This document shows positions 1 through 56,702 of a DNA stretch of 56,702 nt, piece by piece. The stretch is from a virus (Duplodnaviria > Caudoviricetes): IMG/VR virus record IMGVR_UViG_3300035670_000255, positions 1 to 56,702 of that record; one strand, given 5' to 3'. Both the position numbers and the translations under genes were made by a program. How positions within the stretch are numbered: position 1 is the stretch's first letter; the number at the start of each line of letters is the position of its first letter. The notes beneath the pieces are model-generated. The model was not told where the DNA came from. It searched no databases and saw only the letters and a list, made by a program, of their open reading frames with translations.

Positions 1-655
1 CCAATTTATCAGCAGTTAAGGTGCCATCGGGTGCGGCTGTAGCATTATCCGTTATGGTTGCATTTGTTTTAGTCCAAGCCGCATTATCAAACGCCTCAGA
101 CTGCAGCACCAAATTAGTCCGCACCTTCTCGATGTACCCATCAGGACCTACGCGAGTAGCAGTATCATTACTCCGAGTAAAAGCAAGCTGACCACTAGTA
201 GTCAAAGGACGCTCCGAGTACACAATACTCGTCTTGTACAGGCTCGGTACCATAACCAAGCTAGCCTTAGCGTAGTACTTGTCCAACAATGGAGCAATCG
301 CATCCTTAGCGCAGTCCGCAGCCTCAATAGTCGCTGCGTTAGTTTGTCCGTACTCATTGATGTACGCCCACACATCCTCGATGTCGGTGGGGCCTGCGAT
401 GTACGCAGTAAGGCTTCCGCTAGTTACGCTTACCTCAGTAAACAATCCATAGATGGTGGTGCCAGCATAAACGAACTCAGCCGTCAGGTCGTCTCCTAAG
501 ACGCTGACAGCAGTAACGTAGGAGTCCTCCTCTGCAACGAGTACTCGGTAGTACTCACCCTGAATGTAAAGCTGGTCTGTTGAGATAGTGCGCACCCCGT
601 TCTGCCCAAATCCTTGGAGCTGATAGTTGACGGGGTTATTTAGATTCGTGTACAT
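1..655 (-). CDS. Head-spike/fibre-like virion protein, N-terminal part (runs off window start; not in ORF track)
   Basis: Hand translation from ATG at 655: MYTNLNNPVNYQLQGFGQNG...QLAFTRSNDTATRVGPDGYIEKVRTNLVLQSEAFDNAAWTKTNATITDNATAAPDGTLTADKL, open to the edge; the FTR..ATR / RTNL..SE.F...W / APDGT.TADKL motifs are typical of phage spike/fibre proteins. Confidence 0.75.
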   Translation of the reverse strand, partial: MYTNLNNPVNYQLQGFGQNGVRTISTDQLYIQGEYYRVLVAEEDSYVTAVSVLGDDLTAEFVYAGTTIYGLFTEVSVTSGSLTAYIAGPTDIEDVWAYINEYGQTNAATIEAADCAKDAIAPLLDKYYAKASLVMVPSLYKTSIVYSERPLTTSGQLAFTRSNDTATRVGPDGYIEKVRTNLVLQSEAFDNAAWTKTNATITDNATAAPDGTLTADKL

Positions 656-658
656 AGT

Positions 659-1444
659 TTATTGGTTCTTGTATTTCCAAATGTATCCATACTTCGTTTT
701 GCACTCACCCCTACAGGCTTTTGCAATTGCTGATTTTTGCGTTCTAGATTTAAATGGTGTGGCCTCTACAGATTTATATTCTGCTACAAAGTTACCCTTT
801 ATATCAAATTGAAGAACTGGCTTTTCTTTGTCTCTATTTTTAGCATTAAACGCATTAACTACTTCATCTACAGTAATATCTGTAGACTCATACGAGAAAA
901 ATCGTTTTGAGCACAATTTTGTTTTTCCAAGCAGTACACTTAGTAGGTTGCCATAACCTATGCCAGTTGACTTAGATGCTGAAACAACGCTATCAAAACG
1001 AGATATTACATTCCCATTCTTATCGTATTCTAAGACAGCTTTTCTTTTCCCAACAGCCGAAGCTTCTTTTTGCTCTTCGGTAAATGCTCTTTTTTGAAAA
1101 ACGCACCCGCCAGAGTTGCCATTCATCAAAGTAAATCCAAAAGTCTTAAATAGTGATATGTAGTGCTTCTCCCAAAATGAAAATTCAGATTTTAAAACTC
1201 TATCAATCTCTACTATCTCTATATTTTCTTTATTGTTCAAAGCATCAAGTAACCAAATATCCTTCTTGGACATCTTAAGTTTGTTCTTTGAAAGGTATTT
1301 AGCTCTTGACTTATGAACTCTCAGTCTCCTATTTAAAGGATTTATTGTTCCACCAACATACAGATTGTCGTTACCAGACCTGCTAAGTAGGTAAACGCTA
1401 GCTAGGGCGATTTCATTTGTGTGTATGTTGTCTACGTAGTTCAA
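659..1444 (-). mobile_element. Free-standing GIY-YIG homing endonuclease with NUMOD1-like C-terminal repeats
   Basis: VYLL...LYVGGT..RLRVH..E..YI nuclease core; two V.qyD.nGn.i..f.S repeats; AT-rich relative to flanks; start codon uncertain (TTG). Confidence 0.8.
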
Positions 1445-1478
1445 GGCAAGAAAAAAGTGAAAGTGAAATACTACGTTG

Positions 1479-1486
1479 CAAATATA
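1479..1486 (-). promoter_or_regulatory. Bacteroidota-type -7 promoter box (TATATTTG)
   Basis: TAnnTTTG consensus just downstream of the portal stop and upstream of the endonuclease gene. Confidence 0.6.
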
Positions 1487-1489
1487 GGT

Positions 1490-3931
1490 TTATTCTCCAA
1501 GCAAAATTTTCATCACATCATCCTCCTGCTCTTCGGTAAGCTCAGGACGCTGTCCCTGACGCTGAGAGATAAGCTTGCTCTGCTCAATGGCCTGCTTCTT
1601 AACTCTCTCGTCTTTCCTGTCTTCTTTCTCTTGCTCAAGCTGTGCCTTCTGAGAAATAGCCTCCTGCTGCTGCATCGTGCTCATTCCAAGCTTCAATCGC
1701 TCAAGCTCCATCTTCAACGCGTACTCCTTGTCAAGGAGTTGCATCTTAGCGTTCTTGTCTGCTTCAATCTTAGCAAGCTCTACTTGGCTCTCAGCACCAA
1801 GCTCAGCAATCTTGCCCTGTGAGGCAGCCTGCGTAGTTTGGATATTCATCTGAGCCTGCATCTGAGAGTTCTGAGCTGCCTGCTCTTGCTTCTCTCTGAT
1901 GCGCTTCTTACGACGTACAACCAACAGCCTTTCAGCTTGGTCAACATCACGCAGCTGACGGATAGCGATAGCATCCTCAAGGTTAATCTCTCCAATAGAA
2001 AGAGCAGCCTGAATGTTAGCCTCCAAGTAAGCTCTGTCTCGGTCATTCATCTCCGTAACGACTCTAACGCCAAAGTTGTACATCGGCAAGTCCTTGAATG
2101 AAGACAGCACCTTCATATTCTCAATGCCAACAGCATTCTCGTATGCCTTAAACACTACGGATTGCGGAGGGAGAATCTGAAGACACTTAACGATGTCTTC
2201 GCACACCTTACGGAACAGAACCATCGAAGCGTTTGTGATGTCGTACAAAGCGTTGTTAGAGGCTTGAATAGCCTGCTCTCTTACGCCAACAAGTTGCTCT
2301 CCCTTCGGAGACGTTCCGTCCATTACCTCGTTGATACCCGTTGCATCACGAATCATACGAAGGTTGTGGTTGTAGATACCAATCAACTCGTTGATGTTTC
2401 TGATGCTGTTATCCAGTGGGCGGATTGGAGGATTCTGGAAGCTTCCGTCAGGATTCTTCGAGCGGTAGTAGAAGATACCCGTCTGCTCGTAGATGTCCTG
2501 AATCTCCAGTGGCTGTAGTTCGCCACCACGCCCAAGCTGTACGTTCTCAAGTCCTTCGATGTCTACAATCAGTCCATCAGGCTTAGCCTTAGCGATGGCC
2601 TGTTGCATCTTGAGGTGCGTAATCTGAAGCTGGTCTGCAAACGTAATAACGCTGCTAACCAAGCTCTTAGGAATCATACGACGCAGGTTAACAGCTACTG
2701 CGCTGTAGGAGAAGCGAGCACGGCTAAGGTCGTGGATGTTCTTTGGGATGTTCTTCTTAAGGCCGTAGTCAAACAGATAGTCTGTACCTACAATGTACTT
2801 ACCTCCGTAGATAGTAGCGTTCTGCATATACACTGGCTCACGGTCGTATACCGACTGAGATGGGGCCTTGTACTCGTATCCCTTGTAGTAGAATCCTACG
2901 TTACCAAAGCGAGATTCTTTCTTCTCAAAGACAATATCGTCTACGCTAAGGAACTCAAACTCCATCATAGCGATGGTGTACTGGTCGTATCCGTACTGGT
3001 AAACACCAAGAGCTGAATCGTAGTAGGACTCAGAAAGGCGGTCTGGGTTGTTGCCAAAGGTGTTAGCAACGCTCTGCGCCATCTGCTTGTACTGGTCTTC
3101 AGTGAACTGATTGCCAGCCATACGCTTGAGCTCCTGAATAGAGATGTTTCTGATGTGACCCATATAGGTGCAGTCACTCAGATTCGGGTCGTCAGTAATG
3201 CTGTGGATGAAGTACGCGGGGTCAACGTAGTCTTCTTTGATTCCGTAATTCGGGTCGTTGTTGCGCTTCACCACAGCCATACCAACGGTAACGAGGTCTT
3301 CTACGTTACGGCGGTAAATCTTCTCGTCAAAGTCATTCCAGTTAAGGGTCAGACGAGTAGCAATCTGAGCAGCAATCTCCGCTTGTGTTTTGATGCTGGT
3401 CTCAAAGAAAATCTCAGCCTCCTCGGTGGTCTCTGGAAGAGCGTCTGGGTCAACAGCTGTTTTAAGGCCAAGAGCCTTAGCCTCAGCGAACATCTCTTTG
3501 TTCTTAATTGCTGCCTTAATCTTAGCACGTTCTCTATCCTTCTCCGTTTGAGAAAGAGGGTCAATGGCCTCTACATTAGGAAAGGGCGCAGTGCCTAGAA
3601 TCTTGTTGACAACAATCTTTACAAACTTCGGAATGATGGGCACAGGTGACCAGTCAATAGACAGAAGTGCTCCGTCTCCGTTGTTTGGGTCAAGCGATGT
3701 AAGAATCTGCTTGTAGATGTTTGTGTCTTGGGTGCCGTTGGCATAATCCCTGTTAATCTGGAATTCCTTCCAGCGCACATTGTATAAAGAGCCTGTGGTA
3801 TTGACACCACCCCATTGAGAGTATACGCCTTTCGCATATTGCAACCCGTATTCTTTCGTGACCTTTCTGGCGTGATTTGCCAAAGGGTCAGGGAAGTTTA
3901 CGTTGCTACTCACATAATTGTAATCCGACAT
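1490..3931 (-). CDS. Portal protein
   Basis: ~810 aa, adjacent to terminase, coiled-coil Q/E-rich C-terminus; start moved to MSDYNY (ATG 3931) because a promoter box overlaps the ORF-track start. Confidence 0.85.
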   Translation of the reverse strand: MSDYNYVSSNVNFPDPLANHARKVTKEYGLQYAKGVYSQWGGVNTTGSLYNVRWKEFQINRDYANGTQDTNIYKQILTSLDPNNGDGALLSIDWSPVPIIPKFVKIVVNKILGTAPFPNVEAIDPLSQTEKDRERAKIKAAIKNKEMFAEAKALGLKTAVDPDALPETTEEAEIFFETSIKTQAEIAAQIATRLTLNWNDFDEKIYRRNVEDLVTVGMAVVKRNNDPNYGIKEDYVDPAYFIHSITDDPNLSDCTYMGHIRNISIQELKRMAGNQFTEDQYKQMAQSVANTFGNNPDRLSESYYDSALGVYQYGYDQYTIAMMEFEFLSVDDIVFEKKESRFGNVGFYYKGYEYKAPSQSVYDREPVYMQNATIYGGKYIVGTDYLFDYGLKKNIPKNIHDLSRARFSYSAVAVNLRRMIPKSLVSSVITFADQLQITHLKMQQAIAKAKPDGLIVDIEGLENVQLGRGGELQPLEIQDIYEQTGIFYYRSKNPDGSFQNPPIRPLDNSIRNINELIGIYNHNLRMIRDATGINEVMDGTSPKGEQLVGVREQAIQASNNALYDITNASMVLFRKVCEDIVKCLQILPPQSVVFKAYENAVGIENMKVLSSFKDLPMYNFGVRVVTEMNDRDRAYLEANIQAALSIGEINLEDAIAIRQLRDVDQAERLLVVRRKKRIREKQEQAAQNSQMQAQMNIQTTQAASQGKIAELGAESQVELAKIEADKNAKMQLLDKEYALKMELERLKLGMSTMQQQEAISQKAQLEQEKEDRKDERVKKQAIEQSKLISQRQGQRPELTEEQEDDVMKILLGE

Positions 3932-3952
3932 ACTAAAATATCCGTTATAGTG

Positions 3953-3960
3953 CAAATATA
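3953..3960 (-). promoter_or_regulatory. Bacteroidota-type -7 promoter box (TATATTTG) for portal
   Basis: Consensus match between the terminase stop and the portal ATG. Confidence 0.65.
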
Positions 3961-3969
3961 CAGATATAT

Positions 3970-6090
3970 CTAACGCCTGATTTCTCGACCCTTACGAAAA
4001 AACACTTTAGAGTTAAAGTCCGTCTTTGGCTTCTCCGCTGCAACTTTCTGAGCAGCAAGCAAAGCAAGCCCTGAAGAGATGGTCAAGTCAAACTTTGTTC
4101 GGTCGTCAATCTTGAAGTTAATCCAGTCCTCAAGAGTTCTGTTGAAGTACATATTGCTAAACTTACCAGTCTCATCATTGATGCCTACGTGATGGTGGAT
4201 GTACGACTCAATTGCCTGAGCGTGAGCCTGAATCACATCTTGGCTGTTGGATGGGATACCCTTTGTCTTTACGTTTACGTGTGACGATGTAGACGAAAGG
4301 TGAGCAGGTCTACCCATCAGATAACCATCGTAACCTCTTGATTCAAAGTATCTTACGATTCCGTATTTATTGTTTTCTACCAGCAGAGGAAACCCATAAA
4401 ACACTGAAGCCATCAGAACATCCTCATAGAATATCTTAGCCAGCGGAGGACGTGATGCATACTCAGCGACAAACATATTGGATGGGTACTGCATATTAAA
4501 CTTGGTAATCAAGTGACAGGCTCCCTTTGATGAGCGTCCATCCGTTGTAGCGTCAAGGTCATATGAGTCAACTCCACCGCAACCAAGAAAGTCGTTGGGT
4601 GCTACTTTCTGACCTCGCTCTACCTGTATCTTATTGCGTAGCTCTACAGGAGGCATCCACGTGATGCGCCATCTTCCGTTAACGTCTGGCTTAAAATGTA
4701 CCTTAGAGTCCTGCACTCCGTTCTCCCAATGGAAGTTTCCAATCACCACTGGATTAGGGAACAGCTCATCGTTGTATTGAATTTGCTCGTAAATCTTGGT
4801 GATGTTAAACAGCGATGCCTTCGTAGAGTCACGGAAGGCTTCATCCTCAGTAAACGGGAACTGACGAATAACCTCGTTGAGTTCGTAGCTGTTATGCTGC
4901 TGGCCCTTTCGCTCGTTCTTCAAGAACGTCCTAGCTCCTATCGAAGTAAACGTCCCATCTTCAGTAAGTACTGGCTTCTCTGGGTCGTCGACAATGGGCA
5001 TCCCGTACTGGTCAAAGAATCCTTCAAGCGCCTCATACGCAGGGATGAAGATTTTATACAGGCCACTCTTGGTGCGTCCGTTTTCGTTGCGCTCGTTTGG
5101 ATTTGAGTCGTAGTATAGGCTTCTGAACTCTCGGCCACCTCTGTCGAGCGGATTGACTGTTGAGCCAATCATTGCCTTGCCAATAACCCTACGACCTACA
5201 ATAAGACAGGTTCGATGGATGCGCCATATCTCTCTTACGTCAATACCTTTCTCGTACTTACCAGCCTCATCAAAGAACAGCCTATGGGTCTTACTTCCGT
5301 CATAGGCGTTGATTACCGTGTTCTTCCAGTTGATGATGGTATCAAGTGCCTCTCCACGAGTAGCCGTCTTATTGTTCTTGGTAATCCTCTTAGATGGCTC
5401 ACGGAACGCAAGCTCCATACGAGGGTTGGTGGTACCATCAATAACTGGAGCGAAGAAGAATGGGTAGCTCTTAAACACAGGAACAACCTTAGAGCCAAAC
5501 ACAGCTTCCTGAGCATCGGCACCTGTCTTGCTCATAATGCCGAGTAACTTATCCTTTACCTGAGAGCCCTCGTCCACCAAAGTGGCTGCGCTCATATTGG
5601 TATACCCAGAGCGTCGGCACTTGGTGTAAATCTGTCCAAGACATCGTGGGTCAGCCTCACAAGCCGCCAAGTGAATGAACAGCTTTCTCTGGAAGTCTAG
5701 ATAGCTTGGGTACCCGATGTCAATCTTACTCCACTGGATGAACATATAGTGGTGTCCCGTGATGTATGTAGGTACTCCGTTGTTGTAAAACCAAACGCCA
5801 TCTCTCCTTCTCCTGAACTCCTCCTCGATGTATGGGCCCCATCGGAGCTGAAACTCACGAGGAGACTCATACCAGTCGTCCATTGATTTAATCTGGTTGA
5901 GTTCTCTTGGTAACTCTTGACGTTGCCAGCGTTGGTTCTCCTTCTTGAGGTTATGGAACAGGATATCCTTCTTTGCTGGTTTAGCTGGTAGCTGAATGAA
6001 TAGAGATTCAAGCTCAATAACCTCTCCCTCTGTATCATTAGGGCAGATATTGATTACCTCCTTGTTCTTTATCATCTTCAGTCCCGCCAT
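3970..6090 (-). CDS. terL: Terminase large subunit
   Basis: Walker A-like KCRRSGYT, Walker B LFFDEAGK, coupling motif GST, RNase H-like nuclease GGVDSYD...FDLTIS. Confidence 0.92.
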   Translation of the reverse strand: MAGLKMIKNKEVINICPNDTEGEVIELESLFIQLPAKPAKKDILFHNLKKENQRWQRQELPRELNQIKSMDDWYESPREFQLRWGPYIEEEFRRRRDGVWFYNNGVPTYITGHHYMFIQWSKIDIGYPSYLDFQRKLFIHLAACEADPRCLGQIYTKCRRSGYTNMSAATLVDEGSQVKDKLLGIMSKTGADAQEAVFGSKVVPVFKSYPFFFAPVIDGTTNPRMELAFREPSKRITKNNKTATRGEALDTIINWKNTVINAYDGSKTHRLFFDEAGKYEKGIDVREIWRIHRTCLIVGRRVIGKAMIGSTVNPLDRGGREFRSLYYDSNPNERNENGRTKSGLYKIFIPAYEALEGFFDQYGMPIVDDPEKPVLTEDGTFTSIGARTFLKNERKGQQHNSYELNEVIRQFPFTEDEAFRDSTKASLFNITKIYEQIQYNDELFPNPVVIGNFHWENGVQDSKVHFKPDVNGRWRITWMPPVELRNKIQVERGQKVAPNDFLGCGGVDSYDLDATTDGRSSKGACHLITKFNMQYPSNMFVAEYASRPPLAKIFYEDVLMASVFYGFPLLVENNKYGIVRYFESRGYDGYLMGRPAHLSSTSSHVNVKTKGIPSNSQDVIQAHAQAIESYIHHHVGINDETGKFSNMYFNRTLEDWINFKIDDRTKFDLTISSGLALLAAQKVAAEKPKTDFNSKVFFRKGREIRR

Positions 6091-6093
6091 AGC

Positions 6094-6390
6094 CTATCGT
6101 CTTGCGTTGCGCTCAGCAAATCCAGCCTTAAAGTCTCTGTCTTCCTCAATACCTCCAGTCTCACGAAGGGTACGCACCATCTCCTCCAGCTTCTGACGCT
6201 CTTGGATTAGCTCCCTAGCGTCAACAGCTGTCTGCTTGATGGATTGGAGTTCGGCCTTGCGAGCCGAGCCATTGATATCTGGGTCAACTGGCTTCTTAAT
6301 CTCCTCAATCATATTGTTGATGGCTATCTCCATAGACTCAAGGAGCCTTTGGGCAGCGTCAACTGTGGTGAACTTAGCCTTTATAGCCAT
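6094..6390 (-). CDS. Putative terminase small subunit
   Basis: Small helical protein directly upstream of terL, ending GFAERNARR. Confidence 0.5.
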   Translation of the reverse strand: MAIKAKFTTVDAAQRLLESMEIAINNMIEEIKKPVDPDINGSARKAELQSIKQTAVDARELIQERQKLEEMVRTLRETGGIEEDRDFKAGFAERNARR

Positions 6391-6955
6391 AATCAACAGC
6401 TAGTAAGTGGTCAACATTCATACGCCAAAGCTTTTTGCCGTCAATCTCCATCTCGTAGTCCGCATCTTTAGCGAAATACACGATGTCACCCTTCTTTACC
6501 CCAATCTCAGCCAACGCTTCCGAGTCGCAATGGATGCGTCCGTAGCGGTTTGGCTCTGGGGTAAGGTTAACAAGCTCAAGTATAGAGCTTTTTAGGTGGT
6601 GAGGCTGAGGAATTGGCTCAACAAGTACCCAGTTAGTAAGCACCTGAAGTCCATCTTCGTTTTTAAAGGCGTAGCACTGGGTAGAAAAGCCACCGTCTGG
6701 GTGGTATCTAACCATAAATGTTTCCTTCTCTAGCTGATTTCCTTCGTCCATCGTTACGTGGTGATGAACATAAAGGATATCCCCGACCTTGACAGATGTT
6801 TTGTACTTCAATGGAACAGAAACTACTTCACCATAGGGGATGCGATGCTCAAACTCGTTGAACTTCGTTTCGATGTAGATTTCTACGTCTCCTATCTTTT
6901 TGGTGTCTTGTACTTTCTTGGGGATTTTTATAATGAATTTATCTAGGCAGTCCAT
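6374..6955 (-). CDS. GroES-like co-chaperonin (tandem GroES-type folds)
   Basis: GEVVSVP...VKVGDILYVHH and WVLVEPI...GVKKGDIVYF...YEMEIDGKKLWRM resemble Cpn10 motifs. Confidence 0.7.
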   Translation of the reverse strand: MDCLDKFIIKIPKKVQDTKKIGDVEIYIETKFNEFEHRIPYGEVVSVPLKYKTSVKVGDILYVHHHVTMDEGNQLEKETFMVRYHPDGGFSTQCYAFKNEDGLQVLTNWVLVEPIPQPHHLKSSILELVNLTPEPNRYGRIHCDSEALAEIGVKKGDIVYFAKDADYEMEIDGKKLWRMNVDHLLAVDYGYKG

Positions 6956-6960
6956 ATTGT

Positions 6961-7197
6961 TTAATTAAAATCACACGAATACTCTACAATAACAGATTGA
7001 TGCATAATTCGTTTCCATAGCATCAGTCCTCTGTCATCTTTAATGTAGATGTCGTACTTCTCCTTGCCGTATTTAATTAAGTAGCGTTCGTCAAGGACGA
7101 TGGAGTCAATCTTAGAGCGACCAACGTCTTGACCTACTACATAGGCAAGGCCTTTCAGTGGGTCTTGACCCACAACGATTTTTCTTATCAATTCCAT
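6961..7197 (-). CDS. Conserved hypothetical phage protein
   Basis: 78-aa ORF tightly packed in the late operon. Confidence 0.7.
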   Translation of the reverse strand: MELIRKIVVGQDPLKGLAYVVGQDVGRSKIDSIVLDERYLIKYGKEKYDIYIKDDRGLMLWKRIMHQSVIVEYSCDFN

Positions 7198-7200
7198 TGT

Positions 7201-7494
7201 TTAGTTCTTTAGCCAGAAGTCAACGCTAGAAGGGTCGTCACCGTCCTCGATGTCGTCATCAGTCCAGTTGTCGGCGATGTAGTTCAACACCGTCATCAAC
7301 TCTTCTTTGTTGTCTGCTTCAATTTTAGATATAGATTCAATTAAAAATTTGTCTTCGTGGTCGTGAACCACTCCAACGTTTGCAATCATCAGGAACTTAT
7401 CAATCAGACCAAGCTCTTCGGCTATTTCGCATATCTCGTCTAGCTTTGCTTGAGCCCTGATAAGGAACTCCATAGTTGTAGGGTCGCTCGGCAT
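7201..7494 (-). CDS. Hypothetical acidic protein
   Basis: TAATG overlap with the upstream gene; acidic tail. Confidence 0.7.
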   Translation of the reverse strand: MPSDPTTMEFLIRAQAKLDEICEIAEELGLIDKFLMIANVGVVHDHEDKFLIESISKIEADNKEELMTVLNYIADNWTDDDIEDGDDPSSVDFWLKN

Positions 7495-8399
7495 TACAGC
7501 TTGCGAATGTGGAATACGCTAAACTCGTTGAGATTTGCTGTTGCAGCAGAGGCTAATGACCTTATGGAAACAACATCTCCAGCGGCTCCGTTGATAATGG
7601 TTGACTGAGTTAGGAAGTGGTCACTGATTGTAGCAAAGCGAGTTTGAGAAGTTCCAACTACGGAGCCGTTGATATCGAAGTAAAACGTAACGTCTGTGTT
7701 GGTGGATGAGGTTGTAATGTCTGCAGAGAGTGTAATCTCATACAGGCCATCCACATTAAAACGGAATGATGTTAGGTTTCCTCCGTATACGTTACCTAAT
7801 GTGTATACTGTTGACGCGTCTCCAATTAGCACAGTGTCTCCTCCTCCAGTACCAACGCTAGCAAAGTCAAGGTATACTGCTGAGGTGGTGAGGTTAATGG
7901 TTGGCTTAACGCGAGCAACAACCTCTGGTGCTGATTGATATGCGTTTGGATTGATGAGTGCAGCAAGCGAAGAGTAGTCGATACGCTTCCACGTGGTGAG
8001 CGAAGCATCATAGATAAGGAATCTGTCACCTGACGCAGGGGTGCCGATATCAGAGATGGCTGATGGGTTTGCAAGACGAACATCAGAGCCTGATACCCCA
8101 AGAGGAAGCGATGCCGTGGTCAACGCACCCCCAGTAAACGCTGCAGCATTGAGGCTGCGCTCAACTACTTGGTTGGATGCGTTAAGCATAAGTGCTTTAA
8201 CCTCTGTTGACCCAGTAGCTGGAGGAGTTGGAAACTCAAGGGTTCCGTTGATACCTACCTTTCCCGTGCCAAGCTGCAATGCAGTGGCTACTCCATCACC
8301 AGACTCTACGTTCTTAAGAGAGGTGGTGGCGGTGTTGGTGGCTAGCTTCAGCAGTGAAGCAAATGCATCTTTTACCTTTTGGCCTGATAATGTTGCCAT
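7494..8399 (-). CDS. Tail fibre/spike-like structural protein
   Basis: G/T/S/A-rich; C-terminal beta-sandwich resembling BclA/C1q (DGLYEITLSA...GDVVSIR...FHIRKL). Confidence 0.55.
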   Translation of the reverse strand: MATLSGQKVKDAFASLLKLATNTATTSLKNVESGDGVATALQLGTGKVGINGTLEFPTPPATGSTEVKALMLNASNQVVERSLNAAAFTGGALTTASLPLGVSGSDVRLANPSAISDIGTPASGDRFLIYDASLTTWKRIDYSSLAALINPNAYQSAPEVVARVKPTINLTTSAVYLDFASVGTGGGDTVLIGDASTVYTLGNVYGGNLTSFRFNVDGLYEITLSADITTSSTNTDVTFYFDINGSVVGTSQTRFATISDHFLTQSTIINGAAGDVVSIRSLASAATANLNEFSVFHIRKL

Positions 8400-8405
8400 A
8401 TTCAA

Positions 8406-8423
8406 TACTTTTGTACAAATATA
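8406..8423. promoter_or_regulatory. Overlapping promoter pair: TACTTTTG (+, 8406-8413) and TATATTTG (-, 8416-8423)
   Basis: Two consensus TAnnTTTG boxes in the 38-bp gap between divergent genes. Confidence 0.6.
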
Positions 8424-8437
8424 GAGTTTAATTTAAG

Positions 8438-8890
8438 ATGGCTAAGCACACGCAAAAGAACAAGGCGCGTATGTTTCGGGAGTCCAGCAGATTACCTGAC
8501 AGCGCAATATCACACGAAGGACTTAAGCACCTCGGAATCACATACCACTACTTCCGTAAAAGGTTTGGGCTTACAATGGGACAGCTACACCTTATGCTGT
8601 TGGTGTACGACCTTGAGTTTTTCACAACCGACTACGCCTGCAAGCAGATGCGTATGTATCGAGGTATGTTCTACAAGAGAAACATCCTTCCACTTATAAA
8701 AGCAGAATACCTATACCATCACTTCCGTCAGACAAGCCCGTCGTTCCATAGTATGGAGGACTTAATGTTCTATGGTGAGACGCGGTTCTCGTACCGTTCT
8801 CGTATGGCGCTTACCCAGAAAGGCAGGATGCTGGTAGCTAGGTTTTACCGAAGTGCTGCTACTGGCGCTTTGCCTGATTTGGATGAGTAG
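8438..8890 (+). CDS. Putative winged-helix (MarR-like) DNA-binding protein
   Basis: FGLTMGQLHLMLLVY...L.K.EYL...MALTQKGR pattern; the only credible plus-strand gene in this late block and it has its own promoter. Confidence 0.55.
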   Translation: MAKHTQKNKARMFRESSRLPDSAISHEGLKHLGITYHYFRKRFGLTMGQLHLMLLVYDLEFFTTDYACKQMRMYRGMFYKRNILPLIKAEYLYHHFRQTSPSFHSMEDLMFYGETRFSYRSRMALTQKGRMLVARFYRSAATGALPDLDE

Positions 8891-9041
8891 TGATTACCTT
8901 AAACGGCATCTCTAGCGCTGCTCCTTCGTGGGGAACAAACTCTCCTTTGTGGGGCATAAGGTAATAGCGACCCTTGTCGTTCATCCAATGGTAGCCATCA
9001 GGGGCTTTTACCATTACCTTACCTTTCTTCTTTGCTTTCAC
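8859..9041 (-). CDS. Small basic hypothetical protein
   Basis: VKAPDGYHWM...YYLM motif; start uncertain. Confidence 0.6.
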   Translation of the reverse strand: MKAKKKGKVMVKAPDGYHWMNDKGRYYLMPHKGEFVPHEGAALEMPFKVITTHPNQAKRQ

Positions 9042-9153
9042 CGAGTAGTCTGTTTACAAGTTGGTGGTTTACAGCACCAATAGATGAGCGTCCTGCGCTA
9101 ACTCTTTTAATGCCGCGTGTACTTGTTCCGCGCTTTTTTGCTGACTTTGCCAT
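9019..9153 (-). CDS. 44-aa basic protein (not in ORF track)
   Basis: MAKSAKKRGTSTRGIKRVSAGRSSIGAVNHQLVNRLLGESKEER; starts 1 nt after the upstream stop. Confidence 0.55.
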   Translation of the reverse strand: MAKSAKKRGTSTRGIKRVSAGRSSIGAVNHQLVNRLLGESKEER

Positions 9154-9154
9154 C

Positions 9155-9259
9155 TTAACTACCGCAGGCCTCGCAGTCCTCTGGATTGTCGATGTTGCAC
9201 GTAGGTTGATTGGCTTCCTCTAGCTCGTTGAGCCAGTTGTCAAAGTTGTTGTCGCTCAT
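9155..9259 (-). CDS. 34-aa acidic CxxC peptide resembling the C-terminal tail of ribonucleotide reductase alpha (not in ORF track)
   Basis: MSDNNFDNWLNELEEANQPTCNIDNPEDCEACGS; ATGA overlap with the upstream gene; fills the gap exactly. Confidence 0.75.
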   Translation of the reverse strand: MSDNNFDNWLNELEEANQPTCNIDNPEDCEACGS

Positions 9260-9501
9260 TTCTTTGCTCTGTTTTTGGATGCGGAAATCATTTTACGTTC
9301 TGAGTGGTCGAAGTCCATACCATCACCATTCCCATAGGTGCCCATACGTCTGTTTACCTTATTAAGGAAGGCTCGGTACTTCTTTCGTTCTTCGGAAGAG
9401 TGGTATTCTTTGTTGTACGCATTCTTCTTCTCGCGAGCCTCTGGGTTCTCACGGAAGTACTTAGCTGATTTGGACAGCTCTCTTTTGTTAATCTTCGCCA
9501 T
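9256..9501 (-). CDS. Small basic protein with degenerate HNH-like C-terminus
   Basis: GNGDGMDFDH...S.S.NRA motif; K/R-rich. Confidence 0.6.
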   Translation of the reverse strand: MAKINKRELSKSAKYFRENPEAREKKNAYNKEYHSSEERKKYRAFLNKVNRRMGTYGNGDGMDFDHSERKMISASKNRAKK

Positions 9502-9928
9502 AATGTCCTCTTTCTCTTAGGTATTTAGCAGCACGGTCTACAACGTCGGGGTGGTCTTTTAGGAATGCAATGGAGCTGTTACACTTCTTGCACAGCAAAC
9601 CACGAAACTCATCGGTCTTGTGGTTGTGGTCGATGGCGCAGGTGTCGAGATGGATGTTGTCTAAACATATAGCACACTTACCTTCCTGCTCTAAGAAGGT
9701 GTCCTTCACTTGACGTGGAGTAACCTTCCTTCGTTTGCACCTTCTGTTAAAGGTCCATTCGGGCGACGACTTCGCTGCCTTCTCTGGATTCTCTTTCTTC
9801 CAGACCTTGTACTTCTCGTAAGAGCAGGCCTTGCATTGGAGTGCTCGCTTTTCGTTATGCCGTCCGTAGATTCGATAGCCTTCTATTGACTTCTCGACTC
9901 CGCAGACATTGCAAGCGAACAACTCCAT
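9488..9928 (-). mobile_element. Endonuclease VII-family (His-Me) free-standing endonuclease
   Basis: QEGKCAIC...IDHNHKTDEFRGLLCKKCN signature; N-terminal CxxC...CKAC zinc module. Confidence 0.88.
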
Positions 9929-10104
9929 TAGTCCTCGCTATAGAAGCAGGCCTTGACTTTGTAATGGGTTGGCATCTTACCTCCTGCTTTAACGGCAGCT
10001 TCCAGCTGTTTAACAGCCATCATAAGGTCCATCCCCTTTACTTCAATCTCAGCACCGGACTCTTCGCCCATCTTGCCTCCTTCGTTGTACTTCTTGGTTT
10101 TCAT
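9928..10104 (-). CDS. 58-aa protein with N-terminal KYNEGG motif (not in ORF track)
   Basis: MKTKKYNEGGKMGEESG...VKACFYSED; TAATG overlaps at both ends. Confidence 0.7.
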   Translation of the reverse strand: MKTKKYNEGGKMGEESGAEIEVKGMDLMMAVKQLEAAVKAGGKMPTHYKVKACFYSED

Positions 10105-10466
10105 TACTTCATCATCTTGAAGTCCATACCAGTAATCTTTCCGTCCTTATTCTTGTCCAGCTTTACCTGTCCTCCTTTAAGGTACTTCATCATACCGCCT
10201 TTGCCGTAGCTAGGAACCTTTCCTCCGCCCATCATCTTCTGAACGGGCTTCTTGACAACCTTGAATCCTTTAGCCTTTAGTTCTTTGTCGAACTTAGCAA
10301 GGGCTTCTGGACCTTCCTCTTTCAGTGCATTGCGCATCTCGGTAAGGTTCTCGGCTTCACGAGAGCGAGCAGCAGCATTGAACTTCTGGTCAGCCGTCAT
10401 TGGCATCTTCTTCTTAGGGTCTGGAACAATAGGTCCGCCCTTGGCGTACATCATTTTCGTTTTCAT
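10104..10466 (-). CDS. Basic putative internal virion protein with YxxGG repeats and an EF-hand-like loop
   Basis: YAKGG, MMGGG, YGKGG, YLKGG; DKNKDGKITGMD. Confidence 0.7.
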   Translation of the reverse strand: MKTKMMYAKGGPIVPDPKKKMPMTADQKFNAAARSREAENLTEMRNALKEEGPEALAKFDKELKAKGFKVVKKPVQKMMGGGKVPSYGKGGMMKYLKGGQVKLDKNKDGKITGMDFKMMK

Positions 10467-10482
10467 AAAGCGAAGATAATTA

Positions 10483-11106
10483 TTAAAAGTAATCGAACTT
10501 AAAGCCTTTAGTTGATGATTGATTGCCCTTAAGTACAGTCGTCACAGTTGATTTTGATATACCAATAGCGTCTGCTGCCTCTTTTGCTGTTGCCCAAATG
10601 AATATTACATTGCCGTCCATATCCATTTGAACTACAGCTCTAGACCTAGGGTTGTTGTATCCAGACACATCTCCTAACCAAGTAGTTGGGTTAATTTTAT
10701 GAGCCTCACTCATCTTACGACGAGTTTCTTCTGATGGTATTCTGCCAATAGACTTTGCTCGTATCTTTTCTACAATATCCGCATAATTAGGTAGGTCTGT
10801 AATCTTTGGAGGCTTGTCTCCGCCTTTACTAGTATTGACTAACTTCTTTCCTTTAGATAAAGCTAAAGAGATTAACTCAACCTCTTTTTCATAGCACTCT
10901 GTTTCAGTTCCCTGAAAAATAATCCTGTGCCTAAAGTCAAAGTCAATCTTACGAAGCCATCGAGACTTGCGTAGGTTATATGATTTATTCTTCTTGTTTG
11001 TTGCTTCGTGTACGTGATTCTTCAACCTTTGCTCTGGTTCAATAGATACTCCAATGTATCTAATTCCAGTAGCGTCAGCTAATACGTAGACAAAACAATT
11101 ACCCAT
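10483..11106 (-). mobile_element. Free-standing GIY-YIG homing endonuclease (NUMOD3 + NUMOD1)
   Basis: FVYVL...RYIGVS..R...H; SEETRRKMSEAH (NUMOD3); VVQMDMDGN...AADAIG (NUMOD1/HTH); probable start MGNCF overlapping the endolysin stop. Confidence 0.85.
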
Positions 11107-11593
11107 AAATCTCCTTGAACTTGGCTGCGGTGTACGGAATGTACTTGGCCTTACCTCCAGTAAAAACAGCAATCAGAATCTGTTTACGGTTTGTTCCTTT
11201 ACGATAACCGACGTGCACCCAGTTCATATCGCCAGCTCCGTTAGAACCCTCAGCGATGAGTTGGTCAAACTCCAAGTTGTCTTTAATAAAGTTGAATACA
11301 TCCTTGTTCTTTACACCATTACCGTGACCATCTTGGTCTAGGTCAAGAGCCTTTCCGTTGTTATGGTCAGAGGTAGCACTACCACCAATCGCCTTGTTTA
11401 AGGCAGCAGAGCGGTACCCAGATGAAATGTAAATAGGCACACCAAAGTGTTCACGCACCTTGTCAAACACTTCCTCACAGATAGTCTTAAGGTTCTCGAG
11501 GTGCTCAGCAGTTGGAGAGTTGTCAATACCCTTGCGCTTGGCAGTATCACTACGAGTTACTTCAGCCAGCGACACATACTTAGATAGTTTCAT
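11099..11593 (-). CDS. Endolysin, peptidase M15 family
   Basis: ISSGYRS..LN..IGG...SDH..GKALD...WVHVGY zinc peptidase motifs. Confidence 0.9.
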   Translation of the reverse strand: MKLSKYVSLAEVTRSDTAKRKGIDNSPTAEHLENLKTICEEVFDKVREHFGVPIYISSGYRSAALNKAIGGSATSDHNNGKALDLDQDGHGNGVKNKDVFNFIKDNLEFDQLIAEGSNGAGDMNWVHVGYRKGTNRKQILIAVFTGGKAKYIPYTAAKFKEIYG

Positions 11594-11615
11594 AATCGTC
11601 TACGTTTTAGAGTTA

Positions 11616-11623
11616 CAAAAATA
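11616..11623 (-). promoter_or_regulatory. Bacteroidota-type -7 box (TATTTTTG) for the endolysin-terminase arm
   Basis: Consensus match 22 nt upstream of the endolysin ATG. Confidence 0.6.
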
Positions 11624-11690
11624 ATCAATTCTGTTTTACCCCCTTATTGGTCATTAACAATGAAATGTTGAATACTCATACTCCAAACTA

Positions 11691-11721
11691 TTGAAAGTAT
11701 CATTTTTCTCTTGTAACTTTG
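11691..11721 (+). promoter_or_regulatory. Bacteroidota-type promoter TTG-N20-TAACTTTG with no ORF downstream
   Basis: -33 TTG at 11691, -7 TAACTTTG at 11714-11721. Confidence 0.65.
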
Positions 11722-11726
11722 CCGCT

Positions 11727-11940
11727 AAAGGTCCTAGCGCTAGCACAACCAACAGAACACTAAAGCTGACGGGCGGGCCTCCCACCCCGCCAAGTCAGCA
11801 GCTACACAACAGCTAGCAAGTGAGCTTTGACCAGTAACACCTGCCAAGGGTCAAAGCGAACGCGTCATAATAGGATAGACTTGTGCTGGCACGAAGACTA
11901 TTCTAGCTGTTCATCTTCTTCTCACCTCTCTTTTTTTTGC
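11727..11940 (+). ncRNA. Candidate structured non-coding RNA
   Basis: Own promoter, GC-rich hairpins, two long-range helices, ends in a T-run; no ORF. Confidence 0.5.
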
Positions 11941-12136
11941 AACGTGCTCTATTTCACATAGTTGTCTACGTTTCTTTTTTAGGTAAACTTAGCTGTCACT
12001 CCCCCAACGAGAGAGAATAACAGCACATTTACAAATCTACACAACCTAACGCAGCCAACTTCCTAGACAACATCCAACACACCAGAACACATCCAACACT
12101 AAATAGAGCACTCAACAATGTTCAGCTAGCACACGT

Positions 12137-12562
12137 CATAGCCAGAAACTATCAGTCGCAAGTGCACACTGATAAAAGGAACCACCAGATATAAGTATGG
12201 GCGGGATTATATATACTATACAACGAATCGACAACCAAACCGAAACGAAATCACAGACCCAAGCCCCCTACACGTACACGAAATTCTCAGAACATTCCAG
12301 CGTTTTACTACCTACTCCTACCCATAGATTCTAACTATTAAGTAGCCCCTTGGTCATAGTTTTTTCCTATCAAGTACCTAGTTAGCGATAGGAAATAACT
12401 ATCGGTGAGAAGTTCTCTCTGATGTAAGTGCTTGATAATCAGGGAGAACAATCCCACTCTAAAATCCCCTCATAGCCAAAACCTATCAACAACTACCAAA
12501 ACCACGCGCCTACGAGACAGCCATCATAGCCAAATCCTATCGGTCGATAGTCAAAACCTATC
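12137..12562. repeat. Array of seven ATAG-N7-CTAT palindromic boxes
   Basis: 17-mers at 12137, 12323, 12355, 12387, 12471, 12525, 12546. Confidence 0.8.
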
Positions 12563-12643
12563 GGGGTCGGAGTTATATTCGCGCCTCTACGTGTGGGTAT
12601 GACGCGCAGGTGACGGGCAGGTAGCGCAGGTAGGCGCCGCGCG

Positions 12644-12717
12644 ATAGTCAATAGTAATTCTAAACGAAATTTATTTGTTTCTCAAATAAATTTCTTAAGA
12701 ATTATTCTATTGACTAT
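12644..12717. repeat. Long AT-rich imperfect inverted repeat
   Basis: ATAGTCAATAG/CTATTGACTAT outer arms and GAAATTTATTTG/CAAATAAATTTC inner arms. Confidence 0.85.
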
Positions 12718-12734
12718 TTCCTACGAGAAAGTCG

Positions 12735-12742
12735 TACTTTTG
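12735..12742 (+). promoter_or_regulatory. Early promoter -7 box (TACTTTTG)
   Basis: Consensus match ~30 nt upstream of the first plus-arm ORF. Confidence 0.6.
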
Positions 12743-12771
12743 CCTCGAATCCCACCAAAAATCGTGTTCCG

Positions 12772-13056
12772 ATGGCTAAAGTAAAAAGAAATACTAACTC
12801 TACCTATACTCACGTTAGTAGTCCAAAGATTAGTAGTGTATATCAGGAGAATATATACTATACTCATAAGTTCACTAAGTTCAAAACTAAGTTTCGTACT
12901 AAGTGCTTTGAGACAGGTTCTATACTTGATGCAGGTACTTTTGTTGCCTTTGATACTTTGAGTCGCAAAGTATTTTCTCTTAATAGTTCTACTTATGCTT
13001 ACTACTTGACCTCTATTAGTCGGTCATTTAATGGTCTTAATTGGTCAAGAGTATAA
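12772..13056 (+). CDS. Hypothetical early protein
   Basis: 94-aa ORF after the promoter; strong T-ending codon bias like neighbouring early genes. Confidence 0.6.
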   Translation: MAKVKRNTNSTYTHVSSPKISSVYQENIYYTHKFTKFKTKFRTKCFETGSILDAGTFVAFDTLSRKVFSLNSSTYAYYLTSISRSFNGLNWSRV

Positions 13057-13129
13057 AGTTTAAGGTGTAGGATACTACCTTTGAAGTGTATCTATTGTTT
13101 TCTTTTTTTTTTTGTAATTCCTAATTGTT

Positions 13130-14269
13130 ATGGATAATCTTGTAACCTTGTCTTGTGGTCGTGAAGTAGATGCTTCTGATGCTGTTGAGATTACTTATGG
13201 CTTCCGTCGTGGTACTCTGATTCACGTAGATGACTCTATCTCTACTATTGATGGTGAAGTAGTTCACTCTGATGATGCTTACTATTGTGATGGAGATGGT
13301 GAATACTATGCAGATAGTTCCGACTTAGTTTACGTTAGTGAGGGTAGTTATGATGGCTACTATTTGTCTGATGATGTAGTTTACGCTGAAGATTGTAATG
13401 ACTACTACCACATTGGAGACATTGGTCATTATGTGTTCCAACATTCAGATGGTTGTTACTATACTGAAGAAGAACGTACTGAGCGTTGTCATTCCTACCA
13501 TAGTGGCTATCGTCCTATGTTGACTACTGAAGATACCAAGTTTACTGTGGGCTTCGAGGTAGAGAAAGAAGATGAAGAAGTCCTTGATAATTGGGAATTA
13601 GATGACGTAGACGACACTAAGTGGTCTCGTGAAGAAGATGGTTCCCTTGATGGTTCCTCAGGTTTTGAATTGGTAAGTCCTACCTACGACCTTATGACTG
13701 ATGACTTAGACAATGCTGTTGCTACTGATATTCTCAGTGCTCATATCAATGCTAAGTATTCTGATAATTGTGGTGGTCATATCAACTTTGGTATCAAAGG
13801 TTTGGATGGTCAAGAGGTCTACGATAAGGTAAAAGGGTTTGTTCCTGTGCTGTTGTCGCTGTACCAATCTCGACTACGTAGTCGTTGGTGCCCTGCTAAG
13901 AAGTCCTACGATAATAGTAAGTATAGTGCTGTTGCTATCAAGAGTTCCTACATTGAGTTTCGTGCTCCTTCTGCTGTTATTTCGGTAACTAACTTACTAT
14001 GGCGTAGGGACTTGCTTCGTATTATGGCTTCTAACCTTGACAAGGGTACGCTGTTCTTTATCCGTGAGATGTTGACTCCTACGAGTGCCCTACATAAGCA
14101 CTTGCTCAAGGTGGTGAGTGCTCCTACTATCTACCGACGTGCCGCATTTGCTGCTGCGTTGGCTGAGAAAATGACAGGTACCGACTACGCTAAGTACGTT
14201 AGTGTTGAGGGTTTCGGTAGTGCTGTGGAAGATATGAAATCCCGTGCCGAATCTATGATTCGTGAGTAA
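13130..14269 (+). CDS. Putative amidoligase (Amidoligase_2-like COOH-NH2 ligase) with D/Y/C-rich N-terminal repeats
   Basis: GFEVEKE...DGSL...GFELVSP...CGGHIN...KYSAV...IEFR motifs. Confidence 0.8.
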   Translation: MDNLVTLSCGREVDASDAVEITYGFRRGTLIHVDDSISTIDGEVVHSDDAYYCDGDGEYYADSSDLVYVSEGSYDGYYLSDDVVYAEDCNDYYHIGDIGHYVFQHSDGCYYTEEERTERCHSYHSGYRPMLTTEDTKFTVGFEVEKEDEEVLDNWELDDVDDTKWSREEDGSLDGSSGFELVSPTYDLMTDDLDNAVATDILSAHINAKYSDNCGGHINFGIKGLDGQEVYDKVKGFVPVLLSLYQSRLRSRWCPAKKSYDNSKYSAVAIKSSYIEFRAPSAVISVTNLLWRRDLLRIMASNLDKGTLFFIREMLTPTSALHKHLLKVVSAPTIYRRAAFAAALAEKMTGTDYAKYVSVEGFGSAVEDMKSRAESMIRE

Positions 14270-14278
14270 ATTTTAATC

Positions 14279-14313
14279 GGGGCTTGTTGGGTTCTGGACT
14301 TGACAAGCCCCTT
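14279..14313 (+). terminator. Hairpin after amidoligase 1
   Basis: GGGGCTTGT...ACAAGCCCC followed by TTAT. Confidence 0.45.
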
Positions 14314-14326
14314 ATATTGTATACGT

Positions 14327-14416
14327 ATGAAAGAAAATGTCCTTCCCCTTCCGATGATTGCTGTTGTGCTGTTCATTGGTATTATCAGCGTGGCTCTTGT
14401 AAGTGCTATCGCCTAA
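14327..14416 (+). CDS. 29-aa single-transmembrane peptide (not in ORF track)
   Basis: MKENVLPLPMIAVVLFIGIISVALVSAIA. Confidence 0.5.
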   Translation: MKENVLPLPMIAVVLFIGIISVALVSAIA

Positions 14417-14451
14417 CTATTTGTTTATTAACTATTTAATTCTTGTTTATT

Positions 14452-15390
14452 ATGTGTATTGCAATTCTTAACAAATCAAATCAACTATCTCGTAAGACAC
14501 TCAAAAATTGTTGGGACTCAAATGACGATGGTGCTGGCTTTATGTATGTTCGTGATGGTATTCTCAATGTATTCAAACAGCCAAACACTTCACCTACGGA
14601 CTTCGATGCGCTGTACCTTGCCTACGCTACTGCCTTCAAGCACCGCGACAAGCACACCCCTATGGTACTGCACTTCCGTATTGCTACCCACGGAATGACC
14701 ACTGAGTTTCTGCATCCCTTCCTTGTCTCTGATACTCTTGGTTTTGTTCACAATGGTATCCTTGCTGGGCTTGGTACTCACGAGTACTCAGACACTGCCT
14801 TCCTACGTGATATGTTGCGTGAGTTACCTACGCCTATGACCGATAATGTTCAGGGCTTGGTCGGCACTCAGATTATGCTTGCGATGCTCCACAAGTTCAT
14901 AGGTGCGGGTAACAAACTAATCTTCTTAGATAATACTGGCGACTTCGAGATTGTCAACGAGGAAGCGGGTATGTGGGAAGATGGTAATTGGTTCTCTAAT
15001 TCTTCCTACAAAGAGCGTGGTGTACGCTACTACGGCTCCTACGCTATGTACGACTACGACAAGCCGTGGTCTGATGGTGCCTACGGCGCTAAGTCAACAG
15101 CCAAACTATCAAGCAAGAGTCAAGCGTACTACGATGACCTTGATGCACTTGAGGAAGCCGAATGGAACAAGTCCTTTGATGCTCAGGATAAGACCGTACT
15201 CGTTGAGGTTGAGAATCTTAGCCCTTTGATTGAAGCCCACGAGGTTATTGATGTGAAGGCACATTGTAGTTCCTGCGACAAAGACACCTACGTAACTATG
15301 TATGCGGAGTGTAGCGAGTGCGGTGCCTACAACATTAAGGCTGAGTCTGCTGTCATTGCTTGGCAGGACACCAATGGTCTTGTATTGTAA
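14452..15390 (+). CDS. Class II (Ntn) glutamine amidotransferase with C-terminal zinc ribbon
   Basis: Start MCIAI (catalytic Cys2); NDDGAG, HFRIATHG, HPF, HNG, SDT motifs; CSSC...CSEC. Confidence 0.88.
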   Translation: MCIAILNKSNQLSRKTLKNCWDSNDDGAGFMYVRDGILNVFKQPNTSPTDFDALYLAYATAFKHRDKHTPMVLHFRIATHGMTTEFLHPFLVSDTLGFVHNGILAGLGTHEYSDTAFLRDMLRELPTPMTDNVQGLVGTQIMLAMLHKFIGAGNKLIFLDNTGDFEIVNEEAGMWEDGNWFSNSSYKERGVRYYGSYAMYDYDKPWSDGAYGAKSTAKLSSKSQAYYDDLDALEEAEWNKSFDAQDKTVLVEVENLSPLIEAHEVIDVKAHCSSCDKDTYVTMYAECSECGAYNIKAESAVIAWQDTNGLVL

Positions 15391-15439
15391 TTGTTTGATT
15401 TCTAATTGTTTAACTTGTCTAATTTAATTTAATTGTTTT

Positions 15440-16942
15440 ATGGAATTTATCGATGTAAATGTTCGTGCTTGGTTCAATCTCCACAATGGGTTCCGTGGTT
15501 ACGCTATGGATGAGCCGTACCTAACTACCTACAACGGATTGCTACACAACCACCTGCGTGACATAGAGTATGGCCGTGCTGACAGCGACGTGTTCAGCAT
15601 TCTATTTACAGGTACATCCTACGGACTTAATGGCGAGATGCGTACTGAAATCAACAACTCTTGGGGCAATCAAGGCAACCAAGAGGGGCGTGTCTACGGA
15701 TTCAACGACAGCGATGACCAAAATGGTGGCCGTGTTTCTCTTAGCAATAACTATAATGGCCGCGACCTTATGGCTCCGTGGCAGGCATTGTCTGAGACCT
15801 ACGGCAAACCAGTGGTGTTTTGGTTTGACAATTCGTGGTCTCCTACTGGTACTTGGGCAGGTATACGCCACGATGCCCCGCGTTCTACGTGGGAAGCATT
15901 CAACCTTGCTGTGTACGATGCCAACCGACAGAGTAGGGGTGAGGCATACAAGTACATCGCCGACAACCTCTCATTATTAATGGATGGTATTGAGTTATCT
16001 AAGCCTGATGTTGAGGCTTGGTTTAGCACCTACGAGGAGCGCGAGGCACAGCGACTACGTGAGGAGCGTGAGCGCCGCGCTATTGCGCGTATCGAGAACG
16101 CTCCCTATGTTGCTGACTACCACGAAGGTGCACGGCACGGAGAGCAACGACCTTCCTACGTGGGTAAGGATACGCTGTTCTCTGTTGGCTTCGAGGTTGA
16201 GAAGGAGGACTATGATGTCAAGACTTCAATCAACAACGTCAAGTTCAATATGGCTACGGGTTGGGATAAGGAGCGCGATGGTTCCTTGAACGATGACGGC
16301 TATGAGATTGTGTCTCCTACGTACGACCTGTACGACGACAGACTTGACCAAGACCTGAAGATTGATATTCTTCGTGAGCATATTGACGGCGACTACTCCA
16401 AGCGTTGCGGTGGACACATCCACTTGGGTGCTGTGGGTATGACTGGCCGTACGTTCTTCGACCGCTTTGCTCCGTGGTTGCCTCTTATGTACGCTGTCTA
16501 CGTTGGCCGCATCAATGGCGAACACTGCAAGGTTAAGAAGAACGATGACCTTAAGTTCTCGTCCGACAAGTATCAATCTGTCCGTTTGTTTGACAACCGC
16601 ATTGAACTGCGTATCCCTTCTGCTGTGTCTGACACTACTAACTTGCTGTGGCGGCGTGACTTGCTCCGCATTATCTGCGACAACCTTGATGCTACTCCCC
16701 TACGTATCGTGAGTATGCTTACAGACAAGCGTAGTCGCCTCTACAAGCATATGTCTAAGGTGTATGATGCTAAGCGTATGCAAGAGAAACTACAACTCTA
16801 TGTGTACTTCGCCAATGAAATCCTTGACGATGCCTACACTATGATACCTGAGCGTATCCCTACGTGGGAGAAGATGTTCAACAAATCTCAAATCTCTCAC
16901 CTTCGTAACCACGGCTTCCGCCAGAAGTCTTTAACTATCTAA
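15440..16942 (+). CDS. Second putative amidoligase (paralogue of 13130-14269, unrelated N-terminus)
   Basis: GFEVEKE...DGSL..DGYEIVSP...CGGHIH...KYQSV...IELR; shares NLLWRRDLLRI with the first copy. Confidence 0.8.
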   Translation: MEFIDVNVRAWFNLHNGFRGYAMDEPYLTTYNGLLHNHLRDIEYGRADSDVFSILFTGTSYGLNGEMRTEINNSWGNQGNQEGRVYGFNDSDDQNGGRVSLSNNYNGRDLMAPWQALSETYGKPVVFWFDNSWSPTGTWAGIRHDAPRSTWEAFNLAVYDANRQSRGEAYKYIADNLSLLMDGIELSKPDVEAWFSTYEEREAQRLREERERRAIARIENAPYVADYHEGARHGEQRPSYVGKDTLFSVGFEVEKEDYDVKTSINNVKFNMATGWDKERDGSLNDDGYEIVSPTYDLYDDRLDQDLKIDILREHIDGDYSKRCGGHIHLGAVGMTGRTFFDRFAPWLPLMYAVYVGRINGEHCKVKKNDDLKFSSDKYQSVRLFDNRIELRIPSAVSDTTNLLWRRDLLRIICDNLDATPLRIVSMLTDKRSRLYKHMSKVYDAKRMQEKLQLYVYFANEILDDAYTMIPERIPTWEKMFNKSQISHLRNHGFRQKSLTI

Positions 16943-16944
16943 CT

Positions 16945-17184
16945 ATGAGTAAGATATCTGAATATACTAACGGCTTCTACGCCTTCCTTGCCTACAAGTA
17001 TGTGTACAGCGATATGTCTGTGCACGATGCGTTGTGCGATGATGAGATGTGGGACAAGTGCCGTGAGTTCGCTGATAAGTGGCGGGAATGGGATAGAAAA
17101 AATTCCTCCCCCACTTTCAGTGGGTACGATTCCTTTATGGAGTTCGTGGAGATAGCCTCCTACGATGAAGATGAATTACTTTAA
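16945..17184 (+). CDS. Hypothetical early protein
   Basis: Packed ORF in the early operon. Confidence 0.65.
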   Translation: MSKISEYTNGFYAFLAYKYVYSDMSVHDALCDDEMWDKCREFADKWREWDRKNSSPTFSGYDSFMEFVEIASYDEDELL

Positions 17185-17193
17185 AACTACTAT

Positions 17194-17385
17194 ATGAAAC
17201 TAATTGAACTGAAAGAATTGCTGTTCCCTTTTCCTGAGGACAGCGAAGTTGTTATCGAAGTGTTCGATGAGAACGCCCCCGCTAATGAAGACCTGTATGA
17301 CTTCTACGTTGACCACGTTACAATCCGTGAGGAAGGTGAGATACAGGCCTACGAAATCCGTTTATGCTTAACTAAAAATAAATAA
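17194..17385 (+). CDS. Hypothetical acidic protein
   Basis: Packed ORF. Confidence 0.65.
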   Translation: MKLIELKELLFPFPEDSEVVIEVFDENAPANEDLYDFYVDHVTIREEGEIQAYEIRLCLTKNK

Positions 17386-17387
17386 CT

Positions 17388-17960
17388 ATGCCTAACTGGT
17401 GCTATGTAACCCTCGAGGCCAATGCCTCAAAAGAAGAACTGCAAAAGTTCTATAATAAAGTTATTGTCCCTACACCCGACAGCGATGAGGGTAAGGAGAC
17501 CCTTGACTTCAATGCCATCATACCTATGCCTAACAACGTATTCCGTGGCAACTTAGGTAATGCTGAGCGTGAGCAATGCGAACGTGATGGTATCCCCAAC
17601 TGGTACGACTGGAGTTGTGATAACTGGGGCACTAAATGGAATGCCGCATTCACTGAGGTATTTTGGGAATCCGATGAGCGTTTGTTTATCAACTTCGCTA
17701 CTGCTTGGTCTTACCCTGAGCACGTGATGACTACTATGTTCTCTATGTTTCCAAACATTGAATTTGTGGCTAAGGCCGAGGAAGAAAGTGGTCAGTTTTA
17801 CTTTATGCACCACTCAGATGGAACATTTGAAAGCGGAAGCGAGGTATTCTTCGCTGAGAATGGTAACGAAATTACCTACGACAACAAAACTGACAAGTGG
17901 GTTGATGCTGACGGCAACACCTACGAGGACTACGATGAACGTGAAATTATTTACCCATAA
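17388..17960 (+). CDS. DUF1281/YubB ferredoxin-like domain protein
   Basis: MPNWC...DFNAIIPMP...WYDW..DNWGTKWNA...F.TAWS.P motifs. Confidence 0.75.
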   Translation: MPNWCYVTLEANASKEELQKFYNKVIVPTPDSDEGKETLDFNAIIPMPNNVFRGNLGNAEREQCERDGIPNWYDWSCDNWGTKWNAAFTEVFWESDERLFINFATAWSYPEHVMTTMFSMFPNIEFVAKAEEESGQFYFMHHSDGTFESGSEVFFAENGNEITYDNKTDKWVDADGNTYEDYDEREIIYP

Positions 17961-17970
17961 ACTAAACAAG

Positions 17971-18219
17971 ATGAAAGAAGTTAAACGCACCTACCAATTC
18001 GAACGCGAATACACCCACGGACTAACAGGCTACCCAGCAACTGTCACCTGCGAGGTTGACATTGACTACGCCAAGAAGCAATGGGCTATCAACAACCTAA
18101 CAGCGCACCTGTTTACAGGTAGCGGATGGTCTTCTAACCTACCGAAGATTAAGGCTACGCTGGAGATGCACCTACAAGTTATTGACTTTGCAATGAGCGA
18201 ACTCGATGACAATCAATAA
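17971..18219 (+). CDS. Hypothetical protein
   Basis: Probable start MKEVKR at 17971; the ORF-track upstream extension overlaps the previous gene. Confidence 0.6.
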   Translation: MKEVKRTYQFEREYTHGLTGYPATVTCEVDIDYAKKQWAINNLTAHLFTGSGWSSNLPKIKATLEMHLQVIDFAMSELDDNQ

Positions 18220-18332
18220 GTTAATCAATAATGTTCTAATCAATCTTAGTGTCAAGCCCACCAAACGGATACGGGTGTCTAAACATATGTATCTACTTGT
18301 CTATAAAAATCAAAAAACAAAAATTGTACTCA

Positions 18333-18788
18333 ATGACTAATATTGTTCATTATTTTCTCTACCTGCTCAAGCGGGGGATGTTTACTATCATCACTCTTCT
18401 TTCTCCATTCAAACGCAAAGAAATCATCCGCGTTCAGTTCGAGCGCGACCGAGATGGGTTTTGGTACGTTGTCCTTCCCTCGTGGGTTGGCCCAAAGGCA
18501 AACCTTCTAATGGTTGGTGGAACAGAAAATATCCTCGACGGAATCCTCAAAGACGAGCGTCGCTTCGGCAACAAACACGCCCACGTTGTGACTATTGAGG
18601 TTACCACTAAGTTTAATGCATTGGCAGGTGCTCACGCACTGTTCCTTACTGAAAAGTGCCAGTACGATGGTGCCTACTACCTACACAGCCGTAGCAAGAA
18701 GCGCGTGTGGTTCTGCGATGTACTCAAGTATGTGATGGGTGAATTCCCTGAGGTTATGTACTACCGCCACGTAATTGGTGCTATTTAA
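18333..18788 (+). CDS. DUF6717-like hypothetical protein
   Basis: WYVVLPSWVG.KANL.MV.G...LD...W.C.V..YV.G.FPE.MY pattern. Confidence 0.55.
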   Translation: MTNIVHYFLYLLKRGMFTIITLLSPFKRKEIIRVQFERDRDGFWYVVLPSWVGPKANLLMVGGTENILDGILKDERRFGNKHAHVVTIEVTTKFNALAGAHALFLTEKCQYDGAYYLHSRSKKRVWFCDVLKYVMGEFPEVMYYRHVIGAI

Positions 18789-18948
18789 AATACACATTTT
18801 TAGTCAGCAGATTGACTAAAATTGGGTAGACATTGTCATTTCTCACGTCTAACTTCGCCCTGTTGCACTCGCAATGCCGTTGCGCAGGGGGCCACAAACC
18901 CCCCAGCAAAACGGCTCAGGTGGTCTCGGGCGTACTATTTTCTTTTTT

Positions 18949-19107
18949 ATGTCACATATTACTTATAGTTCCGATACTTGGAATCAATTGTTAACCTTTA
19001 AAAATCAGCAAGTTGAAGCCCTGCAACGGCAGGTGTTAGAACTTCAATCTAAATTAAATTCTTATGAACAATCCACTATCCACGCTTCCAATAGCAAAAA
19101 GCGCTAA
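18949..19107 (+). CDS. Small coiled-coil protein
   Basis: Probable start MSHITY. Confidence 0.5.
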   Translation: MSHITYSSDTWNQLLTFKNQQVEALQRQVLELQSKLNSYEQSTIHASNSKKR

Positions 19108-19312
19108 GGCGGAAATTGCTGTTCTCCCTCACGATATGGACTACAGCGTTGGTATGAAGCGCATCGACTACGTTCTTGAGCGTGGTGAGCGTATTGGCGT
19201 GATTGACAATGCTGTTGTCTACGCTACAAAGAGGTATAGCCTTGCGCTATTCGATGAGAATGCTTTTCTCTACGACAAGTACAACTTAGTCCTACATAGC
19301 ATCACTCTGTAA
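19064..19312 (+). CDS. Hypothetical protein
   Basis: TAATG coupling to the next gene. Confidence 0.6.
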   Translation: MNNPLSTLPIAKSAKAEIAVLPHDMDYSVGMKRIDYVLERGERIGVIDNAVVYATKRYSLALFDENAFLYDKYNLVLHSITL

Positions 19313-19857
19313 TGCTGTTTACTTATGATAAGAATGCTGTCCTGTACCGCAAGGTTCGGTATGGGCGGCTTCTTCTCTTCCTCAGTGGTTGGACAGCCCT
19401 AACAATGTTGTCTACGTTTGTATTGAGGTATGAGGAGGATTTGTATGAGCGCATCGTAAACGTCTACCTACACGAGCCACAGTTCTCTGAGGAACGGCTT
19501 ATCGCCAAACTCAAGCAACTCAATGTTCGGTATCCGCATATTGCTCTTGCTCAGGCACGTATCGAGTCTGGAAATTATCGTTCTACGATTTTTTTAGAGA
19601 ACAATAATCTGTTTGGTATGAAACAGGCTAAGTCTCGGATTAACTTAGCCGCAGGAACAAAACGTGGTCACGCTTACTATGAGAAGTGGGAGGACAGCGT
19701 TCTTGACTACGCCTACTGGTGTGCTACGTATGCCAACAAGTGTAGGAACGAGGATGACTTCTATAACCTTCTGTCTACTTATGCGGAGGCTAACTACTAC
19801 GAGAGTGCCCTACGTAAGACTATTGAAGTTAACGACCTTAAATCTAAATTCAAATGA
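19312..19857 (+). CDS. Membrane-anchored glucosaminidase-like (GH73) peptidoglycan hydrolase
   Basis: N-terminal TM; AQARIESG...NNLFGMK...W.DSV.DY...YAEANYY. Confidence 0.8.
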   Translation: MLFTYDKNAVLYRKVRYGRLLLFLSGWTALTMLSTFVLRYEEDLYERIVNVYLHEPQFSEERLIAKLKQLNVRYPHIALAQARIESGNYRSTIFLENNNLFGMKQAKSRINLAAGTKRGHAYYEKWEDSVLDYAYWCATYANKCRNEDDFYNLLSTYAEANYYESALRKTIEVNDLKSKFK

Positions 19858-19988
19858 AACAGCGTGACCAGTTTATGCGAATAGCGATGGCTCGTTTAAA
19901 AAGCGACTATCCGTTCTACCCTCAACGACTTGCCTACGCCGCGAGTATGTGGCGCAGGTACTACGAGAAGAACTATGGTAAGAAATGA
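19854..19988 (+). CDS. 44-aa basic protein (not in ORF track)
   Basis: MKQRDQFMRIAMARLKSDYPFYPQRLAYAASMWRRYYEKNYGKK; ATGA overlap. Confidence 0.6.
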   Translation: MKQRDQFMRIAMARLKSDYPFYPQRLAYAASMWRRYYEKNYGKK

Positions 19989-20169
19989 AGACCCAGTGGA
20001 GGACAGAGAGAATCTGTTACTCCTATTCGCTGGAGATACCGCACGACTTCTAACTGAGAATGTTCAGAAGAAGTACACTCCTAAGGAGTTGATTAAAAAA
20101 TGGAATGCTGTCTGCGCTCCATATAACGATATAGTAGTAACAGAATTTAAAGCATTTAAACCAAGATGA
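19975..20169 (+). CDS. Hypothetical protein
   Basis: Probable start MVRNED; ATGA coupling to the next gene. Confidence 0.5.
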   Translation: MVRNEDPVEDRENLLLLFAGDTARLLTENVQKKYTPKELIKKWNAVCAPYNDIVVTEFKAFKPR

Positions 20170-20528
20170 TTAACGACTTCGTAACCTTCCGACAAGCGGA
20201 TGAACTCTATAAACTCGGCTTCAACTACCGATGCTTTGCGAGTTATAGCCCAAAGAGTAAGACAATATCTATCGCAATGGATGGGCACGAAGACAGAATC
20301 CCTGCTCCTACGTATGCGTATGCGTTTGACTGGAGCCGAGACAATGGCTTGTTTCCAGATATAGATACATTCTTCAACGGAGATATGATGTACGGCTTTA
20401 GCATTATGCAATTCGATGACGAAGGCAATATGCAAAAGGACTCCACGCTATGCCAGTACGTATCCTACAGGGAAGCGCAGAGTGAATGCCTTGACAAGAT
20501 TATAGAAATGTTTAAACAGATAAAATGA
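20166..20528 (+). CDS. Hypothetical phage protein
   Basis: L.KLGF...APT...AFDW.R...SY.EA...CL pattern; ATGA couplings. Confidence 0.7.
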   Translation: MINDFVTFRQADELYKLGFNYRCFASYSPKSKTISIAMDGHEDRIPAPTYAYAFDWSRDNGLFPDIDTFFNGDMMYGFSIMQFDDEGNMQKDSTLCQYVSYREAQSECLDKIIEMFKQIK

Positions 20529-20815
20529 AATCAGATATTCAAACACAAGCACTTGCTGTTAAGAGTATCATCGCTTCTCAATTACTCGTTGAGTCGTTAG
20601 ATGAACTCGAAACTAATGGCATCTACAAAAGAGACCTTAAGTTCTACGGAAAGAAAATGTCAAAGGCACTCGAAGACTATCTGAATTCTGTGTATAAACA
20701 TATTAACGACGACAAGGAAGACGAGGAGACGTTTATGTATATAGAGCGTGCTGTTCGTGATGTAATGGACAAGACACTTAGAGAACTTTTCATTGATGGC
20801 GGAGGAAAAGAATAA
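20525..20815 (+). CDS. Hypothetical protein
   Basis: Packed ORF. Confidence 0.65.
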   Translation: MKSDIQTQALAVKSIIASQLLVESLDELETNGIYKRDLKFYGKKMSKALEDYLNSVYKHINDDKEDEETFMYIERAVRDVMDKTLRELFIDGGGKE

Positions 20816-21035
20816 CTACGACTTCATCAACCCATCCCACTACAAGCAAGGTAGTAAGCAGGTGTGGGAGATGATGATTGACATATGGGGAGTTGATGCA
20901 TTCATCACCCACTGCGAGATGACAGCATTCAAATACCGAATGCGAATGGGTCTAAAGCCAGACCAGCCAATCGAGCAAGACCTCGAGAAAGCACGATGGT
21001 ATGAGGCGATGGCCAGTAAACTTAAACAGCAATGA
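20793..21035 (+). CDS. DUF3310 / SaV-like (T7 gp1.7-related) protein
   Basis: INPSHYKQG...AFKY..R.G.K...QDLEKARWY. Confidence 0.8.
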   Translation: MMAEEKNNYDFINPSHYKQGSKQVWEMMIDIWGVDAFITHCEMTAFKYRMRMGLKPDQPIEQDLEKARWYEAMASKLKQQ

Positions 21036-21229
21036 TAACACAATTCTTTACGATGCTCCCCAATGGAGAGGCAAGCAATCAAATGCTTGACGTAGAATCC
21101 TTTGAGGAGTTCATCAAACTATGCGATGGGTTTCAATCAAGATGGGAAACAAACGCAATAGACCTATACGTAGGCGATATGCTCGATGAGCCGCTTGTCG
21201 TATTTCGCAAAGAAGAAGATGGCTTCTAA
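21032..21229 (+). CDS. Hypothetical protein
   Basis: ATGA coupling. Confidence 0.6.
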   Translation: MITQFFTMLPNGEASNQMLDVESFEEFIKLCDGFQSRWETNAIDLYVGDMLDEPLVVFRKEEDGF

Positions 21230-21253
21230 TTTGTATTCAACAGAATTATTAAC

Positions 21254-21261
21254 TATATTTG
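21254..21261 (+). promoter_or_regulatory. -7 box (TATATTTG) for the recombination operon
   Basis: Consensus match; TTTG about 20 nt upstream. Confidence 0.7.
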
Positions 21262-21286
21262 TGGACAACTTTAATCTAATTTAACT

Positions 21287-21904
21287 ATGGCAACTGCTAA
21301 ACCTGCTGCTAACGAGCAGCTTACGCTCGAGCAACGCTTAATCGCTATTCAATACGAACTCAAGGCCCCTAAGTCTCAGTTCAACTCATTCGGTAAGTAC
21401 GCCTACCGAAATCAAGAGGACATCCTCGAGGCACTCAAACCTTTGCTGTCCAAGTACCAATTGGCAATGACTATCTCTGACACCATCAAGGAGGTATTCG
21501 GCCTCGTGTACGTAGAGGCAAGTGTTAATGTATCTTTTAACGGAGAGACTCGTGTATCTACAGCACAGGCTGGAATTGACCCCAATCGCAAGGGTATGGA
21601 CATCGCTCAGTCGTTTGGCTCTTCATCGTCCTACGCTCGTAAATATGCGCTCAACGCAATGTTCCTCATTGACGACACCAAAGATGCTGACGCTACGAAC
21701 AACCACGCCAAGGACAGCGCGCCACGCACACCACGTGTAGCCGCACCTGCTCCAGCGCCTGCTGAGTCTGACCTGTTCCAACGTGCTACTGCATCTATGA
21801 AGGAGCACGGAACTAAAGAGCAATACGACAAAATCATTGCATCTGCTGGAGATAAGTTCAACGACTCTCAGAAACTTGCCCTTTCTAAACTCATCAAGCA
21901 GTGA
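21287..21904 (+). CDS. erf: ERF-family single-strand annealing protein
   Basis: LKAPKSQFNSFGKY.YR..EDILEA.KP...GSSSSYARKYALNAMFLIDDTKDAD. Confidence 0.92.
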   Translation: MATAKPAANEQLTLEQRLIAIQYELKAPKSQFNSFGKYAYRNQEDILEALKPLLSKYQLAMTISDTIKEVFGLVYVEASVNVSFNGETRVSTAQAGIDPNRKGMDIAQSFGSSSSYARKYALNAMFLIDDTKDADATNNHAKDSAPRTPRVAAPAPAPAESDLFQRATASMKEHGTKEQYDKIIASAGDKFNDSQKLALSKLIKQ

Positions 21905-22698
21905 GCGAAGAAATAATTCTGTTGGATGGCACATCGTGGTATAGGCCTACGCTTATCGAAGCGATGCGTGACGACGACTTCTACTATGGTTACTTGGGGA
22001 GGGCAGCGATGTCCTCCTCTAACCTGAAGAAGATTAACGACTCTCCAAAGGAGTACGAAAGGTATCTAAAGTACGGAGAAGACGGAGACACCACAGCGCT
22101 GGTTATGGGTAATCTAATCCATACGCTTGTCCTTGAGCCGCACCTACAGGAGCGATTCGTCGCTGTTGAGTGCGGGACAAAGACAGCAAACATCTGGAAG
22201 GATGCCGTAGAACACTACGAAGGCTCAGGAAAGAAGTTGCTCCTACGTAAGGACTATGACAACTGCTACTACGTGGCTGATGCGCTTAGAAAGAACAGCG
22301 TAGTTAAAGATGCCCTTCGTGATGCTGAGTATGAGTTGCCTTCAATCGGTATGCTTTACGGTATTCCATTCAGAGGCAAGGCCGACATCAAGAAGAACGA
22401 CGCGCCTGTTATCTACGACCTTAAGACAACTTCAAGTCTGTCTGACTTCAGGTACAGCGCTGTTCGTTATTCCTATGCGGCCCAAGCCTACATCTACTGC
22501 ACGTTGTTTGACGTTCAGTTTGAGAACTTTAAGTTTATTGTTGTAGACAAGGGTAGCAAAGACATTGGAATCTTTTCGGTAAGCGAAGAGTTCTTTGAGA
22601 AGGGTCGTCTATTGGTAGAGCGTGGTGTTGAAACATACATCAAGTTCTTTATTGACGGAGAAGACTTGGAAAACTATGTTGTCTACGGAGAATTATAA
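21901..22698 (+). CDS. PD-(D/E)XK exonuclease (RecE/DUF3799-like)
   Basis: MSSSNLK...G..IH..VLEP...RGKAD...DLKTT...Y..QAY.Y; next to ERF. Confidence 0.85.
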   Translation: MSEEIILLDGTSWYRPTLIEAMRDDDFYYGYLGRAAMSSSNLKKINDSPKEYERYLKYGEDGDTTALVMGNLIHTLVLEPHLQERFVAVECGTKTANIWKDAVEHYEGSGKKLLLRKDYDNCYYVADALRKNSVVKDALRDAEYELPSIGMLYGIPFRGKADIKKNDAPVIYDLKTTSSLSDFRYSAVRYSYAAQAYIYCTLFDVQFENFKFIVVDKGSKDIGIFSVSEEFFEKGRLLVERGVETYIKFFIDGEDLENYVVYGEL

Positions 22699-22708
22699 AT
22701 GAATAATT

Positions 22709-22936
22709 ATGAAGGCTGTTCTTGAATTTGATATGACAAACCCATCCGACAAGGATACGTTTGTGAATTGCTACAAGGGCGACGTTTATGCTGAGGCTAT
22801 TGCTCTTTTTGGGCAGTGGCTTACGGTAGAGATGAAACACAGCGAGGACCGATACAGCGAAGAGCAATACGCTACACTTAAGTTAGTTAGCGATAAGTTC
22901 TTCAATGAGGTTCAGTCTGTTGTAGAGCGCGAGTAA
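22709..22936 (+). CDS. Hypothetical protein
   Basis: MKAVLEFD-type small phage protein. Confidence 0.65.
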   Translation: MKAVLEFDMTNPSDKDTFVNCYKGDVYAEAIALFGQWLTVEMKHSEDRYSEEQYATLKLVSDKFFNEVQSVVERE

Positions 22937-23316
22937 TGGACTACAATAGCGACTTCAGGTTTGACTTGGAGTTGGGACAGCAAGGTGAGACTACCTTCGG
23001 CGCTATATTCTCTGGCACCAAGATAGAAGTTAAAACAGACTTTGCGGCCCACATTACTGGTAATTTCTTTATTGAGTATGAGTCACGTGACAAGCCTTCT
23101 GGTCTTGCTACTACTCACGCCGTGTATTGGTGCTTGATTGCCACCAAGACTTCGGAACGTGTTCTTAAGGACAACGTGCTATTTATGGCTGTCCTTCCTA
23201 CTGATAGGTTGAAGGAGTTATGTCGTGAGATATTTGCAGAGAGAGGATACGTGCTTGGAGGGGACAGCAATACATCTAAGGGCGTATTGCTCCCTGTAAG
23301 CAAAGTATTCTTATGA
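22936..23316 (+). CDS. Small PD-(D/E)XK-type nuclease-like protein
   Basis: DLELGQQGE...IEVKTD...TGNFFIEYESRDKPSGL..T.A.YW...GGDSNTSKG. Confidence 0.65.
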   Translation: MDYNSDFRFDLELGQQGETTFGAIFSGTKIEVKTDFAAHITGNFFIEYESRDKPSGLATTHAVYWCLIATKTSERVLKDNVLFMAVLPTDRLKELCREIFAERGYVLGGDSNTSKGVLLPVSKVFL

Positions 23317-23495
23317 GTTCACTAACGGTAAACAAGATGAAAGACAAACCAACACCTTGCTCGAACCACGAGCGTGACAACGAAGAAGAGGAGCGCAAAG
23401 CCGAGGAGCGTATGATGATTATTATACGTAATGGCAACGAGGGAACGCATTACCCTGAGTATGGAGATTATTTAGATGACACTGACGACGAATGA
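23313..23495 (+). CDS. Hypothetical protein
   Basis: IIIRNGNEGTHY motif; ATGA couplings. Confidence 0.6.
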   Translation: MSSLTVNKMKDKPTPCSNHERDNEEEERKAEERMMIIIRNGNEGTHYPEYGDYLDDTDDE

Positions 23496-23710
23496 AAATC
23501 GAGTTAACAATGGCCGAGCTATTGCAAATCATTGATATGATTAAGAACGGCACAGAGCAAGACAACGAGGGTGATGACTTCTACCTGATGCAGGACTTCC
23601 TTGATGGACCTGATACCAAACTAAAGTGTATTGACTGCGGCTCTACGGATGACATTATGTTTTCGACAAAAGACTTCAGTCCTTACTGCAAAAAATGTTT
23701 ATTCAAATGA
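23492..23710 (+). CDS. Small zinc-finger protein
   Basis: CIDC...CKKC. Confidence 0.6.
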   Translation: MKIELTMAELLQIIDMIKNGTEQDNEGDDFYLMQDFLDGPDTKLKCIDCGSTDDIMFSTKDFSPYCKKCLFK

Positions 23711-23889
23711 ACAAGCACCAAATAGATGAAGCCTTGAATGAGGCATACAAGAAAGGTTGGGATGATGCCTTCTTAATCCTACGCTATCACAACAGTATGG
23801 TGCAGGGTCTGATTGATGATGATGCAGATTCGCATCATCCACGCATCAAAAGCAAGATAAAGGAAGTTAAAACCACCAAAGAGAAATGA
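23695..23889 (+). CDS. Hypothetical protein
   Basis: EAYKKGWDDA motif. Confidence 0.55.
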   Translation: MFIQMNKHQIDEALNEAYKKGWDDAFLILRYHNSMVQGLIDDDADSHHPRIKSKIKEVKTTKEK

Positions 23890-23904
23890 AACTTCAACCT
23901 ATAG

Positions 23905-23964
23905 GTATACCCTATCGTGTATAAATTATACCTAAAACTATATATGTATACCCTATCGTGTATA
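23905..23964. repeat. 19-bp direct repeat GTATACCCTATCGTGTATA x2
   Basis: Exact copies at 23905-23923 and 23946-23964. Confidence 0.85.
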
Positions 23965-24044
23965 GTTTTTGGAAAATATATCGCATATCGCAATACAAGA
24001 TAATGTAACCTAATTCGGATAATCTCCGAGTAACATTGCAAAAT

Positions 24045-24341
24045 ATGGCAAAGAGACTAACGAAAGAGGAGAAGTGGCGCAAGGCAAGTGAAGACCTCAT
24101 CAACAAGATGTTTGAGATTGCTGGCCACAACGTAACCTTTGACGACATCAAAGACCGCAAGGACGACTGGTACACCGACTGGACTATGACCGTTGCTCAG
24201 GCCGAGCAGTGGAAGGAGTGGGGGATGGAGTACTTGCAGAAGAATATGAAGTTCACCAAGCACTACGCTGAGCTTGAGATGAGAATGTTTAATGTAATGT
24301 ATGGTCTCAAGTACAGCGACTGGCAAGATGGAACAAATTAA
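24045..24341 (+). CDS. Hypothetical protein
   Basis: Probable start MAKRLT. Confidence 0.7.
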   Translation: MAKRLTKEEKWRKASEDLINKMFEIAGHNVTFDDIKDRKDDWYTDWTMTVAQAEQWKEWGMEYLQKNMKFTKHYAELEMRMFNVMYGLKYSDWQDGTN

Positions 24342-24483
24342 AAAGAAAGATTTATTGCTCGACCAATACAGGAAGGCGCAATACAACCGCAACGTATGTT
24401 TGTACAGCCGTAGAGATACTGAGGCTAAGTACTGGGAAGGCTACGTTAATGCACTTAGTTTAATTTTAGAAACACAACAATAA
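24328..24483 (+). CDS. Hypothetical protein
   Basis: Probable start MEQIKK; TAATG coupling to MazG. Confidence 0.55.
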   Translation: MEQIKKKDLLLDQYRKAQYNRNVCLYSRRDTEAKYWEGYVNALSLILETQQ

Positions 24484-24785
24484 TGGACGCAATCTTAGAT
24501 TTAGAGATGAAAGTCATTGACTGGGCTATCGAACGTGGCCTTGTCGAACGCGAGAACGCCAACAAGCAAATGCTCAAGGTAATGGAAGAAGTAGGAGAAC
24601 TCGCTTCAGCCATCGCAAAGAACAAAGAAGAAGAGACCATTGACGCTATCGGAGATGTCCTCGTTACGCTGATTATTCTGTCCGCCCAACTGGAACTCAA
24701 CCCTTGGGACTGCTTAGAAACAGCCTACAACGAAATCAAAGGACGTAAGGGTAAGCTCGTTAACGGAGTATTCATCAAAGAATAA
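24483..24785 (+). CDS. mazG: MazG-like nucleotide pyrophosphohydrolase
   Basis: KVMEEVGELA...DAIGD.LVTLII...CLETAYNEIKGRKG. Confidence 0.9.
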   Translation: MDAILDLEMKVIDWAIERGLVERENANKQMLKVMEEVGELASAIAKNKEEETIDAIGDVLVTLIILSAQLELNPWDCLETAYNEIKGRKGKLVNGVFIKE

Positions 24786-24850
24786 GAGGGGGAAGTCGTT
24801 GACGTGTAATGCGTTGGCGCAAACAAGGGTGTTTAGCCCCCTCTTTTTTT
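24785..24850 (+). terminator. Branched intrinsic terminator-like structure
   Basis: AGAGGGGG...CCCCCTCT closing stem followed by T7. Confidence 0.6.
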
Positions 24851-24882
24851 CGAATACCCTTGCTATTAACATCGTTATTAAC

Positions 24883-24890
24883 TAAATTTG
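24883..24890 (+). promoter_or_regulatory. -7 box (TAAATTTG) for the SSB/replication operon
   Basis: Consensus match with TTG about 20 nt upstream. Confidence 0.65.
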
Positions 24891-24906
24891 TTGAAAATTC
24901 ATAACA

Positions 24907-25227
24907 ATGGAAAACAAAACAGACAAAATCTTCTGCGGCTACGTTAAGTCGGTGAAGTTGTGGGACGAAGGCCAACGTACATTCGTTGAACCACGTGAAG
25001 GAGTATCAATGCGATTCTCGCTTTCAGTTGCTGAGATGAACGACCTCCAGCGCTACGCTACCAAAGGTGAGAAGCCATTCGTTTCTTTCGACCTTAAGCG
25101 CAGCGCAAAGGGCTCATACTACATTGAAGTATCTGACCCTTCAACTTGGTCAAAGGGACCTCAATCAGGAGGCACAGCTCCAGTGGCACCACAAGCACCT
25201 GTTGCTGGTGATGACCTTCCCTTCTGA
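24907..25227 (+). CDS. Putative single-stranded DNA-binding protein
   Basis: OB-fold-sized domain, flexible linker, C-terminal DDLPF. Confidence 0.75.
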   Translation: MENKTDKIFCGYVKSVKLWDEGQRTFVEPREGVSMRFSLSVAEMNDLQRYATKGEKPFVSFDLKRSAKGSYYIEVSDPSTWSKGPQSGGTAPVAPQAPVAGDDLPF

Positions 25228-25609
25228 GCTCCTTGAGTCCTCATTAGTATACCTCGTAGGCTTTGAATGGGGGATGGATATCCTCAAGATTGAATATCCC
25301 CTATTCTACGCCTCTACTCCTTCTAAGAAATTACATTGGTTTGAGGTAGTGAAAGCTACTTCTTCCGATGGTGTCGTGACTCTTGATAAGATGTCGGACA
25401 AGGAATACTCTGTCATATACTTTCAAACTAAGCGAAAGGGAGACAACGTACTACTTGTTCAAACATCTAAACTGAAGCCTACGCTTACAGGTTTTGAGTT
25501 AGCCGACTTGATTATGAGAAGGGCAGAGATTCACGTCGAAGAAATCATCGAACAAGGAATCTACAAGGAACTCGAGGCCAAGAAAAACAAAGCCCCTGTA
25601 GCTCAATAG
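25211..25609 (+). CDS. Hypothetical protein
   Basis: Probable start MTFPSE overlapping the SSB end; stop lies inside the tRNA. Confidence 0.6.
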   Translation: MTFPSELLESSLVYLVGFEWGMDILKIEYPLFYASTPSKKLHWFEVVKATSSDGVVTLDKMSDKEYSVIYFQTKRKGDNVLLVQTSKLKPTLTGFELADLIMRRAEIHVEEIIEQGIYKELEAKKNKAPVAQ

Positions 25610-25665
25610 GACAGAGCATCTCACTTCTAATGAGACGGTTACACGTTCGAGTCGTGTCAGGGGTG
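25592..25665 (+). tRNA. tRNA-Arg (anticodon TCT)
   Basis: Cloverleaf: GCCCCTG/CAGGGGT acceptor, GCTC/GAGC D-arm, TCTCA-CTTCTAA-TGAGA anticodon arm, ACACG-TTCGAGT-CGTGT T-arm; CCA not encoded. Confidence 0.92.
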
Positions 25666-25667
25666 CT

Positions 25668-25745
25668 ATGGATACGTTAATTCTATCCCTTTTATTTATA
25701 GTGATGGCAATCATCGCCATCAAAACAACACCTAAAAACAAATGA
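25668..25745 (+). CDS. 25-aa hydrophobic peptide (not in ORF track)
   Basis: MDTLILSLLFIVMAIIAIKTTPKNK; ATGA overlap with the next gene. Confidence 0.4.
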   Translation: MDTLILSLLFIVMAIIAIKTTPKNK

Positions 25746-26212
25746 ACCTTCAATATTCTGCATCAAGAATACAGACATTCGGACTTGCTGTCTCCGAACA
25801 CTTCCACGCAAACATCTTCTCAAGAACAAGAAAGGGATTGGTTGTAAACCTAAGGAAGGCATCATACTATGTGTTGCGCAGAAGAGGAATAACATACTCT
25901 ACGATGGCTTCGATATTCAATAAGAACCACGCAAGCGTAATGCACGGAACCACAAGTTGTTCCAACCTCCTCGATGTTAATGACCAAGAGATGCGTAAGT
26001 ATGTGGACATCATTGAGCTCATTGCCAACGAGGTGTTCCAAGAGACTGAGGTTGATGATATGCGACCAGAGATGCGGATGAATATCTACAAACTCAAAAT
26101 CGCTGACTTTATTGAGGCGCACGACAGCCTATTGCCATCGTTGAATGCAAGTGAGCGAAAGATGATGTCACGAAAGATATTCAATGAAGTACACAAAGAG
26201 TTCTATGAGTAA
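25742..26212 (+). CDS. DnaA C-terminal-like HTH DNA-binding protein
   Basis: SRTRK..VV..R....Y.LR..G.TY..MA..F.KNHASVMHG resembles DnaA domain IV. Confidence 0.7.
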   Translation: MNLQYSASRIQTFGLAVSEHFHANIFSRTRKGLVVNLRKASYYVLRRRGITYSTMASIFNKNHASVMHGTTSCSNLLDVNDQEMRKYVDIIELIANEVFQETEVDDMRPEMRMNIYKLKIADFIEAHDSLLPSLNASERKMMSRKIFNEVHKEFYE

Positions 26213-26366
26213 GCAATTAGTTACCCCCACAATCAAGGCGCTGTCCTTAATTCGTATGCACGGCAAAGACGATGCCCTTAAGCACGCCACCCAGTGTATG
26301 TATATGGCCAACGATAAGGCCTACGAGTATTGGAAGAATGTTGTCTCGATAATTGAATCAGAATGA
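26205..26366 (+). CDS. Hypothetical protein
   Basis: Probable start MSKQLV; ATGA coupling to the primase. Confidence 0.55.
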   Translation: MSKQLVTPTIKALSLIRMHGKDDALKHATQCMYMANDKAYEYWKNVVSIIESE

Positions 26367-28207
26367 ACCCATTAGACCAAAGAGTAACCATCTTCAAGAG
26401 TGTCTTCGAAGTTGGCGCACCATCCTACATCACTGTTCTTCAGGCTCTTGAGCGTATTAAGAGTGGGAAGCAAAGCGAGCGAGTAACCCTTATTAGAGAA
26501 GGAGAGCGAGAGCTCAAAACAAAGCTACCTGTAGTTCTTTGGTCTGGTGTATTTGAGTCACGCAACGACGATGCGCTAACCGAGCACAGCAGACTCATAG
26601 TCATTGACATTGACCACGTTACAACATTCTCAAGCGTAGAAGAAGTTAAGTCTGTTCTATGCCTTGACCAACACATTGTAGCCGTATGGGTAAGCCCATC
26701 TGGAGACGGAATCAAAGCACTGGTTAACATCACATTCCCAGAGCGCCACAGAGACCACTTTAGAGCCCTTGAGAAGTACTTTGAGACAAAGTATGGCTTG
26801 GTCATTGACCCATCGGGAAAGAATGAATCTAGGGCCTGCTTTGAGTCCTACGACCCTGACCTGTGCATCAAGACGGCTGTTCCTTTCTCCAACCTTCTGA
26901 CAGAAGAATACGAGCGTAAGAAGCAAGAGGTTACGCAGATGGAGAAGTCAACAGACTACCATCGCCTCAACATCGCAGCGCAGATGATTCGCAGAGCTCC
27001 AGACGGAGAGAAGCACAACACTTTACTTAGAGCTGCAATCCTTTGCGGTGGCTATATAGCCGCAGGAAGAATGGAAGAGGATGAGGTGTTCCGAGTTCTT
27101 CTTCGTGAGATTGAGCGCAGGGATGTGCACAGCCTTGACTCTGCCAAGAAGACAATCACCGACGGAATCGAAGAAGGCAAGCGCAAGCCCATCCACGAGA
27201 TTGTCAACGAAGAGGAGAAGGTAACCCGCAAGATGAAGCTCGAGGATGGCGATATGTCATTCATTGCACCTGATGATTCTGATGAGCGCTGGATTAACGA
27301 CTTCGCAGAAGGTCGAATTGAGCTTGGCCTTACCACTGGACACCCTGACATTGACAGACACTTCGTATACAAGAAGGACTTTACCATCATCAACGGACAC
27401 TCCAACATCGGTAAGACAACATTGGTGTTGCACCTTATGGTGAATGCGGCGATTCGCCACAACTGGAAGTGGATTGTATACTCAAGCGAGAGTAGGACAG
27501 CATCAATCAAGATGCGAATTATGCAGTACGCCTGCGATAGGAATATCAAGGATATGCCATACCTCACAAGGAAGAAAGCCTACGAGTGGGTGAAAGACCA
27601 CTTCATCTTCATCAACAACAACAAGGTGTTCTCATATATGGACATCCTGTTGTACTGCGAGAAGATTATGAACTACAAGAAGATAGATGGAATTCTGATT
27701 GACCCATACAACTCCCTACGTGTAGATATGTCACGCACATCAGGCGCTGGAGTACACGAGTACCACTACGATGCAGCATCAGAGTTCCTTACCTTCTCCA
27801 ACACCAACCAAGTAGCACTGTGGCTCAACACACACGCCATCACTGAAGCGGCACGCAGGAGAGGTGATGACGGACTACCTGTCGCACCGGGAGCAGAGGA
27901 CAGTGAACACGGAGGTAAGTGGGTCAACAGGGCCGATAACTTCCTAACGTTCCACAGAAAGATTCAGCACCAAGTGCCTCAGATGAAGCGCACTATGGAG
28001 TGGCACGTGAGAAAGATTCGTGAGACTGAAACAGGAGGAGACCCCACAACAGTGGACAGTCCAATCCTTCTTGAGATGAATCACGCACGCACTTCTTTCC
28101 GCACTCGCAATGGTCAATTGCTGTTCCCCCCACTTGGAACTCACTTGGGTCAAACAGAACTTGCGGGGCATATTCAATTAAATGGTGATTATAACACATC
28201 TTTTTGA
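26363..28207 (+). CDS. Primase-helicase (BT4734/VirE-N-like primase + DnaB/RecA-type helicase)
   Basis: K.KLP.V.WSG.F..R...LIVIDIDH...WVSPSGDGIKALV...D.SGKN.SR.CF.SYD; Walker A GHSNIGKT; Walker B ILIDPYN. Confidence 0.85.
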   Translation: MNPLDQRVTIFKSVFEVGAPSYITVLQALERIKSGKQSERVTLIREGERELKTKLPVVLWSGVFESRNDDALTEHSRLIVIDIDHVTTFSSVEEVKSVLCLDQHIVAVWVSPSGDGIKALVNITFPERHRDHFRALEKYFETKYGLVIDPSGKNESRACFESYDPDLCIKTAVPFSNLLTEEYERKKQEVTQMEKSTDYHRLNIAAQMIRRAPDGEKHNTLLRAAILCGGYIAAGRMEEDEVFRVLLREIERRDVHSLDSAKKTITDGIEEGKRKPIHEIVNEEEKVTRKMKLEDGDMSFIAPDDSDERWINDFAEGRIELGLTTGHPDIDRHFVYKKDFTIINGHSNIGKTTLVLHLMVNAAIRHNWKWIVYSSESRTASIKMRIMQYACDRNIKDMPYLTRKKAYEWVKDHFIFINNNKVFSYMDILLYCEKIMNYKKIDGILIDPYNSLRVDMSRTSGAGVHEYHYDAASEFLTFSNTNQVALWLNTHAITEAARRRGDDGLPVAPGAEDSEHGGKWVNRADNFLTFHRKIQHQVPQMKRTMEWHVRKIRETETGGDPTTVDSPILLEMNHARTSFRTRNGQLLFPPLGTHLGQTELAGHIQLNGDYNTSF

Positions 28208-28215
28208 TAAATTTG
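28208..28215 (+). promoter_or_regulatory. -7 box (TAAATTTG)
   Basis: Consensus match only 4 nt before the RusA ATG (possibly leaderless). Confidence 0.45.
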
Positions 28216-28219
28216 TTTA

Positions 28220-28789
28220 ATGCCCGATGATTATCAAGAGATTACAATTCCATTACCAAAGCCTCCTAGTCTTAACGCTCTCTATTCTGGGAAACATTGG
28301 AGCAATCGTTTCGGCGAGAAGTCTTCCTTTGGAAAACAAGTTAAAGAGACACTTAACTCCTACGACGCTTTTCACGCTGACAAGATTAGCATACATCTCA
28401 GGTACAATTGTAGGTTTGATGTTGATAATACCATTGTGGCTATTAAGTTTCTTGCGGACTATCTTAAGTCTCACGGCTACATTGATGACGATACTCCAAG
28501 GTATTTTACTGCAATTAGTTCAACATTTGATAATCACCTCGGAAAAGACGAGTTCGTAGCTAAGGTCTGCTGCTGGGGGTACAAACTAAGAGACAATGAC
28601 GGAGCAGAGGCTATCACAACAGTTCTTCCTAGCGGCGGAGATGATTCATCAGGCAACAACAAATCTGTTCGAACAACTGCACAACGGACAAGGAAGACCC
28701 CTGCACGACCGAGAGCAAGTAGAAAAAATCCTGCAAAAGTATCAAACAGCCCTAAGGGAAGAGCTAAGCGGAGTAAGGGAGGCAATTAA
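28220..28789 (+). CDS. rusA: RusA-like Holliday junction resolvase with overlapping basic C-terminal extension
   Basis: PPSLNALY...DVDN....KF..D.L...G.I.DD motifs. Confidence 0.75.
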   Translation: MPDDYQEITIPLPKPPSLNALYSGKHWSNRFGEKSSFGKQVKETLNSYDAFHADKISIHLRYNCRFDVDNTIVAIKFLADYLKSHGYIDDDTPRYFTAISSTFDNHLGKDEFVAKVCCWGYKLRDNDGAEAITTVLPSGGDDSSGNNKSVRTTAQRTRKTPARPRASRKNPAKVSNSPKGRAKRSKGGN

Positions 28790-28808
28790 GGAATACCACA
28801 AAGAATGA
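28596..28808 (+). CDS. Hypothetical helical protein overlapping the RusA tail
   Basis: Natural-looking helical sequence; ATGA coupling to the glycosyltransferase. Confidence 0.6.
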   Translation: MTEQRLSQQFFLAAEMIHQATTNLFEQLHNGQGRPLHDREQVEKILQKYQTALREELSGVREAIKEYHKE

Positions 28809-29767
28809 TAAATTTAATTCACATCGGAGACCTTGGTGGAATCAACTACCATAGGTTGATAGTCCCATTGCGCAGACTGCAATCACAGGGTGTTAATCTT
28901 CATTGGATTCAGTCACTTTCTGAACTCAAGGATATAAATCTTGATTTAGTAGATAACCTTATAGTTTCTAGAAAGGTTTCGGTAAACAATCACAAGGAGT
29001 TTAGCCGTATGCTAAAGAAGCACGGAGTACGCTTAATTCTTGATAACGATGACTACTGGGTGCTGAACCCAGAGAATCCAGCAAGAAAGTTATACGAGAC
29101 GTATTATGGACCAGACATTAAAAAGACAATCAAGATTGCTGATGTAATCTGGACTCCATCTACGTATTTAGCTAAACTGATGCAGGATGAGAATCCAAAA
29201 GCAACCATTGAATTTGTAAACAATGCAATCGACACTACAGAACAACAATGGGCCGAGCAATCCAAACGACGTTCTTCTACTGTTCGCTTTGGCTATGTTG
29301 GTGCTCTGGCTCATATACACGACGTCAAATCTATAGGATACGACTTCTCTAAAGTCTACACGTTTGGTGTGGAGGGGATGGAGTACGACGACATTTTAAA
29401 ATACGACAAGACATCGCCACCAAGAGATATTTGGAACTATGGAGAGCTGTATAAAGAGTTTGATGTTAGCCTTGTGCCGCTAGTAGGAAACAGATTTAAT
29501 TGGAGCAAGAGCGACCTTAAGATTACTGAGGCAGCAGCAACAAATACTGCTGTAATAGCCTCAAATACAAAGCCTTACAGTTCAACAATCATCCACGGAG
29601 AGACTGGTCTTCTAGCATCTAATCCAGAAGAATGGGCAGATTGTATTGAAATGATGGATAAAAAGCTAGCTAAGAAACTTGCAAGTAATCTGTATGAATC
29701 ATTGAAGGATTCGCCAGACCATAACCTCGATTTGGTAAACCAAAAGAGACTTAAATATTTAGTATGA
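28805..29767 (+). CDS. GT-B fold glycosyltransferase (GT4-like)
   Basis: YHRL..P...DNDDYW...ADVIWTPS..LA...DVSLVPL...FN..KSDLK..E......VIAS...PY...I..GETG.L. Confidence 0.85.
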   Translation: MINLIHIGDLGGINYHRLIVPLRRLQSQGVNLHWIQSLSELKDINLDLVDNLIVSRKVSVNNHKEFSRMLKKHGVRLILDNDDYWVLNPENPARKLYETYYGPDIKKTIKIADVIWTPSTYLAKLMQDENPKATIEFVNNAIDTTEQQWAEQSKRRSSTVRFGYVGALAHIHDVKSIGYDFSKVYTFGVEGMEYDDILKYDKTSPPRDIWNYGELYKEFDVSLVPLVGNRFNWSKSDLKITEAAATNTAVIASNTKPYSSTIIHGETGLLASNPEEWADCIEMMDKKLAKKLASNLYESLKDSPDHNLDLVNQKRLKYLV

Positions 29768-30330
29768 TTGATTTAGTTGTAGCCTCTTACAAGGAAGATG
29801 TTTCTTGGATAAGTAAAACAAATGCAAACGTATGCCTTTACGATAAAGGAGAAAGAGGCATTGGAATCCCATTAGAAAACATTGGTCGCGAGGCACATAC
29901 TTACGTCCACCACATTGTAGAAAACTACAAGAACCTACCAGAGTGGACAGCGTTTGTTCAGGGCAATCCGTTTGACCACGCACCACACGTTCTCACTCTA
30001 ATCAATGACTTCGAAAAGATTTCTGGAGACAACAAGAAGGAGAAGTTTTACTTTCTAGGAAGGTCAATTGTTCAGTGCGACATCAATGGACTTCCTCACC
30101 ACGGAGGTCTTGACTTGGCTGGATTCCAAATAGCGCTGTTCGATAAGATTGCACAGATGGATATGATGTTTGTAGCTGGAGCTCAGTTCATTGTGCATCG
30201 GGACCTTATCAAGAACAAGAAGCTAGCATTCTGGAAACGGATGCTCAAGACATTTGAGGGAGACAGCTATCCAGATGCCCCTTGGTGTGCCGAGCGCTTG
30301 TGGACCTACATCTTCAACTACCACAAGTAA
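29764..30330 (+). CDS. DUF3431 protein (putative GT-A-like glycosyltransferase)
   Basis: LVVASYKEDVSW...NIGREAHTY..HI..NY..LP....F.QG.PFDH...GAQF.V....I...ERLW..IF. Confidence 0.8.
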   Translation: MIDLVVASYKEDVSWISKTNANVCLYDKGERGIGIPLENIGREAHTYVHHIVENYKNLPEWTAFVQGNPFDHAPHVLTLINDFEKISGDNKKEKFYFLGRSIVQCDINGLPHHGGLDLAGFQIALFDKIAQMDMMFVAGAQFIVHRDLIKNKKLAFWKRMLKTFEGDSYPDAPWCAERLWTYIFNYHK

Positions 30331-31412
30331 TGTACGATTTTCTGATTGTAGGTGCAGGGCTGTACGGAAGCGTTTGTGCACGCGAGCTTACAGACAAAGG
30401 TTATAACGTTTTAGTTATAGACAAGCGCCCACACATTGGCGGCAACTGCTATACCTCACGTCAGAAGGGCATCGATGTCCACGTTTATGGTCCTCACATC
30501 TTCCACACATCCAACGAAGAGGTGTGGGAATACGTAAACAGATTTGCTAACTTTGAGCCGTACAAGTTTAGCCCAGTTGCCAACTACCTCGGCGAGCTGT
30601 TCTCTCTTCCGTTTAATCTTTGGACATTCAAGCAGGTTTACAACCTAAGCACACCCCAAGAGGTTAAGCAGAAGCTTGAGGAGATGAAAAAGTTCGACGA
30701 GCCAAAGAACCTTGAGGAGGTAGCCATCAACTCCATCGGTTGGCTGATGTACCAAAAATTGGTATACGGATACACCAAGAAGCAGTGGATGAGAGAGCCA
30801 AAGGAACTTCCTGCTGAAATCATCAAGCGACTTCCTGTACGTCTTACCTTCGACAACAACTACTTCAACGACAAGTATCAGGGCATACCTGTTGGCGGAT
30901 ACACCAGCATATTCGAACAGCTACTTGATGGCATCGAGCTCGAGCTTGGCGTAGACTTTAAGATGACCCACCACCGCATCAAGGCAAAGAACATCATCTA
31001 CACTGGTAAGATTGATGAGCTGTTCGACTATGATTACGGAGACCTTGACTACAGAAGCCTACGCTTTGAGCAGAAGACCTACCAGACCGACAACCATCAG
31101 GGCACTGCTGTGATAAACTACACCGACGACGTGACGAAGTTCACTCGTTCAATTGAGCACCGACACTTTGTTCGCAACGTAGACTCTGACGTTACGATTG
31201 TGACCAAAGAGTACCCATCGGAATACTTCCGAGGTGCCGAACCATACTACCCCGTTGACACTACACAAAACAGAATCAGGTACACCCAATACAAAGCAGC
31301 AGCAGACGCAGTTGATGGGCTACATCTTGGTGGACGATTGGCGGAGTACAAGTACTACGATATGCACCAAGTGATTGCTAGCGCTCTAGCTTTTTGTAAG
31401 AAGTGGGATTAA
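30330..31412 (+). CDS. glf: UDP-galactopyranose mutase
   Basis: MYDFLIVGAGLYG FAD motif, HIGGNCY, HVYGPHIFHT, YFNDKYQGIP, EPYYP, GRLAEYKYYDMHQVI; start moved to 30330 (TAATG coupling). Confidence 0.95.
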   Translation: MYDFLIVGAGLYGSVCARELTDKGYNVLVIDKRPHIGGNCYTSRQKGIDVHVYGPHIFHTSNEEVWEYVNRFANFEPYKFSPVANYLGELFSLPFNLWTFKQVYNLSTPQEVKQKLEEMKKFDEPKNLEEVAINSIGWLMYQKLVYGYTKKQWMREPKELPAEIIKRLPVRLTFDNNYFNDKYQGIPVGGYTSIFEQLLDGIELELGVDFKMTHHRIKAKNIIYTGKIDELFDYDYGDLDYRSLRFEQKTYQTDNHQGTAVINYTDDVTKFTRSIEHRHFVRNVDSDVTIVTKEYPSEYFRGAEPYYPVDTTQNRIRYTQYKAAADAVDGLHLGGRLAEYKYYDMHQVIASALAFCKKWD

Positions 31413-31528
31413 CCTTGACCTACGCTTAATTTAGCGTAATTCTTGCTGTTCTTGCTCTTAGAGTACTTAGTCTTAGCGTGAACACCGGGGCGCTTCCTGC
31501 GTGCTTTGCGCAAGAACGTAGCCTTCAT
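31409..31528 (-). CDS. 39-aa highly basic protein (not in ORF track)
   Basis: MKATFLRKARRKRPGVHAKTKYSKSKNSKNYAKLSVGQG; its stop overlaps the convergent glf stop (TTAA). Confidence 0.65.
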   Translation of the reverse strand: MKATFLRKARRKRPGVHAKTKYSKSKNSKNYAKLSVGQG

Positions 31529-31533
31529 TTCTT

Positions 31534-31980
31534 TTACCTTAGCCATCTAGTTACGTATCGAGTAGCCAAGATAAATAATAAAAGTGTTATAACAAGTATA
31601 AGCAGTGCGTCTTTTGCTTTGTCAAACCAACTTCTTGGACTTGGACGGAACTCAACAATAGGAACACGCACCTCTACGTCTCTTGTAATAGCGTAGGGCT
31701 TGACCTTTGTCTTTACAATGTACTTGTCTTGATACTTGATAATAGTTGTTTGAATAGTATCGTTCTCAACAACTACACTATCCTTCCCAGAAAAAGAAAC
31801 TGTATCCGCATATACAATCTCTTTTGTTACAACAGTGTCCGTTTTTACTATCACTCTTTCTTGTAGCAACGAAGGATTTAGCTGCGTTGCTCGATTCAAG
31901 TGCCAGTTCGCTCGCTTGTTGGCCGAGCACCCCACCATCAGAGTGCTCAGCAACAGGAAGACTATGCTCCATTTTTTCAT
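31534..31980 (-). CDS. Putative unimolecular spanin (lipoprotein with C-terminal TM)
   Basis: Signal peptide with lipobox MVGC; beta-rich DTV repeats; C-terminal hydrophobic helix followed by basic tail. Confidence 0.6.
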   Translation of the reverse strand: MKKWSIVFLLLSTLMVGCSANKRANWHLNRATQLNPSLLQERVIVKTDTVVTKEIVYADTVSFSGKDSVVVENDTIQTTIIKYQDKYIVKTKVKPYAITRDVEVRVPIVEFRPSPRSWFDKAKDALLILVITLLLFILATRYVTRWLR

Positions 31981-34900
31981 TGTTCTTTTTGTGTGTATAG
32001 CTTCCTGACAACAGCGTAGAACTCTTCGTTAGGACGGAATCCAACTCCTCTGAGGTCGCGCATAACATCGTTAAACTCCTCAGGCTCAAGCTTTCCGAAC
32101 TTCTCGTAGAAGACTCTTGCTGCCTCACTCTGCGTGTCTGCAAATCTAATACTCATCAGGCTCTTGTCGGCATCAGAAGAAGCTATAGTATAGAAATATT
32201 TACGTCCTAAACGCTCTCTCTTCTCTGGCTTGACATCAGACAGAATCTTACCCAACTCCTCTTGGTAGCGCTTGCCATTCTTGTCAAAGTGGCCTTGCTC
32301 CTTGTGCTTCTTAGCAAGAGCTTTAATCTTCTCGCTAATAATGAAGTCCTCAGTAGATTCTTCGAGTTTAATCTCCCGCTCTACGCCCTGCTTCTTAATG
32401 TAGTCTCTCCAATTAGGGTTGGTAGAACGAACAAAGACCTTCTGAGCATTCTCCTTGATGCCTTTGAGCTCACGAGCAACTCGGTCTTCAGCCTTCTCCT
32501 CACGTTGCTTCTCAGACAAGTCCACGTCCTGTACGTTCATCACATCCGTAGCGGCACGAGCAGCCAAGTCAAGAACACCATACGCTACGCCAACAAGGAA
32601 GTTGGTGGTAGGATTGGTGATGATTGACTCTACGCCAGCCTTCAAGCGTGGTGCTGAGATATCTGGAATGTACTCTGACTCAGATGCCTTAGCGATAGCC
32701 TTGTAGAAAAACTCCACCTTATCGCTAGCCCTGCTCTCAGCGTATGGCTTAACCTGTCCGAAGATGTACTCAGGGACGATGGTAGCGTTTCTAAACGAGT
32801 CGTAGTTGAAGACAGACTTGGCAATCACCGAAGCGACTGGTATTCTGTTCATTAGGTCAAACGACTTGTCAATGCCGGGCACGAAGAATGGAAGCCCGTC
32901 GGCAGCATTCTCCCAAGCAAGACGAATCTCATCTTCGCTAAACTTCTTCGGCTTGCCGTTGATGGTAGAAGCCCAAGACTGAGCCAGCATCTCCAAAGGC
33001 ACCGTCAGAGGAAGCAACGCTTGTGGCTTCTTCAGTCGGATGTACTTGCGGTTTCCGTTCTCATCCTTAGTTGGTAACAGAATAACGTGGTATCTGTAGC
33101 GCATATAAGGGTCGATGTCGTCATAGTCGTCTCCGTAAGTAAGGATGTTGTAGAACACAAGTCCCATAATACCAGTAGCGTACTGGAAGAACTTGGCCGC
33201 AAACTTCTCTGGGTTGTCCTTGATTCCGTTAAACGTAGACATCGTGGCTTGGAAGGCTACGTTGAGGTATGGTGCAATAGCATCAAGGTCCTTAGTTAGC
33301 TTACCACCCTTGCTGAAGTCAACGATGTTACGAGCCTCAGCAGCAGCCATAAACTTAATCTTTTCGATTCCGTCTTTGGTTTTAGCCAAGTCAGGGTACT
33401 GCTCCTTGAGGTTCTTAATCATACGGCTGTACACCGCCAATCGGATACCAATTTCAAAGGTCTCACCAGTAAAGGCGATGCCCTTAGCAACCTTATCCCA
33501 ACGCTTAGCTAGGGTATACTCGAGTTTGTTCTTGTACTTCTCACGGAATCGGTACTCAGGACGGAACTCTTGGCTCATAAACGACATACCGCCACCGTGG
33601 GCAAAGTAGTCACGAACAAGGTCTTGGTCTGTCGCCTTAGAGTAGATACCCGTAGCGTAGTCCTTAGCCATCTTCAGCAGTGCGATAGGTAGGAAGGAAT
33701 CCTTGCCGTACACACGTCCACGAGCCAACACAACAGCCAATGATTCAGGTACCACCAGACCGAAGCCGAAGGTGATGTTGTATCCAGTAGCGAAGATGCG
33801 AAGGATTGGAGCTCCAGAAAGGGCGGACAGCACCTTCTTAGTTCTACTGCCAGCACCGAAGTAGCTTCTGTTGGTGTCGTTCCATTGCTCCACGAGGTCG
33901 TTGCGCAACTGGAAAGCACGAGTCTTACCCTTCTCCTTGTAGAAGACGTTGGTAAAGCCCTTGTCGGCATTTGCTACACGAGCATTGCCGTACTGGTCTG
34001 TTGCTGTTCTTCCATCGGGGAGCTCAATGTAGTTGGCGTTACGAGCGAAGTCAGCAGTATCAGGAGTAATCTCTGAAGCAAGCTCTGCATTTGCAAGGTT
34101 CTGGAAGCGCTTAGCCTCTGCCGACTTGTAGGCAAGAGACAGCAACATACGAGAGTCCATAAGCAGGTTACCTTCGCTACCCTCTTGAATGGCCTTTAGT
34201 ACGTCCTGCTTAAGCCCAGTTCCAGCTCTTGCAAATACCTCATCGTCAAGGTCTTCGAAGATTTTCTCAATGAACTTACGTGGCTCGTAGTCATCCTTAG
34301 AGAAGCGCTCGTAGGTAGCCTCATCAATAAGACCATTAACCTCGTAGCTCTTTAGGATTCCACGGAACTCAGTGAAGTAAGCATCGGCACGCATATTCAG
34401 CTTACCGAACTGAGTGGCTCCAAGCTTACGCTCCATAGCGGTGATGGCTTGGATAGCCTGTTCTCCGTTGAGACCTTTCGGGTGCTTAGGACGCTCAGCG
34501 TAATCAGACGCAATCTCTTTGAGTTTATCGCGCTGCTCACGAATATTCATCTTATCGTTCTCAAGTTCGCTGATGAACTTCTTGTCTGGACTCTTTCTAC
34601 TTTTCTCGCCCTTAATGAGTTCATCAATAGCCTTGATGTCAATACGCATCTTCTCCTCGAACGCATCAAGGTTTACCTCAGCTGTCTCCTTGCGCTTGTC
34701 CCAGTTAGAATCAATCTGGATAACACGACGCATAAAGATGATTTGGTCAAGGGCCTCTACCTCACCACGAGACAAGTCCTTGTAGATTTTCTTCTCCGCA
34801 CGATTGAACAAGTCTGTTGCATTCGCTTGGGCACCAGCACGAAGAGACATAAGGTTCTCTACGTAGTCAAGACCACCATCTACAAGAGCGTCACGGATAT

Positions 34901-37900
34901 CTGCTTGACGGTCAAGCCAAGCATTTTTAGAGAGAACACCCTTCTGTACTGCATTGAACAGCTTCATACGCTCAGCGTACTCCTTGTCCGAATCGTAAGA
35001 TGCCTTAGCTACCTTCTCAAGAGCAGCGTCTTCTGCGCTTTCCTCCAAAGGAGACAGCTTGATACGCTTAGAGAATTGAACAGCTGACTTAGTGAACTGA
35101 GTGGGGCTGTTTAGGTTAGTGAAGATTTTAGGTATAAAGATTGTTTCGCCTCTCATGCCGTATGCATTAAACATACTTATGAACTCCTCAACGTACTCAT
35201 CTTCACTCATTCCGAGTTCGTCAGCCTTTTCCTCAATTTCTGGAAGCGTGATGACTTCACGTCCGCCAAAGTCTTGAAGAATGCGCTGTTCGATTTCTTC
35301 TGGCTCAAGGCTCTCACCTTCTGAATCCATAAGCGCAATGTACTTCTCGTACTGCTTATTTGGTATAGCGTAAAGCGTACCCAATGATGCATAGTGGTCA
35401 GACACAAGTGTCTCATCGTGAACCTTAAGGGCAAACTCACGACCAACCTTCTTGACGTAGGCCAAGTTGTTTAGAGCAATACGGCGTGCTCCATCGGTAC
35501 GCTCATCAAACTTGTGCGACTTCTCCTGAATGTCAAGGGCTGTCTTGTACTCCTTAGAGTCCTTGTCGGCAGCCTTTAGTATCTCATTGACCTTGTTAGA
35601 GAAAGCTTCATAAAGAGGGTGGCTCTTGTTTTCTCCAGCAGCATTGAACTCAAGCGCAGCATACTCGATGTCTGGGAATATTTTTGGAATAAGCTCCACT
35701 GTTCTAGCAAACACTGGGAACGCATTTAGATATGGCGGTACGTTTTGGTACTTAAATACATTAGACTCATATCCTACGGTAATATTGTTTGCTGTAGGGT
35801 TGTACGTCAAATTAAGAGTATAGGTGTCCTTGAGTCCTTTTTGCTTTAGATTGGTCTGTTTGCCAATACCAACTCCGCCATCAAACTCATCTGGCACAAC
35901 GTCAAGACCCATATAGTCTTTCGGGAACTGCCATACATAGTCGAATGAAAGGGTTCTGTCATAAAGCTTAGAGTCAGTCATCACCTTGCTGCCCATATCG
36001 GCAATGGTCATCTCAAGGTCAGCAATAGAAACAGCTCCCTTAGATTCGATTTCCTTCAGGCGCTTCTCGAGATTGTTTTCAGTATTGCTGGCTAGTTTGA
36101 TGTAATCATCAAGAACTGTTCTTGGCTCTGAGAAGAAATCATCTACAGATACTTCTTCGCTAACTTCAGCCTCAAATACCTTGTATCCGCCAAGACCATT
36201 AACTGGCTTTACCTTAAACACAGGCATAGAAGGCTGATAGCCAATCTCGTCAAGTATTGACTCAAGTGACTCTTTGAAGTCTGGGAATAAATTATCGGCA
36301 AGACCATCCATCATATAGTTGGGGTCCTTGAATGTCTTGATGGCAAGCTTGCCTACAACCATTTCAATATTTTCACTCAGGGCAGCTAATGCTTCATCCT
36401 GTTCCTCAGAGAGTGGGCTTCCAGTTCTTGCGTCGACTATTTCGCCTCCGTCAACTTTAAACTTGTGAAATGAATCATCGGTTGCTGATTCAACATCGCC
36501 TTTCTTGCGAACATAAAGGATACCTTCTTTAGAATCAGCCTCAATCTTATCAAGCAGTTCTTGACTAAGCTTGCTTACGATTGGCCTTTCCGTCTTAATA
36601 TATGTGTCAACATATTCTGAATTAGGAATAAGCGCGACTAGTTTTCCGAATATCGGATTATTCTTTAGTGTTGACTCAGTTTTTTTAATATTTAAAATCC
36701 CTATATTCGACATCCTAACGGCCAAGGATATATCGTTTATAGCGTTGGCTTTGAGTTGATTAAGAGCATCAATGCTCATCTCGAAAGAGCCATACTCGCC
36801 ATCATACCCACCCGGGTTGTAAGGAGAGCTAAACGCCTGATAAGTATACTCTTTACTGTCTAAAAAACTATGGAATATCTTAGCATAAAGAATAGCGTCT
36901 GGATTAAGAGTAATAGAGCCAGTCTTGAAAACAGTGGACTGTTCATCCATCACGTTGGCCATCTCTACAGCATCAGCAGAGTTTTCCTTGCTGTCAACCT
37001 TCGCCTTTAGTGAAGCGATGATGTTGTTCTTGGCCTCCTCAATTGTTTTCGCCTTGTAGTCACTGAACGCAGGAACCTCGCTAGCGCTCTTGAGCAAATT
37101 AGCAAAGTCATCAAGACGTGAGCCAACAGTAAACTCCTGAATGGTCAAAGGCGTAGGACGCAACTGTTCCTCCAGTTCTGGCTTAGCAGCATCAACAACC
37201 TGTTTGACAGAGTTAATCTCAGCTAAGTTATCATCGAAGTTGTCACGGATGTAAGTCTGGAACGCATCAGCCAAAGCCGTGTATGCAAGAGACTCACGAA
37301 TCTCCTTGTCGTTCAAATCAACAGTCTCGTAGACCTTCTTTCCCTTTGTCTTGCCAAACAGACCTTCTGCCTGAGCAATATCAAGCATCTGCTGGTACTC
37401 ATCAATTGCCATATTGACAATCGGGTCAGAGCCGCTCTTACCACGCACAATGCTTGACATAATCGTGTTGAAGGCATCAGCGCTGTTCTCCTTCAGCATC
37501 TCGATAAACACTGCGCTATATCCGTAGATTGATTGGTCTACGTTTCTTGCGGCAGCGTTGATTACGATGTACTTGTCGGACTTTAGGTCCTTAGGAATGT
37601 TGTAGCCTTTCTTGCGGAACCCTTCAACAGCATCAACTGGCATCATCTGGTCGGTAATCGTTCCAGTGCGCAAATCGGGGAAGTTAAAGAATCCAACCTT
37701 AGAGGCGTAGTTGAACTTCTTGTCGTTGACAACAACGAACGGAAGCTTCATCTTAACCGACAGCTTTTCAATCAGCGGCAAGACATTTGACAGGGCGGGG
37801 TTCAGGTTTTTGATTTCGGCAGCAGGAACAATGTCTTCGTTGATGTCGACACGAACCTCTGCGTCTTCCGACATAAAGCGTCGGATAATGTTTTGCTTCT

Positions 37901-40900
37901 CCTCGCGAGTAGAGAACTGGTACTTGTTAAGGGCGCTACGAACAAGTGCACCCTTGTCAATACGGACAGCCTTACCTGCTGCAAAACTGTTGCGCATCTC
38001 GGTAAGGAAGTCAAGTAGCTCCTTCTTGTTTTGGATTCGCTTGGTTACACCGAGAAAGTTCAAGATTCTGTTAATCAGATTCTTAACTCTGTCCATAAAC
38101 GATGGACTCTGGTCGAGCAAGTCAAACAGCTCTGGGTCAGAGAACTGAGCAGCAAACTCAGTTACAATTTCCTTAGCGTCACCACTCTTTAGAACCACAC
38201 GCATACGACGCATAGCCGCAGTACGGGCAAGAGCGTCAGGAGCAGTCTCAACAAGTTTGCGAATCTCATTGGTGAGTCTGTTAGCAAACAGAGTATCCTT
38301 AGCCACCAACGCATCTACGATTGGGTGGATGATTTCGTGACGAATTACACGGAACTCGTTCTTGCTAATCTCCTTATCGGTAGTAGGCTCAATGAGTACG
38401 TGGATTTCGTTATTAGCCGCATCGTAGTAGCCCTCAATGTCTCCAGTGCGCTGCTCCTCAGCAAGAGTGCTGTCAATAGACTCCTGAGTGTAGTGCGCTA
38501 CGAACTTTACGTCTGGTGCCACATTAAACAATACGCTCAGGTATCGGTCAATGACATTAGCTGTCTTTGGCGACACACCTTTGAGCTTAGCTCCAATTGC
38601 AGCAACCTCGAGGTCTTTCTTCGCGTCTGCCTCATCTCTAGTGAGTTGCGTTGGCTTTGTCTCTGGTTTAACTGGGCGCTTCTTGGGCTCAACCTTGCGC
38701 TTCTTCTCTACACGGCGAGTAACAGATTCATATGCCTGCTCGAAGTCGTACTGAGGCACATCTCCAAGCTGTTCAATCTGTCCCTGAATAGCAATATCAA
38801 GAGCGAGGTTAGCATCTTCAGCCGTCTCACGAAGCTTAGATATCTTAGCCAGCTCTTCCGTGCGGTTAAGGATAACGAATGTCTGAGGAGAAACATCCTG
38901 ACCAAGCGGAGTACGCTTGCGAACACGTACACCCATAATGCGGCCATTGTCGTCAAAAATTGACTCAACGTACTCAACATCAGATGTTCTAGGGAATGCA
39001 TCTACAACCCTGCGTTGCTCAATACGAACAACACCATCTCCCCAAGTCTCTCCTTTGTTTTGTGCAATCTCCTCTGGTGCAGCACGTCTATATGTTACAA
39101 CATCTACGTTGCCATCGGGTTGTACCTCAAGGAAAGAAAGAGCACCATAGCGCTCGTCTCCTACTCGGACGGGAGCAAACTGGAGTCGCTCTTGGAGGGG
39201 GAGTTTGTCCACCCTTTCTGCTTTTGGACGTTCAACTCTTTTAGGAGCTCCAACTGGGACTCTTTCGGTAACGTCTTCAGCAATAATCTCTGTTTTGTTG
39301 TCATAGTAGTCAATTTCATCAAAAAGTTCGGTAAGTAGTTCGGTAGCTGCATCACGTTCAGCACCTTCAGGCATAGAATCCAATCGGCCAATAGCCTCAA
39401 GAATCTGTTCTTGTGCAGCATCAGCATCTTTAATATCTACAAAGTTGCCTTCCTGCATTTGCTGGAATATGGGCAACTCAGCGATTTGAGATACCTCTGC
39501 TTCGTAGTTGGTGGTTACTTCTTCAACCCCTTCTTCGACAGGTACTTGAAGAACTCCACCTGCTTCAGGCGCTTCTGTGCCTGCTCCTTCGATAGGTTGG
39601 GCTTCGACAACGGTTTCCCCTTGGACGACACCACTTGGTACCCCTGCTTCTTGCGTAGTATCATAGCGTTGAGATATTGTTTTGATTTGGTTGTACGTGT
39701 CCATCATCTTGGACGCGAGAATGTCTTTAGCTGTCTCGTCTTCTGAGGCAAGGCGCTGCTGTGCCATATCCTCAAGCTCCAAGCTCAAAGCGTAGGTCGT
39801 AGCTCTATCCTCTGGAGTCATTGACTCGAAGTACTGGACGCTTGACTTCATCTCACCATTGCGACGCTTGGTGAGCTCTAAGATGTCATTAGCAATAACT
39901 TGTCTGTCAGCAGCTGTGGGAGCCTGTAACAGCTCTTCTTTGCGCTTCTTGATGGCGGCATCAATCTTCTTTACCTCGAAGTTTCTACCCATCTTGTTAG
40001 CCAAGACAATGGGGACCTCAACAGCAACAGTGGGGGCTGTCAATACTCCAGCCATACCTACACCAGCAGCAGCAGAACGGATAAATGCATCAAGCGCACC
40101 ATCAAGACTTACGTCTGTTCCTTGAGCAACAGCATCGTTTACGTACTGAGTTACGCCAGTGATACCTTCACCGATAGCGTTCTCTGATACGTTGAGTGTT
40201 CCGTTGTAAACAAGGCCTTTAAAGTACTGAGAAAGAGCCTTTTGTGACGCTTCTTTTGTCGCGCTGACAGCAAGGCCACGCAAAGCTCTTGTTGCAGCGC
40301 GAGCTCCAGCAAGTTCACCAACGCCCTCAGCTAGTCCAGATATGCCAACATAGCCGAGTTGTCCCATTGGTTCAAGTTTCTTAAACCACTCTTCGTCCTT
40401 GACCTCGCCATATACCTGAGCCGCAGACAAAGAAGACAGCATTGCAAGTCCAGCCATTGGATTCTGAAGAGACGCTGGACCAGCTGCAAGCATAATCGGG
40501 GCGCTCTCAGCAGTAGTATTTAATGCAATGCGAGCAGCGTTAGAAAACTCAGAATCTTTAAGTGAATCAAAAAAGTCCTGCTCAAACTGAGTCGTATTCC
40601 TACGCATCTCATCGTCAAACAATGCATCAGAGATTTCATAAGGAATTCCAAACTGGTCAACTTCAATGCCTACAACAGATTGTAAGCCTCTAATAATACC
40701 GCGACCGCCTCTTGCAAGAGCAGCAGCTGCATCGAGGGCAAAGTTTTGGTCATTGAATCGCTTGTCTCCAGACAAGTCCATACCAACGCCTTCATTAAGC
40801 CAGAGGTCTGTCTCTAGCTTCTTTAGGTACTCTTTATCTTGACGCTTGTCTTCTGGAACGGCCTCAAGGATAGTGCCTTTTATAGACTGCTGTAGCTCGT

Positions 40901-41489
40901 TCCAAATCTTTTCATTCTCAGCTCTCTTGTTTAAGTTTAGCTCTCTATTTTTAGATTTTTCGAGCTCATACTGAAGATATGGCGCATTACCTTGAGCCTG
41001 CCGAAGAGCCTGAATTCTTTCAGTTTCAGCAATTTCTCTTGGGGTGATAGCAGGAGTTATCCTTTTAGCTCTGCTATCTACAATGGCTTTGAATATGTTT
41101 TCAACCTGAGGTTGTTCCTCAACTTGACTCTCTGTAATGTCGCCTTTGGCTATCGCATCATCAACGATAGAACGGGCAGCATTGTTATAGATTGACTGCT
41201 TGTCTAAGCCAAGACTACGTGCTTCACTTTGAGGCTTTAAAGGCTGACGTGAAGGTGTAACTTTTGCCGAAGGCTCGGAAGGTAACTGAGAAACCGTAGA
41301 TTCCTGCTTGGCCAGTGAAGGCTCTTGTGGAGATACGGCCTGCTCTTTTTTTTTTACTCCGTACTTCTTCTTGAAGTCGTTTACGACAAACTGAATGGCT
41401 TCTTCTGACTCTTTGTTAAACGACATTCGTTGTACAATGCCGTCAAGCTTAGCTCTGTCTTTTTCGGATAAAATGAGTTCGTCCTCCAT
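31977..41489 (-). CDS. Giant internal virion/ejection (polyvalent) protein
   Basis: 3170 aa, third gene after the tail nozzle; A/G-rich N-terminal region, GYYD...IRHEIIHP zincin-like motif, LPD38-like C-terminal region. Confidence 0.75.
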   Translation of the reverse strand: MEDELILSEKDRAKLDGIVQRMSFNKESEEAIQFVVNDFKKKYGVKKKEQAVSPQEPSLAKQESTVSQLPSEPSAKVTPSRQPLKPQSEARSLGLDKQSIYNNAARSIVDDAIAKGDITESQVEEQPQVENIFKAIVDSRAKRITPAITPREIAETERIQALRQAQGNAPYLQYELEKSKNRELNLNKRAENEKIWNELQQSIKGTILEAVPEDKRQDKEYLKKLETDLWLNEGVGMDLSGDKRFNDQNFALDAAAALARGGRGIIRGLQSVVGIEVDQFGIPYEISDALFDDEMRRNTTQFEQDFFDSLKDSEFSNAARIALNTTAESAPIMLAAGPASLQNPMAGLAMLSSLSAAQVYGEVKDEEWFKKLEPMGQLGYVGISGLAEGVGELAGARAATRALRGLAVSATKEASQKALSQYFKGLVYNGTLNVSENAIGEGITGVTQYVNDAVAQGTDVSLDGALDAFIRSAAAGVGMAGVLTAPTVAVEVPIVLANKMGRNFEVKKIDAAIKKRKEELLQAPTAADRQVIANDILELTKRRNGEMKSSVQYFESMTPEDRATTYALSLELEDMAQQRLASEDETAKDILASKMMDTYNQIKTISQRYDTTQEAGVPSGVVQGETVVEAQPIEGAGTEAPEAGGVLQVPVEEGVEEVTTNYEAEVSQIAELPIFQQMQEGNFVDIKDADAAQEQILEAIGRLDSMPEGAERDAATELLTELFDEIDYYDNKTEIIAEDVTERVPVGAPKRVERPKAERVDKLPLQERLQFAPVRVGDERYGALSFLEVQPDGNVDVVTYRRAAPEEIAQNKGETWGDGVVRIEQRRVVDAFPRTSDVEYVESIFDDNGRIMGVRVRKRTPLGQDVSPQTFVILNRTEELAKISKLRETAEDANLALDIAIQGQIEQLGDVPQYDFEQAYESVTRRVEKKRKVEPKKRPVKPETKPTQLTRDEADAKKDLEVAAIGAKLKGVSPKTANVIDRYLSVLFNVAPDVKFVAHYTQESIDSTLAEEQRTGDIEGYYDAANNEIHVLIEPTTDKEISKNEFRVIRHEIIHPIVDALVAKDTLFANRLTNEIRKLVETAPDALARTAAMRRMRVVLKSGDAKEIVTEFAAQFSDPELFDLLDQSPSFMDRVKNLINRILNFLGVTKRIQNKKELLDFLTEMRNSFAAGKAVRIDKGALVRSALNKYQFSTREEKQNIIRRFMSEDAEVRVDINEDIVPAAEIKNLNPALSNVLPLIEKLSVKMKLPFVVVNDKKFNYASKVGFFNFPDLRTGTITDQMMPVDAVEGFRKKGYNIPKDLKSDKYIVINAAARNVDQSIYGYSAVFIEMLKENSADAFNTIMSSIVRGKSGSDPIVNMAIDEYQQMLDIAQAEGLFGKTKGKKVYETVDLNDKEIRESLAYTALADAFQTYIRDNFDDNLAEINSVKQVVDAAKPELEEQLRPTPLTIQEFTVGSRLDDFANLLKSASEVPAFSDYKAKTIEEAKNNIIASLKAKVDSKENSADAVEMANVMDEQSTVFKTGSITLNPDAILYAKIFHSFLDSKEYTYQAFSSPYNPGGYDGEYGSFEMSIDALNQLKANAINDISLAVRMSNIGILNIKKTESTLKNNPIFGKLVALIPNSEYVDTYIKTERPIVSKLSQELLDKIEADSKEGILYVRKKGDVESATDDSFHKFKVDGGEIVDARTGSPLSEEQDEALAALSENIEMVVGKLAIKTFKDPNYMMDGLADNLFPDFKESLESILDEIGYQPSMPVFKVKPVNGLGGYKVFEAEVSEEVSVDDFFSEPRTVLDDYIKLASNTENNLEKRLKEIESKGAVSIADLEMTIADMGSKVMTDSKLYDRTLSFDYVWQFPKDYMGLDVVPDEFDGGVGIGKQTNLKQKGLKDTYTLNLTYNPTANNITVGYESNVFKYQNVPPYLNAFPVFARTVELIPKIFPDIEYAALEFNAAGENKSHPLYEAFSNKVNEILKAADKDSKEYKTALDIQEKSHKFDERTDGARRIALNNLAYVKKVGREFALKVHDETLVSDHYASLGTLYAIPNKQYEKYIALMDSEGESLEPEEIEQRILQDFGGREVITLPEIEEKADELGMSEDEYVEEFISMFNAYGMRGETIFIPKIFTNLNSPTQFTKSAVQFSKRIKLSPLEESAEDAALEKVAKASYDSDKEYAERMKLFNAVQKGVLSKNAWLDRQADIRDALVDGGLDYVENLMSLRAGAQANATDLFNRAEKKIYKDLSRGEVEALDQIIFMRRVIQIDSNWDKRKETAEVNLDAFEEKMRIDIKAIDELIKGEKSRKSPDKKFISELENDKMNIREQRDKLKEIASDYAERPKHPKGLNGEQAIQAITAMERKLGATQFGKLNMRADAYFTEFRGILKSYEVNGLIDEATYERFSKDDYEPRKFIEKIFEDLDDEVFARAGTGLKQDVLKAIQEGSEGNLLMDSRMLLSLAYKSAEAKRFQNLANAELASEITPDTADFARNANYIELPDGRTATDQYGNARVANADKGFTNVFYKEKGKTRAFQLRNDLVEQWNDTNRSYFGAGSRTKKVLSALSGAPILRIFATGYNITFGFGLVVPESLAVVLARGRVYGKDSFLPIALLKMAKDYATGIYSKATDQDLVRDYFAHGGGMSFMSQEFRPEYRFREKYKNKLEYTLAKRWDKVAKGIAFTGETFEIGIRLAVYSRMIKNLKEQYPDLAKTKDGIEKIKFMAAAEARNIVDFSKGGKLTKDLDAIAPYLNVAFQATMSTFNGIKDNPEKFAAKFFQYATGIMGLVFYNILTYGDDYDDIDPYMRYRYHVILLPTKDENGNRKYIRLKKPQALLPLTVPLEMLAQSWASTINGKPKKFSEDEIRLAWENAADGLPFFVPGIDKSFDLMNRIPVASVIAKSVFNYDSFRNATIVPEYIFGQVKPYAESRASDKVEFFYKAIAKASESEYIPDISAPRLKAGVESIITNPTTNFLVGVAYGVLDLAARAATDVMNVQDVDLSEKQREEKAEDRVARELKGIKENAQKVFVRSTNPNWRDYIKKQGVEREIKLEESTEDFIISEKIKALAKKHKEQGHFDKNGKRYQEELGKILSDVKPEKRERLGRKYFYTIASSDADKSLMSIRFADTQSEAARVFYEKFGKLEPEEFNDVMRDLRGVGFRPNEEFYAVVRKLYTQKEQ

Positions 41490-42814
41490 CAGTAGTCGTA
41501 TTTTGCTCTGAGGTCAGCGGCGTTTACTCCAGCGCCTGCTGCTTCAGTAGCTCGTCCCGAAGATACGGCATTTCCGAATAGGAATTCGTAGGTTCTTGGG
41601 TCGTTTTTACGAACTAAGTACTGCTGAATTGCAGCAATGTCTTGGGCTTCTGCGTTCTTAACTCCAGCATCTGCAGCTATAGCTCCAAACACATTGGAAG
41701 CATCATCCATACTGTCTTTGTATGAAACGTAAATACTACCATCGTCCTTCTTTCCGAACTCTACGATTTGACGTGAGCCAGAATAGATTCCGTCTTGAGC
41801 TTGAAAACCAGTTCCGACTTGAGCTCTGGGTTGTTGAGCAATATTTGTCTGCAGGCCCTTCATTTCGATTTTAGTTCCCCTTGGCGCTTCAAACTGACGC
41901 TCAAAAGGTGCGTGCAACGTTTGCTGTCTCTTGCTGCTAAATCCGAATCCACCGTCTCCATCACGAGATGCGCTTAACTGGTCTTGAAAAACATTGTAAG
42001 GGTTGATTGAATACTCAGGCACCAATAGTCCAGCATACTTCTCTACTTCATTCTGAAACGAAGAAACCCAATCTCCGTAAAGAGGATTATCCATAACTCC
42101 CTCAACTTGAGTCCAGTCCGTAACCTGTCCATTCTCACCAATCTGCCTGCGGCTCAATCCAGTCCATAGAGCTGCGTTCTTCTGAGATTCAGCGTCACGA
42201 AGTCGAGCAGCAGTAGTTTGCTTAATCCAGTTCAACCTGTCCTGCTCGTCGTATTTACCAGTCTTAGGGTCGATAAAGCTGAATTTAGCAGACTCGTCCC
42301 AGTCCTTGCGAATCTGTTGAGACATCTCATAAGGGTTGGTAACCTTGTATTCCATTCTGCGGTCCAATACGAAAGGCTGAGCAGCGCGAGACAGAATATC
42401 ATCACCAGACAAGGCCTCAGTGTTGTACTGAGTGTAAATATCCTTTGCGCTACGACCACCGAGATTAAACTTACTCGGGTCCATCATAGCAGCAGTTGTC
42501 TCCTTCAGTACAGAGTTGGTGTAGGCTGTTCCTGCACCTGCAATCTCAGAGTAGTTCTGGTATGCACGATTCAGCGCAGCACGCTTAGTTGGGCTGTCAC
42601 CCATCTCGAGGTCAATAGACAGCCTCTCTACCTCATCCCAAGCTTTCTGAACCTCAGGACGTACACCATCTAGCAATGCGCCTTGCTTCTTGGTGAACTT
42701 ACCAAGATAGTCGGCCAATTGGTTTTGACGCTCAAGCTCCTGCTGCTTTAGCTGGCGAGCATAGCCAATGAGGTCTGGTGTATTTACTACTACTGGTGCT
42801 GGTGCAATTGCCAT
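41489..42814 (-). CDS. Internal virion/ejection protein
   Basis: Position between tail genes and the giant protein; helical. Confidence 0.6.
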   Translation of the reverse strand: MAIAPAPVVVNTPDLIGYARQLKQQELERQNQLADYLGKFTKKQGALLDGVRPEVQKAWDEVERLSIDLEMGDSPTKRAALNRAYQNYSEIAGAGTAYTNSVLKETTAAMMDPSKFNLGGRSAKDIYTQYNTEALSGDDILSRAAQPFVLDRRMEYKVTNPYEMSQQIRKDWDESAKFSFIDPKTGKYDEQDRLNWIKQTTAARLRDAESQKNAALWTGLSRRQIGENGQVTDWTQVEGVMDNPLYGDWVSSFQNEVEKYAGLLVPEYSINPYNVFQDQLSASRDGDGGFGFSSKRQQTLHAPFERQFEAPRGTKIEMKGLQTNIAQQPRAQVGTGFQAQDGIYSGSRQIVEFGKKDDGSIYVSYKDSMDDASNVFGAIAADAGVKNAEAQDIAAIQQYLVRKNDPRTYEFLFGNAVSSGRATEAAGAGVNAADLRAKYDY

Positions 42815-43803
42815 TACTTCTGCTTATTGAATTTTTTTAACAACTGACGGAAGTAAGTGCTCTCTTTGCTAAGCTTCTTTTGCTGAGCAGGGTTAAGGAT
42901 AACCTCGCCTCCAGTCATCTCTCCAATCTTCTTGCCCTTCTGAACAATATCAATTGGATTTGTCTTGTGGCTGAACTTACCGCCAGTCATCATACCGCCA
43001 TCCTGAAGGAATTCAACCTTATCGCTAATTTGCTCAAACATAGGAAGTTGGAATGCCCTTTGAATCTTACTAGATGGGTCTCTTAAGCTTTCCTTTAGGG
43101 ACTCAAACATCGGAAGTTTTGATTCTGGCGCGCCCATCATAAGAGCTCGGTCAATTCTTCCGCTTTCAACACCCTTAGGCGCTCCAATGTCAGCTAAGCC
43201 TTTAGACCTAACATTTGCAGCAGTTACAGTAGATGTAGGGGTATATGGCTCCTTATTTTTTGACGATGCGCTTGTTAGGTCAACAATACCTTTGCCTACA
43301 GAACCAAGTGCGCCGAATATATTTTGAATTCCAGCAGCTTCAGCAGCGCGAGCTTCTCCAAGTCTTGTTTCATACACATCTCTTTCTCTCCCAAGCGCGC
43401 GTTCTTCGGCACCAGCAAGAGCTCCAGCAGCCTGCATTTCGCGCATAATCTGCTGATTGTAAACATCCTGAGAAGCCTCCTGAGTCTGTTGAGCCAAAGG
43501 CTGAAGCCCAGCAGCAACAGCCTGAGTACCGCCAGTTTGAAGTGCCTGAAGATACGTAGCAGCAGCACGATTGATTTGGTCAATGTTTTGCTGTACAAGT
43601 TCCTGATTCTGAGCGCTTTCGTAAAAATCTTTCCACGCAGAAGGAGTTGCGGTAGAAGGAGCTTTTAGCTTGTTTGCGGCACTCATTCCGCCGAATGTTT
43701 GAAATGCTCCAAGTAGTGATTGAAGTCCAGCTAATCCAGCTTGAGCAGCAATAGCTCCACCAACAGCGTACTTTTTAACTGGTTTTCCTTTTTTAGGCTT
43801 CAT
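42814..43803 (-). CDS. Internal virion/ejection (pilot-like) protein
   Basis: KKYAVGG N-terminus, A/G/Q-rich amphipathic segments, C-terminal GGKFSH..NPI...EMTGGEVILN. Confidence 0.6.
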   Translation of the reverse strand: MKPKKGKPVKKYAVGGAIAAQAGLAGLQSLLGAFQTFGGMSAANKLKAPSTATPSAWKDFYESAQNQELVQQNIDQINRAAATYLQALQTGGTQAVAAGLQPLAQQTQEASQDVYNQQIMREMQAAGALAGAEERALGRERDVYETRLGEARAAEAAGIQNIFGALGSVGKGIVDLTSASSKNKEPYTPTSTVTAANVRSKGLADIGAPKGVESGRIDRALMMGAPESKLPMFESLKESLRDPSSKIQRAFQLPMFEQISDKVEFLQDGGMMTGGKFSHKTNPIDIVQKGKKIGEMTGGEVILNPAQQKKLSKESTYFRQLLKKFNKQK

Positions 43804-43807
43804 AAAG

Positions 43808-43815
43808 CAAAGATA
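43808..43815 (-). promoter_or_regulatory. -7 box (TATCTTTG)
   Basis: Consensus match 4 nt upstream of the ATG at 43803. Confidence 0.55.
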
Positions 43816-43819
43816 TTAT

Positions 43820-46800
43820 TTATTCTTGTCCTAGTTCATTGTGAAGATTGCTCTTCGAGAATATTGCGTTCACCGCATAAAGTTCCACCTCAGAAGTAGA
43901 GTTGTTGCTCAAACGAATCTGAAGGTAGTAGTCTCTCATTTGGTCTCCCTCAATTGCTCCGTTTCCAAGAGCAATGATGGTGTCTCCATTTACTACGCCA
44001 GTCACAGTGGATGAACAGCTAATTGTAGTAGCGTCTGTAATTCCAGTAACAGTGATGCCTAATGACACCAGCGTAGAGCCAGACACCTTATACAGCGCAG
44101 CACCAATCGGGAACGTGACAGCACCAACTGGAGTGGTAAACTCAATGCTCGTGCCACCCACAGCAGCAACAGCACCAAGCACAAACACCTCAGAAGAACC
44201 GCTAAGTTGCGTGATGGTTGGCGAACCAGTGTTAGCGCTAGAGTCGCGTGGAATATAGGCGTAGTAGTAGCGCTCACGCTCTTCAAAATCTGTAGAGGCG
44301 ATAGAAGTAGACTGGTCAGTGTTTGACAAAGAAGCAGCCCAAGCAGCATCACCTTCCAAGCTCATAGCCTCGTAAGCCTTCACCATTGAGTTATTCTGAG
44401 ACGAAATAACCTCTACAACGGAGCCGTACGCAGAGCCGTAGTAGGTAGCTCTGTTCACTGCATCAGAGTGCAGATACATCGTTCCATTCTTGAAGGTGTA
44501 GAGTGCATCATCTACGCACGCAATGGCCTCTGGACGGTAAGAGTACAGCGTATTCCAAACTCCATCGTTAATGTCAAATGCAGCAGTAAAGTCATTGACT
44601 ATTCCAGAAGGAGTTCCAATGGTTCCACTGTATGGTCCGCAGTCATTAGTGAAGTAGAAGTTGCCTTGAGCCAAGTCAAACGCAATCGTCACAAAGAAAG
44701 TATATTTAGAGTTTGTTGCAACTCCGTAGATGACTCCAGTTTGACCAGTGAACTCCTCTCCGATGTATGCTGGCTGTCCGTCAATCAACTTGTCCAAGAA
44801 GACAATGCAGTTTAGACTGTCTTCAAACTCATCGCATAATGTATCAAAGTTACGAATCTCTGTAGAGAACGTAAATAAGTCGTCGTCATCAAACTCTACA
44901 TCAGCAATAACTCTATTGCCAGATGCGTTTGTTTGAACATTGTAATTAAATGTTGAAACGCCATTTGTCACGTCAACCTCAGCAGAGCTGATGATGTCGG
45001 CAGAAAGGATATACTCTTCTGCCTCATTATCTACGCCACCAACAACCTTTTGGCGAGAGGTAAGGGTGGTGATGTAACGGAAGTTCTCCTTGAAGAATGC
45101 ATCCATATTCGCTTCACTTATGAGCGTAATGCCATCACGAGAGATGCGGACAACCTTTCCAGCGCGAACATCAGCGAAGTAAACCCTTCCTCTGTCAAAA
45201 GAAACAGACTCTGGGTTGTTGTTTACTCCGTAATCACCCAAGTAGTAGTTTGGCACGCTAAATACGTTGCGAGATATTGTGATAGCCTCTCCGCCGTCAG
45301 ATGACTCGATTACGTTTCTGCCAACAGCAACATATCCAGCCTTGCGCTCTTGCAGTAAGTACATTCTGTCATCGTCGGCAATCAATTGCTTGAGTGCCCC
45401 ATAGCGGTATTCGAAGTCCTTGAAGTTTGCTAGCGTAGGATTGAATGAAGACAAACCAAGTCTTGCGTTACCAACCAAGTACGGCTCAGAGTATACCACC
45501 GATGATTGGCGGTAGGTAGTCATCGCCTCTGGAATGACAGCGTGAGCACGTCCAATAGAAGTGGACTTGGACGCAAAGAAGTCACTCACTGAGTAGTCCT
45601 CAATGAACAATATCTTGAAGTTGTTGGCATATGCCTCTTGCCCAATCTTAAGCAAGCGAGGACGATAGTAGCTGTCGCCTTGAGAGAACTGAATAACAGC
45701 ATCAGAGCTGTTGGTTATATTCAAAGTGTAGGTTGTGGCAGAGAAGCTTCCAGATATGGTCGCACCATAAAATACATAATTGTACGGACCATTAACCTCT
45801 GGGTATACGTTTTCTACAATTAGCGTACGTCCCGAACCATCAGTTAAAATGTCTCCTTTGTATGCAATAATGTTGGAGTGAACCTCAAGATTGTTTCTAT
45901 CGCTGTCGTCAACAACCTCTACGCTAAAGGGACTAATGGTAGTGCGCTGTCCTTGATGGACTCCGTTTACAACGGGGAATGATTCTCCAATCTCGTAGAA
46001 AATCTGCTCTGAAGTTGGTCTATTTTGTCGGTAAACTTCAATAACACACTCGTTCTTCCAGTTATCTACACCAGTAATGATGCTGTAGTTGTCCCAACCA
46101 GTTAATTCACTTGAGCGAACAGCAATAAACTTACCAGTGGTATTAAAAGTGTTCTCGTCGCTAGTAAGGTCAAGAATTGGGTTGGCATCAATGTCGTCTA
46201 TAAAGTCAAAGTAACCAAGAACCTCTAGGTCAATACTTGAGCGCTGAAGGAATCCATATTGGATAATTCTAACTCTGTCTCCACTTTGAAATGAGTAATC
46301 AATGTCAGCTCCAAATGACTCTCTATATGAATCACTCTTACCCTCTAGTGAGCGAAGAGACAGATAAGTAACCTCCTCAAATGAAGAAATACCAGCAAAC
46401 GGTTTAGCTTGTAAGTTGGTTGCGGTAAACGCTCTAATGATAGAGTATTGGAACCTATTTATGATGCTGTTAATTGGAGCATAAACAGGAGCCCATCGAA
46501 CTGCCCAAGAAGGGGCCGTATGCTTAACTCGGAACACACTATCTACGCGGCCATATAAGCTGTTCTCTACAAAGCGATTGTCGTACCAGTTGACATACAT
46601 ATCTGAAACAGTCTGTACACCACCATTACGGTTAAACTGGTCGTAGTATACGATACCAAAAGAATGGGTAGCTCCAGCCTTGAATGTACCATATCCATCT
46701 ATGTCTCCACGAGTCAAGAGGTTTGAGTCAAACAATACTGGATTGTCTAAATCATCATTAAGAGTTAAGAAGGTAGTATCTCCAGTTCTTGTTATATAAT

Positions 46801-48715
46801 CTCCACTAGAGCCAGCAGAAGGGTCAAATCCATCGCTGGTTTGAGAGATTGATGTAAAGGCTCTGTATGTATTATTGTCCCCGGGATATACAATAGATGG
46901 TGTATTAACAAAATCTATTTGGTTAAACAACACATTAGTAGCTGGATATTTCTCGTTAAGCGCCTTCCCCTTAGTGAACAGCGACCTAATCATAGAAAGC
47001 GGAGGGAAATTAGCTATTGAATTAACTAAAGAACCAACATTAAAATTATATCCAACCTTTGCAGATAGAGCAGCACTGGTGACACTCATAGTAAACCTTA
47101 AGTACGTAGTCGCTGTACCTGTGTCGTCGGCAATAGAGAGTTGACCAGACCCAGCAAAGAACATCCACTTGTTGGGATTAGTTGTTCCCTGAAGGTCATC
47201 TACATCAGTGATTTTTGTGGCATAATTGTAGTCCGTCACGTCAGAATCAAGGACCAAATTGTAGTTGCCAATAATTGCATCCTTAATCATATCAACGATG
47301 TCAGCCTTTGTAGTCCCAGCTGGCACTTGAATGATTTCAGATATTGATAATGGAGATGCTTTTACTTGAATTCCGCCACTAATACCAGAAGGGCTCTGAA
47401 CGTATTGTTCGACGAGTCCAGCGTAGTCGTGGTCTTCTTGTGTAGCTTTATCAGTCTGTACCCATTGAATATATACCTGACTACCCTCTATAGTAATTCT
47501 ACCTAAATCTAACGAAAACGTTATATTCAGCATAGAATCTTCTGTCGTAATATTTGGAAGCGTTGTTATATCAATATCAAACGCTTTTCTTCTTTCTGTA
47601 TTGATTGGAGCCCCAGTAACAGAAGGGTACGTGACAACCATTCTGTAATCCAATGGCTGCGGAAAGTAGTTTGGCAATACATCAACGTCAGTGCGGATGT
47701 TCTCGTAGCCCTCAGTATACGCACCCATCACAAGTCTGTTCCCTACAATAGTCAGAGACTCAGCAGTTTGCGGTACGTTGTCGTAGATTTTGTTTACCTC
47801 ATCCTGAGAGATAGGCGTGTACAGCTTAGAGTTGTCAAACGTAATTAACTGCGTAGAAGAGTTTGGGTCATTGACAACCGTGGCAATCTCATAGAACGCT
47901 CCGATGTTTCCGTTGCGTGCAATGACAACAATCTCACTTACGTCAGCTACGCTGGTTGGTACGCTAATGGTTAGCGTGTTGTTCTTTAGCTTTTCTTCTT
48001 CTGTGATGATTCCATCAAAGAACTGATTTTGCGCAATTGCAAGCTCAGAGTACGGAGAAATTGCAGAACGCTCTCCATCTTGATAGATGTACTGCGCAGC
48101 AAACTGAAAAGTTGACTCGTAAAGATTGTTTTGCTTTAGCGTTGGGCTCGTAGAAAACACAAACGTAGGCGGTGTCATAGGAGGCTGTTTCGCCACCGTA
48201 AGGCACAACAACTTCTCTGCGTCCGTACCGCTGGTAAAAGCAGCTGGATATAGCCCCAAAAGAGCGCGTGTAACGTTGATTTTCTTCGGAGCGGTAATGC
48301 CCTCAGTAAAGTATAACAAAGTCTCGTCAGAGAGGTTTTTTACAACTGAAGCTCTGATGGTGGCATAGCGCACAAACCCAAGAACAGAATCTCTGTAGAT
48401 AAGCTGTGCCTCGTTTGACGAAGACGAGAAGCGGTAAATAGAATGGTCATCATTAGAGTTCCAAACAAAGAAGTAAATCTCTCCGTCTTGGGTGTTCGCT
48501 AAACTGCCGATAACCTCATTGGTTCCAGCAGGCAGCTCATCACCACTCTTAAATGCTACAGCAGCATTGCCATAAGCATTTTTGATTACACCACCATCAC
48601 CATTGGCATCAGCAGAAATGCGAACGTTTAAAGCGTCCGTCATCTCCACTGTCTTTACCAGTCTTACGTCATCCTCTTTGTTGAGGTAACGAGGAATAAG
48701 CTTATCAATTGCCAT
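43820..48715 (-). CDS. Tail nozzle/stabilisation protein (P22 gp10 / T7 gp12-like role)
   Basis: 1631 aa, beta-rich; LNKEDD.RL......DALNVR N-terminus; follows two ~240-aa tail genes. Confidence 0.75.
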   Translation of the reverse strand: MAIDKLIPRYLNKEDDVRLVKTVEMTDALNVRISADANGDGGVIKNAYGNAAVAFKSGDELPAGTNEVIGSLANTQDGEIYFFVWNSNDDHSIYRFSSSSNEAQLIYRDSVLGFVRYATIRASVVKNLSDETLLYFTEGITAPKKINVTRALLGLYPAAFTSGTDAEKLLCLTVAKQPPMTPPTFVFSTSPTLKQNNLYESTFQFAAQYIYQDGERSAISPYSELAIAQNQFFDGIITEEEKLKNNTLTISVPTSVADVSEIVVIARNGNIGAFYEIATVVNDPNSSTQLITFDNSKLYTPISQDEVNKIYDNVPQTAESLTIVGNRLVMGAYTEGYENIRTDVDVLPNYFPQPLDYRMVVTYPSVTGAPINTERRKAFDIDITTLPNITTEDSMLNITFSLDLGRITIEGSQVYIQWVQTDKATQEDHDYAGLVEQYVQSPSGISGGIQVKASPLSISEIIQVPAGTTKADIVDMIKDAIIGNYNLVLDSDVTDYNYATKITDVDDLQGTTNPNKWMFFAGSGQLSIADDTGTATTYLRFTMSVTSAALSAKVGYNFNVGSLVNSIANFPPLSMIRSLFTKGKALNEKYPATNVLFNQIDFVNTPSIVYPGDNNTYRAFTSISQTSDGFDPSAGSSGDYITRTGDTTFLTLNDDLDNPVLFDSNLLTRGDIDGYGTFKAGATHSFGIVYYDQFNRNGGVQTVSDMYVNWYDNRFVENSLYGRVDSVFRVKHTAPSWAVRWAPVYAPINSIINRFQYSIIRAFTATNLQAKPFAGISSFEEVTYLSLRSLEGKSDSYRESFGADIDYSFQSGDRVRIIQYGFLQRSSIDLEVLGYFDFIDDIDANPILDLTSDENTFNTTGKFIAVRSSELTGWDNYSIITGVDNWKNECVIEVYRQNRPTSEQIFYEIGESFPVVNGVHQGQRTTISPFSVEVVDDSDRNNLEVHSNIIAYKGDILTDGSGRTLIVENVYPEVNGPYNYVFYGATISGSFSATTYTLNITNSSDAVIQFSQGDSYYRPRLLKIGQEAYANNFKILFIEDYSVSDFFASKSTSIGRAHAVIPEAMTTYRQSSVVYSEPYLVGNARLGLSSFNPTLANFKDFEYRYGALKQLIADDDRMYLLQERKAGYVAVGRNVIESSDGGEAITISRNVFSVPNYYLGDYGVNNNPESVSFDRGRVYFADVRAGKVVRISRDGITLISEANMDAFFKENFRYITTLTSRQKVVGGVDNEAEEYILSADIISSAEVDVTNGVSTFNYNVQTNASGNRVIADVEFDDDDLFTFSTEIRNFDTLCDEFEDSLNCIVFLDKLIDGQPAYIGEEFTGQTGVIYGVATNSKYTFFVTIAFDLAQGNFYFTNDCGPYSGTIGTPSGIVNDFTAAFDINDGVWNTLYSYRPEAIACVDDALYTFKNGTMYLHSDAVNRATYYGSAYGSVVEVISSQNNSMVKAYEAMSLEGDAAWAASLSNTDQSTSIASTDFEERERYYYAYIPRDSSANTGSPTITQLSGSSEVFVLGAVAAVGGTSIEFTTPVGAVTFPIGAALYKVSGSTLVSLGITVTGITDATTISCSSTVTGVVNGDTIIALGNGAIEGDQMRDYYLQIRLSNNSTSEVELYAVNAIFSKSNLHNELGQE

Positions 48716-48716
48716 A

Positions 48717-49457
48717 TTAAGCTTTTACGCTTTGCTTGAAGTTCTTTCTTATCGTCTTGAGCGCTTCCTCTTTAGAGAATGCCTTGAGTCTGCTGTTGGC
48801 CAATCTACGCTCATTGTAGTACTCCTGACGAGCACGAGCCTTCTCACCCTGAGGCACGCTAGAGCGGCGCTCAATAAGGTGGTAGTAGATGTACGCACGA
48901 AGAGCCTGTTCAGCGTACACGTGAATCGTGGGGCTTGCAGCCAATGCCTCGTCAGCGATGTACTCTAAGTAAACAGTCGACGTGCCTACATCTGAGGACA
49001 GCTCGAACCTGTTGTTCTGAGAGTCTACTCGATATTGACCAGAATAGTTACCGCCCCCGAGACCATACATACCTCCATTGGTGGTAGCATATACGTATTC
49101 CCTGAAAACATAGGAGTCGTAGTTCTGGTTAAAGTCATCATTGATAACAATAGGGGTTCCCGTAAGGTTAAAGTTCTTGTTTTCTCCGAATACATAGATA
49201 AGTCCATCGCTTCCAATCTTTCCGATTTTAGTGTAGTCAACGTAGTCAGCAGGAAAAGCAACAGTATTGGTCGACGGGTCAACGTTCAACGTAGTAGCCT
49301 TAATGCGCTTTAACACATCAAAACCCATCTCACGGATTCCACGCAAAGCAAAGTTCTTGACCATAACCTCAGACGCATTGTTTGCGTAGTCATCGTGGTC
49401 AATGGACAGCATAAAGTCAGTGATGACCTGCTCGAGCGATACGGTATCTTGTGCCAT
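48717..49457 (-). CDS. Tail tubular/ring protein
   Basis: FPADYVDYTKIG motif; position in the tail module. Confidence 0.7.
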   Translation of the reverse strand: MAQDTVSLEQVITDFMLSIDHDDYANNASEVMVKNFALRGIREMGFDVLKRIKATTLNVDPSTNTVAFPADYVDYTKIGKIGSDGLIYVFGENKNFNLTGTPIVINDDFNQNYDSYVFREYVYATTNGGMYGLGGGNYSGQYRVDSQNNRFELSSDVGTSTVYLEYIADEALAASPTIHVYAEQALRAYIYYHLIERRSSVPQGEKARARQEYYNERRLANSRLKAFSKEEALKTIRKNFKQSVKA

Positions 49458-50173
49458 TAAATACTAGGTTTTTGTTCGGCCTGAGCGTAGGCGTACACAT
49501 CTTGGTCTCTGAGGTTTACGCCAATCATCTTAGCCACCTCTACAACAAGCTCCGCAAAGTAATGCTCTGGAAGCTCAAAGTCAACGCTGTTCGCCGCGCT
49601 GTACACTTCCTTTCCCGCAACAACCGTATAGCCAAAGCGTGGCTGAGAGGCTGTTCTTGCTCCCGTAGAAGGGTTGAGGCCTTCTGGTTGCTTGTAGTAG
49701 CGAAGCTTAACTGACGCAATAGAAGTAGGGGCTACCTCAATCTGGTTGGTTAAAAGCGCAGCAGGGAACGAAGCAGTAGGGGCACTAAGGGTGCTACGCA
49801 ATACATTCTCCCAGTTCACCTCATCGTAAACAACTGGGACAGACTTCGATGGAGAAGTTGTGGTATTGATAGAAATAACACGAGCTAAATCGCTTGGCTT
49901 AGCGCCAATGCCAGAAGTCAACGAAACCGTTGCGCTCTTTGAGAAAACTGCCAAGTCTTCCTCAATCTGTTTCATCTTACCCTTGTCTTGCTTAGCATCA
50001 AGAGCTGAGTTGCGTAATCTTTTGGCTAGCGCAGTGCTGTCAAACAGATTATTAAAGATGTTCATCTGGGCTACGCCAGCAAAGTTGTTGAAGACGGCAG
50101 GCGTAATAAACCCTCTTTGGTCCTTATTGGCCAAGTCCTTGAGTGCTGAATATACGCGGTTTACACTTGCCAT
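49457..50173 (-). CDS. Tail tubular/head-tail adaptor protein
   Basis: Start MASVNRVY..L..LANKDQRGFITP..FN; DFELPEH motif. Confidence 0.7.
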   Translation of the reverse strand: MASVNRVYSALKDLANKDQRGFITPAVFNNFAGVAQMNIFNNLFDSTALAKRLRNSALDAKQDKGKMKQIEEDLAVFSKSATVSLTSGIGAKPSDLARVISINTTTSPSKSVPVVYDEVNWENVLRSTLSAPTASFPAALLTNQIEVAPTSIASVKLRYYKQPEGLNPSTGARTASQPRFGYTVVAGKEVYSAANSVDFELPEHYFAELVVEVAKMIGVNLRDQDVYAYAQAEQKPSI

Positions 50174-50192
50174 TATTATTCTGAGTTTAATG

Positions 50193-50231
50193 CAAATATA
50201 AACCAAATAATAAGGGGGCCTAAGCCCCCTT
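50193..50231 (-). terminator. Terminator hairpin (AGGGGGC-TTAG-GCCCCCT) followed by -7 box TATATTTG (50193-50200)
   Basis: Perfect stem 50213-50230 with a T-rich tail on the minus strand. Confidence 0.7.
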
Positions 50232-50252
50232 ACCAACCTAATCCATCCATTA

Positions 50253-51080
50253 TCACAGCTTACTCAATGTATCCTGCAATTCGTTGAACAAGATAGAACC
50301 TTTTTCGCTAAGACAAAAACGTGTCATAACTTCAATTGTATCCTGTCCCGCTGGAGTTGACACAATCAAACGACCGCTGTCAAACCAGTACATACCGTCT
50401 TCCTTATCCTTTAGGATTTGGTAATCAATAGCTTTCTTCACCGTAGCACGAGCCTTCACCGTAGGATTGTCAAACAGCGAAAGGAAGCGCTGTGGGTTAG
50501 CTTTAGCCTCCAACAGCAACTCACGCTTAATCTCTGCGTTCTTCTGGTTGGTGTCAATGCCCAAGTAGATAGCAACAGGAAGCAAGTCGTCAATAGACTT
50601 ATTGCGGACCATACCGATGGCATCGTGCGTAACAAATTCAATATCTACGTCAATCTGTGCCTTATGCTCGGTATTTACTTCTTCAAAAATTCCGCCACCA
50701 TTCCCGATATTTCCGGGGTGCAACTCTAAGAACTTCAACAATGTTGGATTCTGAGGTGGTACGTAAAGCATACCCTCTTCAAACACTACGTGCTTGCGAA
50801 CAGCTAGTGAGCTTTGCTCATCAGCAAAAACAGAAGGCTCATTCGGGCAATACCGAATCTGTCGGTTTGTATTAGTCTTAGGGTCGTAGATAACAGCCTC
50901 AGACTTAATTGTATAAATAATTCCACCGCCTTGAGGGATGTGAAAAATCTTACCCTTGAGCTGCTGCTCTTGGGGCTTGGCTTTTGGGAATTCGCGCTTT
51001 GGCGCTGGAGCAGCAACAACTTCTGCTGTCATATCTAACTCGAAAGAGTCAGCTGCTGGGTTTACACGTGGACGTGCCAT
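50253..51080 (-). CDS. Conserved capsid-adjacent hypothetical protein
   Basis: IRYCPNEPSVFADEQ...FEEGMLYVP...L.KFLELHP; follows the major capsid gene. Confidence 0.7.
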   Translation of the reverse strand: MARPRVNPAADSFELDMTAEVVAAPAPKREFPKAKPQEQQLKGKIFHIPQGGGIIYTIKSEAVIYDPKTNTNRQIRYCPNEPSVFADEQSSLAVRKHVVFEEGMLYVPPQNPTLLKFLELHPGNIGNGGGIFEEVNTEHKAQIDVDIEFVTHDAIGMVRNKSIDDLLPVAIYLGIDTNQKNAEIKRELLLEAKANPQRFLSLFDNPTVKARATVKKAIDYQILKDKEDGMYWFDSGRLIVSTPAGQDTIEVMTRFCLSEKGSILFNELQDTLSKL

Positions 51081-51111
51081 AGTTAAAAGAATTTAATGTT
51101 ATTAAACATTG

Positions 51112-51160
51112 CAAATTTATATGTTAAAACAATATAATAAAAAAGGGGCCCGAAGGCCCC
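51112..51160 (-). terminator. Intrinsic terminator after capsid gene (GGGGCC-TTCG-GGCCCC-T6) and downstream -7 box TAAATTTG (51112-51119)
   Basis: UUCG tetraloop hairpin with U-tract. Confidence 0.85.
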
Positions 51161-51183
51161 CACTTTATAACCTAACTCATTGA

Positions 51184-52602
51184 TTATGAGCGTAGGAGCA
51201 CGTGCTGGTTGGCTGCACGAGTTACAAGAGCGCACTCAGAACGGTAGTTGAACTGAAGAGCGTCAGTGTTGGTGTTGGTTACTCCAAGGATAGAACCCGT
51301 CATCCAGTGCTCCATCTCACGGCTGTAGCCGTTGGTAGCCTTGTAGTTGAGTTCCAAAGCAGGAGACTTATCACCAGTCTTCGGGTCAGCAATGCGTGAC
51401 AACGGAATCATTACGCCTTGGAAAGCACTTCCAGCCAACAACGTTGGGTCGTTGAGGAGCTTCCAGCTGTGCTTGTGGAAGGTGTAAGAACCGCGTACAA
51501 ACGAAGAGAAGCCAAGCTTCACCATATCGTCAGCATTAGCGAACTGTCCGAACTGAGTGGTAACACCAGCGGTGATGTTAGCAGCAGTAGACGTTCCGTT
51601 AGCAATCATATCGTCGATGGCGAGGTCTTGCAGACGGTTTACGTACATAGCGTACTCAGGCATAGCGCCTTGCTTGTCAAGAGCGGTGATGATAGCATCA
51701 AGCTCGTCAAGAGTAGCGATAGCAGCAGTAGTAGTAGAACCAGAGTTGGTAACGATACCACGGTTAGCAATAGCTGAGAAGTAGCCTTCTGAACCAGAGA
51801 TGCTACCAAGAGCAGTCAGGCCAGTGTTAGATACTTGCTCGCCGAGCAACATCATCATCTCACGCTTGTCGAGGAAGCGCTGACGAGTGTCGTTCTCAGA
51901 CTTGATGAACCAGCGGTAGTCGCCGTTGCCCAAGTTAACCCAGCCGATGTTGGTAGCTTGTGAACCAGTAACCTTGTATACTTCTTTGAGAATCATATAA
52001 GGGTTGGTACGCTTAACAACGTTTGACTCGAGGTAGCCAGTGTTCTGGTCAGTTCCCTGAGCGAACAAGTTACCTACGATTGGGAAGTTAGCAGCAGCAG
52101 CGGCAGCAGAAGCGCTCATACCTCCAGAAGTCAAAGCAACAGCAGTTGCAGCAGCAGTGGCAGTCTGAGAGTATTCACCAGCAGAAACAGCAGTGATGAT
52201 GAAGCGGTCTACACCACCAACCAAAATCACGTCGTTTACGCGGAGGTACTTCTGAGCAGCAGCCTTGGTAGCACCAGTAGCTGAAGTAGCAGCAGAGGCC
52301 ATATTCAATACGAAAGAAGTAGCGCCAGCAGCAACAGTTGCAGAAGGAGTAGCAACTTGAAGCTGGTGCAGACGAGTCTCCTCCCAGTATTGAACCTCAT
52401 CAGCAACACCATTAGCCTTTACAGCGCCAGTGAGTTGAAGGAAGCCAGTGATGCCTTGGTTGCCGTAGGTCTTCACAAGAAGGTCACGGTTGTCGGGCTT
52501 GTTTACCTCGTTGATGAAGTCACCAAGAGATACGTATTTGGTCGGGTCTAACCGACGGAAGCTGTTGGGAGAAAAATCCAACGGCGTATTGGTAGTTGAC
52601 AT
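51184..52602 (-). CDS. Major capsid protein
   Basis: 472 aa, strong codon bias, downstream of the scaffold and followed by a strong terminator; YGNQ.ITGFL...W.E..RLH...SECALVTRAAN. Confidence 0.85.
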   Translation of the reverse strand: MSTTNTPLDFSPNSFRRLDPTKYVSLGDFINEVNKPDNRDLLVKTYGNQGITGFLQLTGAVKANGVADEVQYWEETRLHQLQVATPSATVAAGATSFVLNMASAATSATGATKAAAQKYLRVNDVILVGGVDRFIITAVSAGEYSQTATAAATAVALTSGGMSASAAAAAANFPIVGNLFAQGTDQNTGYLESNVVKRTNPYMILKEVYKVTGSQATNIGWVNLGNGDYRWFIKSENDTRQRFLDKREMMMLLGEQVSNTGLTALGSISGSEGYFSAIANRGIVTNSGSTTTAAIATLDELDAIITALDKQGAMPEYAMYVNRLQDLAIDDMIANGTSTAANITAGVTTQFGQFANADDMVKLGFSSFVRGSYTFHKHSWKLLNDPTLLAGSAFQGVMIPLSRIADPKTGDKSPALELNYKATNGYSREMEHWMTGSILGVTNTNTDALQFNYRSECALVTRAANQHVLLRS

Positions 52603-52616
52603 ATTAAGTCGGGGTT

Positions 52617-53756
52617 TTAGATTTTGATTTTGAGACCGTTGTCACCGTACAGATAGTTGTAAATCTGTTGGGCAACATTGTCAGTACTTTGAGGGGTGGC
52701 GACGCGAGGAGATGAAACATCTATATTCGCAGCCTTATCAACGAGCTTTCGCTGTCCGTCACTCAGGCCCTGCGTGTAAACAGACTTGACAATTTCGTCA
52801 ATGTTGTCTAATACAGCTCTGTGCGCATTCAGCAACTCGAAGTTCCAGCGACCACCATCATCTACGTACTGGTCGAAGAACTGGTCTAACTGAGCATTCT
52901 TCTGCTTCAACTGACCCTTGTAGTCTTCTGTCAATCCGAAGTTAAACTCTTGTCCATTCAAATCGAATGTGAGGGCCTCAAGCTCATCTACTTCTTTGGA
53001 CATCGTGGAAATCCACTCTTGGTCAATCGGGCTTTCGATGTCAGCCTCCTGTCCTTCTTGCCTCACGGGTGCCTTGAAATTCTGACGTAGAGTTTCAATG
53101 CCCTGCTTAGCTTTTTCCGCATCAAGCTTCAATTGGATATTGGAAAGCCTTACTTCATCATCCGAGTAGATACTAGAGTCCAGTTTGTACTTAGCATCCA
53201 CCAAGAGTCCGATTTCTTCGGGCGATAGGCTCGGGTATTCAATTGTCATTTGCAATTTCACCGCATTCAGGTCGTCCATTTCAGACGGATTGATTGACTG
53301 ATACTTAAACCAGTCCAGCGGGTCCCGACCCGTCTCAGCAACGAAGTCGGCAATGACCTTTACCCTTTCGTCGATTGATGGGGTTTTTTGAGCTTCAATA
53401 AGTTGAGTCAGAGCATCAAGGTTGTCAACCGATACGCCGAGCCTTTCACTCACGTATTGGGCAACAGCTGCCTCGAACTCCGCCTCGCTCATCTCTGGCT
53501 CGGGTTCGTTATTAGTTAAAGAACTTTGAGTCTGTCCCGACTCAGGGTTTGCTTGCGGCTCAATGGTAGCTGTGGGCTCTGGTGTGGGCTCAACAGCTGC
53601 AGGTGCAGGTTCTGCTGCGGCTCCAGATAAGTCAATTACTTCTGCGCCTTGAGGAACTTCGAACGTTGGTTCGCTAAGCTGTGTTCCTTCGGGCACTTCT
53701 CCGCTAGTGACTTCAAAACCCATTGCTCCAAGAGCATCTTCAATTTCTTTTGACAT
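52617..53756 (-). CDS. Capsid scaffolding protein
   Basis: Very acidic, P/E-rich N-terminus, directly upstream of the capsid gene; promoter box TAACTTTG at 53782-53789. Confidence 0.7.
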   Translation of the reverse strand: MSKEIEDALGAMGFEVTSGEVPEGTQLSEPTFEVPQGAEVIDLSGAAAEPAPAAVEPTPEPTATIEPQANPESGQTQSSLTNNEPEPEMSEAEFEAAVAQYVSERLGVSVDNLDALTQLIEAQKTPSIDERVKVIADFVAETGRDPLDWFKYQSINPSEMDDLNAVKLQMTIEYPSLSPEEIGLLVDAKYKLDSSIYSDDEVRLSNIQLKLDAEKAKQGIETLRQNFKAPVRQEGQEADIESPIDQEWISTMSKEVDELEALTFDLNGQEFNFGLTEDYKGQLKQKNAQLDQFFDQYVDDGGRWNFELLNAHRAVLDNIDEIVKSVYTQGLSDGQRKLVDKAANIDVSSPRVATPQSTDNVAQQIYNYLYGDNGLKIKI

Positions 53757-53831
53757 AGTATTAAATTTTGATTATACGTAGCAAAGTTAAATAAAATAAC
53801 CTATGCTATTTTCTAACCACTTAACGTGGCG

Positions 53832-54221
53832 TTACTTACGGAATCTTGCGACCTTAGAGGCAATCTTCTTTGGCTGCGAAACGAACTGTTTTCCTTTAGC
53901 TGTTCCTTCTCTTTTAGCCCTTGTAGTAGCAGCGTATTCTGCTGAAGATAAGGACTTTATGGCTTTTTCTGGTAGGTAGCGTTCACCTGTTTCGCCTGAT
54001 GGCTTACCACTCTTTGTACGCCAGTTTTGCTGGGTCCACTTTGACAGAGATGTCGAACGCTTGGGGCCAACGAAAGAGCCGCCTGCTTTCTTGTATTGCG
54101 AAACTGCTAATTGGGCTTTGCGGGCGCTCCACTCCCCAGAGTCCCCGCCCTTCGAGCCAGCCTTCACTCGGGAAACAATCCTCTTCCACAACTCCGGGTT
54201 CTTCTTTTTTGCTGTTGCCAT
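53832..54221 (-). CDS. Basic DUF5872-like protein
   Basis: GSKGG.SGEWSARKAQL...YKKAGG...SLSKWT.Q.W.TKSGK. Confidence 0.7.
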   Translation of the reverse strand: MATAKKKNPELWKRIVSRVKAGSKGGDSGEWSARKAQLAVSQYKKAGGSFVGPKRSTSLSKWTQQNWRTKSGKPSGETGERYLPEKAIKSLSSAEYAATTRAKREGTAKGKQFVSQPKKIASKVARFRK

Positions 54222-54224
54222 CAC

Positions 54225-54509
54225 CTACCATTTTACTTTGTCAGCCCAATAAGCTGCGCTCATCTTACCTTTAGCGATATTCTTTGCGTGGCGAGCCTTG
54301 AAGCTTGCACGCTTCTTTGCACGAGCTGGTGATGGGTTGCTCTCTGTTACAGTATCAGCACCCTTCTCTCCGAAACGTATAAGGCGAACCTTGTCTCCAA
54401 CCTTAGCTAGTACAATGTGAGACTTCTTAGGGTGTGATGGCGTTGCCTTTGCCTTGTTTACCCCTGCAAGTCCGTGCTTTTTTAGAAGATTTTTTACTCG
54501 ATTGTCCAT
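54225..54509 (-). CDS. Conserved basic phage protein
   Basis: PSHPKKSH.V...LIRFG...SFKARH...SAAYWADKVKW. Confidence 0.7.
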   Translation of the reverse strand: MDNRVKNLLKKHGLAGVNKAKATPSHPKKSHIVLAKVGDKVRLIRFGEKGADTVTESNPSPARAKKRASFKARHAKNIAKGKMSAAYWADKVKW

Positions 54510-54511
54510 CA

Positions 54512-54877
54512 CTAAGGGTTCACTATAACAAACACTCCAAACGCGCTAATGAGGAAGGACACCAGGATGTCCGTCTTGGTCATTGCTTTGAACTTGGGCT
54601 TGACGAGGAGCTGTCGATTGAGTTCAGCAATGATTGAATCTTGCTTAGCCAACTCTTGGCTTGCTTGATGATACTGATGATATTTAAACTTGTAGGCTTC
54701 ATTGTATGCTTTTATTGTGGAGTCCATAGAAAGGTAGCGGTTGTTGATTGCAACCGCCTGACGCTTGGTCATCACAACGACAGTGTCGTTATTTTCTACT
54801 CGTTGAATCGGGTACGCCGATTGCGAGTACATCGAAATGCTGAGCAACAGACTCAGACTTAATAGCGACGATTTCAT
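54512..54877 (-). CDS. Secreted/membrane coiled-coil protein (lysis-associated candidate)
   Basis: Signal peptide, coiled coil, C-terminal TM; overlaps the upstream gene by 89 nt. Confidence 0.55.
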   Translation of the reverse strand: MKSSLLSLSLLLSISMYSQSAYPIQRVENNDTVVVMTKRQAVAINNRYLSMDSTIKAYNEAYKFKYHQYHQASQELAKQDSIIAELNRQLLVKPKFKAMTKTDILVSFLISAFGVFVIVNP

Positions 54878-55136
54878 ACTCCATATGCTTTACTTGTTGA
54901 ACAAGGCTTTCCTTCTCGTCCTTCAGAACTTCGATGGTTTCCTTCATCGTCTCGAACTTATGCTTGACGGCTTTGTTCACCTCCTCAGAGCGCTCCTTAA
55001 GGATTGCCATCTGCTCCTCGCCGTTCTTGATGAGCTCTTGCGTGTCGTCGTATGGTGCTTTCTTTGTTGTCTGCTCCATCCGAGCAACAGCTACTCCTGC
55101 GATGAAGGTTAAAAGAAGTAAGAAGTTGGTCTTCAT
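54789..55136 (-). CDS. N-terminal TM plus coiled-coil protein (i-spanin-like candidate)
   Basis: Hydrophobic N-terminus followed by heptad repeats. Confidence 0.5.
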   Translation of the reverse strand: MKTNFLLLLTFIAGVAVARMEQTTKKAPYDDTQELIKNGEEQMAILKERSEEVNKAVKHKFETMKETIEVLKDEKESLVQQVKHMEYEIVAIKSESVAQHFDVLAIGVPDSTSRK

Positions 55137-55384
55137 TTTGTCATCTCTTTAAGAGTTAGTATGGCGCTAGCGTAGGCAAGTGCGCTGTCTCTCTTTCGCA
55201 GATGCAGGGCTAGTAGCTCTTTGTCGGCCTCTAGCTTTACTACACGAGTATTGCACTGCTCCAGTGATTCGTTCTTGTCTCCGCTTGAGCTCAGGTAAAG
55301 GTATGCAAGTGCACTAATGCACAAGAACATAAGACCCACGATAGGGTTCTTTACAAACTGTTCGTAGGATACGGGTAGCTTCAT
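55133..55384 (-). CDS. Single-TM membrane protein (holin/antiholin candidate)
   Basis: F.KNPI.GL.FL...AL.YLY plus coiled coil. Confidence 0.5.
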   Translation of the reverse strand: MKLPVSYEQFVKNPIVGLMFLCISALAYLYLSSSGDKNESLEQCNTRVVKLEADKELLALHLRKRDSALAYASAILTLKEMTK

Positions 55385-55641
55385 TCTTTCTTCGCGAAGA
55401 TTTTACCTGCTTCGGCAATGCCTAGTGCACCAATGGTGATGATTACGAATGAATTGAAGATGGTGTCTTGGATGACGAGGGGTTGTCCGAGGATTCCGGT
55501 GATGATGTCGGCAGCGGCGAAGATGGCCATAACAGCGAATGACATAAAACCGATTACGGTCTTTTCGTTGTAGTCGTTGCTGTCCTTAAAGATATTGGCA
55601 AAGCCCATAAACTTGCTTTTTACGTAGGTGAAGAGTTTCAT
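55381..55641 (-). CDS. Two-TM membrane protein (holin candidate)
   Basis: Two hydrophobic helices; two possible Met starts; -7 box TAACTTTG at 55671-55678. Confidence 0.55.
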   Translation of the reverse strand: MKLFTYVKSKFMGFANIFKDSNDYNEKTVIGFMSFAVMAIFAAADIITGILGQPLVIQDTIFNSFVIITIGALGIAEAGKIFAKKE

Positions 55642-55682
55642 CTGTTTAAGTGAATGGGTTTGAAGTGGTACAAAGTTAGAGC

Positions 55683-55707
55683 AAAAAGAAAAGCCCCAGA
55701 AGGGGCT
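55683..55707 (-). terminator. Intrinsic terminator (AGCCCC-TTCT-GGGGCT plus T-tract)
   Basis: Stem at 55692-55707 followed by TTTCTTTTT on the minus strand. Confidence 0.75.
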
Positions 55708-55711
55708 CGTC

Positions 55712-56146
55712 TTATAGTGAGTGTTGGTTCACGTTACCGACAAACTCAACGCCTATTGGTAGCTTGTGCTTTGCTCTCATATTGCGTAAGCGCTTTGTGG
55801 TAATACCTAATACATCAACAGCTTCAGATTGGCAGTAGAACATTCCGTTAATCTTGTAGAAGACATTACGAGATGTGTTCCTAGCCTGCTGATAGTTTGA
55901 TGCCCAGCGACAGTTGTCTTTGCTGTATCCCTTGTCGTTGTTTATTCGGTCAAGGGACATACCTTCTGGACGCTCACCCATATCCTCAAGGAACAGCTCA
56001 AAAGAATCCCAACGTGGGTCGTAGGATATACCTTTGTTGTAGTAGCTGTCAACACGATTGCAGGTCGTAGACTTGCATCTCTCACGCATCTTAAGCCAAC
56101 TCTTATAGATTGGAGTTTTTCTCGCTGAGTGTCCGTGTGACTTCAT
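55712..56146 (-). mobile_element. Free-standing HNH homing endonuclease
   Basis: Y.SW..M..RC...W..FE.FL.DMG.RP.G.SLDRINND.GYS..NCRWA...Q..N. Confidence 0.88.
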
Positions 56147-56147
56147 A

Positions 56148-56702
56148 CTACAAGCTAGTCAATGCCGCCAAATCATCGTTCTCAAGGCGGGTCGGGAATA
56201 GTAGGGCTTGGTTGACAAGTTTTGAATTTTCAAAACTTCCCCTAATAAGTGACAAAGTAGAAGTCGCTGGAACTACCACGCTGCTGTCGCTGCCAATTAA
56301 AGAACCATTTACATAAAATACGGCATCGTTTGAAGCGTATGCCACAGCTGCTTTATATCGCTGCCCAATAGTCAAACTGCCAAAAGTAGCGTCAAACTGC
56401 AATATACTTGATGAATAAATACGAGTGTAAAAAACATCATTAAATTGTCCCATTGCAATAGCTTCGCTCGCCCAAGTTCCAATTATTAAATTAAAAGTGT
56501 CAACTGAAGCGTTACCCCTTCCATTGTACACAAAGTCTACAAAAATAGTCCCTTGCGTCTGCCCGATAAGCGAGCTAATGCCCGTTTTAGAAGCAGCATC
56601 CGCCACACGGGTAGCGCTCGTTCCCAATGTGGGGATGTACGAGGTGGCGTAGGCTCCGAATTCTGCTTGGAATCCGTACAAATAGCAGCCCTTACCAGTT
56701 CC
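56148..56702 (-). CDS. Head-spike/fibre-like protein, C-terminal part with LamG/concanavalin-like domain (enters from the window end)
   Basis: Frame is open back to 56702 (GTGKGCYLYGFQAEFGAYATSYIPT...TRVAD...GTIFVDF...YVNG...L..LTSL). Confidence 0.75.
   Translation of the reverse strand, partial: GTGKGCYLYGFQAEFGAYATSYIPTLGTSATRVADAASKTGISSLIGQTQGTIFVDFVYNGRGNASVDTFNLIIGTWASEAIAMGQFNDVFYTRIYSSSILQFDATFGSLTIGQRYKAAVAYASNDAVFYVNGSLIGSDSSVVVPATSTLSLIRGSFENSKLVNQALLFPTRLENDDLAALTSL

Follow-up and report, generated by a model that had tools for sequence, protein, structure and literature searches.

A 34-residue phage micro-protein resembling the C-terminal redox tail of ribonucleotide reductase, encoded in a viral genome without the enzyme

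The alpha subunit of class I ribonucleotide reductases (RNR) ends in a disordered segment whose Cys pair is described as a shuttle (PMC9669993). Once thioredoxin or glutaredoxin has reduced this Cys pair, the pair in turn re-reduces the disulfide of the active site (PMC9669993, PMC5704485, PMC4078304). In NrdA, the tail moves into the active site for this step after every catalytic turnover. The reductive C-terminal domain of RNR is encoded as a gene of its own in the NrdJa+b type, in which NrdJb carries the tail within a folded Zn domain of 150-220 aa and lies beside the gene of the catalytic subunit; the attempted in vitro reconstitution in trans of a separated class II tail domain is reported in the same source to have failed (PMC5704485). 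Electrons are also fed to RNR by thioredoxin, glutaredoxin and NrdH, through a CxxC dithiol borne on a thioredoxin fold. Among the small regulators of RNR, Sml1 reportedly acts at the site used by the C-terminal tail of R1; inhibitors of the Sml1/Spd1 type bind R1 and prevent its tail from regenerating the enzyme. Sml1 is a eukaryotic (yeast) protein, is not virus-encoded, is not a copy of the R1 tail and is not known to contain a CxxC motif. The locus described here, a candidate virus-encoded free tail in a genome devoid of RNR, is matched neither by the NrdA tail nor by NrdJb or Sml1, which are the closest described things.

The window, i.e. the whole stretch of DNA that was analysed, is a 56.7-kb IMG/VR virus record with an estimated completeness of 97%. 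Its minus strand contains a 34-codon micro-ORF within a late operon (Table 1). The frame, its ATGA overlap with the upstream gene and the start of the next ORF directly past its stop, all proposed in an earlier note made from the letters of the DNA, were borne out in the sequence. The overlap suggests that translation of the micro-ORF is coupled to that of the upstream gene. The same ATGA overlap is found in a relative, L006, with a different upstream gene (5660..6346 versus 6343..6447 for the micro-ORF), and the phrog_6437 gene of the window is kept both in relatives with the micro-ORF and in relatives without it. From the M15 endolysin, located 1.9 kb upstream, the operon runs through GIY-YIG (PF01541) and endonuclease VII (Endonuclease_7, PF02945) genes and small ORFs to the micro-ORF, and then continues with a tail-like protein, the terminase and an 821-aa ORF downstream of the terminase. 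No Pfam or PHROG match was obtained for the 44-aa ORF that follows the micro-ORF. The encoded peptide contains nine acidic residues, no basic residue and three Cys, and the DNA pattern of its tail is found a single time in the window and not at all in 100 shuffled sequences. The exact 34-aa peptide is present in the ESM Atlas, and some pipelines therefore do call the micro-ORF. In addition, the ORF is covered, in a ~88%-identical relative, by one 513-nt contig of an RNA-seq library (run X18), which is a weak hint, as contigs cannot show transcription and such libraries may contain DNA.

Table 1. Features of the micro-protein locus in the window
Feature	Coordinates	Strand	Basis or remark
M15-type endolysin, phrog_894, E 2.7e-38	11099..11593	-	First recognisable gene of the same-strand late operon
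Upstream 81-aa gene, phrog_6437, function not assigned by PHROGs	9256..9501	-	PHROG match; TGA stop at 9258-9256
ATGA stop/start overlap with the upstream gene	9256..9259	-	Sequence
Micro-protein gene	9155..9259	-	34 codons + TAA stop; start ATG at 9259-9257, stop TAA at 9157-9155; product MSDNNFDNWLNELEEANQPTCNIDNPEDCEACGS
Residues 3-15, family-specific amphipathic acidic helix (F6, W9, L10, L13)	9215..9253	-	AF2 model
Residues 18-34, Q-P-T-C-N-I-D-N-P-E-D-C-E-A-C-G-S, NrdA-tail-like segment	9158..9208	-	Profile comparison
Downstream 44-aa basic ORF	9019..9153	-	Starts 1 nt past the micro-ORF stop

Relatives of the window were collected through their terminase, independently of the tail motif. 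Twenty-seven of them span both flanking genes, and the micro-ORF is present as a syntenic orthologue in five (L022, with 94% aa identity, L006, L007, L009 and L010, with 76%) and absent from 22. In the relatives without the micro-ORF the slot is empty or holds other cargo, such as a lipoprotein of 228-231 aa, and the micro-ORF of L006 is flanked by lipoprotein and methyltransferase genes. The micro-ORF is thus a dispensable accessory gene in a variable slot. Between the window and L022, 14 synonymous differences were counted over 16.5 sites, which amounts to saturation, against two non-synonymous differences over 82.5 sites. The dN/dS check across related phages that had been proposed in the earlier note gave values of 0.01-0.22 for the micro-ORF where dS was computable. 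All seven population variants listed within the ORF from public metagenome contigs fall at third codon positions; six are synonymous, and the sole non-synonymous one, N17K, corresponds to the residue present in L022. The micro-ORF is a genuine phage accessory gene under strong purifying selection.

To delineate the family, IMG/VR was scanned with a degenerate DNA pattern for [DE]-N-x-[DE]-[DE]-C-x-x-C-G-S-stop, which matched at least 120 viral loci. Among the viral matches listed (121 frames from at least 120 loci), 35 are long ORFs of at least 250 aa, 81 are short ORFs of 32-91 aa counted from the first ATG, and five are open-ended frames cut by the end of the locus. The 63 non-redundant short ORFs from the matches listed were aligned (alignment A1). 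C21, N25, C29, C32, G33 and S34 are invariant in these 63 sequences and L13, Q18 and P19 are conserved in at least 90% of them, C21, L13, Q18 and P19 being positions that the DNA pattern had left free. When the A1 profile was run with hmmsearch against 1.84 billion representative proteins, 128 matches were obtained at E<=1e-3 (30 of them at E<=1e-10), each standing for a cluster at 50% identity. All are 32-123 aa long except one, a spurious 729-aa protein, and a few longer 'fusions' look like stop read-through in gene calling (other genetic codes) or merged neighbours.

Members of this family combine an amphipathic acidic helix at the N-terminus with a C-terminal tail of the form C-x6/7-C-x-x-C-G-S, usually with E-Q-P as the linker. 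The helix motif [FW]xx[FW][ILV]xx[LM] was found in 119 of the 128 representatives, C-x5-9-C-x-x-C in 125 (with x7 in 69 and x6 in 53) and the C-terminal G-S in 115, and 22 representatives carry an extra N-terminal cluster of at least four Cys, of the type CxC..CxC or CxxC..CxxC. The window peptide fits the definition of the family (32-123 aa, helix motif, usually E-Q-P, C-x6/7-C-x-x-C-[GS]-[SGA] end). Conservation of the ORF and of its CxxCGS end in related phages, without which the earlier note would have abandoned its interpretation, is therefore documented by the orthologues, the invariant tail and the 128-member profile result. In an AF2 model built with A1 (mean pLDDT 82.7), residues 3-15 are predicted to form a helix, after which comes a compact loop; the pLDDT of 85-88 for residues 11-30 lends fair confidence to this compact part.

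The family appears to have escaped description. Neither Pfam nor PHROGs contains a family that matches the 34-aa peptide, and the ESM Atlas holds it only in unnamed clusters (191, 71 and 67 members) of peptides of 33-42 aa. A phmmer search of the PDB sequences yielded only a chance match (E 1.1), and a Foldseek search of the PDB with the 34-residue model, which is uninformative at such a length, gave nothing at E<=0.001. In 50,697 GenBank phage records, the best tblastn match of three family members had an E value of 0.1, in a search whose low-complexity filter may hide matches, and blastn of a 2.1-kb region against the same records gave no match. No phage-encoded RNR-tail peptide was found described in published full text, a corpus that leaves subscription journals mostly outside its coverage.

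The viral matches to the DNA pattern that were listed are only RNR-alpha ends and small ORFs. The same pattern was used for a cellular scan with one genome per prokaryote species, which gave at least 120 loci. The cellular matches listed come from Bacteroidota and Bdellovibrionota and are essentially only NrdA ends; none of the 120 cellular loci listed is a small ORF of the phage architecture. Complete RNR alpha frames of at least 700 aa numbered 103 among the matches listed; ATP-cone, RNR_lgN and RNR_lgC domains were detected in all five long ORFs tested, and true NrdAs bearing the same tail score 680-727 bits with PF02867. The agreement between the micro-proteins and the cellular NrdAs among the matches listed extends to positions that the pattern had left free, namely the first Cys (65/66 versus 68/83), I or L at -12 (60/66 versus 67/83) and Pro at -9 (55/66 versus 66/83), and likewise to the Q at -3. 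When A1 was compared by hhalign with an alignment of 72 NrdAs (A2), the last 21 columns of both were aligned (Prob 94.8, E 5.3e-8), a score that is inflated because both alignments had been gathered with one motif.

The fairest test of the likeness was a run of the A1 profile over the six frames of 201 Bacteroidia genomes picked regardless of the motif. Matches were obtained in 82 of the 201 genomes, a tally that takes in one unpublished genome (G232), and 81 of these 82 contain a single match. The matches are the ends of NrdA-length open frames, with two exceptions: G152, in which the end of nrdA is frameshifted, and G095, in which duplicated nrdA 3' ends surround inserted DNA. In genome G051, for example, the sole match is the NrdA end (E 5.5e-8). 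The best 30 places are all NrdA-like tails with the first Cys present and x7 spacing, and most of them read Q-x-[ST]-C-S-L-D-N-P-[DE]-x-C-E-[AM]-C-G-S. No phage-type micro-ORF was found by this search in the 201 genomes. On sequence comparison, the likeness of the micro-protein tail is specific to NrdA. The similarity to the class Ia RNR tail that had been noted earlier is thus confirmed as a specific match to Bacteroidia NrdA C-termini, by the whole-genome test and by hhalign, and the ending of human RRM1 given in the earlier note agrees with PDB chain 3hnc_A, which ends MVCSLENRDECLMCGS.

The likeness to NrdA/R1 covers 17 residues at the very C-terminus, Q-x-[ST]-C-[SN]-[IL]-[DE]-N-P-acidic-x-C-E-[AM]-C-G-S. 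The tail of the window peptide is TCNIDNPEDCEACGS and that of a Bacteroidia NrdA (L327) is SCSLDNPEDCEACGS; for comparison, human RRM1 ends in CSLENRDECLMCGS and yeast Rnr1 contains CAIDNPEACEMC; in the PDB sequence of Rnr1, IACAIDNPEACEMC stops one residue short of the C-terminal end. The 34-aa protein has the C-terminal tail with the CxxC end of a class Ia RNR alpha subunit (..C-x7-C-x-x-C-G-S), but lacks the catalytic barrel (PF02867), the N-terminal all-alpha domain, the ATP cone and the linker, and consists of tail and helix only. Within the tail, position -13 is S in 80 of 83 cellular NrdAs and N in 52 of 66 micro-proteins among the matches listed. The dipeptide of the CxxC is polar in the micro-proteins (EA, EN, DS, TS), whereas in NrdA it is often I/L/V-x, which almost never occurs in the micro-proteins. 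C-x6-C spacing is found in 53 of the 128 micro-protein representatives and in none of the best 30 NrdA tails, all of which have x7, and the first Cys, invariant in the aligned micro-proteins, is missing from many Flavobacteriaceae NrdA tails. NrdA in general lacks a counterpart of the micro-protein helix; in a few cases (e.g. L322) a similarly spaced hydrophobic pattern lies upstream of the tail, and the profile alignment extends there to ~42 columns.

As in NrdJb, an RNR-type reductive tail is encoded as a separate gene (PMC5704485), and the combination of a four-Cys cluster and a terminal Cys pair recurs in the 22 micro-protein relatives with extra Cys. In contrast to NrdJb, the phage peptide is only 34 aa long and shows no detectable sequence relation to it. 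The folded four-Cys Zn domain of 150-220 aa is lacking, the longest relative being 123 aa, and no RNR catalytic subunit gene was found beside the micro-ORF, either in the window or in the 49 carrier records described below. With thioredoxin, glutaredoxin and NrdH the peptide shares the CxxC dithiol. However, it is predicted to form one helix and a loop, has no Pfam match and lacks a thioredoxin fold with the active-site CxxC at the N-terminus of a helix; it resembles the substrate of the redoxins rather than the redoxins themselves. Compared by description, the Sml1-type regulators would share with it the small size and the proposed action at the site of the R1 tail.

The terminase of the window was compared with those of cultured phages. 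The closest ones share ~40% identity, and 86 of the 89 records are phages of Flavobacterium, Cellulophaga, Tenacibaculum and Maribacter. In a second, unrelated carrier lineage (L090 type), the helicase is closest to those of Maribacter/Cellulophaga phages in 8 of 9 records. The likely hosts (Flavobacteriia/Bacteroidia) thus probably carry the NrdA-type tail.

Both PF02867 (alpha) and PF00268 (beta) are absent from the 97%-complete record, in agreement with the earlier note, which had seen no RNR gene, and neither NrdA, NrdB, thioredoxin, glutaredoxin, a tyrosine integrase nor a serine recombinase was found in the window. The search was extended to 50 viral records, consisting of the 48 records with pattern-found short ORFs among the matches listed plus L006 and L022. 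PF02867 was detected in one of them, L102, in the form of an E. coli-type RNR. L102 was rejected as a carrier, as its piece is a start-less, RNR-type stretch of 38 codons located 1.5 kb downstream of the RNR and is a different thing. Among the 49 true carriers, including the ten that are at least 90% complete, neither PF02867 nor a tyrosine integrase was found; as many of these records are fragmentary, such absences are indications and not proofs. Conversely, no separate micro-ORF was found in 34 viral records encoding a tail-bearing RNR, where the end of the RNR itself is all that the profile matches.

We tentatively propose, with somewhat less than even confidence, that the phage peptide is a free tail that enters the thioredoxin-NrdA thiol relay of the host. 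It would be a cytoplasmic, very acidic peptide of two parts, the family helix and a free copy of the redox tail of the host NrdA, in the form Q-x-[ST]-C-[SN]-[IL]-[DE]-N-P-[DE]-x-C-E-A-C-G-S of the eukaryote-like class Ia enzymes. Host thioredoxin, the putative partner, would reduce the phage peptide, and the reduced peptide would then reach the active site of NrdA, either as an electron donor in trans or as a competitor of the enzyme's own tail. A free tail, unlike a tethered one, would need affinity for docking, which the helix would provide. Which partners the peptide binds, whether it activates or inhibits and when it acts are what we infer. Between Bacteroidia and humans, conservation of the tail extends far past the two Cys, an argument for recognition of the entire motif by a partner. 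As thioredoxins make few demands on the sequence of their substrates, the entrance of the RNR active site is the more likely reader. As the whole motif is kept under purifying selection, the host RNR/redoxin relay is taken as the most probable target. The lack of a phage RNR in the carriers argues against a scheme in which the phage would shut off the host enzyme and use its own.

The genomic context in the other lineages bears on this proposal. When the flanking ORFs were clustered, a recurrent order emerged upstream of the micro-ORF: first a DUF5675 protein or an endolysin (M15, Amidase_2), then TM proteins, one of which is a phrog_3427 holin and one weakly Rz-like; a secreted, Cys-less thioredoxin-fold protein sometimes precedes the micro-ORF. 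On the downstream side, the micro-ORF overlaps the start of a lipoprotein gene, whose product has a TM segment at its C-terminus, and replication genes follow. Other neighbours were labelled 'RusA-like', 'SSB-like' or 'u-spanin-like' by reading of their sequences and have no Pfam or PHROG match. A lysis gene (endolysin, holin or spanin-type) is located within 1.5 kb of the micro-ORF in 61 of the 81 loci listed (54 of 72 unique peptides), and two or more kinds of lysis gene in 38 of the 81. This late/lysis context fits a simple dNTP booster poorly, because a factor of dNTP supply would be expected in an early or middle replication module, and together with the failed trans reconstitution reported for class II (PMC5704485) it argues against such a booster. 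The interpretation of the earlier note, that the phage expresses only the tail, as a trans-acting shuttle boosting host dNTP synthesis or as a decoy for host RNR, thioredoxin or a thioredoxin-sensing defence, therefore stands in part: it is supported, as regards a free tail, by the conservation, the likeness to the NrdA tail and the absence of a phage RNR, but its simple booster form fits the genomic context poorly.

The main rival explanation is a lysis-linked redox role, which we consider possible but rather unlikely. The peptide would be a small cytoplasmic partner of the holin/endolysin/spanin machinery and RNR would not be its target; its NrdA-like tail would be a good thioredoxin substrate, whose redox state would report the reducing capacity of the cell or regulate a lysis protein. 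The frequency of lysis genes nearby is in favour of such a role, as is the typical site between the endolysin or TM proteins and the TM-ended lipoprotein, with the DUF5675 protein and the holin also among the adjoining genes. This arrangement recurs with three neighbour cassette genes (M15, Amidase_2, DUF5675) and three peptide subfamilies, and the micro-ORF of the window itself is downstream of an endolysin in a late operon. However, common descent of the phages may account for much of the synteny, and in six loci (L115, L132, L135, L143, L171 and L194) the micro-ORF is convergent with the lysis cassette and not co-oriented. Furthermore, the slot of the window lineage beside the lipoprotein and methyltransferase genes is variable, and in slots of this kind close to lysis genes, unrelated accessory genes are a common finding. 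Inspection of the sequence reveals neither a hydrophobic stretch nor an evident TM segment or signal peptide; the peptide thus lacks the TM segment or lipoprotein signal of phage lysis proteins, it belongs to no PHROG lysis family, and it has no more than its genomic neighbourhood in common with them. By description, T4 RIII is also a small soluble protein encoded with lysis genes; we know of no small cytoplasmic lysis regulator with an enzyme-tail motif. Finally, a lysis role leaves unexplained why the whole 17-residue NrdA motif, and not just the CxxC, has been retained.

The third explanation, which appears unlikely, is that of a metal-binding peptide, in which the Cys would coordinate Zn or Fe and the likeness to NrdA would be convergent or a relic. 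The odd number of Cys, with three of them invariant, the four-Cys N-terminal cluster added in 22 of the 128 relatives, the compact region predicted after the helix and the tolerance of both C-x6 and C-x7 spacings are all consistent with metal binding. A bare metal site, however, needs none of the Q, I/L, D/E, N, P, acidic pair and G-S end that are conserved as in NrdA. In addition, no zinc-finger family of Pfam or PHROGs matches the peptide, and the Foldseek search mentioned above, uninformative at 34 residues, gave no structural match in the PDB.

It is also conceivable, although improbable, that the peptide serves as a metabolic fuel gauge for lysis by competing, through its copy of the NrdA tail, with RNR for the electrons of thioredoxin. 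As long as the cell can reduce RNR, the peptide would remain in the dithiol form and restrain the lysis machinery; once phage DNA synthesis has drained the reducing supply, the peptide would oxidise and lysis would be released.

Two further readings are essentially excluded. The first, which is very improbable and already largely refuted, takes the 'gene' for a fragment, namely an attP-borne replacement 3' end of nrdA from a temperate element that integrates there. In G095, two additional copies of the final 25-66 nrdA codons are found downstream of the gene, around inserted DNA, which indicates that nrdA 3' ends do get copied by insertions, and such copying is a plausible origin of the family. 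On the other hand, no tyrosine integrase was found in the window or in any of the 49 carriers, and no serine recombinase in the window; each peptide begins at a start codon of its own, a helix foreign to NrdA is conserved and the length range is tight, and no phage-type copy was found in the 201 Bacteroidia genomes. The second, hardly credible at all, is that of a detached tail of the phage's own split RNR or of a chance ORF: NrdJa+b shows that tails can be separately encoded (PMC5704485), but no RNR alpha or beta gene is present in the window and no PF02867 in the 49 carriers, and strong purifying selection together with 128 family clusters rules out a chance ORF.

The family is abundant in uncultured viral contigs; in the two lineages tested, the cultured phages closest to these contigs are phages of Flavobacteriia. 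Being outside Pfam and PHROGs and without a significant tblastn match in GenBank phages, the family exemplifies the functional 'dark matter' in the micro-ORFs of phages. If the peptide were a lysis-linked redox switch instead, it would represent a novel type of lysis regulator, and as a fuel gauge it would couple the timing of the burst to the exhaustion of the dNTP-making capacity. If the proposed action on the thioredoxin-NrdA relay of the host is true, this would be the first virus found to encode the mobile redox tail of a host enzyme without the remainder of that enzyme. Its 34 residues would then represent a minimal way to tune the limiting step of DNA-precursor supply, and the peptide would provide a natural trans-acting tail with which to probe the access to the RNR active site and the residues that are recognised by thioredoxin and by the active site.

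The first Cys of the tail is invariant in the phage peptides, unlike in many tails of NrdA (the class Ia ribonucleotide reductase, RNR, alpha subunit) from Flavobacteriaceae. Among the NrdA tails in the matches listed, many from Flavobacteriaceae lack this residue (..KS[KR]ENPDDCLMCGS) and those from other Bacteroidia orders retain it.

Additional RNR tail-coding sequences were observed at two loci. In the Bacteroidia genome G095, two further copies of the nrdA 3' terminus (last 25-66 codons, ..NMANISCSLDNPEGCEACGS) lie 3' of the intact gene (L353, G095:C69:15500-24000). Two nearly identical stretches of inserted DNA, each containing a 165-aa ORF, are flanked by these end repeats. The arrangement resembles what would result if a mobile element had inserted itself serially into the 3' end of nrdA and duplicated its target. 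The other case is an AT-rich phage record (L102 and L321 are parts of the same record) that encodes an E. coli-type nrdA, ending in ..CIDGACTI, together with nrdB. Approximately 1.5 kb 3' of these genes, a frame with a eukaryote-type RNR tail shares an overlap with the end of a 438-aa ORF; this frame could be left over from an RNR gene that has since been replaced.

Features at the loci discussed
Feature	Coordinates	Strand	Remarks
Endonuclease VII gene	window 9488-9928	-	likely homing-type endonuclease
GIY-YIG gene with NUMOD-like domain	window 10483-11172	-	likely homing-type endonuclease
Very large ORF, 3170 aa	window 31977-41489	-	
Very large ORF, 1631 aa	window 43820-48715	-	
Predicted lipoprotein, 228-231 aa	L006:5660-6346; L027:6106-6801	+	signal peptide and Cys lipobox, several more Cys
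Secreted protein, ~105 aa	L093:1603-1923	+	signal peptide, no Cys; PF00085 match, E 5e-6
38-codon frame without ATG	L102:14175-14291	+	ends ..TCSLDNPDECLMCGS; eukaryote-type RNR tail
nrdA and duplicated 3' ends	L353, about 455-6016		repeated terminal codons

In the window, both likely homing-type endonuclease genes fall between the endolysin gene and the micro-ORF, and at its longest the GIY-YIG frame has 74 nt in common with the end of the endolysin gene. Endolysin is the first recognisable gene of the minus-strand late operon, which is separated from the plus-strand genes starting at 13130 by ~1.5 kb containing only short ORFs (11600-13100); a possible role for this interval is that of an origin or a divergent control region. 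The slot of the micro-ORF is variable and holds, in relatives such as L006 and L027, the gene of the predicted lipoprotein. In L006 this gene and the micro-ORF share an ATGA overlap that couples them.

Many carrier phages have, within their lysis cassettes, a gene for the Cys-less secreted protein (L093 and ORF cluster 20, 12 loci). The match of this protein to the thioredoxin fold covers the C-terminal half of the fold. In the database protein P0029, its gene and the micro-ORF have been called as one.

A sub-group of the family (P0001, P0004, P0024, P0071, P0096, P0111, P0128 and those at loci L106, L107, L117 and L129) carries an N-terminal extension with four Cys, arranged as CxC..CxC, CxxC..CxxC or CKCGGNCKC types. 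From these patterns, the extension is suggested to form a small metal site N-terminal to the helix and tail, and the extended micro-proteins recall class II RNR tails, which combine a Zn-finger with a Cys pair.
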